Assembly (NCBI GenBank): GCA_000092065.1
Contig: CP000595.1
Length of the DNA stretch: 64,000 nucleotides
Reading direction: 5' to 3' (one strand)
Origin: Ostreococcus lucimarinus
Taxonomy: Eukaryota
Within the stretch, counting starts at the first letter, position 1, and each line of letters starts with the position of its first letter. This document shows, piece by piece, positions 1 through 64,000 of the stretch. A program made the position numbers and the translations under genes. Under the pieces are notes generated by a model. The model ran no database searches. It was not told the DNA's origin and worked only from the letters and a program-made list of their open reading frames with translations.

Positions 1-1374
1 GGCAAAGTTCATGGCGCTGTCCACGTCCCCGCCCGAGTGCGTGGTCTTTAAAACCCACAAGTAATGTTTGAAAGAATCGATCATTTGCGGCATGTGGAAC
101 GCGGGGCCGTGGATGCCGTCCGAGCGCCAACCCGCCTTCATACCGGCCAAATCTTCTCGCGTCAAGCCGGCGTTATCCCACAAGTGCGCCCAGAAATCGT
201 CCCAGTTACCGGTGTGCAAAAAGTGCAGGTATGCCTCGCAAATCTTCACATCATCGGGCGTGGTGTTAGAGTGAAGCTTTTGATGCCACTGCGCGATGAA
301 CGGATCCTCGATTCCCGGACGATGTCCCTCTTTGATGCCGTGCGTTCGCATGATGTTCAAGATGCCCATGCGAATATCGTCGCCGTTGCCTCCTCCGCGC
401 GGTAAGAATGCGAGCGAGGCGCGCATGAGTCCGCGCGACGTGGCGTCCGGCGCCGTCGTCGCCGCGTGCGCGATGCGTCCCGCCAAGCGCTCTTGCTTGC
501 TCGCCATGTCCTTGCCCTGGTAATTGTTCCCGGCGTACCAGTGCAACTGGCGCAGCGAGCTCAGGCGCAACCACGCGTAGACGAGCGCCGCACCCTCGGG
601 CCCGATCGCCAACGCGGCGTCCAGGGCGTCGTCAACCATGCAAAATCGCGTGAACAAGTTCACGCTCCCACCCTCGTGCTCGGCGGCGCGTCGCGCCAAC
701 GATTCCGCGCCCGCCGCGCCGCCGCCGCCGCCCGCCGCGGATTCTCTCACCCTCATCTCCACGTCCCCGTCCTCCGCGTGCGCCCAAAACTCTCCGCACA
801 CGACGATCCCGACGATCGACCCAACGTTTCTCAACCCCTCGACGTCCCCTTCGCTCGCGTTCGAGCAATCCATCTCCAACGTCAGCGTCCCGCTCGCGTC
901 GAACGCGCTCCTCGACGCGATCCCGTCCCCGAAATCCCTACTCCCCGTCCTCGCCTCCAGCCCGCGCGGCGCCTTCGCCCACGACCCATCGCCATCGACC
1001 GCCCGCGTCGCCCAGTGCAGTTCGACCTCGCCTCTCGCGCACCGCTCCAGGAGCGCGTCGTCCGCCGCCCGCAGCGTCGCCGTCGTCGTCCCGTTCGCGC
1101 GCGTCCGCGTCTCCACTCGCACCGCGTGCCCCCCCGCGAGCGCGTGCGTCGTCTCGCGGACCACGTCCGGGACGTCCGCCTTTTTTTCGCGCGCGCCGGC
1201 GCCTCGTCCGACGCGCGCGCGCGTCCCGGCGTCGATCGCGCCGCGCGCCGTGGATAGCGTTCCTCGCGAAGATCGCGTCGCGCGGCGCGCCGTCGCGCGG
1301 TCGATCGTCGCGCGCGCCGCGTCCGCGCGCGCGAACGTCGCGCGCGTCGCGTCGCGCGCGAGAGAGACGCGCAT
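1..1374 (-). CDS. alpha-glucan water dikinase (GWD)-like protein, N-terminal part; gene continues past the left window edge
   Basis: Minus-strand frame is open from about 1374 to base 1 and is not in the ORF track because it has no stop in the window. Translation contains WHQKLHSNTTPDDVKICEAYLHFL and LVYAWLRLSSLRQLHWYAGNNYQ (conserved GWD central region) and a CBM45-like VELHWATRAVDGDGSWAKAP. The N-terminus MRVSLARDATRATF... is Ala/Arg/Ser/Thr-rich and resembles a transit peptide. The true start is uncertain. Confidence 0.55.
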   Translation of the reverse strand, partial: MRVSLARDATRATFARADAARATIDRATARRATRSSRGTLSTARGAIDAGTRARVGRGAGAREKKADVPDVVRETTHALAGGHAVRVETRTRANGTTTATLRAADDALLERCARGEVELHWATRAVDGDGSWAKAPRGLEARTGSRDFGDGIASRSAFDASGTLTLEMDCSNASEGDVEGLRNVGSIVGIVVCGEFWAHAEDGDVEMRVRESAAGGGGGAAGAESLARRAAEHEGGSVNLFTRFCMVDDALDAALAIGPEGAALVYAWLRLSSLRQLHWYAGNNYQGKDMASKQERLAGRIAHAATTAPDATSRGLMRASLAFLPRGGGNGDDIRMGILNIMRTHGIKEGHRPGIEDPFIAQWHQKLHSNTTPDDVKICEAYLHFLHTGNWDDFWAHLWDNAGLTREDLAGMKAGWRSDGIHGPAFHMPQMIDSFKHYLWVLKTTHSGGDVDSAMNFA

Positions 1375-1516
1375 CGCGCGCGCGCGCGTCGTCGGTCGCG
1401 GTGTGACGATTCGCTTCGACGAATCGAATCGTCAGAGCGCGACGCCGCGCCGCGCGGACGCGTCGACGCGCGGCGCGACGCGACGGCGACGCGCGCGGTC
1501 CTCCGCGGCGTTTCGC

Positions 1517-1726
1517 ATGTGCGGCGCGTGCCGCGCGCGGCGCGCGAGCGCGAGAGAGACGACGACGCGCGCGGAATTCTGCGCGCCGTGTCGCGACGGC
1601 GCGAGAGCGACGACGACGCGCGCGACGCGCGTCGCGGACGGGGCGTCGTTCGACGTCGTCGTGTGCGGCGCGGGCGCGGCGGGGACGTCGTTCGCGCGGA
1701 CGTACCTGGAGACGACGGCGCGGGGT

Positions 1727-1766
<40 letters not shown>

Positions 1767-3241
1767 CGCGCGGCGCGAGGCTGCTGCTGCTCGATCGCGG
1801 CGGATGCGCGAAGACGGTCGAGCGCGTGGAGCGCGTGACGCGGCGGGCGTCGGTGTACGGCGCGCGGGAGAGCGCGCTGGGGGCGCTGGAGGCGCTGGGG
1901 GCGCGGACGGCGACGGCGAGCGTCGCGGCGTGCGACGCCGAGTCGAAGACGTTGACGCTGGACGACGGCGCGCGCGTGCGGTACGGCGCGCTGTGCGTCG
2001 CCACGGGGGCGACGCCGCGATGTCCGCTGCCGGAGGCGAGCGATGGAGCGGTCGACGCGCACGAGGTGCGAGACGTGGAGAGCGCGGACGCGCTGGCGAG
2101 ACGGTTGAGCTCGATGACGGCGACGGCGAGCGCGGATTCGGATTCAAAGACGAAACGGATCGCGATCGCGGGGAACGGAGGGATCGCGCTCGAGCTCGTC
2201 GACGCGCTCTGTGTGCGAGGTTTGCGCGCGCGAGGGTTGGAGGCGTGCGAATTGGTGTGGTTGGTGAAACACGGCGAAGTCGGCGACGCCTTTTTCGACG
2301 TCGACGCCGCGGATTTCTTGCTGCGCGCGCTCGACGCGAGACGGCGAGACGGCGAGGCGAAAGACGACGACGGCGCGGACGTGGACTGGGACTCACCGAC
2401 GCCCGAACGCGGTGCCGGACGATCGACGAAGAAGCGCGCGCGAGGGCGCGAATCAGGCGCCGCCGCCGGTCCGGATTGGCTCGACAGATTTAGAGCGAAG
2501 AGCGCGGCGGACGACGCGCGCGCGCCTCTCAGCCGCATGAAGCTTCGCGTGCTGAAAAATGTGTGCATACGCGAAGCGCGTAAAGACGCAAACACCGGCG
2601 TCAACGTATTGACGCTGAGCGATGGGACGACGATCGAGGTGGACGCCGTCGTCGCCGCCGCGGGCGTCGAGCCGAGATGCGATTGGCTCGACGAAGTCGC
2701 CGCGCCGAGGTCGAAATCAGACGGCGGTATACTCGTCGATGCGTGCATGCGCACCGTAGGACCGTACGGCGACTCAATATTTGCCGTCGGCGACGCGTGC
2801 ACGATGTCGGCGCGCGCGTCGAACCCAGAGACGCCGTGGTTTCAAATGCGACTGTGGAGCCAGGCGGCGCAAACAGGCGCCTTCGCCGCGAAAGTCGCCG
2901 TGGGCGTCTGCGACGCCGACGCCCTCGGATTCAATTTCGAAATCTTTACCCACGTCACCAGGTTTTTCGGTCTCAAAGTCATCTTGCTCGGGCTGTACAA
3001 CGCCCAGAAGCTCGACGACGTCCCGGCGAACGAGGTGACGACGTACCAGCGCGAGTCGCTCGCCGACGCGACGTACGTGCGCGTGCTCCTCGTCCGCGGT
3101 CGCATGATGGGCGCCGTGCTCGTCGGCGACACCGATCTCGAGGAAACTTTCGAAAACCTAATCTTAGACGGCGTCGATCTATCGCGTTTCGGTCCGAGTT
3201 TACTCGATCCCGAGCTCGACTTGGAGGATTATTTCGACTGA
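1517..3241 (+). CDS. PYROXD1-like pyridine nucleotide-disulfide oxidoreductase (FAD/NAD(P)-binding), copy 1
   Basis: Rossmann motif FDVVVCGAGAAG is present. The C-terminal block WFQMRLWSQAAQTGAFAAKV...FEIFTHVTRFFGLKVILLGLYNAQ...RGRMMGAVLVGDTDLEETFENLILDGVDLS...LLDPELDLEDYFD matches the PYROXD1 C-terminal domain almost motif for motif. Start is taken at MCGACRAR. The upstream part of ORF 638..3241 is antisense to the GWD gene and is rejected. Confidence 0.75.
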
Positions 3242-3323
3242 CGCGACGCGCGAGACGAGCGAGAAACGAATGAAATCAAATGACAATCAACCCTAGACAA
3301 CTACCACCGTCCGACGCCCGCGC

Positions 3324-3674
3324 TCAGTGCGGTTTCGGCACGAACCCGTCCACCGCGAAATTCCGCGTCGCGCGCGGTAAAATCACGACGCATCCCTCCA
3401 ACGCTCCGCGCTCCAGCGTCACCTGACACCCCAACCTCGACGTCGCCGTCAACCCGTACGCCAAATCTAACATGTCGTTCTCGTCGTCGCACGCCTCCGG
3501 CAGCGTCTCGAACACTTTTTCGTCCTCGAACACGACGTGGCACGTGGAACACGCGAGCGAGCCCTCGCACGCGCCCTCGAGCTCGACGTCGTGCCGGTGC
3601 GCCGTCTCCAGCAGGTTCTCGCCAATCAATCCGCGCACCGCGCGTCGCTCACCGTCGCGCTCGACGAACGTCAC
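3324..3674 (-). pseudogene. truncated adrenodoxin-type [2Fe-2S] ferredoxin fragment (duplicate lacking N-terminus and ATG)
   Basis: Encodes the same C-terminal 116 aa as the full gene at 10442..11047, including CEGSLACSTCHVVFEDE and LGCQVTL. It starts at a GTG, the in-frame upstream sequence has no ATG, and the duplication boundary (about 3727) cuts off the presequence. Confidence 0.6.
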
Positions 3675-4283
3675 CTCGATCGAGTTCTCGGGCGTGAGTT
3701 TCGTCTTTTTGTCCGCGCCGTGCGCGACCGTGATCCCGGCTCGTCCACGTGGCGCGTACGAATAAGAATGAGAATGAGAATGCGCGGCGATCGAGCGTCT
3801 TCGTTCGCGCGGTCGCGTCCCCGCGCTCGGCCGCTCGTGCGTTCGCGCGCGTTCGCGGTCGAGTCGATCACCGGACGACGCGTTCGTTCGCGCGTCGTCG
3901 AGTGCGGCGACCGAGGGCCGTCGCGCCCGGTGATGCGATGTCCACGTGGGATCGTGGAATATCTGGCTGTGTGCGTAAACAGTGACGGGGGGCTTCTCGG
4001 ATCGACCCCGCGGCCCGTGGGGAGAGGGGCATGGTGTTGGATGGTGTGTACGCGAAACGTGTGTGCATCATACGTATATTGACCCAAAGGTATCTATCAC
4101 GTGTAAAGGTACTAATGTGTGTGTGAAATTCAATGATGGGTCATGACTCGAGAACGGGGGGGGGAGGCACACCCGGGATGCGCGCCGATTCTTATCGACA
4201 GAGGAGGACGAGGAGGACGATTGGCGCGCGCGTCGCGTTCGATGGAAAACCGATGTCGTATGACAAACAGATAAAAACGTTAT

Positions 4284-5918
4284 TTAGTGCGCGTGCCCGT
4301 GCGAGTGGCCGCCGCCGCCGCCGGCTGTGCAGTGCTTGTGGTTGAGGAGCACGAGACTGACGGCGACGACGCCGACGACGAACGTCAAGAGGCTCGCCGC
4401 GCGAAGACGAGACGTAGTGGCGCTCACCGAAACTCGCGGCATACACTCCGCGGCAGCGATTTGTAGATAGATTCCAGCGCCAAAGGCGAGCAAAAGTCCG
4501 TGCCAGAAGTCGTTGTTACTTCCAGATCCAACGCTGATGAGAACGCCGAGGATGACGCTCACGCCGGAGATGAAGTTCATGAACAGCGAGCGAAACGGCG
4601 TGAGATCGCCCTGGAAGGGATCCGTGAGTACCAAATAGTCGGCGAGCTCTTGCGCGATTTCGTGATAGACGGTCGCGGCGGTGATCGACCATCCCATGGT
4701 CTTTCCACAGTTCAGGAAACCGAATCCGATGAAGATGCCATCCACGAGGTTGTGCATGAAATCTCCGAGGATGATGCCGCTTCGAACGCGATACTTGTGC
4801 GAGTGGCACGTTTCGCAATCTTCTTGAACGCCTTTGATCGCGTTCTCCGCGTCGATCGTCTTCGTCTCGGCTAAACGAGAAGGGAACGCGATGGAGATGC
4901 CCAAATCGATGATGTACGCCACGAGAAAGCCAAAGACGGACGCGGACGCCCACCACGCGGTTTGTTGCGACTCATCCGAACCGGCGGGTTTGATCAAATG
5001 CGTGGCTTCGTACAACATCAGATAGAACGCAGCCGAAAGAAGTGCACCGGCGGCAAAGGAGTTAATGATGCAACTCACGAATTCGGGGTACGCTTTCTGC
5101 TTCTTCGCGAAGCTCGGAGAGAGAAAGATGACGCCGGAAAGCGTGACGATGTTGACGATGATCGCCGCCCCGATGGCGTCGGACCACGGTTTTGATTTCT
5201 TTGTAGTCACCGTTTCGGGAAGCGAAGCCACTGGCTCCACGTCATCCCCGTTGACATCCTTGAGATAGTGCGTATCGCGCTCGAACTCGGTGGGAACGTG
5301 CTCGGCGAAAATCGAGACGGCGGCGACGCCAGTCGTATCAATCTTAAACGACGACGTGTGCCAAGCGTTATCAAATTGAAGTTTGACGCATCCACTCCCG
5401 GGCGTCAAAACGCTGTTTCGCGTTTTAACCGTCGTGCACGCCGTCTCGAGCGCGGCCTCGCCCGCGTCCTCGCGAGCCTCGAGCTCTTCGTGTCCGGCGG
5501 CGGTTTCGGCGTAGATGACCATCTTCATGGTCGCGTCCGCGTACTGGTCCTTCACCTTTTCCGCCTGCCACACGTACGCATCGTCCGGAGTCTCAAAGAT
5601 CCCCGCCCATTCGAACGAGTGCGCGTGCGCGCCGGACGCGAGCGCGCCGCGCGCCGCGAGCGCGCTCGAGACGACCGCCGCGCCTCCGAGCGCGGCGCCC
5701 ATCCTCCATCCGCCTCCTCGTCGTCGTCGTCGTCGTCCCGCGCCCGCGGTCGCGTCTCGCGTCGTCATCGCGTCGCGCATCGTCTCGTCTATCGTCTCGT
5801 GCATCGTCTCGTTCGTCGTCGTCGTCGTCGTCGCGCGTCGTCGAGTGCGGCGACCGCGCGCGCCGGCATCGCGACGAGACGACTCGAACCGGCGCGAGGG
5901 GGGTACTTCTCGAGTCAT
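4284..5918 (-). CDS. ZIP-family metal (zinc) transporter, LIV-1-like subtype
   Basis: TM4 motif HNLVDGIFIGFGF and TM5 motif YHEIAQELADYLVL (HExxxExxD) are present. There is a His-rich C-terminal tail GGGGGHSHGHAH and a long extracellular N-domain. A probable signal peptide MGAALGGAAVVSSALAARGALASG suggests the true start is at about 5702. Confidence 0.8.
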   Translation of the reverse strand: MTREVPPSRRFESSRRDAGARGRRTRRRATTTTTTNETMHETIDETMRDAMTTRDATAGAGRRRRRRGGGWRMGAALGGAAVVSSALAARGALASGAHAHSFEWAGIFETPDDAYVWQAEKVKDQYADATMKMVIYAETAAGHEELEAREDAGEAALETACTTVKTRNSVLTPGSGCVKLQFDNAWHTSSFKIDTTGVAAVSIFAEHVPTEFERDTHYLKDVNGDDVEPVASLPETVTTKKSKPWSDAIGAAIIVNIVTLSGVIFLSPSFAKKQKAYPEFVSCIINSFAAGALLSAAFYLMLYEATHLIKPAGSDESQQTAWWASASVFGFLVAYIIDLGISIAFPSRLAETKTIDAENAIKGVQEDCETCHSHKYRVRSGIILGDFMHNLVDGIFIGFGFLNCGKTMGWSITAATVYHEIAQELADYLVLTDPFQGDLTPFRSLFMNFISGVSVILGVLISVGSGSNNDFWHGLLLAFGAGIYLQIAAAECMPRVSVSATTSRLRAASLLTFVVGVVAVSLVLLNHKHCTAGGGGGHSHGHAH

Positions 5919-5943
5919 GACTCGATATTCATGAGAACACCAT

Positions 5944-5971
5944 GTGTCGACACCTCGCGAGGTGTCGACAC
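5944..5971. promoter_or_regulatory. 28-bp composite palindrome GTGTCGACAC-CTCGCGAG-GTGTCGACAC containing two ZDRE-like sites (RTGTCGACAY)
   Basis: Read directly from the sequence. It lies in the divergent promoter between the ZIP gene (minus) and the bZIP-like gene (plus). Confidence 0.5.
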
Positions 5972-6017
5972 GCGTGTCTTCGTACGTCCGCGCGCGACGA
6001 CGACGACGACGACGAGG

Positions 6018-6680
6018 ATGACGACCGTCGGCGGCGCCGCGCGACGTGACGATCGAGGCTCGGCGTTGCCTCCGCGATGCGTCGAGATCGCGCGCGAGTC
6101 GCCGTCGGCGTCGCCGTCTCGAAGGAAAACGCCCGCGAACGATCGCGCCGTCAATCGCGCCGCCGTGCGACGGTACCGCGAGCGCAAACGAATGGACGAG
6201 AAGGAGAGAATCGAGGAGTGCGAACGGTTGCGCGGGGAGAACGAGACGTTGAGACTGGCGTTGGAGACGTCACGAGCGGAGTTGAAACATTCGAGGTGGT
6301 TGTTGCGCGTCGTCGCGTGGAAGTACGACTTAGACTTGGCGGATATTCCGACGGAGAAACCGTCGACGTCGACGATGCCGCAAGGGAGGGTGAGAGGAAG
6401 CGATGCAAACGCGGTGTTTCCCGCGGGTGGGGTCCCCGCGCGGAACGACATCGCGCGACCGTTCGCCGCGCGCGGCGTCGCCGAGACGCGGCCTCGGAAA
6501 ATTCCTCGCGCAGCCGACGACGACGCGAAACCGGCGGGCGCGCCTGATGAACTCGAGCTCAAAGATTTCTTGGAGGAATACTTCACGCACGGCGACGCGT
6601 GCCCGTGCTACGAGATCACGGACGCGGACGCGCGCGCGGCGCCGACGCGCGGCGCCGACGCGCGGCACGCGTGGTTCTAG
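6018..6680 (+). CDS. small bZIP-like protein with C-terminal His/Asp/Cys-Pro-Cys motif (paralog A)
   Basis: Basic region NRAAVRRYRERKR (N-x7-R) is followed by a Leu heptad zipper, a conserved ELKHSRWLLRVVA block, and the C-terminal FLEEYFTHGDACPCYE. Start is taken at MTTVGG; the longer ORF 5268..6680 overlaps the ZIP gene and the palindrome. Confidence 0.6.
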   Translation: MTTVGGAARRDDRGSALPPRCVEIARESPSASPSRRKTPANDRAVNRAAVRRYRERKRMDEKERIEECERLRGENETLRLALETSRAELKHSRWLLRVVAWKYDLDLADIPTEKPSTSTMPQGRVRGSDANAVFPAGGVPARNDIARPFAARGVAETRPRKIPRAADDDAKPAGAPDELELKDFLEEYFTHGDACPCYEITDADARAAPTRGADARHAWF

Positions 6681-6869
6681 GTATGACGACACATTTACGT
6701 CACACGGTGAAACGTTTTACGCTTCTAATATTATATTATAAAGTTAGTCAACCTATATAGTTACACGCACCACATGATGTCACACGTGATGTGCACACGC
6801 GTATGTATTCGTACTGTGAGTACAATAAGCCTAACATTGTGTAAAATCCCGTGCCCACGATGATCGCGC

Positions 6870-6879
6870 GTGTCGACAC
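6870..6879. promoter_or_regulatory. ZDRE-like palindrome GTGTCGACAC upstream of the COG0523 gene
   Basis: Exact 10-mer about 75 bp upstream of the MADEQDQ ATG. A CACGTG G-box at about 6783 lies in the AT-rich region just upstream. Confidence 0.45.
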
Positions 6880-6952
6880 GAACAGACGGTTGGCCGAAAA
6901 GGCGAAAGGGTCGGCGGCTGTCGTCATCTCTCGACGAACGTTGGCGCTCGAC

Positions 6953-8167
6953 ATGGCGGACGAGCAAGACCAGACCTCGCGCGTGCCGGTGACCATTCTC
7001 ACCGGATTTCTCGGTTCCGGGAAGACGACGCTCCTCAATGAAATCTTGGAATCCGAAACGCACGGATTGCGCTTCGCGGTGATTGAAAATGAATTCGGAG
7101 AGGTGGGCGTCGACGAGAGGATTCTGTCGGAGAAGGCGGACGAAGAGATCATCGAGGTCATGAACGGTTGCATCTGCTGCACGGTGCGCGGTGATCTCGT
7201 GGTGGCGCTGAAAAAGCTCTACTCGAAGATCGCGCAGTTCGACGCCGTCATCATCGAGACGACGGGTTTGGCGGATCCGGCGCCGGTGGCGCAGACGTTC
7301 TTCGTCGACGATGACATTCGAGAAAAGTTTGTGCTCGACGGAATCATCACGGTCACGGACGCGAAGCACATCCTCACGCGGCTCGATGATGAAAAACCCG
7401 AGGGTGTGGAGAATGAAGCCGCCGAACAGGTCGCTTTTGCCGATCGGATACTCCTCAACAAGACCGACTTGGTGTCCGAAGACGAACTCGAAACCATCAC
7501 GGGCCGGATCAAGCAAATTAATCCGAGCGCCGATATCTTCCGATGCCAGTATTCCAAGGTTGATCCGAAAAATTTGATCGGAATCAATTCCTTCTCGCTC
7601 GAGAAGACCTTAAAAATGGATCCCGAATTCCTCAACACGGAGGGCGAGCATGAACACGACCCAACCGTGTCTTCGACGAGCACAAAATTCTCTGGGCACC
7701 TCAACATCAATAAATTAGAACGCTGGATAGGCGAAATAATTCAAACAATGGGTGCGGACTTGTTTCGGTACAAGGGTGTTCTTTCCGTTGCGGGCATGGA
7801 TCAAAAGTTTGTTTTCCAGGGCGTCGGCATGCTTTTCTCCGGCGGCTTCGTCGACGCCAAGTGGGGAGCCGACGAGGAGCGCGAATGCCGCTTCGTCTTC
7901 ATCGGTAAAAATCTGGACAAAGACGCCCTCATCAACGGTTTCATGGATTGCAAGTGTTCCTCGAAGCTTCGCTTCAAGGTGGGCGACGCGGTTCTCGCGC
8001 AGGTGGGCGCCGCCGACAACGACGGCTACTGCCGCGGCACCGTCCGTAAGACGTGGGACTCGGGCAACCCGTACCAGATCGAACTTGAAGACGGTAAAAA
8101 GACAAAAGTGTGGGGACCCGTCGACGAAGACGAGTTCGTCAAAGCTTCGCTCAGCGCCACCGCGTAA
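6953..8167 (+). CDS. COG0523 / CobW-family GTPase (ZNG1/ZCP-like zinc metallochaperone) with extra C-terminal domain
   Basis: Walker A motif GFLGSGKTT and the metal-binding motif GCICC are present, with a CobW C-terminal domain. The extra C-terminal module is KLRFKVGDAVLAQVG...YQIELEDGKKTKVWGPVDEDEF. Start is moved to MADEQDQ because the ZDRE-like site lies inside the annotated ORF start region. Confidence 0.85.
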   Translation: MADEQDQTSRVPVTILTGFLGSGKTTLLNEILESETHGLRFAVIENEFGEVGVDERILSEKADEEIIEVMNGCICCTVRGDLVVALKKLYSKIAQFDAVIIETTGLADPAPVAQTFFVDDDIREKFVLDGIITVTDAKHILTRLDDEKPEGVENEAAEQVAFADRILLNKTDLVSEDELETITGRIKQINPSADIFRCQYSKVDPKNLIGINSFSLEKTLKMDPEFLNTEGEHEHDPTVSSTSTKFSGHLNINKLERWIGEIIQTMGADLFRYKGVLSVAGMDQKFVFQGVGMLFSGGFVDAKWGADEERECRFVFIGKNLDKDALINGFMDCKCSSKLRFKVGDAVLAQVGAADNDGYCRGTVRKTWDSGNPYQIELEDGKKTKVWGPVDEDEFVKASLSATA

Positions 8168-8315
8168 ATGTCGTTTTGTATGAAATCAAATCAAAATTTT
8201 GACCAGTCATGAACCTTCGTGTACACACTCCTCCTTTAGCGCGAACACACACGCATAGTATAGATACAAAAAGACAAGGTAAAACCCATCCAACGCACTC
8301 GCACCGGCTCGCCGG

Positions 8316-8492
8316 CTCGCCTCGTCCGACGCGCGCGCGCGTCCCGGCGTCGATCGCGCCGCGCGCCGTGGATAGCGTTCCTCGCGAAGATCGCGTCGCG
8401 CGGCGCGCCGTCGCGCGGTCGATCGTCGCGCGCGCCGCGTCCGCGCGCGCGAACGTCGCGCGCGTCGCGTCGCGCGCGAGAGAGACGCGCAT
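8316..8492 (-). pseudogene. orphan 5' fragment of the GWD-like gene (first about 60 codons) carried in duplication copy 2
   Basis: ORF 8151..8492 begins MRVSLARDATRATF..., identical to the GWD N-terminus at 1198..1374, then reads into unrelated sequence. Confidence 0.4.
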
Positions 8493-8634
8493 CGCGCGCG
8501 CGCGCGTCGTCGGTCGCGGTGTGACGATTCGCTTCGACGAATCGAATCGTCAGAGCGCGACGCCGCGCCGCGCGGACGCGTCGACGCGCGGCGCGACGCG
8601 ACGGCGACGCGCGCGGTCCTCCGCGGCGTTTCGC

Positions 8635-8844
8635 ATGTGCGGCGCGTGCCGCGCGCGGCGCGCGAGCGCGAGAGAGACGACGACGCGCGCGGAATTCTGC
8701 GCGCCGTGTCGCGACGGCGCGAGAGCGACGACGACGCGCGCGACGCGCGTCGCGGACGGGGCGTCGTTCGACGTCGTCGTGTGCGGCGCGGGCGCGGCGG
8801 GGACGTCGTTCGCGCGGACGTACCTGGAGACGACGGCGCGGGGT

Positions 8845-8884
<40 letters not shown>

Positions 8885-10359
8885 CGCGCGGCGCGAGGCT
8901 GCTGCTGCTCGATCGCGGCGGATGCGCGAAGACGGTCGAGCGCGTGGAGCGCGTGACGCGGCGGGCGTCGGTGTACGGCGCGCGGGAGGACGCGCTGGGG
9001 GCGCTGGAGGCGCTGGGGGCGCGGACGGCGACGGCGAGCGTCGCGGCGTGCGACGCCGAGTCGAAGACGTTGACGCTGGACGACGGCGCGCGCGTGCGGT
9101 ACGGCGCGCTGTGCGTCGCCACGGGGGCGACGCCGCGATGTCCACTGCCGGAGGCGAGCGATGGAGCGGTCGACGCGCACGAGGTGCGAGACGTGGAGAG
9201 CGCGGACGCGCTGGCGAGACGGTTGAGCTCGATGACGGCGACGGCGAGCGCGGATTCGGATTCAAAGACGAAACGGATCGCGATCGCGGGGAACGGAGGG
9301 ATCGCGCTCGAGCTCGTCGACGCGCTATGTGTGCGAGGTTTGCGCGCGCGAGGGTTGGAGGCGTGTGAATTGGTGTGGTTGGTGAAACACGGCGAAGTCG
9401 GCGACGCCTTTTTCGACGTCGACGCCGCGGATTTCTTGCTGCGCGCGCTCGACGCGAGACGGCGAGACGGCGAGGCGAAAGACGACGACGGCGCGGACGT
9501 GGACTGGGACTCACCGACGCCCGAACGCGGTGCCGGACGATCGACGAAGAAGCGCGCGCGAGGGCGCGAATCAGGCGCCGCCGCCGGTCCGGATTGGCTC
9601 GACAGATTTAGAGCGAAGAGCGCGGCGGACGACGCGCGCGCGCCTCTCAGCCGCATGAAGCTTCGCGTGCTGAAAAATGTGTGCATACGCGAAGCGCGTA
9701 AAGACGCAAACACCGGCGTCAACGTATTGACGCTGAGCGATGGGACGACGATCGAGGTGGACGCCGTCGTCGCCGCCGCGGGCGTCGAGCCGAGATGCGA
9801 TTGGCTCGACGAAGTCGCCGCGCCGAGGTCGAAATCAGACGGCGGTATACTCGTCGATGCGTGCATGCGCACCGTAGGACCGTACGGCGACTCAATATTT
9901 GCCGTCGGCGACGCGTGCACGATGTCGGCGCGCGCGTCGAACCCAGAGACGCCGTGGTTTCAAATGCGACTGTGGAGCCAGGCGGCGCAAACAGGCGCCT
10001 TCGCCGCGAAAGTCGCCGCGGGCGTCTGCGACGCCGACGCCCTCGGATTCAATTTCGAAATCTTTACCCACGTCACCAGGTTTTTCGGTCTCAAAGTCAT
10101 CTTGCTCGGGCTGTACAACGCCCAGAAGCTCGACGACGTCCCGGCGAACGAGGTGACGACGTACCAGCGCGAGTCGCTCGCCGACGCGACGTACGTGCGC
10201 GTGCTCCTCGTCCGCGGTCGCATGATGGGCGCCGTGCTCGTCGGCGACACCGATCTCGAGGAAACTTTCGAAAACCTAATCTTAGACGGCGTCGATCTAT
10301 CGCGTTTCGGTCCGAGTTTACTCGATCCCGAGCTCGACTTGGAGGATTATTTCGACTGA
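8635..10359 (+). CDS. PYROXD1-like oxidoreductase, copy 2
   Basis: Identical to copy 1 except for two residues. Its upstream flank is the 3' region of the COG0523 gene. Confidence 0.75.
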
Positions 10360-10441
10360 CGCGACGCGCGAGACGAGCGAGAAACGAATGAAATCAAATG
10401 ACAATCAACCCTAGACAACTACCACCGTCCGACGCCCGCGC

Positions 10442-11047
10442 TCAGTGCGGTTTCGGCACGAACCCGTCCACCGCGAAATTCCGCGTCGCGCGCGGTAAAA
10501 TCACGACGCATCCCTCCAACGCTCCGCGCTCCAGCGTCACCTGACACCCCAACCTCGACGTCGCCGTCAACCCGTACGCCAAATCTAACATGTCGTTCTC
10601 GTCGTCGCACGCCTCCGGCAGCGTCTCGAACACTTTTTCGTCCTCGAACACGACGTGGCACGTGGAACACGCGAGCGAGCCCTCGCACGCGCCCTCGAGC
10701 TCGACGTCGTGCCGGTGCGCCGTCTCCAGCAGGTTCTCGCCAATCAATCCGCGCACCGCGCGTCGCTCACCGTCGCGCTCGACGAACGTCACCTCGATCG
10801 AGTTCTCGGGCGTGAGTTTCGTCTTTTTGTCCGCGCCGTGCGCGATCCGCGGCGACGCGGAGACGCCGCGAGCGACGTAAAGCTGGGCAGGTTTCTGGGA
10901 CGCGCGCGGCGCGGCGTCCCGGGGACGCGACGCCGACGCGCGCGGGAGGGCGGTCGAGGCGAAACACGCGGTCGACGACGACGACGACGACGACGACGCG
11001 CATCGCGCGCTCGCGGCGGCGCACGCGCGCGCGAGACGGCGAAACAT
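10442..11047 (-). CDS. adrenodoxin-type [2Fe-2S] ferredoxin with N-terminal organellar presequence
   Basis: Cys ligand motifs CEGSLACSTCHV...LGCQV are present. The Ala/Ser/Arg-rich N-terminus MFRRLARACAAASARC looks like an organellar presequence. It is convergent with the oxidoreductase, with 83 bp between their stops. Confidence 0.85.
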   Translation of the reverse strand: MFRRLARACAAASARCASSSSSSSSTACFASTALPRASASRPRDAAPRASQKPAQLYVARGVSASPRIAHGADKKTKLTPENSIEVTFVERDGERRAVRGLIGENLLETAHRHDVELEGACEGSLACSTCHVVFEDEKVFETLPEACDDENDMLDLAYGLTATSRLGCQVTLERGALEGCVVILPRATRNFAVDGFVPKPH

Positions 11048-11334
11048 CGGCGCGGTGGGACCTCGCGAGGCGCGAAGTGAAGCCGAGGCGAAGACAAAGT
11101 TGAAAGTCGAATTGCAACGCGGCGGCGCCTCGCGGCGGCGCGAGGGCCCGCGCGCGACGTGTAAGTGTTAATGTTGGTTAATAGTCGGTGGATCATTCGT
11201 CGACGTCCAGGGCGCGCGCGCGGTTCGACGCCGCTCGGCCGAGGTTTTGTTCAAACAGACGCGAAGAGCGGCGCGAGCGCGACTTCGCCGCTCGCCCCCC
11301 CTGCGGACGAGGGCGTCGGGCGCGCGTAAAAGAA

Positions 11335-12252
11335 TCATTCGTTCGGGTAAAGTTCCCTCTCAAACTCCTCCAAAGTTGCTAAATCGCTCGGTTTGAGCTT
11401 AATGCCCTTGTGTCCGCGCGGGTATCGGCGCTCCAGCGCCCGCATCGCGTCCTCCAATTTCCTCCGCTCGCTATACATCAGATACGCCACGGCGACGCTC
11501 GGCGCGCGCGAGTGCCCGCTCATGCAGTACACCAGCACCCTATTCGGCACCCCAGCCTCATCCGCGCGCTTCGCCTTGACGTGTAATTGCTCTAACTTCC
11601 TCACCGTCTCCCCTAAATCCAATTTCGTACCGTCATTCGCGTTTCGCGGCGCCGTGAAGACGTCTATTTGCCTAGAGCTACAGCACGGCGTGCACTGCGG
11701 CACGCTCTGTTCGTTCGCGCGCGTCGCGCCGTTCGTCAGTCACCGCGCTTCGCGCCCGCCGATCGCGTCCACCCATCCCACATCGTCCCCAAACCGTCGT
11801 CTCGCGCCTTCGATCTCGTCCCCTCCATTCGCGCTCGCCTCCTCCTCGTCTCTCCGCGCGCGTCCCGCTCGCGCGCGGGCCCCCCAAGTCCCGCGCCCTT
11901 CCCCGCGCTCCCGTCCCGTCGCCTCTCTCTTCCCGCGCTCGCGTCGTTCGCCCGCCGCGCTCGCCCGCTCGAAACGCACGTTCATCACCGTTCGTATCCC
12001 GCACGCCAGCAGCACGTCCTCCTTGCTCGTGTGTTCGAACGCGCCGAGGCACAAAAACTTGTCGATGACTTCGATGATTGGTTCGTCGTGCCCCAATCGC
12101 GGTCTCGGGAGGTCGTCGAGGTCGTCGTCGACGCGTCGGTGGTGGCCGCAGACGCCGCACGTCGTGCCCGGCGCGTGGTCGTGGCCGCACGCGCGGCACC
12201 AGGCGGCGCGCGGCGGCGGGGCGTCGTCGTCGCTGTCGACGACGTGCGGCAT
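11335..12252 (-). CDS. dual-specificity phosphatase, two exons: join(12252..11980, 11706..11335)
   Basis: Exon 1 encodes IIEVIDKFLCLGAFEHTSKEDVLLACGIRTVMN and is followed by a GTGCGT donor. The intron has a CTGAC branch and an AG acceptor. Exon 2 carries the catalytic CX5R motif VLVYCMSGHSR. The N-terminus has CRACGHDH...CGVCGHH (CxxC...CxxC). Confidence 0.6.
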
Positions 12253-12305
12253 CGTGTGCGCGCGTGGGGGGGTCGGGGGCGATGCTTTGCGTGTGATTGT
12301 CGCGC

Positions 12306-12510
12306 ATTCGGCGTGTCTAATACGGGGTTGAGGTGCGTATTGGGGGGGGCGTTCGCGTTGATTAGGTTAGGCGATTTTTGTGTCCGTGTTTTTATGGAGG
12401 TGATTGATTCTTTGGGTGCGCGCGTCCCGGATTCGGCGTGTACAATACGGGGTTTAGGTGCGTATTGCGGGGGACCGTGATCGGGCGATTTTTGTGTCCG
12501 TGTTTATATG
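12306..12510. repeat. tandem duplication of an about 125-bp element (2 copies) in the bidirectional promoter between the phosphatase and PITH genes
   Basis: attcggcgtgt(c/a)(t/c)aatacggggtt(g/t)aggtgcgtattg...ggcgatttttgtgtccgtgttt(t/a)tatg occurs twice. Confidence 0.6.
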
Positions 12511-12597
12511 TAGTCTCACACTGACCTCGGCGGTCGATCGCGCGCCGTCGTCGGTTCGAAACGCGCCGCAACGCCACGCGCGTCGCCATATCGCGCG

Positions 12598-13095
12598 ATG
12601 CTCGACTTGATCGACCACGTCGATGAGCGCTCGGTGGAGTGCCTGAACGCGCTGACGGACGAGAGCTGGCGCAACGCGCTGTGGCCCGGACCGCGGGATC
12701 GGGCGTCGTCGACGCTCGTGAGCGACGACGACGAGGAGCTCATCCTGCGCGTGGAGTTCACGTCCAACGTGCGACCGCGCGCGGTGAAAATCGCGGGCGC
12801 GAGCGCGACGCACGCGCGCGAGGACGCGAGCGCGCCGCGGGTGGTGAAGATATTCGTGAACGCGCCGAGTCTGAGCTTTGAGAATGCGGCCAAGCGGCGC
12901 GCGGCGCAAGTCGTCGAGCTCGACGGCGACGACGAGGTCGAGCTCGACGTGACGGCGTTTGAGAACGTGCGCGTGATGACGTTTTACGTGGAGAGCAACG
13001 TGGGCGGGACGGCGCGGACGGAGATCGGGAGGATCGATATCAAGGGCGAGCTCTCGGGCGAGCTGCGAGACGTGTCGGAGCTCAAGCCGTGCTGA
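12598..13095 (+). CDS. PITH-domain protein
   Basis: Blocks similar to PITHD1 are present: VECLNALTDE, DDDEELILRVEFTSNV and VMTFYVESNVGG...IGRIDIKGE. Confidence 0.65.
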   Translation: MLDLIDHVDERSVECLNALTDESWRNALWPGPRDRASSTLVSDDDEELILRVEFTSNVRPRAVKIAGASATHAREDASAPRVVKIFVNAPSLSFENAAKRRAAQVVELDGDDEVELDVTAFENVRVMTFYVESNVGGTARTEIGRIDIKGELSGELRDVSELKPC

Positions 13096-13467
13096 GGACG
13101 GTAGGATTCGTCGTCACCGACGATGGATCCGGCCCCGAACGATGCGGTTACGATACGACTGAATGTTTTTACGCGCGTCGGTGCCGGGCACCGACGGGAG
13201 CGGTGGATTTTTACCGGGTCAAGGCGTCGGCGGCGCTCGAAACGAATTCGAGCGCCGCCGACCCGCGTGACGACGCGCGGCGAAAGCTCGCACCTCGAGC
13301 CGCCGCGCGTCCGATTTTCCGGTTCAAAAATGCCATTCACGAATCAAACCAACATACTAGACTATAGCGTATAGCCTCGCGCTGTGTAATATAGAGCATG
13401 TGTACCCGACGCCGCGTCTGTACCCGACGCCGCGGCGCCGCATTGACCGACTCGCGCGCGCGCCGTC

Positions 13468-14952
13468 ATGTCCTCCGCGCCCGCGCCGCCCGTGCGCGTC
13501 GGTCACGCGCTGAGTGGGATATTCGTCATCAACCTGCGCGGAGACGTGCTGCTGATGCGCGCGTACCGCGAAGACATCGAGCGACACGTGTTGGATGCAT
13601 TTCGCACGCAGATCCTGAATCCGCGCGGTGGCGCGCGACGCGACGCGCGATCGACGCCTCGACGCGGACGCAAAGACGACGGATTCGCCACGGAAGCGCC
13701 GGTGCGAAGAATCGGGAGCGTGACGTACATGATGAAACGGTCGAGAGACGTGTACGTGGTGGGGATCGCGCGCGGGCAAGGCGAACGGGGCGGACCGGGC
13801 GACGCGAATTTAATGCTCGGATTCACGTTCCTGGGACACGTCGTGCGGCTGTGCAATCAATACTTTGGCGCGTGCGATGAAAACGCGATCCGTGGGAACT
13901 TTGTGCTGATGTACGAGCTGCTGGATGAGATTTGCGACGACGGGTATCCGCAGATAACCGCTGGGGAGACGCTGAAGACGTACATCACGCAGAAGGGTTC
14001 TAAACTTGAAGGTGCGATCGGAAAAGAGGCGATGGAACGGAGCGCGGCGGAGGACCAACGCCGGGCGATGGAGGCGGCGAAACAGGTGACGAGCGCGGTG
14101 CAATGGCGAAGAGAGGGGTTATCGTATAAGAAGAATGAAGTGTATTTGGACATCGTGGAGAGCGTGAATCTGATGATGAGCGCGGAAGGCACGGTATTGC
14201 GAGCGAACGTGCAGGGTTCGATTTACATGAGGACTTTTCTGAGTGGGATGCCAAACCTCAGCGTCGGGCTGAACGATCGCCTCGGGGAGACGACGCGCGT
14301 GACGTCGCGCGGCGAAGACGCCGAGACGAGCGCGGCTCGCGATCGAAGGCTGATCGACCTGGACGATTTACAGTTTCATCAGTGCGTGCGACTGGATAAA
14401 TTTAGCGCGGAAAAAGTGATCGAGTTCACCCCGCCCGATGGCGAGTTCGAGCTCGTCAAGTATCGCGTGTCGGATAACATCACGCTTCCGTTCAAGCTCA
14501 TGCCCGTAGTGAAGGAACTCGGTAGAACGCGTCTGGCCGTCACCGTCAACCTACGCTCGCTCTACGGTCCCACGACCGTGGCGAACGAAATTAAAGTGCG
14601 AATCCCCGTCCCCAAGCTCACCGCGCGGGCGACGATCAACGTGAGCGGGGGCAAGGCCAAGTACGTACCCGAGGAGGGCTGTCTTCGCTGGAAAATCAAA
14701 AAGTGCGCGGGTCACGAGGAATACCAGCTCGACGCCGAGGTCTTACTCGCCAACACGCTGGAGGACCACAAACCTTGGGTGCAACCGCCGATAAACATCG
14801 CGTTTCACGTCCCGATGTTCACCGCCTCGGGCTTGCGAGTGCGCTTTCTCGAAGTCAAGGAGGCGTCCAACTACGACGTCGTCAGGTGGGTGCGATACTT
14901 GTGCCAGAGCGGCGGTTCGTCGTCGTCGTCGTACGAGATTAGATGCGCGTGA
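13468..14952 (+). CDS. adaptor-protein complex mu subunit (AP-2 mu-like)
   Basis: NFVLMYELLDEICDDGYPQ, WRREGLSYKKNEVYLDIVESVNLMMSAEG, LQFHQCVRLDKF, IEFTPPDGEFELVKYR and a C-terminal ...YEIRCA tail (AP-2 mu ends ...YETRC) are present. Confidence 0.85.
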   Translation: MSSAPAPPVRVGHALSGIFVINLRGDVLLMRAYREDIERHVLDAFRTQILNPRGGARRDARSTPRRGRKDDGFATEAPVRRIGSVTYMMKRSRDVYVVGIARGQGERGGPGDANLMLGFTFLGHVVRLCNQYFGACDENAIRGNFVLMYELLDEICDDGYPQITAGETLKTYITQKGSKLEGAIGKEAMERSAAEDQRRAMEAAKQVTSAVQWRREGLSYKKNEVYLDIVESVNLMMSAEGTVLRANVQGSIYMRTFLSGMPNLSVGLNDRLGETTRVTSRGEDAETSAARDRRLIDLDDLQFHQCVRLDKFSAEKVIEFTPPDGEFELVKYRVSDNITLPFKLMPVVKELGRTRLAVTVNLRSLYGPTTVANEIKVRIPVPKLTARATINVSGGKAKYVPEEGCLRWKIKKCAGHEEYQLDAEVLLANTLEDHKPWVQPPINIAFHVPMFTASGLRVRFLEVKEASNYDVVRWVRYLCQSGGSSSSSYEIRCA

Positions 14953-15109
14953 AATGTCGGTTATAATTCACATCCCGCTTTAGCCATCCCGTCACCGCGC
15001 TGTTTTTATCGTCGCGAAGCTGTCGTCCCGCTCGCGTCTGGGACAGACTCCTCAGATACCGCCTCGCCGCCCGTCGTCTCGCCACCTCGCGCGGTACCGG
15101 CGTCACGCG

Positions 15110-15283
15110 ATGTCCATGTTTACCACACGCGCGTCGAGCTTCGCCGTAGGCTTCGCCGTGGCTTCCGCGGGTGGCTTTTACGTCATCAAAGAGGAGATTC
15201 AGAAGAATCACGAGGCGTTGGCGCGTGAGTGTTCGACGCTGTGCGATCGCGTCAAGGCTCTCGAGGCGCGCGTGGGGAAGTAA
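15110..15283 (+). CDS. candidate small (57 aa) membrane/coiled-coil protein, below the ORF-track length cutoff
   Basis: It has an ATG start. The translation MSMFTTRASSFAVGFAVASAGGFYVIKEEIQKNHEALARECSTLCDRVKALEARVGK has a Gly/Ala-rich hydrophobic segment followed by an amphipathic helix. It sits in a 400-bp gap between two genes. Confidence 0.3.
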   Translation: MSMFTTRASSFAVGFAVASAGGFYVIKEEIQKNHEALARECSTLCDRVKALEARVGK

Positions 15284-15348
15284 TAGCATAGCCGATGCCA
15301 CCGCATCGTTGTAGTAGCGCACGGATATCACGTCGTGTATCTGACAAG

Positions 15349-16980
15349 TCACCGCGGTTCCACGGATGGCGTCGAGAGAAGCGTTTCGCGAAGCGTCGGA
15401 AACGCGTCGACGCACAGAGCGCGGTGCGTCGGCCAGGATAACCTCTGACACGCGGATGAACAGTAAATCTCGCTTTTGCATCGCGCGCAGCGTTTCGGCG
15501 ACGTCGTCAGACGGAAACATCCCGCGCACGTCTTCGGCTTTCGAGGAAGCTGGGCAAGATCGAAGTGCCGCGCACAGAGCGCAGAGGCGGCACCGATGGC
15601 GCTCGCGATGTCTGCGTCGGTGTCTCGTTCGCGCGTGCCTAAAACGTCGCCTCTTTCGATCGGGTCGGGCCATGATCGATGTTTTCGGGGTGTGTCGATG
15701 CTCGCCGCGAGAAGCGCCTCGCCAGATTGGCCGTCATTGTCGACGATTTCCCTCACGACGCGGATGACATCGAACTCTTTCAAAACTTCGAGCGCCTCTG
15801 TCGCGTTGCGATGACACGCCCAGTGGTACGCCGTACGCCCGCGCGAATCGACAAGTGCGGTGAGTTTCGCCGGATCTTTCGCTCGTCGTAAAATCATTCG
15901 AGCCAGCGGCGCGTTGGAGTGCGCGCACGCGAGCATCAACAACGTTTGCCCGCTCGAACACCGCACTTCGTCGTCTCCGTCGTTCTCATGCGCATCGAGT
16001 GCGAATGTCATCAACTTCATGCGGCTCGCGAGCATCTCAGTGGCGCGTCCTGGTTGTCTGACGGCGTCGCGAGTCATGCTATCCGCGAGATAGTGCACGG
16101 GCAACCACCCGTGGGGTCTACAACGCACGTTCAAGTCGCCGCCGGCTGCGCACAGAGCTTCTACCGTTCGTAGCTCTACTCCGAATCCGAAAGCCGTGTG
16201 AAGCGCGAAATCGTCCACCCTGATACCCGGGGTTCGCAAGAGCGCTTCTACGATAGAATGCCGGCCGATCCTGCAAGCATGCTGAAGCACGCTGCCGTGC
16301 GCTCCCTTCGCGTTGACATCGGCGCCAAGGTGTATCAGAAACTCGACAAAATCCACATCTTGTCTACCATCGATCGCGTACATCAGCGGCGTCCTCTGAA
16401 GACTATCTCTGCGATTGACGACGCATCGCGCCGATTCGAACGGTTGCCGATTTCCGACGAACGCCGCGACGTGCGACGTCGATCGGTCGGCGTCCCCTAC
16501 TTCATCCAATATACTTTCGATCCACGTCTCATTCCATCGATCTATATCCATCGCAAACGTTGCGTTCGCGATGCGTCGACGAACGGGCGACCCGATCGTT
16601 TTCTCGCCGTCGGCGAGTCGCATCAAGATGTCACATCGTTGCCATCGCGCCGCGCAATCCACTAAATGAATCTGCTTCGACGGCGTGTTCGCGGCCCTCA
16701 CGACCGTCTCAACGATCATATCGGATGTTTTTGCGTCGCAGCACACGAGCATGGCGGCGGAAACACCGATGGGTGAGACTTTGAACGCGTCGCAACCGTT
16801 CGCGAGCAACCACAGCGTCGTGCTCGGCGAGGCGAAGGGAGAGAGCACAGAAACGGAAAGCGCATCAAGGCCATCCACGCACGCCAGCGCGGGATCGATC
16901 TTCCCTTCCAACGACAGCGCTATGACGTCGTCCAACTGGTCGTGATAAACCGCGATGAGGAAGATTTTATTGATGGACAT
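15349..16980 (-). CDS. ankyrin-repeat protein with C-terminal MYND-type zinc finger
   Basis: 33-aa ANK repeats are present, for example TPLMYAIDGRQDVDFVEFLIHLGADVNAKG. The C-terminal MYND pattern is CAGCFRLTTSPKRCARCKSEIYCSSACQRLSWPTHRALC. Confidence 0.7.
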   Translation of the reverse strand: MSINKIFLIAVYHDQLDDVIALSLEGKIDPALACVDGLDALSVSVLSPFASPSTTLWLLANGCDAFKVSPIGVSAAMLVCCDAKTSDMIVETVVRAANTPSKQIHLVDCAARWQRCDILMRLADGEKTIGSPVRRRIANATFAMDIDRWNETWIESILDEVGDADRSTSHVAAFVGNRQPFESARCVVNRRDSLQRTPLMYAIDGRQDVDFVEFLIHLGADVNAKGAHGSVLQHACRIGRHSIVEALLRTPGIRVDDFALHTAFGFGVELRTVEALCAAGGDLNVRCRPHGWLPVHYLADSMTRDAVRQPGRATEMLASRMKLMTFALDAHENDGDDEVRCSSGQTLLMLACAHSNAPLARMILRRAKDPAKLTALVDSRGRTAYHWACHRNATEALEVLKEFDVIRVVREIVDNDGQSGEALLAASIDTPRKHRSWPDPIERGDVLGTRERDTDADIASAIGAASALCARHFDLAQLPRKPKTCAGCFRLTTSPKRCARCKSEIYCSSACQRLSWPTHRALCVDAFPTLRETLLSTPSVEPR

Positions 16981-17058
16981 CGAGAGGCGAGGCGAGGAGT
17001 GGAGGTTCGTTCTTCGTTTCGTACTACAGACTAAAGTTAAAGTGTAAAAAGCGTCGCC

Positions 17059-17712
17059 CTAGTTCATGCTCGCCATGCGAGCCGCCACGTCCGCCATCAA
17101 ATCTCTTCGTTTCTTCAACCGATCGGTGGCGTCGTACACGATCGTCTCGCACCCGTTCTTATCGACAATCTTGACCAAATAATCCGTCGGCGCGGTGACC
17201 AAGCGCTCGCACACCTCGCCGACGCACAAATCCACCAAATCCATCGCCTGCGCCCTCGACATGTTCGGCACCCAGTGCTTATCGAACAACGACAAGCAAA
17301 ACATCCCCCCGTACCCGTGTCCTCCGGTGTTCACCCGATGACACGTCGCCAAGTAATCCATAAAATGCAACTCGGGTTCGTTTTTCAATTTATCAAACCC
17401 CGCGAGCAAGCAGTTCACCTGATACGGTCCGCTCCTCAGCGCCTCCGCGAGTTCATTCCTCGCGTAATGCGCCGTCGCGCTCACGTCCAACTCGTGTCCA
17501 TATTTCAACCGGTACAACCGCACGTTCGCGCGCAGGTACTCTCCGAACGCGACGCAGTCGCCCTTCGGTCCGCTCAGCGCCATGATCTTCGTCGAGTCCA
17601 GCTCCACGATCTTGTCCTCGTCCAGTTTTTGCACTATGATTTGCTGCGTCGCCGCGCGGTCGGCGACCAGCACGGCGAAGTCGTATCCCACGAATCCGAA
17701 CACCACGTCCAT
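17059..17712 (-). CDS. PSMB2: 20S proteasome subunit beta type-2
   Basis: Near-colinear with PSMB2: FGFVGYDFAVLVADRAA...CVAFGEYLRANVRLYRLKYGHEL...RSGPYQVNCLLAGFD...KIVDKNG. Confidence 0.9.
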   Translation of the reverse strand: MDVVFGFVGYDFAVLVADRAATQQIIVQKLDEDKIVELDSTKIMALSGPKGDCVAFGEYLRANVRLYRLKYGHELDVSATAHYARNELAEALRSGPYQVNCLLAGFDKLKNEPELHFMDYLATCHRVNTGGHGYGGMFCLSLFDKHWVPNMSRAQAMDLVDLCVGEVCERLVTAPTDYLVKIVDKNGCETIVYDATDRLKKRRDLMADVAARMASMN

Positions 17713-18005
17713 CGCGCGTCGTCGTCGTTTCTATTCGTTGAATGAATGAATGAACGCTCGCGCGCGATCGATCTGTGATTCGCGACTTTAACCGTCTCCG
17801 CGCGCGCGCGATCGCGTCCCGCTCGACCGCGTCCCGCTCGACCGCGTCGCGCGCACCGTTCCGCGCTTTCGGCGCTCGCTCGCTCGACGCGCGGACTCGA
17901 CGCGTCGACGTGTGCGGCGCCGAAAGCGCCAATCGTCAACGACGCGTCAACGACCGACGCGCGGCGACACTTCGCGTCGCGCGCTCGCGTCGCGCCGCTC
18001 TCGAC

Positions 18006-18605
18006 ATGTCCGCCGAGCGCAAGCGCTACGCCGTGGTGTGCGCGGCGAACTTTAACCGCTCCATGGAGGCGCACAAGGTGCTCGCCGAGCGCGGACTCGA
18101 CGTCGCGAGTTTCGGCGCGGCGTCGCGCGTCAAGCTCCCGGGGGCGTCCCGGGACGACCCGAACGTGTACGATTTCGATTCGATCACGTACGAGGACATC
18201 GCGAGCGATCTGGAGCGACAACCGCGGGAGACGGTGGAGAATTACGAGGCGAGAGGGATGTTTGAGATGCTGCGGCGAAACGCGAAGATCAAACCGGCGC
18301 CGCAGCGATGGCAGACGCACAGCGATCGAGAGCGGTTCGACGTGGTCGTGTGCTTCGAGGAGAGGGTGTTCGATCTCGTGATGGAGGATCTGCGAGCGAA
18401 GGGAGGGGCGCGGGAGGGGGTGCTGGTGGTGAATTTGGACGTGCGAGACTCGCACGATTCGAGCGTGGACGCGGCGCCGAGGGCGTTGCGGTTGTGCGAG
18501 GCGTTGGAGGCGAGCGAGGATTGGGAGAGCGAGGTGGATGAGATCATGAATGCGTTCGAAGAGGCGGAGGGGATGCGACCGTTGTACGGCGTGTGTTATT
18601 ATTGA
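18006..18605 (+). CDS. SSU72: RNA polymerase II CTD phosphatase SSU72
   Basis: YAVVCAANFNRSMEAHKVL (CX5R-type VCxxNxNRS), PNVYDFDSITYE, VVCFEERVFDLVMEDL and VVNLDVRDSHDS are present. Start is taken at MSAERKRY. Confidence 0.9.
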   Translation: MSAERKRYAVVCAANFNRSMEAHKVLAERGLDVASFGAASRVKLPGASRDDPNVYDFDSITYEDIASDLERQPRETVENYEARGMFEMLRRNAKIKPAPQRWQTHSDRERFDVVVCFEERVFDLVMEDLRAKGGAREGVLVVNLDVRDSHDSSVDAAPRALRLCEALEASEDWESEVDEIMNAFEEAEGMRPLYGVCYY

Positions 18606-18653
18606 TGGATGATTGTACAGCGCGCCGGCGACGCGCTCGTATTTTACAACTCG

Positions 18654-20486
18654 CTAACGCAAAAGGGTGTAGATGACGCTGTCGCACACCTCTTGACGCG
18701 CTTTCGGGGACGAAATAGGTTCACCGTTGAAATCGGTGAGTAAAAATCTGTGCACTTCATCTTGGATGAAGTTCTCGACCGTGCGCGGGTCGATCAAAAT
18801 ATCCGCCTTGAAAACCATGACGTTGAGCGCTTGCAGCGCCTCGGTGACGTCGAGCAACACGCGAGGTCGGGTGTGGCCGGAGATATCCAGCGGCGCGACG
18901 ACTCGAAGCTCGCTCGTCATGCTCTCGCCTTTGTGACACAGCATCTCGACCTTGAGCGGACGATCGACGTGTTCCTTGTACTTGGCGCAGAGGTATTCCA
19001 TTTGCTCTTCGTTTTCGATGTTTCGCGTGAACAGGGCGACTTCGCAAATGGAGTCGTCGACGATTTCAATCTTGGCGTAGCTCACGGAGACTTTCAAATC
19101 CTTCGACACGCGCAAGCAATCGTACAACAAGCCTTGCCTGTCTCGAGTGCGGATTTGAAACACCGTGTGCGCGGGACTCATGAGGTTATCCACCTCCACG
19201 GTTGTTTCGTAATCGAACACCGGCGGTTTGGCTTCGGTGACGATCATCCCGGACGACTCGCGCAAGGTTTTCGTGCGACCTTGTCGAGTGACGAACGACG
19301 GCGCGGGGTGAACCAATATATTGACCCGATTCAACGCCTCGGGCGTTCGCGCGACGACGGGTTTGACGCGTCGGGAAATATCGCCGACGCGCGACGGATT
19401 CGGCAGCTCGTGTAAATCATCCGTCACGTAGAATAGATCCACCGCCTTGCCGCACGGCGCCGTCGTGACGTGCGCGCGATGCACGGTGAGCTGAAGCTCC
19501 CACAACGCGAGCGTGACGTCGTGCAACAGCCCCACGCGATCGTGCGCCTCGACTTGTAAAATATACAGACTCTGATTCGCGTGCATCTGCTCCAACATCT
19601 CAAACGACTCGACGGATGGAATCGTGCTAATCGTGCTCTTGTGCGGACACAGCAACTCTAACCGCTGCCTCAGCAGCTCCCAATCCACGACGCACGTCCG
19701 AGGCGCTATGGACTCCTCGAGCTCGGCCAACGCCGCGTTCCCGCCGTGCGCGCTCCCCTCGAACCGTCGCAATTTCGGCGAACTCATCGACGCCGGCATC
19801 GGCGACCCCGTCGCCGCCGCGCGCTCCCGACCCAGCCCCCGGTCCACGCTCGCCCCCCTATCCCCACTCCCACTCACCCCACCGTCTTTCGCGCGCCCAT
19901 CTCGCCCGCGCGCCCCTAACCAAGCCTTCCTCGCGACGTCGCCGACGCGTCTCGCGATTTCTCCCGCTCGCCTCGCGACTCGCCTCGCCACTCCTCCGAC
20001 CCCCGTTTCCTCGCTCGCCGCGCCCGCGCCCGCGCCCGCGCCCTCGCGCGCCGCGTTCTCATCCATCAGCGATCCGTGGCTCACGCCTCGATCGAGCGCG
20101 CCCGCGCGCACCGTGAGCAACACCAGCGCCCACACGCCGTCCGTCGTAAAGTCGCCGCGCGTCACCACGAGCCCGAATTCAAACACCACCCTGCAGATGT
20201 CCGCCCCGAGCCCCGTCTTGTCCGGGCACGTCACTCGAAACTCCGCGCACGGCACCGCGTCCGCGCCGTCGTCCAGCGCGGCGTACGCGACGCACCGCTC
20301 GTCGTCCGCCGCGTCGTCGGCGATCGTCGCCGCGCGCGCGCGCGCCGACGCGTCGCGCGCGCGCGGCGCGGACGGCGCGCGCGACATGCCGGCGACGCGA
20401 CGAACCGCGGGCGCGACGCTCGACCGACGCGTCGGCGCGCGCGCGACGCCCCTCGAGCGCGCGCGGCGCGTCGATGAGTGACGCAT
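18654..20486 (-). CDS. ACT-domain repeat protein (ACR-like)
   Basis: Several ACT-like units are present: FRVTCPDKTGLGADICRVVFEFGLVV, TVFQIRTRDRQGLLYDCLRVSKDL and LDISGHTRPRVLLDVTEALQAL. The ORF-track start (20939) would overlap the next gene, so the start is probably near 20387-20486. Confidence 0.55.
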   Translation of the reverse strand: MRHSSTRRARSRGVARAPTRRSSVAPAVRRVAGMSRAPSAPRARDASARARAATIADDAADDERCVAYAALDDGADAVPCAEFRVTCPDKTGLGADICRVVFEFGLVVTRGDFTTDGVWALVLLTVRAGALDRGVSHGSLMDENAAREGAGAGAGAASEETGVGGVARRVARRAGEIARRVGDVARKAWLGARGRDGRAKDGGVSGSGDRGASVDRGLGRERAAATGSPMPASMSSPKLRRFEGSAHGGNAALAELEESIAPRTCVVDWELLRQRLELLCPHKSTISTIPSVESFEMLEQMHANQSLYILQVEAHDRVGLLHDVTLALWELQLTVHRAHVTTAPCGKAVDLFYVTDDLHELPNPSRVGDISRRVKPVVARTPEALNRVNILVHPAPSFVTRQGRTKTLRESSGMIVTEAKPPVFDYETTVEVDNLMSPAHTVFQIRTRDRQGLLYDCLRVSKDLKVSVSYAKIEIVDDSICEVALFTRNIENEEQMEYLCAKYKEHVDRPLKVEMLCHKGESMTSELRVVAPLDISGHTRPRVLLDVTEALQALNVMVFKADILIDPRTVENFIQDEVHRFLLTDFNGEPISSPKARQEVCDSVIYTLLR

Positions 20487-20529
20487 CGCGATGGCGAATC
20501 GCGATCGCGAATCGCGTCGCCACAGCGCG

Positions 20530-22176
20530 ATGCGCGCGGTCGCGCGGTCGCTCCTGCTCTGGCTGACGCTCGCGCCGACCCTGGCGCGCGCGTCGGCGCA
20601 CGCGTACGCGCGCGACTCGCTGTACGCGACGAACGACGCGGCGATCCTCGTCGCGGGCGCGGAGGGCGTCTTCGCGTCGCGCGTGCGCCTCGAGCGCGAG
20701 ACGACGGACGTCCGAAAGCGATGGCTCGGCGCGAATCCGCGCGTCGCGGACGGGCGCGCGTACGTCCGACTGGACGCGCTGACGTTCGAGCGGCCGCGGG
20801 AGACGGCGCGGGCGAGGGGCGCGACGGGGGGGGCGAGCGGCTTGGTCGAGGCGGCGACGTTTAAACGCGAGGACGTCGATCGGATCGGCGTGTGGGACGA
20901 CGAGGCGGGCGCGAGGAAGTTTTGTTGCACGGGTGACATGGCGAAGCGAGGGCTGTGCGAGAAGGGAGAGGTGGGACGATTGGTGGTGCGAGGGCGGGGC
21001 GACGGCGGCGCGACGGCGCCGTGGAAGACGGAGATTTGGTTCGAGGGCGACGACGTCGAGGCGAGGAGCGATGTGCAGGCGGTGAGCGTGCGGGAGACGG
21101 GGATGTATTACATGTGGTTCGTGGTGTGCGATCCGGAGCACGCGGGGGTGACGGTGAGCGGGAGGACGCTTTGGAAGAATCCGGATGGATATCTGCCGGG
21201 GGCGAAGACGGCGCTGTTGCCGTTTTACGGCTTCGCGGCGATGGCGTACCTCGGGTTGGGGTTCGCGTGGGCGATGGCGTACGTGGGGAATTGGCGACAC
21301 GTTTTAGAGCTGCATAATTGCATCACCGTCGTGCTGGCGCTGTCGATGTGCGAGACGGCGGTGTGGTATTTCGATTACGCCAACTGGAACGCCACGGGCT
21401 ATCGCCCGTACGTGTTCACCGTGGTCGCCGTCTTGCTCGGCAGTCTTCGCACGACGCTCAGTCGCACGCTCGTGCTCATGATGTCCATGGGGTACGGCGT
21501 CGTTCGCCCCACCCTCGGCGGGTTGAACGCCAAAGTGGTGTCGTTGAGCGTTTGCTATCTCTTCTCCACCGCCGTCAAGGACGTCGTCGAGCACGTCGGA
21601 TCGGTGGATGACTTGAAACCCGGCGCGAGGTTGTTTTTGGTGCTGCCGGTGTCGGTGTTTGATTCCGTGTTCTTGATTTGGATCTTCAACTCGCTGTCGA
21701 GGACGCTCACGCAGCTCGTGTTGAGACAACAAAAGCAAAAGCTGTCGCTCTACCGCGCGTTCACCAATCTCTTGGCGGCGAACGTCGTGCTCTCGGTCGG
21801 TTGGCTCGCGTACGAGATGTGGTTCAAGAGCACGGACATGATTGAAGAGAAGTGGGAGTCGGTGTGGATGTTGACTGCGTTTTGGCAAGCGTTATCCTTC
21901 GGTTTACTCGCCGGCATTTGCTTTTTATGGCGCCCCGCGAGCGAGTCGACGCAGTACGCCTACAGCGAGCTCGCGAACGACATCTCCGAAGACGCGTGGT
22001 GGGGCGAGCTCATCACCAACGACGACATCGAGCAATTCGCGGGGTCGTCGAAAATGTCCAAGTCACCGCGCGTGATGAATAGTGCGAAGAAGACGCGAGC
22101 GATGAACGACTTTTCGCTCGACGCCGACGACGACTCGGCGGCGGAAATCGAAATGGAAATGGGAAAGATTGACTGA
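20530..22176 (+). CDS. lung seven-transmembrane receptor family protein (GPR107/108-like)
   Basis: A signal peptide MRAVARSLLLWLTLAPTLARASA and a 7-TM C-terminal half (YMWFVVCD, WRHVLELHNCITVV, FLIWIFNSLS, LTAFWQALSFG) are present. Confidence 0.8.
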   Translation: MRAVARSLLLWLTLAPTLARASAHAYARDSLYATNDAAILVAGAEGVFASRVRLERETTDVRKRWLGANPRVADGRAYVRLDALTFERPRETARARGATGGASGLVEAATFKREDVDRIGVWDDEAGARKFCCTGDMAKRGLCEKGEVGRLVVRGRGDGGATAPWKTEIWFEGDDVEARSDVQAVSVRETGMYYMWFVVCDPEHAGVTVSGRTLWKNPDGYLPGAKTALLPFYGFAAMAYLGLGFAWAMAYVGNWRHVLELHNCITVVLALSMCETAVWYFDYANWNATGYRPYVFTVVAVLLGSLRTTLSRTLVLMMSMGYGVVRPTLGGLNAKVVSLSVCYLFSTAVKDVVEHVGSVDDLKPGARLFLVLPVSVFDSVFLIWIFNSLSRTLTQLVLRQQKQKLSLYRAFTNLLAANVVLSVGWLAYEMWFKSTDMIEEKWESVWMLTAFWQALSFGLLAGICFLWRPASESTQYAYSELANDISEDAWWGELITNDDIEQFAGSSKMSKSPRVMNSAKKTRAMNDFSLDADDDSAAEIEMEMGKID

Positions 22177-22278
22177 TTGATTGAATCGATCGACGCACGC
22201 GTCCTTCGCTTCAACGCTGTAATTTGAATTGACACGCAATCGCGCGCTCTCTATTTGCTAAACGGCAATCACCGTACT

Positions 22279-23340
22279 TTACTTGCGTCCGCCCTTTCGC
22301 GACGCCCCGCGCGCGTCCGAGAGCGCCTGCAGCGTCTCGTCAAAGTGCCCGAGCGCCTCTTCGCGTTTCACCGGCGGCGGCGAATCCGGTTCGTCGGTGA
22401 ATACTTTTGACTTGTTCGCGCGCGCCTTGAACGGCGAAAACAAACCTCCGCGCTCCTTCGCGGACGCCGACGGCGGCGGCGGCTCCGCGGCTTTGGTCTT
22501 GATCGCCCTCGGCGCCTTCGGCGTCTTCGGCGCCGTTTTCTCCCTATCCGGCGCGTACGCCTCCGGCAGCCGACACAACCGACACACGCTGGTGCGAACC
22601 TGAATATCGCTCCCGTCCTCCCCCCGCTCTATCGCCGCCGCCCTCGCGTCCGCCGCGATCGCCCGCTCCGCGACGATGTACTCGTACGTCGACATCCGCC
22701 TCCAACACAGCGTCGCGTGAAACGCGAACAACTCCCCCACCACGTACAACAGCCCCATCCCGAGCGCCACGTACGCGCACACTCCCACGATCAACGACGC
22801 GTGCGTCACCCCGTTCCCCGCGTACCGCGCCCGCTCGTTCACGTACCTCTTCGCCTCGTCTCCGTTCGCCGCCAACCACGCCGCGAGACACGCGCCGCAC
22901 GCCGTCTGCCCCCCGATCTGCACCGTCGCGCTCGTCACCAGCGCCAAGAACGCCCCGTAATTCCGTCCACCGACGCAATTATTCAACCACTTGCAGTGAT
23001 GATCGAAATCGTCCACGCACTTATCGCAGTCCCGGCAGTGCTTCGCGCGTCGCCCGACGCTCGCGTCGCAGCGCCCGCAATACAGCGCCGCGTCGTCCGT
23101 CGCGCGCGCGCCCGGGTCGATCGCCGTCGCGCGCGCGAACGCGCACGTCACGAACGCGCACGCGCACGCGTACGCGATGATCGCGCCGCGTCGCGAGCGC
23201 GCGTCGGCGATCGACGGCGCGAGCAGCAGGTAAAATCCGAGCGCTTCGCACGTCCACACGACGATCGCCGTCGTTTGGTGCGCGTTGAGCGCCGCGCGCC
23301 CGCGCGCGTCGACGAATCCGTTGCGCCGCGTCGGCGGCAT
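22279..23340 (-). CDS. DHHC-type palmitoyltransferase
   Basis: The Cys-rich domain CGRCDASVGRRAKHCRDCDKCVDDFDHHCKWLNNCVG is flanked by TM segments. Confidence 0.85.
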   Translation of the reverse strand: MPPTRRNGFVDARGRAALNAHQTTAIVVWTCEALGFYLLLAPSIADARSRRGAIIAYACACAFVTCAFARATAIDPGARATDDAALYCGRCDASVGRRAKHCRDCDKCVDDFDHHCKWLNNCVGGRNYGAFLALVTSATVQIGGQTACGACLAAWLAANGDEAKRYVNERARYAGNGVTHASLIVGVCAYVALGMGLLYVVGELFAFHATLCWRRMSTYEYIVAERAIAADARAAAIERGEDGSDIQVRTSVCRLCRLPEAYAPDREKTAPKTPKAPRAIKTKAAEPPPPSASAKERGGLFSPFKARANKSKVFTDEPDSPPPVKREEALGHFDETLQALSDARGASRKGGRK

Positions 23341-23456
23341 CGTTCGTCCGCGCCCGCGCGCGATCGAGCGCGGTTCGGGCTTCGCGCGGCGTCGATGAGT
23401 GTCGAAAACGACCCGCGCGGATTACCATTCGCCGCAGAAATCGCCGCGAATTCGCG

Positions 23457-23963
23457 ATGCGCGCGCCCGCGTCGGCGCTCGCGACGACGGAGACGCGAGA
23501 CGACGCGTTGGCGCTCGCGATCGCGGACGCGTCGAACGCGCCGGACGATCGCGCGCGGCGGGAGGCGGACGCGAAGGTGCTGGAACTGAAGCTCGGCGCG
23601 ATTCGCGACGACGTCAGGGCGTCGACGCTCGGCCGCGACGTGCAGGGCTCGCAGGCGGGCGCGGGGTCGGGGGAGTTTCACAAGTATCGCGAGCGGCGAC
23701 GGCGCGAGCGCGCGCGGTTGGAGGCGATGGAGGCGGCGGACGCGGCGCGGGTCGAAGCGGAGGCGCGCGCGCGGCGAGCGGCGGCGGCGAGCGAGGCGAG
23801 CGAGGCGAAGACGGCGAAGAACAGGGCGAAGCGAGCGAAGGCGAAGGCGAAGCGAGCGGCGAAACGGCGACGGGGGGGAGGGGGGGCGACGATCGGGGAG
23901 GCGAAGGCGGACGAGGAGGAGGAGGAGGAGGAGGCGGAGGCGACGGCGACGGCGCTCGATTGA
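23457..23963 (+). CDS. PRKRIP1-like (DUF1168) Lys/Arg-rich protein
   Basis: The GSGEFHKYRERRRRE motif matches the PRKRIP1 core (GSGEFHVYRHLRRRE), and there is a basic, acidic C-terminal tail. Confidence 0.55.
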   Translation: MRAPASALATTETRDDALALAIADASNAPDDRARREADAKVLELKLGAIRDDVRASTLGRDVQGSQAGAGSGEFHKYRERRRRERARLEAMEAADAARVEAEARARRAAAASEASEAKTAKNRAKRAKAKAKRAAKRRRGGGGATIGEAKADEEEEEEEAEATATALD

Positions 23964-24045
23964 CGGGACGCGCGCGATCGGTGGGCGCGCGAATCGGTGG
24001 GCGCGCGAATTATAATACAATCTCGTGATGGGTTCGGCGGTGGCG

Positions 24046-25359
24046 TCACGCGGCCGGGGTGGTGGTGGTGGTTGTGGGGTCTCGCGCGTCGTCCGCGGAG
24101 GCGTCGTCGGCGTCGGTTTTCGACGCCTCGGTCTTCGTGTCGGCGAAGACGCCGGCGAACTTGTCCGCGATCGCTTGTTCCATCTCCATGCGCTCGGGCG
24201 AGCCTTTGTTGATGATGGCGTTCACGAAATCCTCGGGATCGACCTTGAGCAGCTGGAACGCGAACAGGATCAGTAACGGCAAATCGCTTCCCGTGGCGAG
24301 CGTCGCGCCGAACGCGACGAAGCCGACGATGAGATTGACGCGCTTCTTCCTCTTCTCCTTGGCGATTTGTTCGGGCGTCTTGTTTTTATCCTCCTCGCTC
24401 GTCTCCGCGATCGGCGCGTCGTCGAGCGTGTTCGTCCACGCGCGCGCTATGGCGCGCGGGAGCAAACACGCCGGCGCGACGTAAAACACGTACGCCATCG
24501 CCATCGCGAACGGGCCCAAGATGAATCCGACCGCGCCACCGCCGCGAAGCGCGCCGAGCGCCTTGGTCAACGTCGTCGACGTAGACAGCAGCAGCGTCGC
24601 CAATCCGACGACGCCGAACACGACCACGCACGCGCGCCGCGCCGTTTTGAAAATCTTCCCTCGGCGTCCGCCGAGCCATCGCAGCGCCATCAAAATCGGC
24701 GCCGTCATCACCCACCAACTGCTCCCTTCGCCGCCGTACGCCCCCGCGGGGACGAGCAACATGTAACCGACGTGAAAATCTAACCACGCGCTCCGACACG
24801 CGCGATTAAACGCGAACGGTCGATGCTCCCCTTCGTGCCTCGGCGACGTCTTGTTCTCGTACCACCACCGCCGCAGCGCGTACAGCGCGCCGAACGTCGG
24901 CAGCACCACGAGCAACAGCCACTGCGCGCCGATGATCGGCGCCTCCCTCGATTCCCTGAGCATCGCTCCCGTGTAGAACAGCAGCACGGCGGTGAGCGGG
25001 TTCAGCCGACCGAAGAACGTCGGCACCGCGTCGAGCGCGCGCGGATACAGCGCGTCGCTCAGCGGCGCGATGGTGTCCTCGAGCTCCGGGCGCGCGTCCT
25101 CGCCGTCGCGCGCCGCCGGGTCCTCCGACGACGCCGTCGCGCGCCGCCGCGTCGACGGACGCTCGCGTCGCGCGCGGGACGCCGCGGGGCGCGCGCGCGG
25201 CGACGCATCGCATCCGACCGCGGCGCGCGCGTCGGCGAACGATCGCGCGCCGCGACGTCCCGCGGACGCCTCGACGCGCGATGACGCGCGTTTGAGACGC
25301 GCGCGATGCCCGCGATCGATCGCGCGCGGCGCGAGGGCGCGCGCGGCGAACGCACGCAT
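24046..25359 (-). CDS. multi-pass membrane protein of unknown function
   Basis: There are at least 6 hydrophobic helices in a 437-aa ORF. No family was recognised. The N-terminal about 100 aa is Arg/Ala-rich, so it may be a presequence or an over-extended ORF. Confidence 0.45.
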   Translation of the reverse strand: MRAFAARALAPRAIDRGHRARLKRASSRVEASAGRRGARSFADARAAVGCDASPRARPAASRARRERPSTRRRATASSEDPAARDGEDARPELEDTIAPLSDALYPRALDAVPTFFGRLNPLTAVLLFYTGAMLRESREAPIIGAQWLLLVVLPTFGALYALRRWWYENKTSPRHEGEHRPFAFNRACRSAWLDFHVGYMLLVPAGAYGGEGSSWWVMTAPILMALRWLGGRRGKIFKTARRACVVVFGVVGLATLLLSTSTTLTKALGALRGGGAVGFILGPFAMAMAYVFYVAPACLLPRAIARAWTNTLDDAPIAETSEEDKNKTPEQIAKEKRKKRVNLIVGFVAFGATLATGSDLPLLILFAFQLLKVDPEDFVNAIINKGSPERMEMEQAIADKFAGVFADTKTEASKTDADDASADDARDPTTTTTTPAA

Positions 25360-25578
25360 CGCGGCGCGCGCGCGAGTGAGGACGGGACGCGGAAAATATC
25401 TTTCGGGACGCGCCGACGCGGGCTTCGCGAGACGCGCGAGGGCGAGTCGCCGCGCCGCCGCGCCGCCGCGACGGGATTTCGATGGAAATAAATAGTGATG
25501 GATTAAACGCGGGTCGAACGCGCGTGGGCGCGAGCGAGGGACTGGCGCGAGAGAGACGCGCGGTCGGTCGGTCGGCGA

Positions 25579-26487
25579 CTACAAGCCGTCGAACGCGGGC
25601 GTCTCCGCGCCTTCGGGGAACAACATCGCGAGCTTGACCGCGCCGAGATCGTTGACGACCTTGCTCGCGCCTTCGCCCATGAAATCGGCGCCGATGTTGC
25701 TGCCGCACGGGGTGATGAGACAGGCCATGTCGGCGCCGACGGCGGCGCGCAAGCCGACGATGGAATCTTCCACGACGAGGCACTTGCTCGCGGGCAAGCC
25801 AACCTTGTCTCTGGCGAGGTTGTAGATCAAGGGATCGGGCTTCTTGCGCGTGACGTCGTCACCAGCCATGAGCACGTCGAGCTTGCTCAAACGCTCGACG
25901 CCGACGACGGAGTTGACAACCTTTTCGAAGCCCGCCTTGGTCGCCGCGCTGCAAATCCCCACCGCGATGGAGGGATCGGCGATCGCCTCGTCCATGAGCG
26001 CGAGCACCCCAGGTCGCGCCACAGCCACTTCTTCGACGATCTTTTTATAAATTTCCGTCTTCTTGTCCTGCAACGCGTCGATGAGCGCGTCTCGATCCGC
26101 GTCGCTCGACGGCGCCTCCGCGAACATCGTCGACGTCGGCCACGCCTTTTTATCCTCGTTAAAATGCCATCGCATCTTCGGCTTCCCCCCGCCCACGGTA
26201 TTTTGCAGCACGTCGTAATATTTCACCACCCACTCCACGCCCTCGCCGTCGATTTTCAAATCAAACGCCTCGAACGCGCCGTTGTACGCCAACCGGTGCA
26301 GCTCCTCCGTCTCCACGATGACGCCGTCGCAATCAAACAAAAGCGCGAATCGCGCGTTCTTCGTGTTCGATCCCGCGTTCGCGCGCGTCGTCGTCGCGCG
26401 TCGCGTCGTCTTCGTCGTCTTCTTCGCCGCCGTCGTCCTCGCGCCGCGTTCAACGCGCGTCGACGTCGTCATCGCCGTCATCGCCAT
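25579..26487 (-). CDS. CbbY-like HAD-superfamily hydrolase
   Basis: HAD motif I LLFDCDGVIVETE is present, with CbbY-like blocks RLAYNGAFEAF and a Ser/Thr/Ala-rich presequence. Start is taken at MAMTAMTT because the ORF-track start at 26682 is likely upstream read-through. Confidence 0.75.
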   Translation of the reverse strand: MAMTAMTTSTRVERGARTTAAKKTTKTTRRATTTRANAGSNTKNARFALLFDCDGVIVETEELHRLAYNGAFEAFDLKIDGEGVEWVVKYYDVLQNTVGGGKPKMRWHFNEDKKAWPTSTMFAEAPSSDADRDALIDALQDKKTEIYKKIVEEVAVARPGVLALMDEAIADPSIAVGICSAATKAGFEKVVNSVVGVERLSKLDVLMAGDDVTRKKPDPLIYNLARDKVGLPASKCLVVEDSIVGLRAAVGADMACLITPCGSNIGADFMGEGASKVVNDLGAVKLAMLFPEGAETPAFDGL

Positions 26488-26699
26488 CGAATCCGTCCCT
26501 CTTATCGATGACGCGTCTTTTTCGTCGTCGCGCCGGCGTCGCGCGTTCGCGCGTCCGAAACGCCGCCCGAGCGCGTTCGACGCGCGTCCGCTCGCGAATC
26601 CGAGAGCGCGTCGCCGTCGTCGCGTCCGCGTCGCGGTGTGCGCGTCCCGAATCGCGCCGTCCCAGGCCCCTCTTCGTCGCACTTCGCCGCGCGACGCGA

Positions 26700-27194
26700 A
26701 TGCGCGCGTCGCGCGGCGACGACGCGCCGGCGCTCCCGGGACGCGCGGTCGCGGTGGACGAAGACAAAAAATCGATCGACAACGACGCGAACAAGCGCGC
26801 CGTCAAGCGCTACCGCGATCGTCAGCGCGACGCGAAGATGAAGTTGGAATCCGAAAACGCGGCGCTGCGAGTGGAGACGACGCGGTTGGCGACGGAGCTC
26901 GCGCACGCGCGATGGGTGCTCGACGCGGTGGCGTCGCGGTGCGGGATGAAGCGACGCGCGACGGGGCGCGACGCGGACGCGGCGCTGCGCCGAAGCGTCG
27001 CGCGCGTGATCCACGGCGCGGGGTGCCCGCTGGGACATCAGGGGCGGGACAGGCCGTTTCGATTGGACGCGACGGAGGCGAGGCGACGCGAGGACGAGGA
27101 CGAGGACGAGTTGGCGGCGTTTTTGAAGGAGTTTTTGGTGCACGAGGACGGGAAGTGTCCGTGCCCGGGGCGCGCGCGCGATGGGGGCGAGTAG
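26700..27194 (+). CDS. small bZIP-like protein with C-terminal Cys-Pro-Cys motif (paralog B)
   Basis: NKRAVKRYRDRQR (N-x7-R) is followed by an L-x6-L-x6-L zipper, the conserved ELAHARWVLDAVA block and FLKEFLVHEDGKCPCPG. It has the same architecture as paralog A. Confidence 0.6.
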   Translation: MRASRGDDAPALPGRAVAVDEDKKSIDNDANKRAVKRYRDRQRDAKMKLESENAALRVETTRLATELAHARWVLDAVASRCGMKRRATGRDADAALRRSVARVIHGAGCPLGHQGRDRPFRLDATEARRREDEDEDELAAFLKEFLVHEDGKCPCPGRARDGGE

Positions 27195-27675
27195 AGGATA
27201 GTTGTGTTGTATGAATAGTGATGTGGCGTGACGAACGGATGCGTGTGATCTGCTGCCCCTCAACCGGTCTCTTGAGTCCGTACTGTAGCGCGGAAATTTA
27301 GTAATTCAGAATGAATTAACTGTCTCAACGCCTGATGCGTTCAGCGTTCCACTGCTAAGCGTATCTCTACCTGATGGGGTCCGAGGCCTCGAAGTCCTAG
27401 GCCGAAGGAGATTGAAGGCAATTCGCGTGCGATTCGTGAAAGCAAATGTGCGTCTTATAAACAACCCCGTCGGTAAGGGACGGGTCTAACAAGTGACGCG
27501 CGCAAAGGAGCAGTTGCGCGTGTCGTCGCTTTATTTGCTGACATTTTTTATATAGCGTAATTGGAGGTATTCTAGTACCTCAGAGTTCATATAAGGACGA
27601 TGCGTATACCTATTTACCATAGAAATGGCTAAGGCCCTTTCGTCAGCGTGCGCGACGACGCGCGCCGCGGCGTTA

Positions 27676-29166
27676 CTAGTGCGCGTGCTCGACGCCGAGT
27701 TGCGCGAGCGCGATGACGAGAACGCCGGCGGTGTAACACACGAACTTGTAAATGCGCATGCCGCGCGCGGGCGCTTCGTGCACGGTGTGCGTGTGCGGAG
27801 CGAGTTTATGGTCGTGACCGTGCTCGTCTTCGCACGATTGCGTTTGCGTCTCGAACTCGTCGCCGATGACTTCCACGGTACCGACGTAAATGAACGTACC
27901 GGCGGCGATGCCCTCGAGGACGGCGGAGACGGCTGGGCTGTGTGCGCTTTCCGCCGCGCACCCGATCAAGATCCCGATCGGGGTTATGAACGAAAACGCC
28001 GTCATGAAAATGAAGAGCGTCTGCGGATTCGTCATGCCGCAGCGCAAAAACGCGCACCCGATGCTGAACGCGGCCGCGGCTTTGTGCGACGCGATGGCGG
28101 TGAAAATCGCGTACACACTGTTTCGATCGCTTTGAAGCCCGAGGGAGACACCCGCGAGAGAGGCGTGCAACGCGACGCCCGCCATGAAGAGCAAAGCCGT
28201 TCTCGTCTGCGCGAAGATGGACACGTGACGACCCTTCTCGTCGTGCGCGCACGTGTCGCACGCGTCGGTCGACGCCTTGTCCACGACGACGACGACGGCC
28301 GCATCGACGTGATGTTCTTTACTTTGTCCGTGTCCGTGTCCGTGTCCGTGGCCGTGCTCTCCGTCGCCCTCGCTCTCCGTCACGTGCGAGTGCGTGTGAA
28401 ACACGACGCGTTCGACGAAGAACGCGATGAGAAATCCCAGCATGACCATGACCATGGCGAAAGGATACTCCTTCGCCGTACCGATGCGTGCCTCCGTCGC
28501 GCTCTCGAGCGCGTGCGGGACGAGGTGCACGAACCCAGACGCGAGAAACAATCCCCCGCTGAACGCGTTCATAAACTCCAACGCGCTCTGCATCTTCGGC
28601 AGCGTTCTCACGAACAGCGACGGCAACATTCCTCCCGCCAAACCTTCAAAAAACACAGCCACCATGAGACCCATCTTGAGTTTGAAATGCTTCAACCCAC
28701 CCGTCGCCGCCGCCGCGCTTTCCGCCTCGCTCGCGATGAACGTGCACGTCGACTCGCTCAGGCACCGCGCCGCCAAACTCAGCGCCGAGAGCAACTCGGT
28801 CTCGTTCAACTTTTGATCCGCGCCCGCGTACGTCGTGATCACGTCCGCCGACGACACGTTCGTCAGCGTCTCCTCCGCGCTCGCGTGCGCGTGTCCAGCG
28901 CTCGCGTGCGCGTGTCCAGCGTGCGAATCCGCGCCCGCGCCCGCGCCGCTCGTCCTCGCCGCGAACCGCTCGAACAATTCGCTCAGCTCGTGAGCGTCCA
29001 TCGTCGCGTCGTCGTTGTCGTCGTTGTACGTCTCCAAGATGTGATCCACCGGCGTCTCGTCGCCTCTCGCGACGCGCGCCATCGCGCACGCGCACGCGCA
29101 CACCGTCAGCGCCGTCGCGAATCGCGCGCGCGCCCGTCGACACCGCCGCCGGTCGTTCGCCGTCAT
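27676..29166 (-). CDS. ZIP-family metal transporter, IRT/ZRT-like subtype
   Basis: His-rich motifs DSHAGHAHASAGHAHAS and GEHGHGHGHGHGQSKEHH are present, with TM motifs LHASLAGVSLGL and SHKAAAAFSIG. The 496-aa product starts at MTANDRR; the 1118-aa ORF-track call is upstream read-through. Confidence 0.8.
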   Translation of the reverse strand: MTANDRRRCRRARARFATALTVCACACAMARVARGDETPVDHILETYNDDNDDATMDAHELSELFERFAARTSGAGAGADSHAGHAHASAGHAHASAEETLTNVSSADVITTYAGADQKLNETELLSALSLAARCLSESTCTFIASEAESAAAATGGLKHFKLKMGLMVAVFFEGLAGGMLPSLFVRTLPKMQSALEFMNAFSGGLFLASGFVHLVPHALESATEARIGTAKEYPFAMVMVMLGFLIAFFVERVVFHTHSHVTESEGDGEHGHGHGHGHGQSKEHHVDAAVVVVVDKASTDACDTCAHDEKGRHVSIFAQTRTALLFMAGVALHASLAGVSLGLQSDRNSVYAIFTAIASHKAAAAFSIGCAFLRCGMTNPQTLFIFMTAFSFITPIGILIGCAAESAHSPAVSAVLEGIAAGTFIYVGTVEVIGDEFETQTQSCEDEHGHDHKLAPHTHTVHEAPARGMRIYKFVCYTAGVLVIALAQLGVEHAH

Positions 29167-29397
29167 CTTGTCTCGCGCCGTCGCGAATCGCGCGCGCGTC
29201 GAGTCCCGGTCTCGACGCCCGCGCCCGGTTCGCCCCGGTTCGAGCGCGCGCGAACGAGCCGAAGAGGCGTCGCGAAGTGCGGCGATGCGCGCGCGTCGTG
29301 CACGTGTCGACGATTCGCGTCGTGCACGTGTCGAGGATCGTCGTACGCGACGCCCCGCGAAGCCCATCACGGATCGCGTCGCGACGCGCGTCGTAAA

Positions 29398-29497
29398 CAT
29401 GTCGACACGCATGTCGACATATTTACCCACGCGCGTGTACGCATTGAACCCCGTGATGCATCTATATACGAAAAACGTCTCGACGCACATGTCGACA
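29398..29497. promoter_or_regulatory. three ZDRE-like palindromes (ATGTCGACAC at 29398, ATGTCGACAT at 29410 and 29488) in the promoter shared by the ZIP and LHC genes
   Basis: Exact 10-mers read from the sequence. They lie about 230-330 bp upstream of both flanking start codons. Confidence 0.5.
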
Positions 29498-29565
29498 TAT
29501 TTACCCCACGCGCGTGTACGCATTGAACCCCGTGATGCATCTATATACGAAACAGATAAATGCAC
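29408..29565. repeat. about 78-bp tandem repeat (2 copies), relatively AT-rich, carrying the ZDRE-like motifs
   Basis: catgtcgacatatttaccc(c)acgcgcgtgtacgcattgaaccccgtgatgcatctatatacgaaa occurs twice. Confidence 0.6.
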
Positions 29566-29715
29566 GAAATACACGGTGGTAAACAGACCCCGAATGCGAT
29601 GCGCACGGACGTTCGAGCGCGCAAAAAGCGCGATCGAGCGAGCGATCCGATCCGCGCGCGATCGCTCGCTCGATCGCGCGCGTCGCCACACGCCGACGAC
29701 GCGCGCGCACTCGCG

Positions 29716-30987
29716 ATGTTCAAGACGAAAGCCCCCGCGCCGAAGACGGCGGTGAAGAAATCCGCGCCGGCGAAGAAGGCGCCGGCGAAGAAGGCGCCGG
29801 CGAAGAAGGTCGCGGCGAAGAAGGCGCCCGTTCGCAAGGCGGGCGACGACGAGGTGCGACGCGAACGACGACGATCGCGACGACCGGGCGCGCGCGACGA
29901 CGCGATGGCGCGCGCGACGACGCGATTGAATGGGAAGAATATTCGCGGCGCGCGTCGGGCGGGGACGGCGCGACGCGCGGCGGGAGGGGAGACGGGAAGG
30001 CGATGGATGCGCGGACGGGGACGATATCCTGGAGATATGGTTTGACGCGCGCGACGCGGGCGCGAGACGCGAGGGCGGCGCGCGGCGCGAGACGGTCGCG
30101 AACGATCGAGAGGGAGAGAAATCGTGGACGCGCGCGCGGTGCGGGACGGATCGGCGGGTCGACGCGCGCGGTGGGCGACGCGGGAGGGCGCGACGCGAAG
30201 ACGACGAGACGACGCGAGACGGAGGACTGACGGCGAACGCTCGCGTTCTCGCGCGATAGCTCTGGCGTCCGGGTGCCGTGCGACCGGCGTGGTTGGATGG
30301 CTCTCTCCCGGGTGACCGTGGATTCGATCCGTTCAACTTGTCCAAGTGCGTGTGGCGACGTGACGCGATGCGACGCGAGCGCGCGAGACGCGTCGACGAA
30401 TCGCAGACTGACGGCGTTTGTTTCGCAGGCCGATTGAATACGTTCAATTCGATCTTGACGCTCTCGATGGCTCCGCCGCGACGAACCCGGCGGGTCGGGT
30501 GATCGGTAAGCTCAAGAAGACCGACAACAAGCCGAAGGCGCGCGCGATCGTGCCGTACGACGAGTCCTTCGACATCATGCGCTTCCGCGAGTGCGAACTC
30601 TTGCACTCTCGCTGGGCCATGCTCGGCTTGGTCGGCGCCACCGCCGCGGAAGCCGCCACGGGTATCTCCTGGGCCGACGCCGGTAAGGTTGAACTTGAAC
30701 AACCGCAATACCTCGGCTTCCCGCTCCCGGGCTTGTCCGTCGCCTCCTTGACGGCGATTGAAGTGCTCGCGATGGGTTACCTCGAAGTCGCCCGCTCGGC
30801 GGAGCTCGACCAAAACAAGCGCATGTACCCGGGCGGCGCGTTCGACCCGCTCGGCTACGTCGCCAACGCCGACGCCGAGGAGGAATTCCGCCTCAAGACG
30901 GCTGAACTCAAGCACGGTCGCTTGGCAATGGTGGGCATGTTGATCATCTCCATCGAAGCCGCGGCCGGCCACGGCGTGCTTCCGTAA
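29716..30987 (+). CDS. light-harvesting chlorophyll a/b-binding protein (Lhca-like), three exons: join(29716..29853, 30260..30345, 30429..30987)
   Basis: Exon 2 encodes the Lhca-type [29 protein letters not shown]. Exon 3 has helix 1 [16 protein letters not shown] and helix 3 [14 protein letters not shown]. The donors are GTGCGA and GTGCGT, both introns have a CTGAC branch, and the acceptors are ...gatag and ...tttcgcag. The spliced CDS is 783 nt in frame. Exon 1 is Lys/Ala-rich ([15 protein letters not shown]...). Confidence 0.7.
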
Positions 30988-31241
30988 GCGAGCGATGTGA
31001 GCTGTTGAACATCGAAGCGCGCGACGATTCAAATCCGCCGAAACTCGCGAGGGTCGACGCCGATCGCGACGCCGCGCGCGTCAATTAGCGAATCATCATC
31101 ATTTACCTTAGCACCTTCGTCATGTATCGCAGGAAGACGCACGATTAATCGCTCGACGCTTTCGCTCGTCGCGCGCGCAAACCTCGTCGTCGCGCGAGCT
31201 AACCCTCGGCGCGCACGCCCCGCACACCCGCGCGACGCACC

Positions 31242-32177
31242 ATGCTCGCGCGCGCGTGCGGCTTCCCCCGAGCGAGCGCGCGATTCTGTCACCGCGCGTC
31301 CGCGTCGTCCTCGCGCGCGTCGCGCGCGCGCGCGCGCGTCGGCGTCGCCGTTTCCGCGCGCGTCGTGGCGAACGACCGCGAACGACGCGCGTCTTTCGAC
31401 GCCGATGACGCCTCGCGCGACGGCGCGCGCGCGACGCGACGGCGCTCGAACGAACGACCGCGACGACGCGCCGTCGCGCGCGCGGCGAGCGGGACGGACG
31501 ACGAGCCACCGGCGCCGCTGTACGTCAAGATACCGCTGGGCTTCGCGTACGCGGCGCTCACGTACGCGGCGGCGTGCAACGCCTTCATGTGGACGCTCGA
31601 TCTGAGCGCGCCGATCATCGAGGGACCGACGAGCTTGGTGGTTGGACGACTGTGCGTCGCCCTCGGGGCGACGCTGCTCGCGGGATTGAACTTTTGGCCG
31701 CAGGCGGAGAAACAGTTGGGACGGTGCGCGCGAACGTTCGCGTCGAAGGAATCGAGCGAACGATTAAAGGCGGACGCCGCGAAGTTCGCCGCCATGGTCG
31801 CGATGAAGATGGGGTTTGAGTTTTACGCGTATTGGAAGGCGCTGACGTCGTTCACGCCGTGCAGTCAATCGCTCGAGTTGCCGGCGTGGTACGGGTTGGC
31901 GTTCGTCGGGCACGCGACCTTCGTCGCCGCGAGCTCAAAGATTCTCGGCCCGGGCGGCGCGTCCACGGAGGACGTGCCGTTACAGATGCGCAAACTCATC
32001 GGCGGGTTCGATGTTTTGCTGGCGTTGGCGTGCGTGGGGACGAGTAAGCTCGCGATGGCTGGGTACGGCGTTCCGAGCGCGGCGCTCGGTTTCGTCTTCA
32101 TGCTCGCCGCGACGTACTTTACGTTTGAAAACAAGCTCCCATCCAAAAAGACGCCGAGTTCCGGCGCCGCGGCGTGA
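31242..32177 (+). CDS. hypothetical membrane protein with organellar-type presequence
   Basis: An Arg/Ser/Ala-rich N-terminus is followed by at least 5 hydrophobic segments. No family was recognised. Confidence 0.45.
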   Translation: MLARACGFPRASARFCHRASASSSRASRARARVGVAVSARVVANDRERRASFDADDASRDGARATRRRSNERPRRRAVARAASGTDDEPPAPLYVKIPLGFAYAALTYAAACNAFMWTLDLSAPIIEGPTSLVVGRLCVALGATLLAGLNFWPQAEKQLGRCARTFASKESSERLKADAAKFAAMVAMKMGFEFYAYWKALTSFTPCSQSLELPAWYGLAFVGHATFVAASSKILGPGGASTEDVPLQMRKLIGGFDVLLALACVGTSKLAMAGYGVPSAALGFVFMLAATYFTFENKLPSKKTPSSGAAA

Positions 32178-32304
32178 CGCCCTTCGCGAATCTATTCGCG
32201 CCTCGAACACGTAGCACACCATTGTTAGAACACCCGAGACGATCGTCTTCTCGCGCGTCTCGCCCGCGTCGCCGCACTCGCGCGCTCGCCCTCGCGTCGC
32301 CCCC

Positions 32305-33474
32305 ATGCGCGTCCCCAGCGCCGCGAAAAACATTCGCAACGCCGCCGCCCGGCTTCTCAGCGCCGAACCACCGCCTTCGGTCGCGTCCTCGGTCGTCGAT
32401 CCGTTCGCGCTCCCTCCCGTGGACGTCGCCTACGACGTCGAGAGCGCCGAGCGCGCGCTCGCCCTGCGCGGCTTCGCGCCCTCCGCGGCGCCCGGAGCGC
32501 CGCGTTTCATCGGTTTCGACGTCGAGACGAAGCCGAATTTCACGAAAAACGTCGCCAACGTCAACGCGCCGGCGCTGGTGCAGCTGGCGAACGAGCGCGG
32601 GTGCGTGCTGGTGCACCTGGCGAGCATGCGCGGGGAGACGCCGCCGACGCTGCGAGCGCTGTGCGAGGACGCGGGGTCGATATTCGTCGGGAACGGGGTG
32701 TGGTCGGACATGCGGGACGTCGACTGGGCGTTCGGGACGAAATCGCGAGGGTACGTCGACGTGGGGGTGATCGCGCAGACGTTTGGACACTCGAGACACG
32801 GGTTGAAGGCGATGAGCGCGAGATACGGATACGACGCCGAAAAGCCGAAATCCGTGCAGACGTCGAATTGGGAAAAAAGCCCCCTGGAGGCGAAGCAGAT
32901 CGATTACGGGGCGAAGGACGCGGCGTTGGGGTTGTGGGTGCTGAAACAGTTGTACGCGGAGTACGCGGGAGGGGAGGTGTCGCTCGAGGATTGGGCGATG
33001 GCGTTTGGAAACGCGTCGCAGCCGAAGGAGGCGTTTCGGTCGGCGCGAGCGAACGCGAAGACGACGCCGGAGTGCGTGATGAAGGCGTTCGAGAGATTCG
33101 ATCAGAAGAATCGAGAGTTGGTGAAAGAGGCGTGGTTGGTTCGTCAGATGAAAAAGGCCCAGCGCGTCGTGAAACAGATGGCGGAGGGCGCGTTGCATCC
33201 GGTGAGCGCGACGCACGCGTTGATGGATATTTTGCATGCGCCCAAGTCGAAGCGCAAAGTCGTCGAGTGGGTGGGAAGTGGTAGTAAAGGTGGCGGACTG
33301 TTCGAGATCGAGCTCAAACTGGGCTCGTCCGTGCGCGCGCGCGGTGAAGGGCGCACGGTGAAGGCGGCGAAATTCGAAGCCGCTCGAGGCGCGTTCGCCG
33401 CCTTAAAAGACGGGGACGCCGCCGACGCGACGATTTGGATCAAGCGCGAGTTAGAGCACGCTTGGTCGCAGTAG
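32305..33474 (+). CDS. DEDDy 3'-5' exonuclease-domain protein (WRN-exo/RNase D-like) with dsRBD-like C-terminus
   Basis: Exo I FIGFDVETKP, VQLANERGCVLVH and Exo III YGAKDAALGLWVLKQLY are present. The C-terminus GGGLFEIELK...AAKFEAARGAFAAL is dsRBM-like. Confidence 0.7.
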   Translation: MRVPSAAKNIRNAAARLLSAEPPPSVASSVVDPFALPPVDVAYDVESAERALALRGFAPSAAPGAPRFIGFDVETKPNFTKNVANVNAPALVQLANERGCVLVHLASMRGETPPTLRALCEDAGSIFVGNGVWSDMRDVDWAFGTKSRGYVDVGVIAQTFGHSRHGLKAMSARYGYDAEKPKSVQTSNWEKSPLEAKQIDYGAKDAALGLWVLKQLYAEYAGGEVSLEDWAMAFGNASQPKEAFRSARANAKTTPECVMKAFERFDQKNRELVKEAWLVRQMKKAQRVVKQMAEGALHPVSATHALMDILHAPKSKRKVVEWVGSGSKGGGLFEIELKLGSSVRARGEGRTVKAAKFEAARGAFAALKDGDAADATIWIKRELEHAWSQ

Positions 33475-33527
33475 AAGTGTTGTAGTGGCATTTTGTACAA
33501 AACTATTGAAACTATTGGATGAACGCG

Positions 33528-35228
33528 TTACACCAGTGAGTTTCCATCCGGGCGACCGTACATCATCGGCGCGTTCGGCGTTTGGAACACGACGCCCGGA
33601 TCCGACCGGGCGGTCGGCGGCGGACGCTGCGCTCGCTGCGCCGCCGCCACCGCGACGTCGGGCGCCCTCGTCTTTTCCGTGACCTCGTCGTAGATGGCGA
33701 CAATTTCGGGCTTGGTGATCATGTTCTCGTCCTTGTCTCGGGCGTAGCAAATGAACACGGCGTCGATGCACGTCAAGAGGACGGAGAACAAAAATGACAA
33801 AATCACAATCGAAGAGACGCCCGCGCACGCGCCGACAATTGCACCGACGTTGTGAGCCAAATCATCGTCACCGGTTGATACTTGCACACCTACGTGCACG
33901 GAAATCCCCACGACGACGCCGTAGAAGATGGCGAAGAAGAGCGCGGTCATGTTCAAAATCATCTCCGGTAACCACCACACGCGCAGGGCGCTCAAAAAGT
34001 TATCCTTCAGCAATCGCGTGACTTCGCGACCGGATTCCAACAACGATTCACCCGTGATGGCGCACTGGATGGTCGCAAACTTGGTGATGGTTTCAATGAT
34101 TTCGGCGATACAGTCCATGACGGCGGTGACGATGCACGCAAGAATAGCCATGAAGCCGCGCGATTCGCGTCGCAATCTTTCATTCAAGTTGCGCAAAATG
34201 GTCACACCTGTCAAAACTAACCCGCCGAACGCCAACGAGCCGAACGATGCGCCGAAGGCGTGGCCGATGAACTCGCGCGTCGTTCCCACGAACGCCGTCG
34301 TTCCCGCCGGGGCAAAGTACCAGCGCGAGATTGACCCGCCGATGACGAATGTGCGCATCTCCGCCGCGATCATGTGTGACCAGAGCCACACGAGCAAGGC
34401 GAAAACGACGTACGGGCCCACCCAGCTGTCGGTTTGCCATTCGCAACACGGAACGACTTCCTCGCCGTAGTAGCATTTCCCGCCAGTGTAGTGCTCGTAA
34501 TCGCTCGGCGCGATCGAGCCGTTCATGTACGCCCCCCACACGCACGTGAAAAACATGATCGAGGACACGATGACGGCCAAACCGGCGAAGACGCTCGTGG
34601 TGATGAGATGAGGATTATCCTTCAACGCCGTCGACGCGGCGCCGAGAAGCTTCGCGACGAGCTCCACCCGGTCGCGCGTCGCGTGCATCCAATACGCGAA
34701 AAACGCAGCGAACAACGCGAACAGAATACACGGAAACGCCATCCTTTCAATCGCGAACGCGATCGACAACGCGAAGCAACTTCCGATTTTCACGTAAATC
34801 ATCGACCACGTGGCGAATCGAGGGTGTCGCTTAAACGCCGTCAAAGCCAACGCTCCCATCGCGCACGCCCCGAGCATCGCCATCACGACGTACGGTCTCG
34901 CCTTCGTCAACGCCGTCGCCGCGTCTTCGTCCGCGCCGTCCTCCAACAGCGTCCTTCGTCGCGCGCCGACGCCGTTCGCCGCGTGACAACTCTCGTACTT
35001 GTTCAGCGTCTCCGCCTCCGTCAACACGTGCGCGTCCGCGGAGACGCGCGAGAGCGCCAAAAGTCCGCACAGGATCGTCACCGCGAGCGACGTCGCGAAC
35101 GCGCGCTTGAACGCGACGTCGCGGTGCGGTCGCGCGGCGAGATTTCCGTCGTTTTCATTCGCGATTTCGTGACGTTCCGACGACGTAAAGAGCGCGCTGT
35201 CGTCGTCCTCGCGCGCGTGGTCGGCCAT
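33528..35228 (-). CDS. choline transporter-like (CTL/SLC44) family membrane protein
   Basis: About 10 TM segments, with blocks typical of the family (WYFAPAG, FGSLAFGGLVLTGV, ITKFATIQCAITGE). Start is taken at MADHARED because the ORF-track start overlaps the upstream gene. Confidence 0.8.
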   Translation of the reverse strand: MADHAREDDDSALFTSSERHEIANENDGNLAARPHRDVAFKRAFATSLAVTILCGLLALSRVSADAHVLTEAETLNKYESCHAANGVGARRRTLLEDGADEDAATALTKARPYVVMAMLGACAMGALALTAFKRHPRFATWSMIYVKIGSCFALSIAFAIERMAFPCILFALFAAFFAYWMHATRDRVELVAKLLGAASTALKDNPHLITTSVFAGLAVIVSSIMFFTCVWGAYMNGSIAPSDYEHYTGGKCYYGEEVVPCCEWQTDSWVGPYVVFALLVWLWSHMIAAEMRTFVIGGSISRWYFAPAGTTAFVGTTREFIGHAFGASFGSLAFGGLVLTGVTILRNLNERLRRESRGFMAILACIVTAVMDCIAEIIETITKFATIQCAITGESLLESGREVTRLLKDNFLSALRVWWLPEMILNMTALFFAIFYGVVVGISVHVGVQVSTGDDDLAHNVGAIVGACAGVSSIVILSFLFSVLLTCIDAVFICYARDKDENMITKPEIVAIYDEVTEKTRAPDVAVAAAQRAQRPPPTARSDPGVVFQTPNAPMMYGRPDGNSLV

Positions 35229-35389
35229 CGCCGCGTTCGACGTTCGCGGTTCGTTCGCCTCGCGCGCGGTCGCGACGAGGCGCGACGCGCGCGGTCGCGA
35301 CGAGGCGCGAAGTGACGCGAGGGCACCAGATCCAGAGTCGCCGGCGCCGCGGGTGCCGAGTTTACGCAAACGCCGCGACGGCGCGTGGA

Positions 35390-36409
35390 TTACAACGTCG
35401 GCGCCGAGGAGGAGCGCTTTTCTAAGAACGGCGCGGTTTCGCCGAGCGTCGCGCGACGCTCGGCGAGGTGCTCGCGGACGGTGATGTTGTCTAAAGCCTT
35501 GGCGTGATTGAAGGCGACGAAACCGGCGGTGGCGACGGCGTAGCCGACGATTTCGGTGACGCTCACCTCGTCGCCGTATAAGAACATGGCGGCGCCGATG
35601 ACGGCAACGTTCTTCAATTGTGACATCGTCTTCACCATGAGCGATCCCGCGTGTTTGACGACGCCGAGGCAGACGTAATTGACGGCGAAGCCGAACGTCG
35701 CGCAAATAAAGAATAGGTACCAATACCGGGTAAACGTGGCGATATTTTCGGTGCGAAACAATTCCTCGCGCTCGAAAATCAAGCTCAACGCCATCAAAAA
35801 CACTAACGTCGCCGGGGAGAAGTAATACATCCCGTTGAACAGCGAAAACTTTTTGTTGCTGATCAAGTATTGAATCCCGACGCTCCTAAACGCCTCGGCG
35901 ATTTCCGCCGTCAGCATGCACGCCAAACCAAACATCGTCACGTGCGCCTCTCCCCACGCCGCGATGAAACATCCTATCATCACCACGCTCAACGTGGCGA
36001 TGATTCTGCCGCTCCATCGGTCTAAACCGAACGCCACCAAAGTGAAATAGCACACCACCGGCGCGAACGCCTTGAGCATCTGAATAAACGACAGCGACAA
36101 ATACGAATACGCCACGTTCGCCGCCGCGAGCGACAGCGCGGTGCAAAACCCGATCGGCAGTATGTTCGCCGTCCACTCCCTCGCGCTCAACCGGTGCGAC
36201 ATGCGCTTCGGGTCGAGTTTTATCGCCGCCGCCGCGACCCCCCAGCCGAACCAGCTCCCCAGCGAGCTCACGAACACCGGGCAGTTGAACGACGTCTCCG
36301 TGATCAGGTGCTTATTCGCCAGGATCAACACCGTGGCGACGAGCAGATACGCCACCGCGTACGCCATCGCGTACGCCGCGCCCTCCTCGCCGTACGTCGA
36401 CAGTTCCAT
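35390..36409 (-). CDS. triose-phosphate/nucleotide-sugar transporter family (DMT superfamily) protein
   Basis: 10-TM EamA-like topology. FIQMLKAFAPV and VKHAGSLMVKTMSQLKNV are typical of TPT/NST proteins. Confidence 0.8.
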   Translation of the reverse strand: MELSTYGEEGAAYAMAYAVAYLLVATVLILANKHLITETSFNCPVFVSSLGSWFGWGVAAAAIKLDPKRMSHRLSAREWTANILPIGFCTALSLAAANVAYSYLSLSFIQMLKAFAPVVCYFTLVAFGLDRWSGRIIATLSVVMIGCFIAAWGEAHVTMFGLACMLTAEIAEAFRSVGIQYLISNKKFSLFNGMYYFSPATLVFLMALSLIFEREELFRTENIATFTRYWYLFFICATFGFAVNYVCLGVVKHAGSLMVKTMSQLKNVAVIGAAMFLYGDEVSVTEIVGYAVATAGFVAFNHAKALDNITVREHLAERRATLGETAPFLEKRSSSAPTL

Positions 36410-36469
36410 CGCTTCGTCGTGTCAACACCCTCAGCGCGTTCGCGCGTTCGCGCCGCGCGTCGATCGCCG

Positions 36470-36550
36470 ACGATTCGCGCGATTCGCGCGATTCGCGATT
36501 CGCGATTCGCGTCGTCGCGTCGTCGCGTCGTCGCGTCGTCGCGTCGTCGC
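36470..36550. repeat. microsatellites (gattcgc)n and (gtcgtcgc)n
   Basis: Read from the sequence, in a 750-bp intergenic region. Confidence 0.6.
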
Positions 36551-37238
36551 GACGCGCGCGCGAGTGTCGATTCGCGTCGCGTTTGACGCGCGCGTCGGTG
36601 CGCGCCGAACCGAATCGTCAGACATGCGCGCGACGCCCGCGATTCGCGCGCTCCCGTCGGCGTCGGCGCGCGCGTCGGCGAGCGCGTCGGCGCCTCGCGC
36701 GGTCGATCGCGCGCGACGCGCGGTTCGATCGACGGCGCGCGGCGCGAGAGACGGCGCGCGAGCGATGGCGGCGGCGACGCGCGTGTCGCGCGCGACGGCG
36801 CGAGAGAGCGCGAGAGGTGCGCGCGCGCTCGCGAGAGGGACGTGGGACGACGCGCGCGCGATTCGCGCGCTCGCGGGCGACGAACGGCGCGCGGGCGGCG
36901 CGGGGAGGGGGCGCGGGGTGGTGAGCGCGAGCGCGGCGAGCGGCGCGAGCGGCGCGAGCGAGCGAGAGGTGCGAGAAGGAGGGGGAGAGCGATCGCGCGC
37001 GAGATCTCGAACGCCGATGATGCTTAATACTGCGTTATCTTCCTTATTAGAGCGCCGCGACGGGTCTCTCGGGGCGCGGGCGCGGCGAAATCTGTGAGGC
37101 AACTCAACAACTACCTGAGGCGTTTGAGGTCGAGCGAGTTTTGATTTTAAGTTTTTTTTTGTGTTTTGGGCGGTCGAGAGGCGCGGACGAGGCGCGCGCG
37201 CGCTAGAGACTGACGATTCGCGTGCGTTTCTTGCGCAG

Positions 37239-38717
37239 ATCGCTTCGGCGCAGACGGTGCACGCGAAGGTGCGGTGGGCGCTGAAGAATTTGGGATTCGA
37301 GACGCTGACGGAGATTCAAGCCGCCGCGGTGCCGGCGGCGGCGGAGAACAGCGACGTTGTCATCGCGGCGGAGACTGGGAGCGGTAAAACCTTGAGTTAT
37401 TTGATTCCGATTTGGAGTAATCTCCTCGAGCGCGGCGTCGGAGGACGAGACGACGACGACGGCTCGCGCGAGACGGGGGCGTTGATTTTATGCCCGAACG
37501 CGACGCTGTGCGAACAAGTCGCGCGCGTCGCGAATTCGCTCGTCGACGAGGGCACGGGCGAACCGCTGTTGCGAACGTACGCGCTGACGCCGGAAACGGG
37601 AACGCCGTTTCACGCCCCGGACGTGTACGTCACCACGCCGGCGCGCGCGGTGGACGACTTGTTACGATTTCGCGAGGGCGCGTGGCGACGCGGCTCGTTC
37701 AGTCCGACGGCGCGCACGCTTCGGCACGTCGTCTTCGACGAGGCCGACATGTTGTTTTCGGGAGGGTACTTGAAACCGCTCCGCATGTGCTTCGACGTGC
37801 TGTATCGCGAAGAAAAGCTCGCGAGCGAGGGGTTTTACCTCCCGGGCACTGGGAACGAGGACGCCGCCGCGGAGTGGGACGGCGACGTCGATCGCGACGC
37901 GTCGTCGTTCGAGCGGGATTGGCGCAAAGACCACGACGGCCCGCGGAAGCGTGGACCAGCGCTCGGAGGCAAGGGTAAAGTTGGTTTAGGTGACGGTAGA
38001 GACTTTAGACGACAGTACATCTTCGCCGCGGCGACGGTGATGAGCAACGGGAAGAAGACGCCGGGGGCGATGATCAAGTACGGCTTCCCTGACGCCAAGT
38101 GGATCGAGGGACGACGATTACACCGCTCCGTGGAGAGCGTGAATCAGACGTGGGTGGAAGCGACTTTGGAAACGCGCGCCATGGCGCTCGCGGACGCCGT
38201 CGGATTGACGTCCGCCGGCGCTTCGGCGGAGAAGACTATGATTTTCGTCAACACCGCGGCGGCGGCGGATGAAATCGCTCGCGAGTTCAACGCGCTCGGC
38301 TTGCGCGCCGCCGCGTTCCACGCCGACATGGCTTCGCACGAACGCGCCATGCGCCTGAAAGATTTCGCCGACGGCGTCATCACGGCGTTGGTGTGCACGG
38401 ACAGCGCGGCTCGAGGCGTGGACATTCCGGGCGTGACGCACGTCGTCCAAGCCGAATTCGCGGGCAACGCCGTCGATTATCTCCATCGCATCGGCCGCAC
38501 CGCGCGCGCGGGCGCTACCGGTCGCGTCACAAACATATGTTTACCCGGAAGCGCCGATCTCGTACGCGCCGTGCGCGACGCCGAGGCGAACGGCGATCCC
38601 GTCGAGAGCGCGTTCAGCCGAAAGCGATCGTTTCGCAAAAAAACCAAAAAATACGGCCCGTCCAGAAAAGGCGTCGCCGATCTCTCCCTCAGGCGCGCCC
38701 GCGATCAACGTTCGTAA
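37239..38717 (+). CDS. DEAD-box ATP-dependent RNA helicase (main exon); probably an upstream exon at about 36624..36968
   Basis: Q motif TEIQ, motif I AETGSGKT, DEAD motif FDEADML, SAARGVDIP and HRIGRTARAG are present. The ORF has no ATG before the DEAD box. An intron 3' end (CTGAC...tttcttgcgcag) lies immediately upstream of IASAQTVHAK. A candidate first exon encodes an Ala/Arg-rich presequence starting MRATPAIRALPS, with GTGAGC or GTGCGA donors. Confidence 0.85.
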   Translation: MASAQTVHAKVRWALKNLGFETLTEIQAAAVPAAAENSDVVIAAETGSGKTLSYLIPIWSNLLERGVGGRDDDDGSRETGALILCPNATLCEQVARVANSLVDEGTGEPLLRTYALTPETGTPFHAPDVYVTTPARAVDDLLRFREGAWRRGSFSPTARTLRHVVFDEADMLFSGGYLKPLRMCFDVLYREEKLASEGFYLPGTGNEDAAAEWDGDVDRDASSFERDWRKDHDGPRKRGPALGGKGKVGLGDGRDFRRQYIFAAATVMSNGKKTPGAMIKYGFPDAKWIEGRRLHRSVESVNQTWVEATLETRAMALADAVGLTSAGASAEKTMIFVNTAAAADEIAREFNALGLRAAAFHADMASHERAMRLKDFADGVITALVCTDSAARGVDIPGVTHVVQAEFAGNAVDYLHRIGRTARAGATGRVTNICLPGSADLVRAVRDAEANGDPVESAFSRKRSFRKKTKKYGPSRKGVADLSLRRARDQRS

Positions 38718-38805
38718 TGATTGTACATTTTATTTTCCGACGCGCCGCCGACTGAAAACTCCTTGAACGCGCCGACCGCACACGCCCGCGCACCGCGCCG
38801 CGGAG

Positions 38806-40920
38806 ATGCCCGCGCGCGCGCCGCGCCGCGCGATGGACGTCGACGCCCTCGACGTCGATCTGCGCGTGCCGGACGATCGCGAGGTGCGACGACGACGCGA
38901 CGGGACGCGACGAAACGCGACGCGACAGCTCGAGACGAATTTGAATTCGAAATTGAAACGAACGACTGACGACGCGATGCGACGCCGACGACAGGGCCTG
39001 ACGCGACGAGCGAAAGAATTGCGCGAGCTGCGAGCGACGCTGGCGCGGGAACTCGCGCGGCGACGGCGAGAGGCGTTCGGGGAGGATGACGAGACGGCGG
39101 CGCCGAGCGGCGCGAAGGAGGAGGAGGAGAACGACGACGACGACGACGTGAGAGGCGACGACGCGCGCGGTGAAGAATGCGTGTTCGAGGATGATGATGC
39201 GACGGTGCCGAACGCGCGATCGTTGTCGGATGGGGAGGAGTACGCGGCGGCGGTCGCGGCGGCGCTAGAACCGACGATTCCGCAGAGCGACGATTTCGCG
39301 GCGGCAGGCGACGATGGGGGCGACGATGGCGTCGACGCGCACGATGGGGGAGGGCGTTCGATACCCACGGTGCTCGATGAAGACGATGAGGCGTTGGCGA
39401 CGCTGGAGGCGTTGGGCGTGGCGAGCGAGAGCGAGACGCGCGGGACGGATTCGAAGAGGAAACGCGGGAGGATCGAGGAGACGCCGATGGCGGTGGGCGC
39501 GGACGAGGGCGTCGATGCGCGCGATCGCGTCGCGGAAAGCCCGGGACGGGTGTTGCGATTCAGCGTCGGGGCGAGTTTGGGGTTGGATGATGACGATCTC
39601 ATCGCCGCCGCGGAGGCGCGCGAACGCGCGGCGGCGACGCCCGCGAAGGACGCGTCGATGGCGTACGTGCGCGCCATGACGACTCGATTCGACGGTGGTG
39701 CGCCCGTTCGCGTCGTGTTTTCGGACACCATGCGCGGTGCGAACGCGGCTCAGCACTTGGTCGTCGTCGTGGAGACTTCGGGCGGCGCGTCGATGGACGC
39801 GTTGGTGTTTCGCGTCGACGTCGACGAGGCGACGTGCGTGGGCTCGTGTTCGCTGCACGAGACGCGCAGTTCGCCGAGTCAGCGTGCGACGCGCCGGCGT
39901 CCGTCCATCGGCGCCACCGCGAGCGCCGCATCGGCGCCGCCGAGCCCGGACGCCGTGCGCGTGAGTCCGAACGGGCGTTTCGTCTTCGCGGCGCACGCCG
40001 AAGACGGCGTGCGTTTGCTCGCCGTGCGCGACGGCGACGCACCCGCGTCGAAGAACACGTCGACGTCCAGTGACGTGGTGAAACATCTGGGGTGTGGGTT
40101 CAAAGTGACGCGCGTGGCGACGACGATGGGGGAGTCTGGATTTCTTCTCGCCGCCGCGGGCGAACCGGGACGATGCGTCGTGTGGTCCTGGTCGGTGAAC
40201 GACGCTAACGACGACGAGTTCTTGCTCAAAGAACACGTGACTTGCGATGAGATGCCCGCGATGAACTATCGAGGCGTCGTGCCCAAGCCGGGCACTCCCA
40301 CGAGTCTGCAGTGGCTCGACGTCGATCGCAATCCAAAAATCGTCGCCGTCGTCGACGAAGGTTTGACCTACGTGTGGAACGTCTTGGAGAAGGCGCGCGA
40401 TCGCTCGTCGTACGCGATCGACCACGGCATTCGATCATTGATTCCGGTTCACTGCGAAGGCGTGCCATCGCGTGGCCCCGCCGAAGACGAGCCCTTGGCC
40501 GCAGTGGCGCTCGCGCGTCGCAAGCGCGCGCCGCTTTTGGATCTCGAGTCGAAAGACTCCTCCGACGACTCTCTGTCGAGCGAGCGCGGAGAATCGTGCG
40601 CGATCGGTGCCGCACTCATTCGTGTTCACGGTTTATCCATCGGCGAGTCGTTATTCGCCTCGGAGTCGTCCACGGCGGTATCGTTGGCGTGCGCGGGCGA
40701 AGACGCGTGCTTCGGCGCGCGAGACGGCGCGTTCGTCGCCTGGAACATAGCCACCGGCGAGTGCGCGCTCAAGGTGCTGCTCGCCGTACCGGCAAGTGGT
40801 GAACTCACCGACGACCAGGACCTCGCCGTGCGCTCGGTGGCGTGCGCTGAGAGGCACGTCGCCGCGTGTTGCGGCGACGGCGTCTTCGTCTTCGCCAAAT
40901 CCGCGCCGCGCGCGAGCTAA
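38806..40920 (+). CDS. WD40-like beta-propeller protein with acidic N-terminal region
   Basis: Repeated blade-end motifs CVVWSWS, LTYVWNV and AFVAWNI are present, with an Asp/Glu-rich N-terminus. No specific family was recognised. Confidence 0.5.
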   Translation: MPARAPRRAMDVDALDVDLRVPDDREVRRRRDGTRRNATRQLETNLNSKLKRTTDDAMRRRRQGLTRRAKELRELRATLARELARRRREAFGEDDETAAPSGAKEEEENDDDDDVRGDDARGEECVFEDDDATVPNARSLSDGEEYAAAVAAALEPTIPQSDDFAAAGDDGGDDGVDAHDGGGRSIPTVLDEDDEALATLEALGVASESETRGTDSKRKRGRIEETPMAVGADEGVDARDRVAESPGRVLRFSVGASLGLDDDDLIAAAEARERAAATPAKDASMAYVRAMTTRFDGGAPVRVVFSDTMRGANAAQHLVVVVETSGGASMDALVFRVDVDEATCVGSCSLHETRSSPSQRATRRRPSIGATASAASAPPSPDAVRVSPNGRFVFAAHAEDGVRLLAVRDGDAPASKNTSTSSDVVKHLGCGFKVTRVATTMGESGFLLAAAGEPGRCVVWSWSVNDANDDEFLLKEHVTCDEMPAMNYRGVVPKPGTPTSLQWLDVDRNPKIVAVVDEGLTYVWNVLEKARDRSSYAIDHGIRSLIPVHCEGVPSRGPAEDEPLAAVALARRKRAPLLDLESKDSSDDSLSSERGESCAIGAALIRVHGLSIGESLFASESSTAVSLACAGEDACFGARDGAFVAWNIATGECALKVLLAVPASGELTDDQDLAVRSVACAERHVAACCGDGVFVFAKSAPRAS

Positions 40921-41570
40921 CGCTCGAGCCGACGCGCGCGAGTCGTTCGCGCGCGAATCGATCGATCGGCACCGCGTCGCCGTTTCCGCCGCCGCGATGG
41001 CGCAGCTCGTTGTATCTACAGATTTCGATAGAATTACACGCGGTTCCTCGTTTCTCCGCTCGCTCGCCAGCCTACCACACCGGCCGTCTCCCCGGCACGT
41101 CGTCCCCCGTCTGATTCGCGTCCGCGTACGCCAACTGCGACTTCTCCCTCAGCCAATACCGATCGCTCTTCGTCGGCTGATCCCAATTATCCTTCCTGCG
41201 CGCGAATCCCGAGCCGCGATCCCTCTCGTCAGTCGCCGTCCGCGCCGTCGTCGCCGCAAACCCTCGCGTCGTCGTCGCCGCGCCGCGATCCCGCCGCGTC
41301 GTCCGCCGCGCGCTCGCCGCCACGGCGAGTCCGCGCGCGCTCGCCGCGCGCGACCGCGTCGCGATCCGGAATCCCCGTCGACGCGCCGCCTCGGCGTCTC
41401 GCGCGCGCGCGCCGTCGTTCGCGCGCCGCGCGATCGTCATCGTCTTCATCGCGCGTCGGCGTCGTCTTCATCGCGCGCGTCGCGTCGCGCGCACGCACAG
41501 CGTCGCGCACTTCGCGCTCGTCTTCTCGAGGTGCTTCTCGAGCGCGCGCTGCCGCTCGACGCCGTCGTCG

Positions 41571-44090
41571 ATGCCGCTCGCGATGAATCGCGTGAGAAAT
41601 CCCATGGCGCGTCGGTCTGTGACGGCACAGCGTCGCGCGATGCTCGACGAGGCGCGCGACGCGCGCGCGAGCGTCGACGCGCGCGTTCGCGCGTGCGCGG
41701 CGACGCTCGAGCGGTGCGCGCGCGGCGACGACGAGAGCGACGCGCGATGGCGCGCGCGGTGTCGAGACATTTGTGAAAAAATGACGCGCGCGTGCGCGCC
41801 GACGACGCGCGACGACGGCGAGTGCCGCGCGAGGATGCTCGAGTGCGCGTTCGCGGCGTGCGCGGCGACGGGAGGGCGGTGCGAGCGCGGGCGCGCGGCG
41901 GTGGAGGCGTTGGCGGCGGCGGCGCGCGGGGACGGCGAACGCGCGAGCGACGCGCTGGACGCGCTGTCGAGGACGACGATCGGAGCGTGGGACGAGGCGA
42001 GCGATGCGATGGTGCGTCGAAGCGTCGCGGACGCGGCGTTCGGGGCGATGGAGACGGCGATCGGGGCGGGCGGGAGGACGTGGGCGCGGGCGACGAGCGC
42101 GCTGTGTCGAACGGCGGCGCGGTTGGACGCGCGCGATACGGAGGATGGGAAACGGTACCTCGACGAATCGTTGCGGCTGCTCGAGACGAGGGAGAGCGAG
42201 CGCGGGAGTGGGGACGCGGACGCGCGCGCGAGAGCGGCGATGTGCGCGCGATTGAGCGGCGCGCGGGTGTTGGGATCGATGGGCTCGGCGGCGAAGGAGA
42301 GCGCGAGAGGCGCGTTCGACGAGACGGGCGCGCTTCGAGGCGAGTTCTTCGCGCGCGCCGTTCCCGCGCTGTTGGAACATTCGTATAAAGATAAAGCGGG
42401 AAGCGTGCGGCGGGCGTGCGCGGAGGCGCTCGGGCGCGTGGGAGGGTTGAAGACGACGGACGTTCGCCAGCTCGGACGCGCGTTGGGCGATAAGCGCGAC
42501 GACGTGCGAACGGCGGCGACGCGGTCAGTCGGCGCGCAGGGTGGAGTGGCGAAGTTTTTAGTGCCCAAACTCGTCGAGAACGCGAGGCGCGATGATCCAG
42601 AGTTGCGTCAAACCACGTGCGAGGCGCTGGAGAGCGTGTGGAAAGGACGCCAAGGCGATCCCGCGCAAGACGGTTCGGAGGACGTTCTTTTGTTTCAAAC
42701 CGCGGAGTGTATGGGCGAACTCACGAATGATGCAGACGCTGGCGTGCGCGCGGCGGCGACGAGGTGCTTAGGTCACCTTCGAGGCGCCGCGGCGGCGAAA
42801 GTGAGCTTGATTAACAAGCGCGTAGACGATAGCGATGAAGGCGTGCGAGACGCCGCGGCGGAGACTTTAATCAAGCTCGGATTCATCAATCCGAGCACGG
42901 GCACGCTACGAAACAAGGGCAACTACCGCACGTCAAAGTTTTCGGCGAATAAAAACTTATTCGCCGTCCTGACTGGCAAGCAAGATTCCCTCGCGACGAC
43001 GTCGCGCGTCAACGTTCCCGCGGGAGCCATCGTGCGCGTGTGGTGGCCTCTGGATGAGTGCTACTACGAAGCAAAGGTCAAGGGATACGACAAGTCAACG
43101 CGCAAGTACAGGCTTCTATACCTAGACGACAACGTAGAAGAAGAGGTGAACTTTAGGAAGGAAAAGGTTGACTTGAAGCACAAGCCGACGAAGAACGCCA
43201 GGGCGACGTGGATCCCGTGCGGCGCGGTGCAGCGCAAGCCAAAGTCGAAGGACAAGGATCAACCAAAACACAAAATAGCGCGAAAGCGATCGTCGGCGAC
43301 GAGCGCGTGGGTGGATTACGACGCCGAAGAGCAAAAACGGATCGGTCGCGAAGCGCTCGTCGGTCGTCGAATGAAAGTTTGGTGGCCAGACGACAAGGCG
43401 TGGTACGCCGGCGAGATTCGTCGCTTCAGCGCCGACACGGGCAAGTATACGGTGTTTTACTTCGAGGACGGCGAAGAGGAAGATTTAGATTTCGACAAAG
43501 AAGAGCGCGCGCCAAAGATTTACGAACCTGTTCAAGACGAATCCGCGACGCCTACGATTCACGGTTTGGAACCGCGGCGACTGCCCGTTCGCTCTGGCGA
43601 AAAGGACGCGCTGTACGAACCGGGATGTTTCCGCGGGAGCGAGTGCTGCAGCTTCGTGAACGAAGAGGGCGAGAAAACAACAATGTTGTGCTCGGACTTT
43701 GACAAAATGTACGGCGGCGGAAGTCGCTGGCGACGTTCCATCGTCGTGACTTCCGAAACCGGCGCCGAGCCGATTGACACCTTCTTCCGCGTCAACGGCG
43801 AGCGCTGGGGGAACGCCGTCTTAGGTTATGAGTTCGATATGGACGTCGCCGTCGACATGCGAGACTTTCCCGTCGATCGACAGCCCGTCGAACCGTCTTG
43901 GCAACGCGTGAAAATCATCTCGTACAACCCGACGAGCGGCGAGCACCAATGCGTCGACATCAAGGACGACGGCGAGCCCGATCCCAGTCGCGCCGTGTGG
44001 CTTCCGCTCTGCATGCAACGCACGCGCGCGCGCGCCGCCGCCGACGACGACGACGGTGAAGATTCGATTTCTGACATCATTAGTTCATAG
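41571..44090 (+). CDS. HEAT (PBS-lyase type) repeat protein with two C-terminal Tudor-like domains
   Basis: HEAT repeats VRRACAEALGRVG, VRTAATRSVGAQG and VRAAATRCLGHL are present. The Tudor-like units are IVRVWWPLDECYYEAKVKGYDKSTRKYRLLYLDDNVEEEV and RRMKVWWPDDKAWYAGEIRRFSADTGKYTVFYFEDGEEED, similar to the plant PDS5/EMSY Tudor domain. Confidence 0.6.
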   Translation: MPLAMNRVRNPMARRSVTAQRRAMLDEARDARASVDARVRACAATLERCARGDDESDARWRARCRDICEKMTRACAPTTRDDGECRARMLECAFAACAATGGRCERGRAAVEALAAAARGDGERASDALDALSRTTIGAWDEASDAMVRRSVADAAFGAMETAIGAGGRTWARATSALCRTAARLDARDTEDGKRYLDESLRLLETRESERGSGDADARARAAMCARLSGARVLGSMGSAAKESARGAFDETGALRGEFFARAVPALLEHSYKDKAGSVRRACAEALGRVGGLKTTDVRQLGRALGDKRDDVRTAATRSVGAQGGVAKFLVPKLVENARRDDPELRQTTCEALESVWKGRQGDPAQDGSEDVLLFQTAECMGELTNDADAGVRAAATRCLGHLRGAAAAKVSLINKRVDDSDEGVRDAAAETLIKLGFINPSTGTLRNKGNYRTSKFSANKNLFAVLTGKQDSLATTSRVNVPAGAIVRVWWPLDECYYEAKVKGYDKSTRKYRLLYLDDNVEEEVNFRKEKVDLKHKPTKNARATWIPCGAVQRKPKSKDKDQPKHKIARKRSSATSAWVDYDAEEQKRIGREALVGRRMKVWWPDDKAWYAGEIRRFSADTGKYTVFYFEDGEEEDLDFDKEERAPKIYEPVQDESATPTIHGLEPRRLPVRSGEKDALYEPGCFRGSECCSFVNEEGEKTTMLCSDFDKMYGGGSRWRRSIVVTSETGAEPIDTFFRVNGERWGNAVLGYEFDMDVAVDMRDFPVDRQPVEPSWQRVKIISYNPTSGEHQCVDIKDDGEPDPSRAVWLPLCMQRTRARAAADDDDGEDSISDIISS

Positions 44091-44263
44091 AATTTTGTAA
44101 CTCTGCGCCTCCCGCGAGCGCGTCGCCCGCACTCACCGACGCGACGTCTTGAAACCGCGACGCCGCGCGCGCAAAGCTCAACGAAAACGCATCCGCGCCA
44201 TCGGCGTCGCGTTTTTGGTCGTTCTCGCCGCGCGCGCGCCGCATTCCCTCGCGCCGTCGCGTC

Positions 44264-45889
44264 ATGCACAAAACCTGCGCCTTCCAACGAACGCTCGCGC
44301 GCGGCGTCCTCACGGCGCGCGCGCCGCGAACGAGCGCGGACGCACCGCGCTCGAGTCGTAGAATCACCGCGCACGCGCAGACGCGCCGCGAGTCCCATCG
44401 GAAAGTCGATGGGAACGGTGGCAAGGATTACGCGCAAGTCCGGCACCAACCAGATCCGAGCGCGCATCCGACGCACTTGATTCCGGATGATTTACGCGCG
44501 CCCGACGTCGACGACGCGCGGAAAAAGAAACCAGTGGCGATTGTTTTGGCGTACGTCGGGCAAGGGTACAAAGGGAACACGCACAACGCGCAGGCGCCGC
44601 GAGGGACGACGGTGGACGACGTCGTCGAGGACGCGCTCTTCGCGTGGGGCGGGATTTTAATGCCAAATTATCGCAGTCGCGGGTTGCAGCGGTTGAAGTG
44701 GAGTCGGAGCAGTCGCACGGATAAAGGAGTGAGTTCGTTGTGCACGGTGGTGAGTTTGCGGGCGGAGATCGATCCGGAGGTGTGGACGAAGGACGTCGAG
44801 GCGAGGGAGACGGCGAGAGAAATCACGAAACATTTGCCAGAAGACGTGGAGTGTTTCGCGGTGTACAACACGCCGAAATCGTTTCAAGCGCGAAGAGAGT
44901 GCATCATGCGCACGTACGAGTACTTGCTTCCGGCGCGGGTGTTAGATTTAGAGCGCGGTGTGCTCGATGCGAGCGATGCCGAGCGATTGGAACTGTTTTC
45001 AAAGGCGCTCGCGGCGTTCGTCGGCGCGCACCCGTTTCACAATTATACGAAACGGAAGCAGTACACGCGAGAGGCGATAGGAAAGTACAGCGCGAAACGG
45101 CGAGACGCGCGCGGTAAGTTGGCATGGAAAGGGCAAGAGGGTGCGGTCATGGACGATGGATCGGACGAAGACGTGGAAGGGGAGCACGGCGAGGAGGACG
45201 AGGAGGAGAACGTCGTCGCGTCGACGTCCGCCGCCGAACACGACGACGGGTTTCCAAAACACGTCGGTGAACGCAGGCGAGGCACGTATTGGTTGTACGA
45301 AAGCGACCCGAACGACAAAATCGGCCCGTCGCACTTTCGAAGGATTCACAACTTTACCGCGGGCGCGGATGTCGAGCGTATGGAAATCACGAACGACGAC
45401 GGATCGAAGACGACGAGCGAACCGTTTATTCGCGTCTCCGTTCGAGGGGAGTCGTTCATGCTGTACCAGATTCGCAAAATGATCGCCAGCGCCGTGGCGG
45501 TGAGTCTCGGTCATTGTCCACTCGAGTTCCTTCCCGCGTCGCTCTCTCGACCGTGCCGCGCGGCGATGCCGCTCGCGCCCGCGTCCACGCTCTACCTCTA
45601 CGACGTCGAATTCATGAAGTTTCGCGTCAATCACGACCCGTCGCAGCCGAACCGTTTAGAACGGCTCGAGCCGTCCGAGAGCGTGCGCGCGGACTTGGCG
45701 CGTTTCCAACGCGAAAAGCTCGAGCCCGCGCTCGCGCCCGCGCTGCTGAACGACGAATGGGACGACTTTAAGGAAAACTTGAAGCAAGGCAACGTCACGC
45801 CCGAGCTCTCGCGCGACATCTTAGCCGCGTACGAGACGTACAAGGCGAACAGAGACGAGGCGCGCGCGTTACAGGACGCCGAAGAAGCC

Positions 45890-45923
<34 letters not shown>

Positions 45924-45934
45924 ATTCGCCATGA
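44264..45934 (+). CDS. tRNA pseudouridine synthase, TruA/Pus1 family
   Basis: VAIVLAYVGQGYKG and the catalytic RTDKGVSS are present, and the C-terminal half resembles Pus1. Confidence 0.8.
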
Positions 45935-46025
45935 TAAAAGCGGCGCGCGCGGTACACATTAATATTTCAACATCGCTCTCTAGCCGTCGACGAAGCGACG
46001 AAGCGACCGACTCCTCGACATCGCT

Positions 46026-46352
46026 CTACTGCAACACCGAGTCCAGCGAGTGATTACCCGTGACGACGACCCACAGCGCCCCCAGCGCCGCGCTCACGAT
46101 GATCGCGTCGAGCCACAGCGGCACCTCTTGCCGAAGCGCCGTCGTCACCAGACGATACGCCACCAGCGGCGAAGCCAAATCCACCGCCAAATCCGGCGTC
46201 TGATACGCGTAATCCTCCTCCGCGAACGACGGCGCGCCCGCGAATCCATCGCCGCCGCCCACCGCGAACGATGCCGCGCCCGCGACGTCCGCGTGCGCCA
46301 GCGCGAGCGTCGCGAGCGCGCACGCGCGCGTCACCGCGCGAATCTTCATCTT
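46026..46352 (-). CDS. candidate small secreted/membrane protein (about 108 aa)
   Basis: Signal-peptide-like MKIRAVTRACALATLALAHA and a C-terminal hydrophobic helix are present. It is the only non-Arg-rich ORF in an about 1-kb gap. Confidence 0.3.
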   Translation of the reverse strand, partial: KMKIRAVTRACALATLALAHADVAGAASFAVGGGDGFAGAPSFAEEDYAYQTPDLAVDLASPLVAYRLVTTALRQEVPLWLDAIIVSAALGALWVVVTGNHSLDSVLQ

Positions 46353-46920
46353 CACCGCCGCGTCCCGGTCGCCGTCGGGCGCCGCGCGCGCGCGCGTCGC
46401 GCGCCGACGACGCGCGCGCGTCGTCCGGCGCGCGCCGACCGACGCGCGCGCGTCCGCGCGGCGCGCGGCGAGCGCCATCGCGTCGCGAAGTCGCGCTCGT
46501 TGGATGCCGGCCGCGTCGCCATCGCGCGACGCGCGGCGCGCGTCATGTCGGCGACGCAGCTCGAGCACGCGCGACGAGCGCACGAAGAGATCGAGCGGCT
46601 GGAGCGTCGCGCGGCGCGCGCGCTGAGCGACGGCGCGCCGACGACGCACCGGGCGCGATTGACGCAGAATCGAATCGTCGACGCGATTTTAACGGCGAGC
46701 GTCGACAGGGCGAAGCGATTGGTGCGTCGATCGAGCGACGCGCGCGTCGGCGCGGTTTCGCGCGCGCGCGCGGCGTTCGGGCGCGCGAGACGCGCCGGGA
46801 GGGGTGAAAGACGACGGATGGGGCGTTAGGGCAATTTGGACGCGCGAGCGCGACTGACGAACGAACGCGAACGCGAACGAACGCGCGCAGCGACGAACGT
46901 ACGCGGACGACGATGGATCG

Positions 46921-48288
46921 ATGCGGGAAGAGGCGGAGAGCATGGGCGACGGTGAGGACGTCGAGAGGGCGCTGCGAGGGTTCTATGAGGCGGTGAAGGA
47001 GACGCGGCGGTCGCACGCGGCGCGCGCGGGGGCGGTGGCGGAGGCGGGCGGAGCGTTCGCGGAGGAAATCGTAGAAGAGGCGGAGCGCGCGGTCGGTGGG
47101 GTGTTTAGTGGAGAGGAGAATAGTGGGAGGTATTTGGATTTGCACGAATCGCACATGACGTACGCGAACGCGACGTTCGGGGAGAGGTGCGATTATTCAG
47201 AGTATTTGGAACGGTGCGGGAATTTCGCCGAGACGCCGAGGTCGAAGAAGTTTTGCGCGGCGTACACCGATTATTTGGACGCGTTGTTGGCGTACTTGCG
47301 ATCGTTTCATGAGCGCGCGATTCCTCTGCAGTTCGTTCACAAGGCGTTAGCGCAAGACGCGGAGGAGTTTGAGCGCCGATGGAAAAAGGGCGAGTGTCCG
47401 GGGTGGGAAGACGGCGGCGTGCGCGCCGTGGACGAAAAGACCCTCGAGTCGAGCGCGGTGGATCTCTCGGCGTTCAAGTCTTTGAAAGACATGGAAAAGG
47501 CGCTCGACGTCGATGCGATCAAATCCGCCCTCGGGTCCTTGGGTCTGAAGGCGGGAGGCACGCCCGAGCAGCGCGCCGAGCGATTGTGGAGCGTCAAGGG
47601 CAAAAAGCTGAGCGACATCGACCGAAAGCTCTTCGCCAAGGGTGTAGTCCTCGGTTCTGCGTCGTCGACGTCAAAGAAGAAAAAGTCACAAAACGGTGAA
47701 GACGGCGACGCGAAAGTCAAGGCTGAAAACCGCGCGCGCGCCATCGCCTTCAAAGAGAGCCAGTGCGCGCTCGTGTTGAAGCTCCTCGGCAAGCAACTCG
47801 ACGCGACGCGCACCAACGTGGAGAAGAAATCCACGCTTTCGCTCGCAGAGCTTCAAGCCGAGGCCGAGGAAGACGATGATTTCTCCGACGCGGAAACGGA
47901 TGAGGACGAAGAAATTTACAACCCGTTGAAGTTACCGTTGGGGTGGGACGGGAAACCGATTCCGTACTGGCTTTACAAGCTTCACGGTTTGAACATGGAG
48001 TACACGTGCGAGATTTGCGGTAATTACTCTTATTGGGGACGACGCGCCTTCGAGCGCCATTTCACCGAGTGGCGACATCAGCACGGCATGCGGTGCTTGA
48101 AAATCCCGTACACGAAAGCCTTCAACGAAGTGACGTCCATCGCCGACGCCGCGGCGTTGCACAAAAATTTGTCCCAACGCGAGGTGGGAACCTTCAACGT
48201 CAAGCTCGATGCCGAAGTGGAAGACGCACAAGGAAACGTGTACAACAAGAAGACGTACGAAGATTTACAGCGTCAAGGCTTACTTTAG
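46921..48288 (+). CDS. SF3A3: splicing factor 3A subunit 3 (SF3a60/PRP9)
   Basis: The C-terminus NPLKLPLGWDGKPIPYWLYKLHGLNMEYTCEICGNYSYWGRRAFERHFTEWRHQHGMRCLKIPYT...NKKTYEDLQRQGLL is near-identical to SF3A3. Confidence 0.9.
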   Translation: MREEAESMGDGEDVERALRGFYEAVKETRRSHAARAGAVAEAGGAFAEEIVEEAERAVGGVFSGEENSGRYLDLHESHMTYANATFGERCDYSEYLERCGNFAETPRSKKFCAAYTDYLDALLAYLRSFHERAIPLQFVHKALAQDAEEFERRWKKGECPGWEDGGVRAVDEKTLESSAVDLSAFKSLKDMEKALDVDAIKSALGSLGLKAGGTPEQRAERLWSVKGKKLSDIDRKLFAKGVVLGSASSTSKKKKSQNGEDGDAKVKAENRARAIAFKESQCALVLKLLGKQLDATRTNVEKKSTLSLAELQAEAEEDDDFSDAETDEDEEIYNPLKLPLGWDGKPIPYWLYKLHGLNMEYTCEICGNYSYWGRRAFERHFTEWRHQHGMRCLKIPYTKAFNEVTSIADAAALHKNLSQREVGTFNVKLDAEVEDAQGNVYNKKTYEDLQRQGLL

Positions 48289-48385
48289 CGCGTCGCGGTT
48301 GTGATTGAACGAAACGTCGACAAAACGACGTCGTCGATGTGCGAGCGCGCTCGCATTATAAGCTAATCGCAGCTAATACTACTGT

Positions 48386-49534
48386 TCACCGTTTGCGTTT
48401 CTTGTGCTCGTCGTGCGAAAGCTTGAGCGCGGCGCAAATTGTGACGTACGCGCCCTCCGGGATATCGCGGGCGATTTCGTCCAGCGCCGACATCGCGTCG
48501 TCGAGCTTTGATTCTTCCGCGTCTTTCAGCGTGAGCATGTACGTCAGGCACGCGGTAAAGTGCAATCTACGCGCGGCGTCGATGCACTGGTCTTTGTCCC
48601 AAGGACACCCGTGCTCGTGCGCGTACTTCAAACACTCCAACTGTCCATCATAGGCGGCATCACGGCACGTATCCTCGTTCCAAGGACACCCGCGCTCGTG
48701 CGCGTACTTCAAACACTCCAAGCTTCCACTCCCGGCGGCACGTGCGCACGTCTCCTCGTGCCAAGGACACCCGTTCTCGTGCGCGTACTTCAAACACTCC
48801 AAATGTCCATTCAAGGCGGCAAATGAGCACGTCCTCTCGTTCCAAGGACATCCGTGCTCGCGCGCGTACTTCAAACACTCCAAATGTCCATTCGAGGCGG
48901 CAACCGCGCACGTTTTCTCGTCCCAAGGACACCCGCGCTCGTGCAAGTACTTCAAACACTCCAACTGTCCTTTCCAGGCGGCAGAGATGCACGTCTCTTC
49001 GTCCCAATCACACCCTTGCTCGTGCGCGTACTTCAAACACTCCAACTGTCCATTCGAAGCGGCATTATTGCACGTCCTCAGGTTCCAATCGCATCCGTGC
49101 TCGCGCGCGTACTTCAAACACTCCAACTGTCCATGCGAAGCGGCAGCGTTGCACGTCCCTTTGTCCCAAGGACACCCGTGCTCGTGCGCGTACTTCAAAC
49201 ACTCCAAATGTCCACTATAGGCGGCACATGCGCACGTATCCTCGTGCCAAGGACACCCGTTCTCGTGCGCGTACTTCAAACACTCCAAATGTCCATTCGA
49301 GGCGGCAGACTTGCACGTCCAAGCGTTCCAACGACACCCGCGCTCGCGCAAGTACTTTAAACATTCCAAATGTCCAGTCGAAGCGGCTTCCGCGCAGTCC
49401 GGCGCCGTGAACGCGAGCGCGAGCAAGCGCATATAACTTTCATGTCCATTCAAAGCGGCTTCCGCGATGTGCGACGCCGCGAACGCGCGCTCGCGCAAGC
49501 GCGCCAACGCGGTCGCCTCCTCGCTCGACGCCAT
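48386..49534 (-). CDS. protein with 10 tandem 27-aa ankyrin-like repeats
   Basis: Repeat unit A(S/A)NGHLECLKYAHE(N/H)GCPW(D/N)ExTCxxA. The helix part matches the ANK consensus AAxNGHLEVVKLL. Start is taken at MASSEEAT. Confidence 0.7.
   Translation of the reverse strand: MASSEEATALARLRERAFAASHIAEAALNGHESYMRLLALAFTAPDCAEAASTGHLECLKYLRERGCRWNAWTCKSAASNGHLECLKYAHENGCPWHEDTCACAAYSGHLECLKYAHEHGCPWDKGTCNAAASHGQLECLKYAREHGCDWNLRTCNNAASNGQLECLKYAHEQGCDWDEETCISAAWKGQLECLKYLHERGCPWDEKTCAVAASNGHLECLKYAREHGCPWNERTCSFAALNGHLECLKYAHENGCPWHEETCARAAGSGSLECLKYAHERGCPWNEDTCRDAAYDGQLECLKYAHEHGCPWDKDQCIDAARRLHFTACLTYMLTLKDAEESKLDDAMSALDEIARDIPEGAYVTICAALKLSHDEHKKRKR
48540..49365. repeat. 81-bp in-frame tandem DNA repeat (about 10 units) encoding the ankyrin-like array
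   Basis: The periodicity is visible in both sense and antisense translations (RTSNTPNVHSRRQ recurs every 27 aa in ORF 48742..49410). Confidence 0.7.
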
Positions 49535-49604
49535 CGGCGCCGATCGTCGCGCCTCACCGTCGCGCGCGCGTCGGCGTCGACGCCGCGCGTCACACTCTGC
49601 CGCG

Positions 49605-51890
49605 ATGGTCGAGCGCGCGCCGCGTCGTCGTCGCGCGCGCTCGCCCGTCGCGCGTCGCGCGCGTCGCGCGCTCGATCGATTCCGCGATGAACTCGGCGGT
49701 CCCGCGCCGTCGGCGTCGATCGCGACGTCGCGCGCGGCGCCGAGCGACGAGGACGACGCCGACGCGGAATCGCGACCGCGCCGGGACGACGCCGCCGCCG
49801 ACGCGCGCGGCGCGGACGTCGCGGCGCTGCGAAGCGCGCTGACGTGCGTGATCACGAACGCGCTGTTCGTGGACCCGGTGACGACGGCGTGCGGACACAC
49901 GTTCGAGCGGGACGCGCTCGCGAGGTGGCTCACGCGAGGCGAGCGAGAACGCGCGGCGGGACGAGACGGACGCGGACGCGTCGCGAGCGGGGAGGCGCCG
50001 GCGAGCTGCCCGCAGTGTCGATCGCCGCTGTATCACGAATTGCCGCACGAGTGGCCGGTGAACACGACGGTGCGGGAGTGCGTGGAGGCGACGTTCGGAA
50101 GGGAGGCGGCGCTGGGAGAGGCGGAGGCGAGACGCGAGGCGAACGCGCGAGGCGAACGCGAGGACGATCGACGAGGGCGCGACGGCGGCGAGGGAACGAG
50201 ACGACGACGCGCGCAGGATGAGGCGTGGGTGTCGACGCGAGGGAACGTGAACGTCGTGGGACCGACGTACGAGCTTCCGATGTTTTTTCTCGAGGCGTTG
50301 GTGCCGGGGCAGGAGGTCACGCTGAACGTGTTCGAGGCCAAGTATAAGGTGCTGGTGCGACGATGTTTGAGCGGATCGAGGAAGTTTTTGATGATGACGA
50401 ACGAGGATAGCAACGAGGAACATTATTTGGAGGACTTGGAAGACGACGACGCGACGGCGGCCGTCTCTCGAGGCGTGGCGGATGGGTACGGATTGACGGA
50501 TGTCGATTTGGCGCAGTTTGGGCGATTTTGCGCCGAGTGTCAAATCGTGACGTGTCAAGAGCTCGTCGATGGGCGGTTTTTGGTGCGCATTCGCGCCATG
50601 CGACACGTCTTCGTGCACAGCGCGGTGAAGGATCCATCTGGGTTCATCGTCGCCAGGTGCTCGCGCGTTCGCGACGAAATCAACGCGGATCTGAGCGTGC
50701 TCGACAACAGGGGCTTCAAAGACGACAGCGAACTGCGGAAAGCCAACGCGGCGGCGGTGAAGCTCGAACTTCGCATAGATCGCGTGCTAGAGCTTTTCGA
50801 CGTGTGGGTCGCGATGACGATCGGCTCGCGTTGGTTGTACAATTACGGCGGATCGATGAGCCAATTGCTTCAAGCCGTCGGCCCGTCTCCGCGCAGGGAA
50901 TCTCCGAGCGATCTCGCGTGGTGGATCGTGCGCGTGCTCAATCCACTGCCGACGATCGACGGCACGATCGAGATGCGATCGATTTGCTTGAACACGTCGC
51001 ACATCGACACGCGGTTTCAAGTCATAGCGCAAATGCTGATTTATTCGCTCTCCCTCGTGCAGCGCATCAACGTTCGCGACTGGACCAAGCGCGAGCACGT
51101 CGTGGCGGTGAGCGTATGCAACGAATTATTCGCGGTACTCAGCGAATCACCCAGTGATGCCGCCGGCGATTTACGTCGCGAACGATTGGTGGAGGACATC
51201 TATGAATTGCTCTACGACGTGGACTTTATCGAGCACGAAGCGTACGAAGGCTTACGCATTTGCCCTCCGGGCTACGACGACCCCCAAGGCGTGGCCGCAA
51301 AATCCTTTCTCTTAGAAAAGAGCAAGAGACCGGATCCATCGAAACAAACCGATAGCAAAAAGGCGCAGTCTGAACAGACGAAGTGGAGCGATTACCCTCC
51401 TCCGGTGTTCGACGCAGTGATGGACCGCTTGATATGGGAGCACGGTTACGGCGCGTTGGCGCTCGCGGCGTGGCGCGCGCTGTCGGATTACGAGTGCGGC
51501 GACCCCAAACTCAAGCGATGGAACGAGCGCCTTCTCGCGCATTGCCCGAGCAGCATCAATGTCGGGACGCACGTGAAGGACACGAACGAGCTGTTGCGAT
51601 TATCCCGCAAGTTCAGCAAGTGTCTTCGCCGCGACATGCGATGCGGCTTTTACAAATTTTTATACCTCTTCGACTTGTGTCGAATGCTCGTCTATTTAGT
51701 CTACCGCGTCCTCGTGTTGGTCATCTTCGCCCTCGGATTCTTGTTCGAGCTCGCCTTCGACCGTGAGTTCCACGGTGGGCACAGAACCGCCGCACGCGGG
51801 CTCTTCATGGCTGTCGCAATCGGCGCGGCGAGCGGCTTGTTCGCTCGAAGCTCGCTCGACGCGTACTTGGGTCGCGTTCGGAGCGAATGA
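49605..51890 (+). CDS. RING-finger plus Lon N-terminal-domain protein (LONRF-like) with C-terminal TM helices
   Basis: RING motif CVITNALFVDPVTTACGHTFERDALARWL...CPQCR is present. The LON N-domain is LPMFFLEALVPGQEVTLNVFEAKYKVLV. The C-terminal TM segment is LVYLVYRVLVLVIFALGFLF. Start is taken at MVERAP. Confidence 0.6.
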   Translation: MVERAPRRRRARSPVARRARRALDRFRDELGGPAPSASIATSRAAPSDEDDADAESRPRRDDAAADARGADVAALRSALTCVITNALFVDPVTTACGHTFERDALARWLTRGERERAAGRDGRGRVASGEAPASCPQCRSPLYHELPHEWPVNTTVRECVEATFGREAALGEAEARREANARGEREDDRRGRDGGEGTRRRRAQDEAWVSTRGNVNVVGPTYELPMFFLEALVPGQEVTLNVFEAKYKVLVRRCLSGSRKFLMMTNEDSNEEHYLEDLEDDDATAAVSRGVADGYGLTDVDLAQFGRFCAECQIVTCQELVDGRFLVRIRAMRHVFVHSAVKDPSGFIVARCSRVRDEINADLSVLDNRGFKDDSELRKANAAAVKLELRIDRVLELFDVWVAMTIGSRWLYNYGGSMSQLLQAVGPSPRRESPSDLAWWIVRVLNPLPTIDGTIEMRSICLNTSHIDTRFQVIAQMLIYSLSLVQRINVRDWTKREHVVAVSVCNELFAVLSESPSDAAGDLRRERLVEDIYELLYDVDFIEHEAYEGLRICPPGYDDPQGVAAKSFLLEKSKRPDPSKQTDSKKAQSEQTKWSDYPPPVFDAVMDRLIWEHGYGALALAAWRALSDYECGDPKLKRWNERLLAHCPSSINVGTHVKDTNELLRLSRKFSKCLRRDMRCGFYKFLYLFDLCRMLVYLVYRVLVLVIFALGFLFELAFDREFHGGHRTAARGLFMAVAIGAASGLFARSSLDAYLGRVRSE

Positions 51891-51922
51891 ATGAGTCATT
51901 TGATGTAAGCATAACAGTAAAT

Positions 51923-52552
51923 CTACCCCCGCTTCTGGCGCTTATTATCCAACACCGCCTTCGTCGCCACCACGCGCCCGCTCCGACCGTACCTCCACCG
52001 CTCGTACTCCGCCTGCGCCATCCTTCCCGCGTCCCAAATCCTCCGCTCCTCGCGCGACAGCAACCGCTCCGTCTTATCGTCGTCGCCTACCCTTCCGATC
52101 GAATCCACCAGCACTTCCCGCCACCGTCGCTCCAACGCATCACTTATCTTTTCCTTCAACTCGATCACCGGTTCCATCGCCTCCGCGTCGTCTCCCGCGT
52201 CTCGTTCGAGCGCGTCCAACGTCGCCCTCGCGAATCCAAAGTACGACTCGCACGTCGTCCTCAAGTTTGTGATCTTCGCCCCGTCCTCCGCCTTCAACAG
52301 CGCGAACACGTCGTCCGCGAACGCCGCGGGCGTCTCACAAATGTACACGTCCTTCGCCATCTCCCCGTCCAGCCACCACAGCGGCACGGGCGCGCGATGC
52401 TCCTTCGGGACGTCGGCGCGACCGTTTGAATCCTTCTTCGCCTTGGGACCGATGACTTCCGGGCCGACCGTCGCCGCGCCCCACGCGAACTCCACCGTGA
52501 CCGCGTGTTCGCGCGCTAAGAAATCATCGATGTCGTAGTAATCCCGCCGCAT
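51923..52552 (-). CDS. GINS3: GINS complex subunit Psf3
   Basis: DYYDIDDFLAREHAVTVEF, PVPLWWL and ESYFGFARATL align with GINS3 blocks (NFLSLDDILMSHEKLP, LPLWLA, HFYGFGSQLL). Confidence 0.6.
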   Translation of the reverse strand: MRRDYYDIDDFLAREHAVTVEFAWGAATVGPEVIGPKAKKDSNGRADVPKEHRAPVPLWWLDGEMAKDVYICETPAAFADDVFALLKAEDGAKITNLRTTCESYFGFARATLDALERDAGDDAEAMEPVIELKEKISDALERRWREVLVDSIGRVGDDDKTERLLSREERRIWDAGRMAQAEYERWRYGRSGRVVATKAVLDNKRQKRG

Positions 52553-52635
52553 CTCGCCCGCGCGATCGACGCGCGCGTCGCGAAGTGTCGCCGAGCCGTC
52601 GCGCGCCGTCCCGAAAAGCGCACCGGCCGCACACG

Positions 52636-53283
52636 ATGACGCCCGCAGACGTCGAAGCGACGTCGTTCGACGACGTCGACGCGCTCGTGTTCGACTGCGA
52701 TGGAACGCTGATCGACACCATGGGATTGTTTTACGTCGCCGACGTCCGGGCGTGCGACGAGGTCGGGGTGAAGATGTCGAAGGGGACGTTTTACGAGCTC
52801 GCGGGCGTCCCCATACGGGACATATTCCGTAAACTGTGCGTCGAACAGGGCGCGGCGAGCGACGACGCGACGCTGGACGCGATGGTGCGGTCGTGCGGCG
52901 CGCACGCGCGCGCGCTCGGGCCGCCGAAGGCGATCGAGTGCGTCGTGGAGGTGGCGAGGAACGCGAAGGCGCGCGGGAAACGCGTCGCCGTGGCGTCGAG
53001 CGGCGTCAAGACGACCGTGCTCGAGCACCTCGAGCACCACGGATTATTAGATTTATTCGAAGTCGTCGTCACGTGCGAGGACGTGACGCGCGGGAAGCCC
53101 GCGCCGGATCTGTACGCGCTCGCGGCGGAAAAATTAGGCGTCGCGCCCGAGCGGTGCTGCGCGTACGAGGACGCCGTCCTCGGCGTGGAGAGCGCGCGCG
53201 CCGCGGGGTACAAGCGCGTCGTGGACGTTCGCGCGATGTCTGGGTACCATCCGACGGATTATTTATGCTCGAACGAGCCGTAG
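52636..53283 (+). CDS. HAD-superfamily phosphatase (beta-phosphoglucomutase-like subfamily)
   Basis: Motif I LVFDCDGTLIDT, motif II VAVASSG, motif III K in RGKPAPD and motif IV YEDAVLG are present. Confidence 0.75.
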   Translation: MTPADVEATSFDDVDALVFDCDGTLIDTMGLFYVADVRACDEVGVKMSKGTFYELAGVPIRDIFRKLCVEQGAASDDATLDAMVRSCGAHARALGPPKAIECVVEVARNAKARGKRVAVASSGVKTTVLEHLEHHGLLDLFEVVVTCEDVTRGKPAPDLYALAAEKLGVAPERCCAYEDAVLGVESARAAGYKRVVDVRAMSGYHPTDYLCSNEP

Positions 53284-53348
53284 CGCGCGCTGTATTCTTT
53301 CCCTCGCGTCTCGCGTTCCTTCGTCGGCGGCACACCTCGACGCGAGCG

Positions 53349-54293
53349 ATGCGCGCGGCCGCGGCGTCCGTCGTCGCCGTTCGCGTCCTCGCGCGCGCGT
53401 CGTCCTCGCGCGCGCGCGCGTCGTTCTCGCGCGCGCGCGCGATGTCGCGCGCGTCGCCGACGTTCGTGGACACGCACGCGCACGTCGACGTCGTGCTGGA
53501 TAAACTCGGCCTGCCCTCCGCGGATGCGTACCTCGAGTACGCCGACGCGTTCGCGCGCGAGCACGGCGCCGCGGCCGCGCTCGAGGCGTGCGTCACGATC
53601 GGATGCTCGGAGAAGAGCCTCGCGAGCGCGGCGGCGGTCGTGGACGGGAGCGAGAGAATGTTCGGCGCGTACGGGTGTCACCCGCTGAGCGCGCGAGAGT
53701 GGACGAGGACGAGGACGCGCGTTCGCGAGATGTTGACCACGGGCGCGCGCGTCGTCGCGGTCGGAGAGACGGGATTGGATTATCACAGGATCCGCGACGA
53801 CGCGGAGGACGGGGAGGACGCGGAGGCGTACAAGACGACGCAAAGGGACGCGTTCGCGGAGCAAATGCGCTTGGCGACGGAACTCGGGCTGCCGCTCATC
53901 GTGCACACGCGAGAGGCCGAGACGGACACCGTCGCGATGATGAAGGAACATTTACCCGCGGACGCGCGCGTGCACGTGCACTGCTTCACGTCGAGCGTCG
54001 GGATGGCGATGGAATTGTTGCGCGCGTTTCCAAATTTGTGCCTCGGCTTCACCGGCGTATCGACGTTTAAAAACGGGCAGGACGTTCGCGACACGATCAA
54101 AGAGGTACCGCTCGATCGCATTTTGCTCGAAACCGACTCGCCGTACATGGCGCCGGTTCCATTCAGAGGGCAAACGTGCCACCCCGCGATGGGCGAGCGC
54201 GTCGCGCACGCCGTCGCCGCCGTGCACGAAGTCGACGTCGAGGAAGTCTTCGCGCGATGCCGCGAGAACACGAGGCGCGTGTACGGCATTTAA
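53349..54293 (+). CDS. TatD-family metal-dependent hydrolase/DNase
   Basis: FVDTHAHVD, AVGETGLDYHR, LPLIVHTREAE, VHCFTSS, GFTGV and LLETDSPY are present. Start is taken at MRAAAAS, which looks like a presequence. Confidence 0.85.
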   Translation: MRAAAASVVAVRVLARASSSRARASFSRARAMSRASPTFVDTHAHVDVVLDKLGLPSADAYLEYADAFAREHGAAAALEACVTIGCSEKSLASAAAVVDGSERMFGAYGCHPLSAREWTRTRTRVREMLTTGARVVAVGETGLDYHRIRDDAEDGEDAEAYKTTQRDAFAEQMRLATELGLPLIVHTREAETDTVAMMKEHLPADARVHVHCFTSSVGMAMELLRAFPNLCLGFTGVSTFKNGQDVRDTIKEVPLDRILLETDSPYMAPVPFRGQTCHPAMGERVAHAVAAVHEVDVEEVFARCRENTRRVYGI

Positions 54294-54417
54294 GTGTATT
54301 CCTAGAACCATCAGCCATTGCATCCGATTCATCATTAACCGTAATCTTTCGCCGCGTCCCGCGTTCGCGTCCCGCGTTCGCGTCCCGCGCGGCATTCCGC
54401 GCCCCTCGGCCGTCGTC

Positions 54418-55527
54418 ATGCCGCGCCCGCGCCTCGTCGAGACCATGCTCGACGCCGACAACGCGTCCACGCGCGCGCGCGCCTTCGAACGCGGCGCGAC
54501 GCTCCAGCCCGAATACGATTCGTTCTCTTGGCTCAAGACTGCGCTCCTCGCGACGCCTCGCGCGCGCGGCTTGCGCGCGTTCGCCTGGCCCTGGCTCTGT
54601 ATCAACGGCGTGAGCGTGTTGTGGACGTCGCTCTACGAGCTCGCGCTGCCCAAGCGGACGTCGTCGCTCGGAAGCTTCGGCATGGTGTACCAGCTCGTGT
54701 TCTCGACGATGGGATTTCTGTTGGTTTTTCGGTTGAGCCGAGCGGCGGTGCGGTTCTGGGATTGCCGCGCGGCGTTCGGGAACTTTAACGTCGGCGTGCG
54801 AAGGCTCGTGGACGTGGCGCTGGTGCACGGGAAAGGACGAGACGCGCGGGCGCTGGATGATGTGTGCGCGTGGGCGTGCGCGTTCGTCGTGGCGAGTAAA
54901 CAGTTTTTGCGAGGCGTGAAGACGATTTCGGCGGAGGAGGTGATGGGGATTCTGAGCGACGATGACCGGAAGCGAGTGGAGAACGCGAGACATCCGCCGT
55001 TGTATTGCGCGTCGATGCTCAGACGGGCGATTCATCGCGCGTTCGGGGTGGATGAGAAAGGCGGGACGACGAGCGATACGATTCGACTCGAGTCGCGCTT
55101 GCGGCAGTTGCACGAGCAGTGTGATTTTTTAATCACCAACGAGGGCGCGTTAGAGCGATTGCGAGGGACCAAGTTGCCGATGATCTACGTGATGCATTTG
55201 AGAACGTTTTTAATGGCGTATTGCGTCTCTATGCCGTTCGTGTTCGTAAACCAGTGGCGCTGGGGGACAATCGTCGCCGTCGCCGTCGTGTCCTTCGCGC
55301 TGTTGGGCATCGAGGGCGCGGCGACGGAGTGCGAGATTCCATTCTCTGCCGACCACGCGAATCACTTGCGGATGGATCAGTACGCGCAAGCGTGTCTTTT
55401 GAGCGTTGGTGCGTACTTGGCGTGGAACGAGCGGCTCGAGGGAGCAAACGATTTCGGTCATCGCGAGGGCAACGTCTCGTGCGCGTCGCTCGAAGATTTA
55501 GTCATCGACGTCGATACGAACGTCTAG
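54418..55527 (+). CDS. bestrophin/UPF0187 family anion-channel-like protein
   Basis: RFWDCRAAFGNF, a 4-TM layout and EIPFSADHANHLRMDQY are typical of the family. Confidence 0.7.
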   Translation: MPRPRLVETMLDADNASTRARAFERGATLQPEYDSFSWLKTALLATPRARGLRAFAWPWLCINGVSVLWTSLYELALPKRTSSLGSFGMVYQLVFSTMGFLLVFRLSRAAVRFWDCRAAFGNFNVGVRRLVDVALVHGKGRDARALDDVCAWACAFVVASKQFLRGVKTISAEEVMGILSDDDRKRVENARHPPLYCASMLRRAIHRAFGVDEKGGTTSDTIRLESRLRQLHEQCDFLITNEGALERLRGTKLPMIYVMHLRTFLMAYCVSMPFVFVNQWRWGTIVAVAVVSFALLGIEGAATECEIPFSADHANHLRMDQYAQACLLSVGAYLAWNERLEGANDFGHREGNVSCASLEDLVIDVDTNV

Positions 55528-55594
55528 AGCACCTGAATGTCGGTAGAAGTATACTTATTATTAAACGCAAGAGCATGCAAGAGCGCGCGCGCGA

Positions 55595-56749
55595 TCACTT
55601 GGCGAAGCCGCCGTAGATTTCTTTGACGTTCTCGATCGCGTACACTTCGCCGTGTTCGGGGAGGACGCCAAAGGACAAATCAAACGACACGACGCCGCAG
55701 TTGACGATTTTCTTCTTCTTTCCCGGGCACGTCGAGTCGAAGGGTAAATACGTCTTGAAGAACTCGCGGAACCAGATGGAGTGACCGCCGGCGATGACGA
55801 CGTCGGCGTCCTGATTCATCACCCACGCGGCGAACTCTCGCATGGAGTCGCGGCCTTTTCGGTTGAGCTTCTTCTGACCGGCGTTCGACGACGCGTCGAA
55901 GAGTTTAGCTTCGTCGACGCTGGACACGCCGAGTTCTTTCGCGAGCGTTTGTGTCGGCACAAAATCGCCCTTCTTACACGCCAACGCATACGTGTCGACG
56001 TTGCGCGCCATCTCTTGCAAAGCGCTGTGAATGATTATTTTATCGTTCGCCTTCGCGTTCGACAACCGGCACCACAGCGCGTGCGCAGTGGTGTTCACCG
56101 CTCGCCGCAAATTACTGCTCGCGATGACCGATTTACCTCGAAGCCCCAACATGACGTCCACGACGTCACCGACGTATCCTTTCGTCTGGCTCTTCGCCGC
56201 GCGAGACGCCGATTCCGTCGCGAAGTGCGCGCGCAGCGCCTGCGCCTGCGCCACCCCCGTCGCGCTCAGCGGCGAATCCAAAAAAAACGAATCTCGCGCG
56301 AAAAACTTCCCCAGCTCCGCGATGACGCCCCCGATCAGTCGCACTGGAAACGTGTGATCAAACTTTCGATTGAACACCTCGTTCCACGTGCTCTCACCGT
56401 GTCGAATGAAGACGACGGTGCGCGTCTTCGTCGCCCGCGTCGCCAGCGTCTTCGGGTCCACCTTCGACCGCTTCCATCGCTTCTCATCGCTCGCCACCAG
56501 GTGCGCGTTCGCGCGCACCGCGTCGTGCACCTTTCGCACGCCGCGTTTCGCGCGCTTATCGACGAGCGACGCGCAGAGCAGGGCGCCGTACGCGGTGAGC
56601 AGCGCGCGCAGAATCATCGCAATCGTCGCCGCGCGCGCCCCGCTCGTCGCGCTCGAGCCCGCGTCCGCGAACCGCAGCGCGCCGAACAGCGCGTCCGCGA
56701 GCGCGCGCGCGATCGAACGCTCGATCGGCGGCGGCGCGCGCGAGAACAT
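55595..56749 (-). CDS. histidine-phosphatase superfamily (phosphoglycerate-mutase-like) protein
   Basis: The RHG catalytic motif VVFIRHGESTWNE and a second His in GGHSIWFREF are present. Confidence 0.75.
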   Translation of the reverse strand: MFSRAPPPIERSIARALADALFGALRFADAGSSATSGARAATIAMILRALLTAYGALLCASLVDKRAKRGVRKVHDAVRANAHLVASDEKRWKRSKVDPKTLATRATKTRTVVFIRHGESTWNEVFNRKFDHTFPVRLIGGVIAELGKFFARDSFFLDSPLSATGVAQAQALRAHFATESASRAAKSQTKGYVGDVVDVMLGLRGKSVIASSNLRRAVNTTAHALWCRLSNAKANDKIIIHSALQEMARNVDTYALACKKGDFVPTQTLAKELGVSSVDEAKLFDASSNAGQKKLNRKGRDSMREFAAWVMNQDADVVIAGGHSIWFREFFKTYLPFDSTCPGKKKKIVNCGVVSFDLSFGVLPEHGEVYAIENVKEIYGGFAK

Positions 56750-56871
56750 GCGCGTCGAAGAGTGCCGCGGTCGTCTGCCGTCGTCCTTCGTCCTTCGTCA
56801 TTCGCCGACGGCCGTCGACGCGACGCTCGACGGTTCGCGCGACGCGCGCGACGCGCGCGCGGCGACGCGCG

Positions 56872-57807
56872 ATGCCCGAGCGACGCGCGGACGCGCGCGG
56901 GCGGCGCGCGCGGACGATTGTATCCGTCGTTCGCGATGGCTGTCGTCGCTTCATCGCGCGCGCGCTCCGCGCCGGCCCGATCCCGCGGCACGTGGCGGTG
57001 ATCATGGATGGGAATCGTCGGTTCGCTTGCGCGAGCGGCGTGGCGCTGGCGCGCGGGCACGCGCGCGGCGCGGACGTGCTCAGGGAGGCGTGCGCGTGGT
57101 GCTTCGAGCTCGGCGTGGAGACGCTGAGCGTCTACGCGCTGAGCACGGAGAATTTCAAGCGCTCGGAGCGCGAGCTCGAGGCGTTGTTCGATTTGGCGTG
57201 CGGGGAAATCGGAACGCTGATCGACGACGAAGGGTTGCGACTTAGAGAGGCGCGCGTGCACGTGAGCGGGGATTTGGACGCGCTGCCGAAGCGCGTGCGA
57301 GACAAGGCGAAGGAGGCGATGGAAAAGACGAAGGATAATCGAGGACCGATGTTGAACGTGTGCATGGCGTACACGGGGCGAGAGGATATCGCGCGCGCGG
57401 TGATGAAGACGCGGGAAGACGTCCGGGGAGGAGCGTTGGACGCGAGCGAGGTGGACGAACGCGCGGTGGCGTCGCGATTGCACGGCGCCGAGCGGGAAAT
57501 CGAGCTCGGAGCAGGCATGCCGGAGGTTGATTTGCTCGTGCGCACGAGCGGGGAAACGCGGTTGAGCGATTTTATGCTCTTCAACGCGCGATTCGCGAAG
57601 TTGGTGTTCGTGGAGGTGTTGTGGCCGGATTTCACGTTTATGGATTTTGTGCACGCGGTTTGGCAGTATCAGCTCGGGGCGAAGGATTTGAAACGGTCGA
57701 GACAGGCGTACGGCGACGCGAATGCGATCGAGGCGGAATCTGCCGTCGTCGCCGAGGTTCGCGTTCAGCCGGGGCGCGTGGCGAAAGGGGCGAAGCGTAG
57801 TGTGTAG
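56872..57807 (+). CDS. cis-prenyltransferase (undecaprenyl/dehydrodolichyl diphosphate synthase)
   Basis: HVAVIMDGNRRFA, LSVYALSTENFKRS, NVCMAYTGRED and DLLVRTSGETRLSDFMLF are present. Confidence 0.85.
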   Translation: MPERRADARGRRARTIVSVVRDGCRRFIARALRAGPIPRHVAVIMDGNRRFACASGVALARGHARGADVLREACAWCFELGVETLSVYALSTENFKRSERELEALFDLACGEIGTLIDDEGLRLREARVHVSGDLDALPKRVRDKAKEAMEKTKDNRGPMLNVCMAYTGREDIARAVMKTREDVRGGALDASEVDERAVASRLHGAEREIELGAGMPEVDLLVRTSGETRLSDFMLFNARFAKLVFVEVLWPDFTFMDFVHAVWQYQLGAKDLKRSRQAYGDANAIEAESAVVAEVRVQPGRVAKGAKRSV

Positions 57808-57908
57808 TCTAGTTTGTGTGCAATTGTAGTTGTTAGATGATGATTCGCGACGACGAGGGATGTACGTGACGCGCGAACCCGTCGCACTCGTCGACGCGCG
57901 CTCGGTCG

Positions 57909-59420
57909 ATGCGCGCGAGTCTCTTGCGCGCGACGACAGTTGTTCTCCTGTTATATGCATCGACCGTGGCGAACGCGGCGTCGCTTAATGCTTTCGGTCA
58001 GGACGGTTTGTTTGAGTTCGACACCGTGACGGTTGCCATCCCATCCGCGTCGGCTCGCGAGGGAGGGGAAATCGTCGTCACGCATCCCACGGGCGTGATG
58101 GATGAACCCGCGCCGCTCGTGCTCTTCATGTTTCCAATACACGGTTTTCCGTTCTCGACATGGCGAACGCTCATGGCGAACGTCATTCGCGCGCTTGCGT
58201 CCAACGGCTTTGCCGTCGCGACGCCGGCGAGTATCGACCCGAACGGGAATCGCCCGATCCAAGGAGGCATGTTCCCAGGAACCACTTCGACGGTGAGCGG
58301 CATCGATCTTCGCGAGATGGCGACGCGCTATCTGAATTTTTTCACGCACGCGAGCAGGTACTTGGTCGACCTCGCGCAGTCGGATCCGAGCTTCGCGTTG
58401 CACGGCAAGCTCGATACGTCTCGCATCGGCACGATGGGCTTCAGCGTCGGCGGCGCTCTATCGCAATACCTCGCTCAGCGGCTAGATGCGGAGCTCCCCG
58501 GAAGAGTGGTAGCAGAAGTCGCGCTCGCGCCTACCATCGGCACGGAAGTTCCCTTCACAGGCGTCGACGACATCGGCGCCGAATTGTTTCGCGAGTTCGC
58601 GAGCTCGATGACGGTCCCAACCGTCTTTGTCGCCGGAGAAAACGATGGAATGGGTGGTCTGCGAGATTCGGCGATTTACTACGACCAATCGCGCGCACCG
58701 AGAGTGCGTGTGACTGCTGGTAATGGCGCCACGCATTGTCACGCCATCGTGCCGATGAGCGAATGCGATCTCGTTCAAGGCACCAGAGGTTTACAGAGCT
58801 TGGACTCCATCATCGCGCACGCGATGATGACGCTGTATCTTCGGCCAGACACGCCACGTTGGCGCGACGAACGTGAGTTAGCGACGGAAATCATATGGCG
58901 TGATGGTCTCGAGGCGCTTCACGCGCAAATGGTGACGCCGCTCGCGCCGCCGAACCGCGCGTGGGAGATTAGAAAAGTCGAACGCGATCCCGAGTTGTCT
59001 TTGACGATGAACGCGTATTCGGTCGCCGCACCGCTCGCGCCGCAATCGGTCGAGCTCATCGCTGTGGTGCGTTCATCGTCGCGCGCCGACGAATGCGACG
59101 AAGTGCAGGTGACGGTGGAGAACGTTCCAGTCGGCATCGAGGCGACGGTGACGCGATTATCGCCGACAGAGTTTGGAGTCGACGTGCGATGGACGACGGT
59201 GCCACAGCGCGCGCGCGGCGCACAAACGCGACAGTTTCTCGGAAACTTGCTCAACGCGAGATCAAACAGGCGTCCAGTCCAGGTGTCGAGCGAGTTCGGA
59301 CCTCGCGTCGGCTTCGCCGCGCCCTCGCAGAGCGTGTTGACGATTCAGGCGAAACACGCGTGCGTGCGATCCGGCTTCGCCTTCGCGGACGTCTTCGTGA
59401 ACCAGCCGTACGCGTATTGA
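57909..59420 (+). CDS. secreted alpha/beta-hydrolase (chlorophyllase/dienelactone-hydrolase-like fold)
   Basis: A signal peptide MRASLLRATTVVLLLYASTVANA is present, and the GxSxG nucleophile elbow is in GTMGFSVGGA. Confidence 0.65.
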   Translation: MRASLLRATTVVLLLYASTVANAASLNAFGQDGLFEFDTVTVAIPSASAREGGEIVVTHPTGVMDEPAPLVLFMFPIHGFPFSTWRTLMANVIRALASNGFAVATPASIDPNGNRPIQGGMFPGTTSTVSGIDLREMATRYLNFFTHASRYLVDLAQSDPSFALHGKLDTSRIGTMGFSVGGALSQYLAQRLDAELPGRVVAEVALAPTIGTEVPFTGVDDIGAELFREFASSMTVPTVFVAGENDGMGGLRDSAIYYDQSRAPRVRVTAGNGATHCHAIVPMSECDLVQGTRGLQSLDSIIAHAMMTLYLRPDTPRWRDERELATEIIWRDGLEALHAQMVTPLAPPNRAWEIRKVERDPELSLTMNAYSVAAPLAPQSVELIAVVRSSSRADECDEVQVTVENVPVGIEATVTRLSPTEFGVDVRWTTVPQRARGAQTRQFLGNLLNARSNRRPVQVSSEFGPRVGFAAPSQSVLTIQAKHACVRSGFAFADVFVNQPYAY

Positions 59421-59508
59421 TGAGACGCAAATGATATAAAGTGGCATCACAACATCATAATTTCACACGCGCGCGCCGCTCGCCTAACGAATGTGGTGCC
59501 TAAAAGAC

Positions 59509-60387
59509 TCAATTATCGACGCCGACTCGCCCGTCGAATCCGTCGAGCGCCCCCCCCCACGAATCGACCGGCGGTAACTCCACCGCGAATCGATTGAACG
59601 GCACGCGCCCGGTGCCCGACGAGCGCACTCGACCGTCCATTCGCAACCCAACGTAAACCCCTTTATCGTCGCTCACCTTTGACATCTTCTTCTGTTCCGC
59701 GACCCACTCCAACCAATCGTTCGCGCGCAGCGGCGTGCATCGAAACTTGCGATCCTCGGCGCTCGGCGCCTCGATCGCGCCGTCTCCTCGAATCACCGGC
59801 ACCACGAGCACCCCGCGCTCGATCAACGCCTCCCTGACGTCCTCCGCGTCCTCCAGCGCGGTTCGCGCGTACGCCTCGTCCCCGCTCACCACGACTACCC
59901 TCGAAAACGACCGCAAATCCTCCAACCGCACCGTCTTCCCCCCCGCGAGCTCCACCCGCAATCGCCCCAACCTCTCCTCGCGCCCGATCCTCGCCATCTG
60001 TCGCTCGCGCGCCGCCTCCTCTCGCGCGTACAGCCACGCGAACGTCGCCAGCGCCGCGCCGTCGATCGCCAAATTCTCCAGCGATCCCTCCAGCGGCGGC
60101 GCGTTCGGCGCCCCCGCCGCCTTCGTCGCCGCCTGGATCGTCGCGATCCCGAATCCGATCGTCGCCGACGCCGCGCACGCGCCGTAGAGGAACTGTCGAG
60201 CCACGCGAAACGGCGCCTGCGCCTCGCTTCGCAGTTTCGTCTCGTTCGAGTACCGCGCGTCGTCGTCCTCGAGCGCGCGTCGCGGCGTCGTCGTCGCGCG
60301 TCGCGCCGGCCGTCGCGCCGCGCGTCGCGCCGTCGGTCGCGCCGCCGGTCGCGCGCTCGACCGCGCCGGCGCCGTCGCCATCGCCAT
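59509..60387 (-). CDS. hypothetical organelle-targeted protein
   Basis: The 292-aa product starts [11 protein letters not shown] (Ala/Arg-rich), with a hydrophobic segment [19 protein letters not shown] and a conserved-looking core [35 protein letters not shown]. No family was recognised. The ORF-track start at 61284 is read-through. Confidence 0.45.
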
Positions 60388-60628
60388 CGCCGCGCGTCGT
60401 CGTCCCCCGTCGACGCAGTGCGCGGTCTTCGAGCATCGTACCCGGTCCGTGTTTTTAATCGACGAACCGCGAGACTCGGGTTCGAATCCCACGATCCGCG
60501 TCAGCGTCGCGGACGCGCGACACCGCCGCGACGACGCGACGCCGCGACGACGCGCGCGCGCGACGCGACGCGCGCGCCGACGACGACGACGACCGCGACG
60601 ACGACGACCGCGCGCGAATCTCGACGCG

Positions 60629-62590
60629 ATGGCGCGCGGCGCGGCGACGACGCGCGGCGTCGCATCCGACGCGGCGACGACGACGGGACGCGCGCGACGC
60701 GCGCGAATGGCGCGGCGCGGCGTCGCGCGCGCGACGCGAGGACGCGCGGCGATGACGACGACGGAGGACGAGGACGCGCGCGCGGCGCGGTTGGAGGCGC
60801 TCAGGGCGAAGTCGGTGGAGCTGCTGGAGAAGCGGCGCGCGCTGACGGAGAGGTTGGAACGGCGACGCGCGGCGCGGGAAGAGAAGAGCGCGTACGGGGG
60901 GGGGGGGAAGCCGGCGTTCGAGGACGCGTCGGCGTTCGTGGAGCGCGCGGGAAGCGGGGGGGGTGGGACGGCGTCGGAGGCGGCGGTCGCGGAGGCGGCG
61001 GTCGCGGAGGCGGCGGTCGCGGAGGCGGCGGCGGTCGCGGCGGCGGCGGCGGAAGCGGAGGCGGAACGTGAAGCGCCGGCGGCGCCGAAATGTCGAGAGC
61101 GGCTGAACATCATCATGGTCGCGAGCGAGTGCGCGCCGTTTAGTAAGACTGGCGGTCTTGGTGACGTCATGCAGTCGCTTCCGAAGGCGCTCGCCGGGCG
61201 AGGCCATCGCGTGATGGTCGTCGCGCCGAGGTATAAAGAGTACGAAGAAGTGTACGACACCGACGTTCGGTTGACGTTAAACATTCTCGGGAGTCAAGTG
61301 GAGGTTGGGTACTTTCACTCGTACCGCGATGGGGTGGATTTTGTGTTCGTCGATCACGGCGCCTATCACTTTGTGCGCGACAACATTTACGCGGGCGAAC
61401 GCTCGGACGCGATGTTTCGCAACGCGATGCTGTGTCAAGCCGCTTTAGAGGCGGTGTGGCACGTGCCGTGCGGAGGTGTGCCGTATGGAGATGAAAATTT
61501 AATATTCGTCGCCAACGATTGGCACGCGGCGTTGCTTCCGGTGTACTTGCAGGCGTACTATCGCGATCACGGCAAGTTTGAGTTCGCGCGCTCGTGCTTC
61601 GTTATTCACAACATGGCGCACCAGGGTCGCGGACCTTTAGTCGAATTCAACAACTTGCAGCTTCCAGATCATTACAAGCACCACTTCTTGCTCGACGATC
61701 CGATGGGCGGTGAATGCATGAACATCATGCAAGCCGGATTGCGTCTCGCCACCAAAGTCATCGCCGTGAGCGAAGGGTACGCGTGGGAGATCACGACGGA
61801 CATGGGCGGCTGGGGGCTCGCGCCGACGATTCGCGAATTCGGCGAGCACAAGCTCAGTGGCATCGTCAACGGCATCGACTTGAACGAGTGGTCGCCCGAC
61901 ATTGATCATCATTTGGACGGCGACGGATACGCGAGATACGAGCCGCGCGCCGGCGCGTTTGAGGACGGCAAGCGCGCGTGCAAACTCGCGCTTCAGCGCC
62001 AACTCGGGTTGGCCGAACGCGAAGACGTGCCTATTTTAGCATTCATCGGGCGTCTCGATGACCAGAAAGGCGTAGACTTGATCGCCGAAGCTGAAGGATG
62101 GTTGATGAGCCAAGACGTGCAACTCATCATGTTGGGCAGCGGGCGGGGCGATTTGGAAGACGCTCTGCGGGGGATGGAGAGCCGACATCACGACAAATGT
62201 CGCGCCTGGGTTGGGTTTTCGGTGCAAATGGCGCATCGAATCACCGCCGGGGCGGACATTCTGTTGATGCCCTCCCGATTCGAGCCGTGCGGATTGAACC
62301 AACTGTACGCGATGCGGTACGGCACCGTGCCCGTCGTCCACGCCGTCGGCGGCTTACGAGACACGGTGAAGCAATACGACCCGTTCAATGACACCGGTAA
62401 CGGTTGGACTTTTGATAGCGCGGAAACGAACAAGCTCATCGACGCCATGGGCCACGCGATTACAACCTATCGCGATCACCGGGACGCGTTTCGCCGTATT
62501 CAAGCGCGCGGTTTCGAGCGCGATTTGGGTTGGGATCGCGCCGCCGAGCTCTACGAAGACCGTTTCATCGACGCCAAGTACTCGTGGTGA
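60629..62590 (+). CDS. starch synthase (GT5, ADP-glucose type) with coiled-coil N-terminal extension
   Basis: The KTGGLGDV motif in [31 protein letters not shown], the GT1 C-domain [34 protein letters not shown] and an N-terminal (AAVAE)n coiled-coil are present. Start is taken at MARGAATT. Confidence 0.9.
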
Positions 62591-62772
62591 TCACGTCGTC
62601 TCGTTTTACCCTTGTAACGCACGCGACAGCGTTTCTAGCCACGCGTCTCGTTCCGTCGCCCGACGTTCGCGTCTCGCTCGCCTCCGCGCGGCGTCAACCC
62701 TCCGCGCGGCGCGTGCCACTCCCCGCACACGCCCGCGCGTCCGTCGTCGCACCGCGCGCGCGGTTCGGCGAC

Positions 62773-64000
62773 ATGGAAGACCTTCGCGCCGCACTCGCTG
62801 GGTCAGTGAGCGCCGATGAGGGCACGCGCGTCGCCGCCGACGCGTTTTTAAAATCCGCCGCCGCCCGCAGCGGCGCCGCGCTCGGCCTTCTCGGCCTCGC
62901 GAGCGACGCCGCGACGGAGATGGGCACGCGGCAGAGCGCGAGCATTTACTTCAAGCATCTCGTCAATAAGTCGTGGACGCAGCGCGAAGGCGCGACGGCG
63001 ACGACGGAGACGAATCCGATCTTGGACGAGGGCGACAAAGCGGCGGTTCGACGCGTCGCGCTGGAGGCGATCGCGAACACGCCGAGCAAGGTGCGAAGTC
63101 AGCTCGTGGAGGCGGTGCGAGTGATCGTTCATCATGATTTCCCCGGGCGTTGGCCGGAGGTGGCGAATCAGGTGCTGGATGGGTTGAACGCCGCGTCGTC
63201 GAGCGAGAGCGGAAAGCTGTGCGGGACGGTGTTGGTGTTGCACGCGCTGTGTCGAAAGTATGAGTTCAAGGCGGTGGATGAGCGAGCAGACATCGAAGAG
63301 ATGATACGCGTGGTGTTTCCAAAGTTGCTGGAGATTTTGAAGGCGTTGCTTGCGTATCAAGGCCCGCCGGACACGGAATTGGAGGAGTTGAAGAAGGCGA
63401 TTTGCAAGACGTACTTGAGCGCAACGTATCTTAACGTCGGACCGTCTTTGCGCGAGGAAGGGACGTTTCGGGAATGGATGGCGGCGTTTCACGCGATCAT
63501 CACCGCGCCAGTGCCGACAGAGAATATGCCGACGGACGATAAGACTGAGTTGAAACATTGGCCGTGGTGGAAGACGAAGAAGTGGGCGATGCACGTCGTC
63601 AATCGGATGTTCAATAGATACGGCAACTTGAAAAAGTGCCAACCTCACGACAAGGCTCAAGCGACGGTGTATCGTGACAAATACGCTGGACACTTTGTGA
63701 CAGTATACATCCAATTACTGAGCTCCCTCGCCACGGGTGCGGTGATGCCCGACCGAGTCGTCAATCTCGCCGTGCACCATCTCTCCACGGCGTTGGGGGT
63801 TCCGACGATGTACAAGCACATGGAGCCGCACCTCGATGCAATCTTCCAGCAAATCGTATTTCCAATGCTATGTTTCAGCGCTGAGGACGACGAGCTGTGG
63901 AAGGATGATCCCCAAGAGTACGTTCGAAAATCACAAGATCTCATAGAAGACATGTATTCGCCACGAACCGCGGCGTGCAGTTACACACAAGAATTGGTGA
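62773..64000 (+). CDS. importin-beta family (importin-7/8-like) protein, N-terminal part; continues past the right window edge
   Basis: An ATG at 62773 and an open frame to the window end (not in the ORF track because it has no stop). The importin N-terminal signature ASIYFKHLVNKSW and HEAT-like repeats follow. Confidence 0.7.
   Translation, partial: MEDLRAALAGSVSADEGTRVAADAFLKSAAARSGAALGLLGLASDAATEMGTRQSASIYFKHLVNKSWTQREGATATTETNPILDEGDKAAVRRVALEAIANTPSKVRSQLVEAVRVIVHHDFPGRWPEVANQVLDGLNAASSSESGKLCGTVLVLHALCRKYEFKAVDERADIEEMIRVVFPKLLEILKALLAYQGPPDTELEELKKAICKTYLSATYLNVGPSLREEGTFREWMAAFHAIITAPVPTENMPTDDKTELKHWPWWKTKKWAMHVVNRMFNRYGNLKKCQPHDKAQATVYRDKYAGHFVTVYIQLLSSLATGAVMPDRVVNLAVHHLSTALGVPTMYKHMEPHLDAIFQQIVFPMLCFSAEDDELWKDDPQEYVRKSQDLIEDMYSPRTAACSYTQELV

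What the first reader, a model, noticed from the sequence alone, without database searches (positions are those of the whole stretch)
6018..6680. Two paralogous small bZIP-like proteins with a conserved C-terminal H/D...CPC motif, each encoded next to a ZIP transporter
Paralog A (6018..6680) and paralog B (26700..27194) share three blocks: a basic region N(R/K)RAV(R/K)RYR(E/D)R(K/Q)R, a Leu zipper followed by EL(K/A)H(S/A)RW(L/V)L...VA, and a C-terminal FL(E/K)E(Y/F)(F/L).H(G/E)D..CPC. The His/Asp/Cys-Pro-Cys cluster looks like a plausible metal-binding, zinc-sensing module. It is analogous in role but not in position to the N-terminal Cys/His-rich motif of Arabidopsis bZIP19/23. This may be an undescribed algal metal-responsive regulator family.
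Basis: partly seen in the sequence, partly recalled or inferred. Interest (0 to 1): 0.75.

Follow-up and report, generated by a model that had tools for sequence, protein, structure and literature searches.

The report
Green-alga zinc-response bZIP regulator pair
Two small related DNA-binding proteins of a marine green picoalga sit among zinc-uptake genes whose promoters carry the exact DNA element that land-plant zinc-sensor proteins bind, so a zinc-starvation circuit thought to be a land-plant invention probably also exists in green algae, with a differently built sensor tail.

Summary
ORFs 6018..6680 (A) and 26700..27194 (B) are paralogous bZIP proteins (BLASTP E=4e-10). Both are conserved across Mamiellales, including Ostreococcus tauri. 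The C-terminal block (acidic helix, then FLxE[YF][FL]xHxD..CPC) is nearly invariant in orthologues.

New here: the Arabidopsis zinc-deficiency response element (ZDRE, RTGTCGACAY) occurs six times in the 64 kb (0.5 expected). All six lie in three promoters: the ZIP-A/bZIP-A divergent promoter, upstream of a COG0523 zinc-chaperone GTPase next to A, and upstream of ZIP-B. The gene order and the ZDRE clusters recur in O. tauri and in related metagenome contigs.

The five DNA-contact residues of the basic region (N..AV..YR) match land-plant F-bZIPs (bZIP19/23). The plant N-terminal Cys/His zinc-sensor motif is absent. Profile comparisons do not separate F-bZIPs from ATF4-like bZIPs.

Best reading: these are algal zinc-deficiency regulators that work like F-bZIPs through ZDREs. 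A is probably autoregulated, and the C-terminal His/Asp/Cys-Pro-Cys tail is the candidate zinc switch. Zinc binding and DNA binding are untested.

The literature I could search states that F-bZIPs are absent from green algae. I rate this a new variant of a known kind, of high interest.

The parts
6018..6680 (+). bZIP-A coding sequence (220 aa), the ZDRE-linked paralogue
   Evidence: ORF and GC3 0.80. Pfam bZIP_2 29.3 bits, above the cutoff. Orthologues include O. tauri P0021. AF2 predicts a helix at residues 39-102 with pLDDT 90-98.
6153..6191 (+). Basic region of A, NRAAVRRYRERKR; DNA-contact residues N, A, V, Y, R
   Evidence: Invariant columns. The NAVYR signature is shared with every land-plant F-bZIP recovered and with no ATF4-like or fungal hit.
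6279..6317 (+). ELKHSRWLLRVVA block at the distal end of the zipper helix of A. It carries invariant His91 and Trp94 on the outer face of the helix.
   Evidence: E88, L89, H91, W94, L96 and A100 are invariant in the A and B families. Heptad positions were read from the sequence (inference).
6546..6608 (+). C-terminal module of A, DELELKDFLEEYFTHGDACPC: an acidic amphipathic helix followed by His/Asp/Cys-Pro-Cys, the candidate zinc switch
   Evidence: Nearly invariant in orthologues while the preceding linker is not. AF2 predicts a helix at 178-188 with pLDDT about 75, followed by a loop.
26700..27194 (+). bZIP-B coding sequence (164 aa), paralogue of A
   Evidence: BLASTP versus A, E=4e-10. 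GC3 0.87. Orthologues found. HAD / bZIP-B / ZIP synteny in L005, L006, L007 and L128.
26790..26828 (+). Basic region of B, NKRAVKRYRDRQR
27009..27068 (+). First His/Cys unit of B, IHGAGCPLGH...RPFRLD. It is conserved as AHGxGCPL..GPFRLD.
   Evidence: The same unit (H-x3-CPL-x-G...GPFRLP) occurs twice in the remote homologue P0049.
27105..27170 (+). C-terminal module of B, DELAAFLKEFLVHEDGKCPCPG
   Evidence: Another clade extends it to CPCPGHSHxxSHE.
5944..5971 (.). Two exact ZDREs (GTGTCGACAC at 5944 and 5962, 18 bp apart) in the roughly 100-bp divergent ZIP-A/bZIP-A intergenic region
   Evidence: Two to five ZDREs sit at the same place in O. tauri L001, L002, L003 and L130.
6683..6692 (.). 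Variant ZDRE ATGACGACAC followed by ATTTACGT, 3 bp after the bZIP-A stop codon and upstream of COG0523
   Evidence: It fits the land-plant variant RTG(T/A)CGACAY (PMC9643250). It is conserved at this position in L001, L002, L003 and L130, and also sits upstream of a further ZIP gene in L003.
6870..6879 (.). Exact ZDRE GTGTCGACAC, 83 bp upstream of the probable COG0523 ATG (6953)
29399..29498 (.). Three exact ZDREs (29399, 29411, 29489) 230-330 bp upstream of ZIP-B, inside a 79-bp tandem repeat (29395..29552)
   Evidence: The same arrangement has 3-4 ZDREs in L005, L057 and L011, and two TGTCGACA cores in L128.
4284..5918 (-). ZIP-A metal transporter, divergent from bZIP-A (ATG candidates at 5918, 5804, 5768, 5702)
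   Evidence: Pfam Zip 76.4 bits. Start candidates. Syntenic in L001-L004 and L130.
6953..8167 (+). COG0523 (CobW/CobW_C) GTPase with the GCICCT motif, a zinc-metallochaperone-type gene directly downstream of bZIP-A
   Evidence: Pfam cobW 206.9 bits and CobW_C 80.3 bits. The motif is visible in the translation. Syntenic in O. tauri, L003, L004 and L130.
27676..29166 (-). ZIP-B metal transporter with a His-rich loop, convergent with bZIP-B; its promoter carries the ZDRE repeat
   Evidence: Pfam Zip 163.1 bits. Start candidates 29166 and 29082.

Best explanation
bZIP-A and bZIP-B are transcription factors of the zinc-deficiency response of a Mamiellales green alga. They work like the land-plant F-group bZIPs bZIP19/23.

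**Proposed mechanism (inferred)**
1. Their basic region has the same five DNA-contact residues as F-bZIPs and recognises the palindromic ZDRE (RTGTCGACAY, and the variant ATGACGACAY).
2. ZDREs are clustered in the promoters of two ZIP uptake transporters and a COG0523 zinc-chaperone GTPase.
3. When cellular zinc is low, the factor activates these genes.
4. bZIP-A shares its ZDRE-bearing divergent promoter with ZIP-A. It is therefore probably induced together with its targets. This is positive autoregulation, unlike Arabidopsis bZIP19/23 and like yeast Zap1.
5. The zinc signal is read by the conserved C-terminal module. This module is an acidic amphipathic, activation-domain-like helix (DELELKDFLEEYF) directly followed by His, Asp and Cys-Pro-Cys. 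The invariant His91 at the end of the zipper helix may be a fourth ligand.
6. Zinc binding would fold or tether this tail and switch activation off.
7. B lacks ZDREs at its own promoter and carries a second His/Cys unit. It is most simply a constitutively expressed partner or second sensor.

**Shown here:** paralogy, conservation, synteny, ZDRE clustering and its conservation, and the match of the basic region.

**Inferred:** DNA binding to the ZDRE, zinc binding, the direction of regulation, and autoregulation.
For: - **ZDREs in the window.** RTGTCGACAY occurs 6 times against 0.50 expected (0 of 100 shuffles reach 6). The 8-mer TGTCGACA occurs 6 times against 1.36 expected. All copies lie in three promoters of zinc-type genes: ZIP-A/bZIP-A, COG0523 and ZIP-B.
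- **ZDREs in orthologous loci.** The same clustering is found in O. tauri L001 (3; 0.13 expected), L002 (4), L003 (5), L005 (4), L128 (2 cores) and L130. The variant ATGACGACAY is conserved upstream of COG0523 and of a third ZIP gene.
- **Synteny.** ZIP(-)/bZIP-A(+)/CobW(+) and HAD(-)/bZIP-B(+)/ZIP(-) are conserved across lineages.
- **Basic region.** The NAVYR signature is present in 56 of 57 family domains. It is shared with all ZSM-bearing plant F-bZIPs recovered and with none of the 56 ATF4-like or fungal domains, which have NAAYR.
- **Database searches.** The only named non-algal hits of the family profile in the word-indexed search are land-plant F-bZIPs. A plant F-bZIP profile ranks the algal proteins (27-38 bits) above nearly all ATF4-like and fungal bZIPs.
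- **Conservation of the tail.** C195, P196, C197, F184 and L185 are invariant, H191 is nearly invariant and H91 is invariant. The C-terminal module is nearly invariant while the linker drifts. One clade extends it to CPCPGHSHxxSHE.
- **Literature.** bZIP19/23 bind ZDREs, activate ZIP genes, and are switched off by zinc bound to a Cys/His motif. Paired ZDREs are needed for strong ZIP4 induction (PMC9643250 and PMC5476651). COG0523 genes are zinc-deficiency induced in Chlamydomonas (as cited in PMC12891040).
Against: - No experiment was done: neither ZDRE binding nor zinc binding was shown.
- Profile-profile comparison does not separate F-bZIPs (score 83.0) from ATF4-like (81.5) or fungal bZIPs (76.5).
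- Ungapped similarity of the whole bZIP domain does not place F-bZIPs on top.
- The plant zinc-sensor motif is absent. The similarity of the algal tail to the plant pre-ZSM segment is not significant (best i-E 0.2).
- AF2 gives only moderate or low confidence for the tails (pLDDT 57-75), and no coordinates were available to check ligand geometry.
- Two B orthologues (P0035, P0036) lack the His of the LVHxD element.
- bZIP-B has no ZDRE nearby.
- One-mismatch ZDREs are not enriched overall (15 found against 11.4 expected).
- ZIP transporters can also carry Fe, Mn or Cd.
- The remote homologue P0061 has no ZDRE or ZIP gene nearby.
Confidence: 0.65

Rival explanations
1. The proteins regulate this gene set, but the C-terminal module is not the sensor. 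It would be only an acidic activation domain, a nuclear-export signal or a partner-binding peptide. Zinc status would be sensed elsewhere, for example by the COG0523 protein, by protein stability, or by another factor.
For: DELELKDFLEEYF has the acidic and hydrophobic pattern typical of activation domains and of Leu-rich export signals (sequence; general knowledge). AF2 shows a helix and no folded metal site. Two B orthologues lack the His.
Against: Cys-Pro-Cys is invariant in all family members of both paralogues. It is flanked by conserved His/Asp and, in one clade, by a His-rich extension. An activation helix alone would not require this.
Confidence: 0.15
2. The circuit responds to another signal than zinc deficiency. 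It could be iron, manganese, cadmium or copper status, or thiol redox state, with the CPC acting as a Cu(I)/Cd ligand or a redox switch as in Yap1-type bZIPs.
For: ZIP transporters are not zinc-specific (PMC9643250). CPC is a soft-metal ligand motif in P1B ATPases, and C-terminal Cys-rich sensors exist in Yap1 (both from my own knowledge, not tested here).
Against: A COG0523 CxCC GTPase is part of the ZDRE set in several lineages. This gene type is linked to zinc deficiency (PMC12891040). The cis-element is identical to the plant zinc-deficiency element. The basic region is not Yap-type; Yap-type is N..AQ..FR from my own knowledge.
Confidence: 0.12
3. The ZDRE-like palindromes are bound by some other factor. 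The two bZIP genes would be mere neighbours or targets within zinc-gene clusters, with an unrelated function.
For: No binding data exist. bZIP-B has no ZDRE. Tandem TGTCGACA palindromes also occur on unrelated, probably bacterial, soil contigs.
Against: A 10-bp palindrome without a spacer is a typical bZIP dimer site. The only factors known to bind it are bZIPs with the same N..AV..YR contact residues as A and B (PMC9643250). The linkage of both paralogues to ZIP genes is conserved across genera.
Confidence: 0.08

Closest known systems
Land-plant F-group bZIPs (Arabidopsis bZIP19/bZIP23; Zn-sensor motif plus ZDRE)
   Same: - Small bZIP proteins with the same basic-region contact residues. NR[AE]AVR[RK]YRE is literally shared with some cereal F-bZIPs.
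- The same cis-element RTGTCGACAY, including the T/A variant, occurs in pairs or clusters in ZIP promoters (PMC9643250, PMC5476651).
- A Cys/His cluster is preceded by an acidic and hydrophobic segment (FLDEFL / FDDILKD in plants, FLEEYF / FLKEFL here).
   Different: - The plant motif CxHTHxCNP...HTHTCxHxH is absent. The candidate sensor here is C-terminal and much shorter (H-x-D-x(1-2)-CPC).
- bZIP-A appears autoregulated, whereas bZIP19/23 transcripts are not zinc-responsive.
- The target set here includes COG0523.
- Orthology is not resolved by profiles.
- The literature reports no F-bZIP in green algae.
Yeast Zap1 (zinc-responsive activator)
   Same: It activates ZIP-family uptake genes in zinc deficiency and is transcriptionally autoregulated. 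Zinc binding within or next to activation domains switches activity off (from my own knowledge).
   Different: Zap1 is a C2H2 zinc-finger protein binding an 11-bp ZRE. It has no bZIP domain and there is no sequence relationship.
ATF4 / C/EBP-type bZIPs (closest solved structures)
   Same: ATF4 is the best PDB sequence match, 1ci6_A at E=2.4e-06, followed by NFIL3 and C/EBP beta. The R-Y-R core of the basic region is shared with ATF4.
   Different: ATF4-like domains have N..AA..YR, not N..AV..YR. They have no Cys/His tail, no ZDRE and no link to metals.
Yap1/Pap1 AP-1-like bZIPs with a C-terminal Cys-rich domain
   Same: A bZIP whose C-terminal Cys-containing segment overlaps a hydrophobic helix and acts as the signal-sensing switch (from my own knowledge).
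   Different: Yap1 senses oxidants or Cd through disulfides that mask an export signal. Its basic-region type and target site differ. Pap1 is only a weak PDB hit (E=0.18).

Membership tests
bZIP superfamily (Pfam PF07716/PF00170) | Basic region N-x7-R followed by a heptad Leu zipper; Pfam score above the gathering cutoff | tested here: met
   A scores 29.3 bits against a cutoff of 22.3. B scores 17.3 bits, below the cutoff, but is homologous to A (E=4e-10) with the same invariant basic-region residues. AF2 predicts a long helix with pLDDT 90-98.
F-group bZIP (bZIP19/23 type) | F-type basic region (G-N-R-[AE]-A-V-R-[KR]-Y-R-E-K-K-K-A); DNA-contact residues N, A, V, Y, R | tested here: met
   A has NRAAVRRYRERKR and B has NKRAVKRYRDRQR. 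NAVYR is present in 56 of 57 family domains and in all plant F-bZIPs recovered. It is absent from ATF4-like and fungal hits.
F-group bZIP (bZIP19/23 type) | Groups with F-bZIPs to the exclusion of other bZIP groups (phylogeny or profile) | tested here: inconclusive
   hhalign scores are 83.0 (F), 81.5 (ATF4-like) and 76.5 (fungal). Ungapped domain similarity does not favour F. The reciprocal F-profile ranks the algal proteins above most ATF4-like and fungal bZIPs but below P0046 and P0061. No full tree with all plant bZIP groups was built.
F-group bZIP (bZIP19/23 type) | [quoted passage not shown] | tested here: not met
   No such motif exists in A, B or any orthologue. A different C-terminal H-x-D-x-CPC block is present instead. 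Its similarity to the plant pre-ZSM segment is not significant.
F-group bZIP (bZIP19/23 type) | ZDREs (RTGTCGACAY) enriched, usually paired, in promoters of ZIP target genes | tested here: met
   Six occur in the window against 0.5 expected, all in ZIP-A/bZIP-A, COG0523 and ZIP-B promoters. This is conserved in O. tauri and five other loci.
F-group bZIP (bZIP19/23 type) | The protein binds the ZDRE, and its activity is repressed by zinc bound to the sensor motif | not testable with these tools
   This needs EMSA or DAP-seq, ICP-MS or ITC, and reporter assays.
ATF4/C-EBP-type bZIP | Basic region N-x-x-A-A-x-R-Y-R (ATF4) or N-x-x-A-V-x-K-S-R (C/EBP) | tested here: not met
   The family has A-V together with Y, a combination seen in neither ATF4-like (NAAYR) nor C/EBP (NAVSR, from my own knowledge) domains.

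The most novel reading that the evidence does not exclude
The bZIP/ZDRE zinc-deficiency circuit is not a land-plant innovation. It would date back to the common ancestor of chlorophytes and streptophytes. On this reading the Mamiellales A and B proteins are true, diverged F-bZIP relatives. Their zinc-sensing module (acidic helix plus His/Cys cluster) sits at the C-terminus instead of the N-terminus, and they act as an autoregulated A/B sensor pair. This would be the first zinc-sensing transcription factor identified in marine phytoplankton.
Probability: 0.4. Interest if true: 0.88.

Novelty: new variant of a known kind. Interest (0 to 1): 0.78.

Why it matters
**Contradiction with the literature.** Published surveys state that F-bZIPs and their zinc-deficiency regulon are absent from green algae and arose with land plants (PMC5476651, PMC9643250). 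Here the plant cis-element, a bZIP with the matching DNA-contact residues, ZIP transporters and a COG0523 zinc chaperone form a conserved compact cluster in Mamiellales.

**An open question becomes testable.** How eukaryotic phytoplankton sense zinc is unsettled, and I know of no zinc-responsive transcription factor described in green algae (own knowledge; none turned up in the library searches). O. tauri is transformable. Knock-out, reporter and peptide-binding experiments are therefore direct.

**A minimal sensor.** The candidate sensor is very small (His/Asp/Cys-Pro-Cys next to an acidic helix). It could show how zinc occupancy switches a bZIP off, a step I did not find explained for the plant proteins in the review read here (PMC9643250).

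**Field use.** ZDRE-driven genes could serve as zinc-limitation markers in ocean metatranscriptomes.

Tried and rejected
- **Metagenome scan for tandem ZDREs** (TGTCGACAYNNRTGTCGACA). The aim was to widen the regulon. Only L011 and L057 were the same ZIP-B locus. It gave no information on further targets.
- **Profile-profile comparison** of the family with F-bZIP, ATF4-like and fungal sets, and ungapped BLOSUM ranking. Neither is discriminating, so I do not file the family as F-bZIP.
- **HMM of the C-terminal motif against plant F-bZIPs and 74 other bZIPs**. Ranks 1, 3 and 4 fall on the plant segment just before the zinc-sensor motif (FLDEFL, FLNEF, FDDFL). The i-E values are 0.2-1.7, so this is a lead only.
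- **AlphaFold2 of A and B**. The bZIP helix is confident. The tails are a helix plus loop at pLDDT 57-75. No coordinates were accessible, so ligand distances could not be checked. Fold searches were skipped as meaningless at this confidence.
- **Loci of the remote homologues.** P0061 has no ZDRE and no ZIP gene nearby. P0049 is a transcript-like 1.2-kb contig with no promoter.
- **Identity of the organism.** It could not be named. The best hits are metagenome contigs. The assignment to Mamiellales rests on the O. tauri orthologue and the GC content.
- **Chance ORFs or non-coding sequence.** Rejected on the grounds of GC3, Pfam hits, and orthologue conservation at protein level.
- **Upstream ATG 5931 as the start of A.** Rejected. 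It would put the ZDREs inside the coding sequence, they fall in different frames in different orthologues (VDT versus STPVSTP), and the O. tauri model starts after them.
Full report
**1.

The window is GC-rich (about 0.64). ORF A (6018..6680, 220 aa) and ORF B (26700..27194, 164 aa) are at the stated coordinates. Their third-codon-position GC is 0.80 and 0.87. That is the highest of the three frames and is typical of the neighbouring genes.

A and B align from the N-terminus to the CPC at BLASTP E=4e-10 with 30% identity. Pfam bZIP_2 scores 29.3 bits for A, above the 22.3 cutoff. It scores 17.3 bits for B, below the cutoff.

Both genes are next to ZIP transporters. ZIP-A (4284..5918, minus strand) is divergent from A. 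ZIP-B (27676..~29166, minus strand) is convergent with B.

It carries the CxCC motif GCICCT and lies directly downstream of A at 6953..8167.

**2. The family is real and conserved**

A has orthologues on many marine metagenome contigs and in Ostreococcus tauri. The O. tauri protein (P0021) is annotated only as 'Basic-leucine zipper domain' and is 52% identical to A.

In these orthologues the block ELELKxFLE[ED]YFTHGDACPC is almost invariant, while the roughly 70-residue linker before it is not conserved.

B orthologues keep ELAHARWVLDAVA, a first His/Cys unit AHGxGCPL..GPFRLD, and the terminal DELxxFLxEFLVHxDxxCPCPGH. Another clade ends in CPCPGHSHxxSHE.

Across both paralogue families these residues are invariant: N46, A49, R52, Y53, R54, R56, R58; E88, L89, H91, W94, L96, A100; F184, L185; and C195, P196, C197. 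H191 is nearly invariant. There is also a shared N-terminal ALPxRxV motif.

An exhaustive HMMER search of 1.84 billion representatives found full-length members only in this group. It also found two remote relatives:
- P0049 has two H-x3-CPL-x-G...GPFRLP units.
- P0061 has a C-terminal FRLP..HLPGC..CPGGHCP segment.

**3. The decisive new finding is in the DNA**

The N-terminal 'extensions' that gene callers gave the orthologues read VDT or STPVSTP. This suggested a translated palindrome.

The Arabidopsis zinc-deficiency response element, RTGTCGACAY (PMC9643250), occurs six times in the window. Only 0.50 are expected, and none of 100 dinucleotide shuffles reaches six. The 8-mer core TGTCGACA also occurs six times, against 1.36 expected.

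All six lie in three promoters:

| Position | Promoter |
|---|---|
| 5944, 5962 | The roughly 100-bp divergent ZIP-A/bZIP-A intergenic region |
| 6870 | 83 bp upstream of the probable COG0523 ATG |
| 29399, 29411, 29489 | 230-330 bp upstream of ZIP-B, inside a 79-bp tandem repeat |

A variant, ATGACGACAC, lies 3 bp after the bZIP-A stop codon. It fits the land-plant variant consensus RTG(T/A)CGACAY. It is conserved at that position together with a following yTTTAyGT in O. tauri and other loci. It also sits upstream of a further ZIP gene in L003.

One-mismatch matches as a class are not enriched (15 found against 11.4 expected). I therefore count only the exact copies and the positionally conserved variant.

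**4. Synteny and the element are conserved together**

The order ZIP(-)/bZIP-A(+)/CobW(+) is found in O. tauri (L001), in Ostreococcus-like contigs (L003, L004) and in L130. ZIP/bZIP-A alone is found in L002.

Exact ZDREs in the ZIP/bZIP-A intergenic region:

| Locus | ZDREs | Note |
|---|---|---|
| L001 | 3 | 12-bp spacing; 0.13 expected |
| L002 | 3 | plus one after the stop codon |
| L003 | 5 | |
| L130 | 2 | |

The order HAD(-)/bZIP-B(+)/ZIP(-) is found in L005, L006, L007 and L128. ZDREs lie upstream of ZIP-B in L005 (4), L057 and L011 (4 each) and L128 (two cores).

Plant ZIP4-type promoters likewise carry paired ZDREs, and both are needed for strong induction (PMC5476651).

**5. Relation to F-bZIPs**

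The five DNA-contact positions of the basic region are N, A, V, Y, R in 56 of 57 family domains. Every land-plant F-bZIP recovered has the same signature. All 56 ATF4-like or fungal domains among the hits have N, A, A, Y, R. Some cereal F-bZIPs share the literal string NRAAVRRYRE.

In the word-indexed search, the only named non-algal hits of the family profile are land-plant F-bZIPs carrying CTHTHTCNP...HTHTC. That search scores only the 8000 candidates sharing the most words, so it is biased towards this string.

A profile built from 14 plant F-bZIP domains ranks the algal proteins at 27-38 bits. This is above nearly all ATF4-like and fungal bZIPs but below the metagenomic proteins P0046, P0126 and P0061.

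Other tests do not separate the groups:
- hhalign gives 83.0 (F, 83 columns), 81.5 (ATF4-like, 65 columns) and 76.5 (fungal).
- Ungapped domain similarity does not put F-bZIPs first.
- The closest solved structure by sequence is ATF4 (1ci6_A, E=2.4e-06).

The defining plant zinc-sensor motif is absent. I therefore say the proteins work like F-bZIPs, and I leave membership open.

**6. The tail as a sensor (inferred)**

The module is an acidic amphipathic helix. AF2 predicts a helix at 178-188 in A (pLDDT about 75) and at 132-146 in B. It is followed by His, Asp and Cys-Pro-Cys. The acidic and hydrophobic pattern is that of an activation domain.

In plants, an acidic and hydrophobic segment (FDDILKD, FLDEFL) likewise directly precedes the Cys/His cluster. 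A motif HMM of the algal tail picks exactly that plant segment as ranks 1, 3 and 4 of 87 bZIPs. The scores are not significant, so this is only a lead.

The invariant His91 lies on the outer face of the distal zipper helix. Together with H191, C195 and C197 it would give a four-ligand site that tethers the tail to the zipper when zinc is bound. This step is speculative.

In Arabidopsis, zinc binding to the Cys/His motif switches activity off, and motif mutants are constitutively active (PMC9643250). I propose the same logic here.

One difference is that bZIP-A shares a ZDRE promoter with ZIP-A. It is thus probably autoregulated, as Zap1 is and as bZIP19/23 are not.

**7. Novelty**

Castro et al. 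2017 and the 2022 review state that no F-bZIPs were found in green algae (O. lucimarinus, C. reinhardtii). They also state that the subfamily arose in the first land plants. Correa et al. 2008 could assign only four of the eight O. tauri bZIPs to land-plant groups.

Searches for ZDRE with algae, or for zinc and bZIP with Micromonas or Ostreococcus, found no report of this module. The library is incomplete, so this is absence of evidence.

**8. Limits**

There are no binding, expression or metal data. The regulon could be examined only in the window and in about a dozen short loci. The attempt to widen it by a metagenome scan failed.

Noticed in passing
window 29395..29552; L005 8453..8689; L057 5540..5730; L011 2263..2455: A 79-bp tandem repeat in the ZIP-B promoter. 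Each unit carries an exact ZDRE (ATGTCGACAT) followed by ATTTACCCC. There are 2 copies in the window and 3 in L005, and L057 and L011 carry more ZDRE-bearing copies. This is copy-number variation of a cis-regulatory unit between closely related strains.
   Followed up: partly
window 29717..~29900 (exon 1) and 30418..30987 (exon 2): A chlorophyll a/b-binding (LHC-like) gene with an intron is transcribed divergently from the ZDRE-bearing ZIP-B promoter. The arrangement is conserved in L005 and L128. It might be co-regulated by zinc status.
   Followed up: no
window 6953..8167: The COG0523 GTPase has a C-terminal extension beyond CobW_C (residues ~367-420 of the ORF as listed from 6851). It gives a weak DUF4537 hit (E=0.0021).
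   Followed up: no
window 6063..6083 (A) and 26730..26750 (B): A fourth motif shared by the two paralogues, N-terminal ALPxRxV (Arg invariant). Its function is unknown.
   Followed up: no
proteins P0046 and P0126 (metagenome, unknown eukaryote): Large proteins with two F-type bZIP domains (GNR[AE]AVRRYRE[KR]KKA) and N-terminal Cys/His clusters (CVHAHHTC, CWHVHR, CFHTHR) resembling the plant zinc-sensor motif. They are the best non-family hits of the algal profile (E=3e-10) and of the plant F-bZIP profile (69 bits).
   Followed up: partly
proteins P0061 (loci L131-L134) and P0049 (L135): Remote relatives with an F-type basic region and C-terminal Cys/Pro/His units (FRLP..HLPGC..CPGGHCP; two H-x3-CPL-x-G..GPFRLP repeats). 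No ZDRE or ZIP gene lies near P0061. P0049 sits on a transcript-like contig.
   Followed up: partly
loci L008-L127 (metagenome scan): The tandem palindrome TGTCGACAYNNRTGTCGACA is frequent on soil metagenome contigs of about 0.60 GC. It is probably an unrelated bacterial operator.
   Followed up: no
window 5998..6015: A (GAC)n microsatellite immediately upstream of the bZIP-A start codon. Prokaryote-style gene callers on metagenome contigs extend the bZIP-A ORF through it and through the ZDREs.
   Followed up: no
L003 9036..10796: In Ostreococcus-like contigs, a third ZIP gene with N-terminal EF-hand hits lies downstream of CobW. It has the variant ZDRE (ATGACGACAT plus CTTTATGT) 107 bp upstream.
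   Followed up: partly

What the first reader, a model, noticed from the sequence alone, without database searches (positions are those of the whole stretch)
26700..29565. Second ZIP and bZIP-like gene pair, with three ZDRE-like sites embedded in a 78-bp tandem repeat
The bZIP-like paralog B (plus strand) is convergent with an IRT-like ZIP transporter (minus strand). The ZIP promoter, which it shares divergently with an Lhca-like gene, contains ATGTCGACAC, ATGTCGACAT and ATGTCGACAT within a duplicated 78-bp unit (29408-29565). The unit is AT-richer than its surroundings. Repeating a regulatory unit is a common way to raise the number of binding sites. The Lhca-like gene may therefore also be zinc-responsive, which would link light harvesting to metal status.
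Basis: seen in the sequence. Interest (0 to 1): 0.65.

Follow-up and report, generated by a model that had tools for sequence, protein, structure and literature searches.

The report
Zinc-response sites repeated in algal promoter
In the tiny marine green alga Ostreococcus lucimarinus, the promoter of a metal-transporter gene carries three perfect copies of the 10-base "zinc-deficiency" DNA motif known from land plants. One copy was added by a 79-base tandem duplication whose copy number differs between wild strains, and a gene for the kind of protein expected to bind the motif lies next door, so this zinc circuit, published as land-plant-only, probably also exists in green algae.

Summary
A 78/79-bp tandem duplication (29395-29552, 48% GC against 65-72% in the flanks) carries three perfect RTGTCGACAY sites. 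It lies between a ZIP transporter gene (27676-29166, minus) and a chlorophyll a/b-binding protein gene. A bZIP gene (26700-27194) is convergent with the ZIP gene. Two corrections are needed. The repeat boundaries are 13 bp off. The neighbouring gene is CP29/Lhcb4, not Lhca. The window is Ostreococcus lucimarinus CCE9901.

All six TGTCGACA octamers in the 64 kb flank zinc-type genes (ZIP1, bZIP A, COG0523, ZIP2). The same holds in O. tauri and four other Mamiellales lineages: 22 octamers in about 153 kb, 21 fitting the full 10-mer, and nothing else in those intergenic regions is conserved. The bZIPs share the five DNA-contact residues of land-plant F-bZIPs (N..AV..YR). They lack the N-terminal Zn-sensor motif and instead have an invariant C-terminal H-x3/4-CPC.

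The 79-bp unit is locus-specific in 7 of 8 metagenome contigs, and its copy number is polymorphic (2 or 3 units, giving 3 or 4 sites).

Zinc responsiveness, bZIP binding and any CP29 co-regulation are inferred, not shown. Published work states that F-bZIPs are absent from this species.

The parts
26700..27194 (+). bZIP paralogue B (164 aa): basic region NKRAVKRYRDRQR, short zipper ending ELAHARWVL, then HGAGCPL...PFRL and the C-terminal FLKEFLVHEDGKCPCPG motif
   Evidence: ORF. Pfam bZIP_2 scores only 0.0087, below the cut-off. It is paralogous to bZIP A over the full length (E 4e-10). It is conserved in relatives P0001-P0006, P0097 and P0100. Motifs were checked.
27676..29166 (-). ZIP2: ZIP-family (Zrt/Irt-like) metal transporter, 496 aa, with three His-rich stretches
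   Evidence: Pfam Zip 8e-48. TIGR00820 'ZIP zinc/iron transport family' 2.5e-29, below its curated cut-off. Homologues are named 'zinc transporter 1/2/3' by JGI. The N-terminus aligns with the L012 and L013 orthologues.
29292..29338 (.). 24-bp tandem repeat (2 copies) carrying CACGTGTCGA(C/G) half-sites. It is specific to this strain.
   Evidence: TRF. It is absent from L001, L002 and L003 in alignment A2.
29395..29552 (.). 78/79-bp tandem duplication (2 units) of a promoter module. Each unit holds a ZDRE, the CACGCGCGTG and GATGCATC palindromes, and a TATATA motif (29463-29468 and 29542-29547).
   Evidence: GC 48%. Relatives have 3 units.
29399..29408 (.). ZDRE-consensus site 1, ATGTCGACAC
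   Evidence: Conserved in L001, L002 and L003.
29411..29420 (.). ZDRE-consensus site 2, ATGTCGACAT, 12 bp from site 1
   Evidence: Conserved in L001, L002 and L003. The same 12-bp spacing occurs in O. tauri and L009.
29489..29498 (.). ZDRE-consensus site 3, ATGTCGACAT, added by the tandem duplication
29716..30987 (+). CP29/Lhcb4 gene, 260 aa. Exons are 29716-29853, 30260-30345 and 30429-30987. It is divergent from ZIP2.
   Evidence: Splice model. The product is identical to XP_001421643.1. PDB CP29 chains match at 1.7e-72.
4284..5918 (-). ZIP1: ZupT/GufA-like ZIP with an N-terminal extracellular domain. The true start is probably near 5702. It is the first member of the ZIP1/bZIP A/COG0523 cassette.
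   Evidence: Pfam Zip 3.2e-21. ZupT 3.9e-9, below cut-off. The orthologous trio in O. tauri is ostta06g02310/02300/02290.
5944..5971 (.). Two GTGTCGACAC sites 18 bp apart, between ZIP1 and bZIP A
   Evidence: They are the only non-low-complexity 9-mers shared with the O. tauri, L008 and L009 intergenic regions.
6018..6680 (+). bZIP paralogue A (220 aa; identical to XP_001421633.1): NRAAVRRYRERKR basic region and C-terminal FLEEYFTHGDACPC motif
   Evidence: Pfam bZIP_2 9.4e-7. Exact match to the reference protein. Alignment A1.
6870..6879 (.). GTGTCGACAC site 74 bp upstream of the COG0523 start codon
6953..8167 (+). COG0523/CobW-type G3E GTPase (404 aa; identical to XP_001421634.1)
   Evidence: Pfam cobW 2.1e-61 and CobW_C 9.2e-23. 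NCBIfam YjiA-like, CobW and ZigA models match, all below their cut-offs. Exact match to the reference protein.

Best explanation
The region is one of two linked zinc-homeostasis modules of Ostreococcus lucimarinus. The ZIP2 transporter gene is driven from a bidirectional intergenic region that holds a homotypic cluster of three ZDRE-type palindromes (RTGTCGACAY).

The inferred mechanism runs as follows. Dimers of the neighbouring bZIP proteins bind these palindromes. The candidates are paralogue B (convergent with ZIP2) and/or paralogue A (at the ZIP1/bZIP A/COG0523 cassette 21 kb away). They activate ZIP2 when cellular zinc is low. Zinc binding to the family's invariant His/Cys residues switches them off. 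Those residues are one His at the end of the zipper plus H-x3/4-C-P-C at the C-terminus. This follows the analogy of Arabidopsis bZIP19/23.

The site cluster grew by tandem duplication at two scales. A 12-bp duplication gave sites 1 and 2. A 78/79-bp duplication of a whole promoter module (ZDRE, two other palindromes and a TATA-like motif) gave site 3. The larger repeat is still polymorphic in nature, with 2 or 3 units and hence 3 or 4 perfect sites. It is therefore a plausible tuning knob for ZIP2 expression.

Shown here: the sequence features, their statistical excess, their conservation, the gene identities and the polymorphism. Inferred: bZIP binding, zinc dependence, the sensor role of the His/Cys motif, and any expression effect of copy number.
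For: (1) Excess and placement. The window has 6 RTGTCGACAY sites against 0.5 expected. All of them flank ZIP1, bZIP A, COG0523 or ZIP2.

(2) The same holds elsewhere. O. tauri has 3 sites 12 bp apart between ZIP and bZIP (0.13 expected). L009 has 5, L008 has 4, L013 has 2 and L012 has 2. In all, 22 TGTCGACA octamers occur in about 153 kb. Every one lies in intergenic DNA next to these genes, and 21 of 22 fit the full 10-mer.

(3) Footprint. Apart from CG-rich low-complexity words, the ZDREs are the only 9-mers or longer shared between the O. lucimarinus intergenic regions and those of O. tauri, L008, L009, L012 and L013.

(4) Linkage. ZIP(-)/bZIP(+)/cobW(+) adjacency is kept in O. tauri and L009 despite different neighbours, and ZIP/bZIP adjacency in L008. 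The order CP29, ZIP2, bZIP B, HAD is kept in L001, L003, L012 and L013.

(5) The bZIPs carry N-x2-A-V-x2-Y-R, the same five base-contact positions as the ZSM-bearing F-bZIP hits P0183, P0185 and P0189 (P0191 differs at one: NRATVRKYR). Among the 90 non-family hits of the profile search, AV..YR proteins score highest on the basic region (43.8 against 35.0).

(6) Invariant H91, H191, C195 and C197 across both paralogue families.

(7) Target classes (ZIP and COG0523) match known zinc-deficiency regulons. COG0523 genes are induced by zinc depletion in Chlamydomonas (PMC2770081). ZDRE/bZIP19/23 control ZIP genes in Arabidopsis (PMC9643250).

(8) The O. tauri ZIP1 orthologue ostta06g02310 is almost silent in cultures grown with normal zinc, as expected for a deficiency-induced gene (PMC4855317).

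(9) Copy-number polymorphism of the unit: 2 units in the window and L003, 3 units in L001, L014, L015 and L019.
Against: - There are no expression, binding or metal-binding data for any of these genes under zinc limitation.
- Profile-profile comparison does not place them nearer to F-bZIPs than to GCN4- or ATF4-like bZIPs (E 1e-10, 1.2e-10 and 1.2e-11). The zipper scores better against ATF4-like proteins.
- Paralogue B reaches only 16.6 bits on Pfam bZIP_2, against a cut-off of 22.3.
- One ZIP2-orthologous lineage (L011) has no ZDRE and instead has two ATGACGTCAT sites.
- In O. tauri two ZIP genes respond to iron supply (PMC4855317), so the signal may not be zinc alone.
- In the window the sites are equidistant from the ZIP2 and CP29 start codons. 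The TATA-like motifs of the unit lie on the CP29 side of each ZDRE, so the target gene is not certain.
- The ZIP loci examined in Bryopsis (L022) and in L023 have no such site.
Confidence: 0.6

Rival explanations
1. The palindromes are genuine bZIP sites and the module is a metal regulon, but the signal is not zinc specifically. It could be iron, general divalent-metal status, or the day/night cycle that dominates metal-gene expression in Ostreococcus.
For: In O. tauri two ZIP genes, including the ZIP1 orthologue ostta06g02310 and the IRT1-like ostta16g02300 with three His-rich motifs, respond to iron deprivation. Most metal genes there cycle diurnally (PMC4855317). ZIP2 also has three His-rich stretches and matches the 'zinc/iron' ZIP model.
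Against: The motif is identical to the zinc-specific plant ZDRE. A COG0523 GTPase is part of the cassette, and that class is tied to zinc depletion in bacteria and Chlamydomonas. The regulator carries invariant Cys/His residues typical of zinc ligands.
Confidence: 0.15
2. The ZDREs work, but the 79-bp duplication is a neutral slippage or unequal-crossover polymorphism. The extra site and the extra TATA-like motif change nothing measurable.
For: Both 2-unit and 3-unit alleles, and 79- and 89-bp unit variants, coexist in environmental contigs. The counterpart of site 1 in the downstream units has decayed to GTCTCGACGC. More distant lineages manage with two sites and no 79-bp repeat.
Against: The units are nearly identical between strains whose flanking ZIP2 and bZIP B sequences differ by 7-18%. 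Homotypic ZDRE clusters made by tandem duplication recur independently: 12-bp repeats in O. tauri and L009, and a duplicated GGATGTCGACATCGTC in L013.
Confidence: 0.15
3. The repeated module is mainly the core or proximal promoter of the highly expressed CP29 gene. The ZDREs then act on CP29 as much as on ZIP2, or instead of it.
For: In each unit the TATATA motif lies about 50 bp downstream of the ZDRE in the CP29 direction. Site 3 is 218 bp from the CP29 ATG. CP29/ZIP2 adjacency is conserved in every lineage examined. The CP29 side of the intergenic region is the most conserved (98.7% against 92.7% identity to L001).
Against: In L013 the ZDREs lie 280-470 bp from the ZIP2 start and 690-830 bp from the CP29 start, beyond an AT-rich block. 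In L012 they lie 313-421 bp upstream of the ZIP2 ATG. All other ZDRE clusters sit at ZIP, bZIP or COG0523 genes with no photosynthesis gene nearby.
Confidence: 0.12
4. The sites are chance SalI-type palindromes, or part of a dispersed repeat or mobile element unrelated to these promoters.
For: One metagenome contig (L016) carries a single copy of the unit in a different sequence context.
Against: None of 100 shuffles reaches the observed counts in the window, L007, L008 or L009. Seven of 8 contigs with the unit are this same locus. The sites are conserved across lineages whose intergenic DNA is otherwise unalignable. Even in L016 the unit lies about 70 bp from the GAGTCGTGACTC palindrome that accompanies ZDREs at ZIP1 promoters.
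Confidence: 0.03

Closest known systems
Arabidopsis and land-plant F-bZIP (bZIP19/bZIP23) - ZDRE - ZIP/NAS zinc-deficiency regulon
   Same: The 10-bp palindrome consensus RTGTCGACAY is identical. It occurs in one to several copies a few hundred bp upstream of ZIP transporter genes. The regulator candidate is a bZIP with the same base-contact residues (N..AV..YR). Conserved Cys/His residues could bind zinc.
   Different: The algal proteins lack the N-terminal bipartite CxHTHTC...HTHTCxHxH Zn-sensor motif. They have a short C-terminal H-x3/4-CPC motif instead. The regulator genes are physically linked to their presumed targets. Paralogue A shares its ZDRE-bearing intergenic region with ZIP1, which suggests autoregulation, whereas bZIP19/23 transcripts do not respond to zinc. 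A COG0523 GTPase is a presumed target. Published surveys found no F-bZIP in this very species (PMC5476651).
Chlamydomonas reinhardtii zinc-deficiency response (ZRT transporters and COG0523 genes)
   Same: It is a green alga with the same classes of induced genes, ZIP/ZRT transporters and COG0523 GTPases (PMC2770081).
   Different: That paper states that the regulator and cis-element in Chlamydomonas are unknown. No ZDRE or linked bZIP has been described there. I could not examine Chlamydomonas DNA with these tools.
Yeast Zap1 / ZRE regulon
   Same: The logic is the same. There is a zinc-sensing activator, multiple palindromic elements in the promoter of a ZIP-family uptake gene, and autoregulation of the activator gene (mentioned in PMC9643250).
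   Different: Zap1 is a C2H2 zinc-finger protein and the ZRE (ACCTTNAAGGT, from my own knowledge) is a different sequence. There is no homology.
Bacterial Zur regulons
   Same: They co-regulate zinc uptake genes and COG0523 GTPases, which are often clustered with them (PMC2770081).
   Different: Zur is a Fur-family repressor with a different operator, acting in a prokaryotic operon context.
Promoter minisatellites and tandemly duplicated cis-regulatory modules
   Same: A tandem repeat of tens of bp multiplies a transcription-factor site, and its copy number varies within a species.
   Different: Here the repeated unit carries a site of predictable specificity, and a likely cognate factor is encoded next door.

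Membership tests
ZDRE (zinc deficiency response element) | 10-bp imperfect palindrome RTGTCGACAY | tested here: met
   Three perfect matches at 29399, 29411 and 29489, and three more at 5944, 5962 and 6870. In the window and the loci of related organisms, 21 of 22 TGTCGACA octamers also have the R and Y flanks.
ZDRE (zinc deficiency response element) | Located, often in several copies, in promoters of ZIP-type zinc-deficiency genes | tested here: met
   All sites lie in intergenic DNA next to ZIP1, ZIP2, bZIP A or COG0523 in the window and in L007, L008, L009, L012 and L013.
ZDRE (zinc deficiency response element) | Bound by F-bZIP dimers and needed for induction under zinc deficiency | not testable with these tools
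   This needs EMSA or DAP-seq and reporter assays. No zinc-limitation transcriptome of Ostreococcus was found.
F-group bZIP transcription factors | bZIP domain (basic region plus leucine zipper) | tested here: met
   Paralogue A matches Pfam bZIP_2 at 9.4e-7, above the cut-off. Paralogue B scores only 0.0087, below the cut-off, but is homologous to A along its whole length (E 4e-10).
F-group bZIP transcription factors | Basic-region signature N-R-x-A-V-R-K-Y-R-E-K-K-K (contact residues N, A, V, Y, R) | tested here: met
   A has NRAAVRRYRERKR and B has NKRAVKRYRDRQR. The F-bZIP hits with the Cys/His motif have NR[EA]AVRKYREKKK. AV..YR hits score best on the basic region.
F-group bZIP transcription factors | [quoted passage not shown] | tested here: not met
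   No such motif occurs in any of about 45 family members. They have instead a C-terminal H-x3/4-C-P-C motif, and the B family also has H-x3-C-P-L...PFRL.
F-group bZIP transcription factors | Groups with F-bZIPs rather than with other bZIP classes | tested here: inconclusive
   hhalign of A1 against F-bZIPs gives E 1e-10, against GCN4-like 1.2e-10 and against ATF4-like 1.2e-11. In the 1.84-billion-protein search, F-bZIPs appear only at 2e-5 to 1e-3, among many other bZIPs. The zipper is closer to the ATF4-like group.
F-group bZIP transcription factors | Binds zinc and is inactivated by it | not testable with these tools
   Four invariant His/Cys residues exist. The AF2 monomer model is confident only for the bZIP helix (mean pLDDT 60.9).
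ZIP (Zrt/Irt-like) transporters | ZIP domain with about 8 transmembrane helices and a His-rich loop | tested here: met
   Pfam Zip 8e-48 over residues 162-487. TIGR00820 2.5e-29, below the curated cut-off. His-rich stretches are visible in the translation. Metal specificity was not tested.
CP29 / Lhcb4 (as against Lhca) | Best full-length similarity to CP29, including the long N-terminal region before helix B | tested here: met
   CP29 chains match at 1.7e-72 to 2e-53 over residues 24-257. Lhca1 chains match at about 1e-32 over residues 123-257 only. The reference annotation reads 'possibly CP29'.
COG0523 zinc-linked G3E GTPases | cobW nucleotide-binding domain plus CobW_C domain | tested here: met
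   Pfam 2.1e-61 and 9.2e-23. The zinc-chaperone role is not tested, and the NCBIfam ZigA, YjiA and CobW models all score below their cut-offs.

The most novel reading that the evidence does not exclude
The bZIP-ZDRE zinc-deficiency circuit is not an invention of land plants. It was already present in the common ancestor of Chlorophyta and Streptophyta. In Mamiellales it survives as compact, relocatable gene cassettes: regulator, ZIP transporter and COG0523 chaperone sharing ZDRE-bearing intergenic regions, with the regulator autoregulated. It uses a different, C-terminal Cys2His2-type sensor, made of a zipper His plus H-x3-CPC. Natural copy-number variation of the 79-bp ZDRE module tunes transporter expression to local zinc supply in the ocean.
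Probability: 0.3. Interest if true: 0.85.

Novelty: new variant of a known kind. Interest (0 to 1): 0.7.

Why it matters
The regulator of zinc homeostasis in green algae is an open question. It was stated as unknown for Chlamydomonas (PMC2770081). The plant literature states that the F-bZIP/ZDRE system arose with land plants, and it names O. lucimarinus as lacking it (PMC5476651, PMC9643250).

Here the exact plant cis-element marks ZIP and COG0523 genes across Ostreococcus and related Mamiellales. A candidate cognate bZIP is encoded alongside. This gives a directly testable candidate zinc sensor and regulon in a genetically tractable picoalga (O. tauri).

It also bears on whether the plant circuit is ancient or convergent. 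And it offers a natural promoter polymorphism (3 versus 4 sites) that could link trace-metal supply to regulatory evolution in marine phytoplankton.

Tried and rejected
1. Placing the algal bZIPs with F-bZIPs by profile methods. hhalign against F-bZIP, GCN4-like and ATF4-like alignments gave indistinguishable scores. Ungapped domain scoring gave a split signal, with the basic region F-like and the zipper ATF4-like. The question is left inconclusive.

2. AlphaFold2 on a 19-sequence alignment, to see whether the C-terminal HxxxCPC packs on the zipper His. The model has mean pLDDT 60.9, and only the bZIP helix and a short helix at 178-188 are confident. It is a monomer with no usable contact information.

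3. Wider conservation. A Bryopsis ZIP locus (L022) and a distant GC-rich ZIP locus (L023) have no TGTCGACA. This is uninformative, because their zinc responsiveness is unknown.

4. PDB sequence search with ZIP2 gave no hit at E 0.001 or better.

5. Exact look-up of my ZIP2 model in the protein collection failed, presumably because the reference gene model differs.

6. Identifying the organisms behind the metagenome relatives by cluster names gave no names.

7. Literature searches for an algal ZDRE or zinc bZIP found none. The library lacks most subscription journals, so absence is not proof.

8. I tried to use the O. tauri iron transcriptome to test ZIP2/CP29 co-variation. The chromosome-16 rows were cut from the stored supplement.

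9. Rejected: that pair 2 is a segmental duplicate of pair 1. The ZIPs are from different subfamilies.

10. Rejected: that the neighbouring gene is Lhca.

Full report
**What is there**

The window is nuclear DNA of Ostreococcus lucimarinus CCE9901, from a 468,366-bp chromosome. Four proteins I modelled from it are identical to reference entries. They are bZIP A (XP_001421633.1), the CobW-type GTPase (XP_001421634.1), 'possibly CP29' (XP_001421643.1) and XP_001421645.1.

The flagged region holds these features in order:
- a bZIP-like gene on the plus strand (paralogue B, 26700-27194);
- a ZIP transporter gene on the minus strand, convergent with it (ZIP2, 27676-29166; Pfam Zip 8e-48);
- a 549-bp intergenic region;
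- a three-exon chlorophyll a/b-binding protein gene on the plus strand (29716-29853, 30260-30345, 30429-30987).

**Checking the observation**

Tandem Repeats Finder reports 29395-29552, period 79, 2.0 copies, 93% matches. The first 34 nt repeat at a spacing of 78 and the last 48 nt repeat perfectly at a spacing of 79.

The three sites are perfect RTGTCGACAY matches: ATGTCGACAC at 29399, ATGTCGACAT at 29411 and ATGTCGACAT at 29489. The array is 48% GC, against 72% and 65% in the flanks.

The LHC gene is CP29/Lhcb4. CP29 chains match at 1.7e-72 over nearly the whole protein. Lhca1 chains match only the C-terminal half, at about 1e-32.

**More than chance, and tied to zinc-type genes**

The window holds only six TGTCGACA octamers, against 1.36 expected, and no shuffle reaches six. 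The other three are GTGTCGACAC sites. Two lie 18 bp apart between a second ZIP gene (ZIP1, 4284-5918, minus) and a second bZIP gene (paralogue A, 6018-6680). One lies 74 bp upstream of a COG0523/CobW GTPase gene (6953-8167). Every occurrence in 64 kb therefore sits beside a ZIP, a bZIP or a COG0523 gene.

COG0523 genes are classic zinc-depletion genes in bacteria and in Chlamydomonas (PMC2770081). RTGTCGACAY is the ZDRE through which Arabidopsis bZIP19/23 activate ZIP genes (PMC9643250).

**Close relatives of the ZIP2 locus**

Homologues of paralogue B led to syntenic metagenome contigs that are 82-98% identical in DNA.
- L001 has three 79-bp units and four ZDREs.
- L003 has two units and three ZDREs.
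- L002 ends inside the array.

An exact 20-mer from the unit found eight JGI metagenome contigs. Seven are this same locus. Three of them (L014, L015, L019) have three units and four ZDREs, with a 79/89-bp unit variant. The eighth, L016, carries a single unit in another context. The unit is therefore not a common dispersed element, and its copy number is polymorphic at 2 or 3.

**More distant relatives of the ZIP2 locus**

ZIP2 homologues of 50-60% identity lie in the same gene order: choline transporter, exonuclease, unknown, CP29, then ZIP2, bZIP B and HAD.
- L012 has GTGTCGACAT and ATGTCGACAG upstream of ZIP2.
- L013 has two copies of GGATGTCGACATCGTC. They lie 280-470 bp from the ZIP2 start and 690-830 bp from the CP29 start.
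- L011 has no ZDRE. It has two ATGACGTCAT sites in an AT-rich spacer.

None of these three lineages has the 79-bp repeat.

**The ZIP1 cassette in other lineages**

Paralogue A has homologues including O. tauri 'Basic-leucine zipper domain' protein. The trio ZIP(-)/bZIP(+)/cobW(+) is conserved in O. tauri, where it is ostta06g02310/02300/02290 by gene length in the supplement of PMC4855317. It is also conserved in L009 and L010. L008 keeps ZIP/bZIP. The flanking genes differ in each case.

The ZDRE counts are 3 in O. tauri, 5 in L009 and 4 in L008, against 0.1-0.2 expected, and no shuffle reaches the observed numbers. Many sites lie 12 or 18 bp apart.

Over about 153 kb of non-redundant sequence there are 22 TGTCGACA octamers. 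All lie in these intergenic regions, and 21 fit the full 10-mer. Apart from CG-rich low-complexity words, the ZDREs are the only shared 9-mers or longer between the O. lucimarinus intergenic regions and those of the other lineages. This is a clear phylogenetic footprint.

**The candidate regulator**

Paralogues A and B are homologous along their full length (30% identity, E 4e-10). The two ZIPs are from different subfamilies (E 0.05; TIGR00820-type against ZupT-like). Pair 2 is therefore not a copy of pair 1.

Across ten, and then nineteen, family members the invariant positions are as follows:
- the basic region N..A(V)..RYR.R.R;
- EL.H..W.L at the end of the zipper;
- a C-terminal F-L-x5-H-x3/4-C-P-C motif.

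The B family adds H-x3-C-P-L...PFRL.

A profile search of 1.84 billion representatives found only 17 proteins below 1e-10, all from this family. The next hits are two proteins:
- P0104 has two NRAAVRRYREKKK-type domains and a Cys/His-rich N-terminus.
- P0107 has an NREAVRRYR basic region followed by two 'FL...H...CPL...GPFRLP' motifs.

True F-bZIPs carrying CTHTHTCNPP...HTHTC motifs appear at 2e-5 to 1e-3, among GCN4- and ATF4-like proteins.

All hits with N..AV..YR are either this family or F-bZIP-like proteins (two have unrelated basic-region sequence), and they score best on the basic region. However, profile-profile comparison cannot separate F-bZIP, GCN4-like and ATF4-like profiles, and the zipper is nearer to the ATF4-like group.

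The proteins share the DNA-reading residues of F-bZIPs. They fail the defining N-terminal Zn-sensor-motif test, and their phylogenetic affinity is unresolved. They may work like F-bZIPs. I do not file them as members.

**Mechanism**

Shown: a conserved, statistically exceptional homotypic cluster of ZDRE palindromes at ZIP and COG0523 promoters; tight linkage to bZIP genes whose contact residues fit the site; site multiplication by 12-bp and 79-bp tandem duplication; and natural copy-number variation.

Inferred: bZIP dimers bind the sites and activate ZIP2 in low zinc. Zinc bound by the invariant His/Cys residues inactivates the factor, as in bZIP19/23. Paralogue A is autoregulated through the ZDREs it shares with ZIP1, unlike bZIP19/23, whose transcripts do not respond to zinc. 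An extra unit raises ZIP2 output.

The near-silence of the O. tauri ZIP1 orthologue in normal medium fits a deficiency-induced gene. The iron responsiveness of O. tauri ZIP genes keeps an iron or general-metal signal open.

**The CP29 question**

In the window the sites are equidistant from the two start codons (233-332 bp from ZIP2 and 218-317 bp from CP29). Each unit's TATATA motif lies on the CP29 side of its ZDRE, so co-regulation cannot be excluded. In L013 the sites are clearly ZIP2-proximal (in L012 they are 313-421 bp from the ZIP2 start; the CP29 start was not located). No other ZDRE cluster is near a photosynthesis gene. I rate zinc control of CP29 as unlikely, at about 0.1-0.2.

**Novelty**

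Six full-text searches found no report of a ZDRE or a zinc bZIP in algae. Castro et al. 2017 and the 2022 review state that F-bZIPs are absent from green algae and name O. lucimarinus. Lelandais et al. 2016 annotate the O. tauri bZIP as ATF4/5-like and the adjacent ZIP as a putative iron transporter, with no zinc-regulon interpretation.

The finding is best classed as a new variant of a known kind of system. All functional steps remain to be tested.

Noticed in passing
window 1191-3730 and 8307-10849: A 2,543-bp direct repeat at 99.6% identity brackets the ZIP1/bZIP A/COG0523 cassette (3731-8306). Each copy holds most of a large FAD/NAD oxidoreductase-like ORF. The same trio has different neighbours in O. 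tauri, L008 and L009, as if the cassette relocates as a block.
   Followed up: partly
window 5910-5925; L007 9873-9884; L008 9986-9997; L016 3364-3375: A second conserved palindrome, TCGAGTCATGACTCGA (core GAGTCRYGACTC), lies about 20 bp from the ZDRE pair on the ZIP1 side. Its centre is the annotated ZIP1 ATG. It recurs beside ZDREs in O. tauri and L008, and about 70 bp from the stray unit in L016. It may be a partner cis-element.
   Followed up: partly
L017 (Ga0209666_1029062, 3,178 bp): The contig runs array, ZIP2, bZIP B, and then joins the equivalent of window position 26684 back to 29593 and a second, slightly different array. This looks like a tandem duplication of a 2.9-kb ZIP2+bZIP B cassette in some population, or a circular assembly path.
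   Followed up: partly
L016 (Ga0206682_10026301) 3230-3310: A single copy of the 79-bp unit, starting with GTGTCGACAT, lies in an unrelated context about 700 bp upstream of a 615-aa acidic/Lys-rich ORF with no Pfam match. It may be another member of the regulon or a transposed promoter module.
   Followed up: partly
L011 5885-5925: In one ZIP2-orthologous lineage (60% protein identity) the AT-rich CP29-ZIP2 spacer has no ZDRE. It has two ATGACGTCAT (CRE-type) palindromes 18 bp apart, as if the half-site changed from TGTC to TGAC.
   Followed up: no
window 29628-29647 / 29660-29679: A perfect 20-nt inverted repeat with a 12-nt loop lies just upstream of the CP29 start codon, probably in the 5' UTR. 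The left arm is 4 nt shorter in L001 and L003.
   Followed up: no
window 29716-29853: CP29 exon 1 encodes an unusual Lys/Ala/Pro-rich N-terminus ([20 protein letters not shown]). The repeat number differs in L001.
   Followed up: no
window 29292-29338: A strain-specific 24-bp tandem repeat carries CACGTGTCGA(C/G) half-ZDREs between ZIP2 and the main array. It is absent from L001, L002 and L003.
   Followed up: partly
L009 10001-10034; proteins P0008, P0014, P0017, P0022, P0026: Prokaryote-style gene callers started several bZIP A models inside the ZDREs. The false N-termini therefore read MSTPMSTPVSTP, GVDT..GVDT or HVDIRRSVDT, which is what tandem RTGTCGACAY sites encode. This hints at ZDRE pairs in further lineages whose DNA I did not fetch.
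   Followed up: no
L013 5690-5795: A long perfect inverted repeat (aaaaagttgcttcggtccgagatgtagccac ... gtggctacatctcggaccgaagcaacttttt) sits in the AT-rich CP29-ZIP2 spacer and looks like a small hairpin insertion.
   Followed up: no
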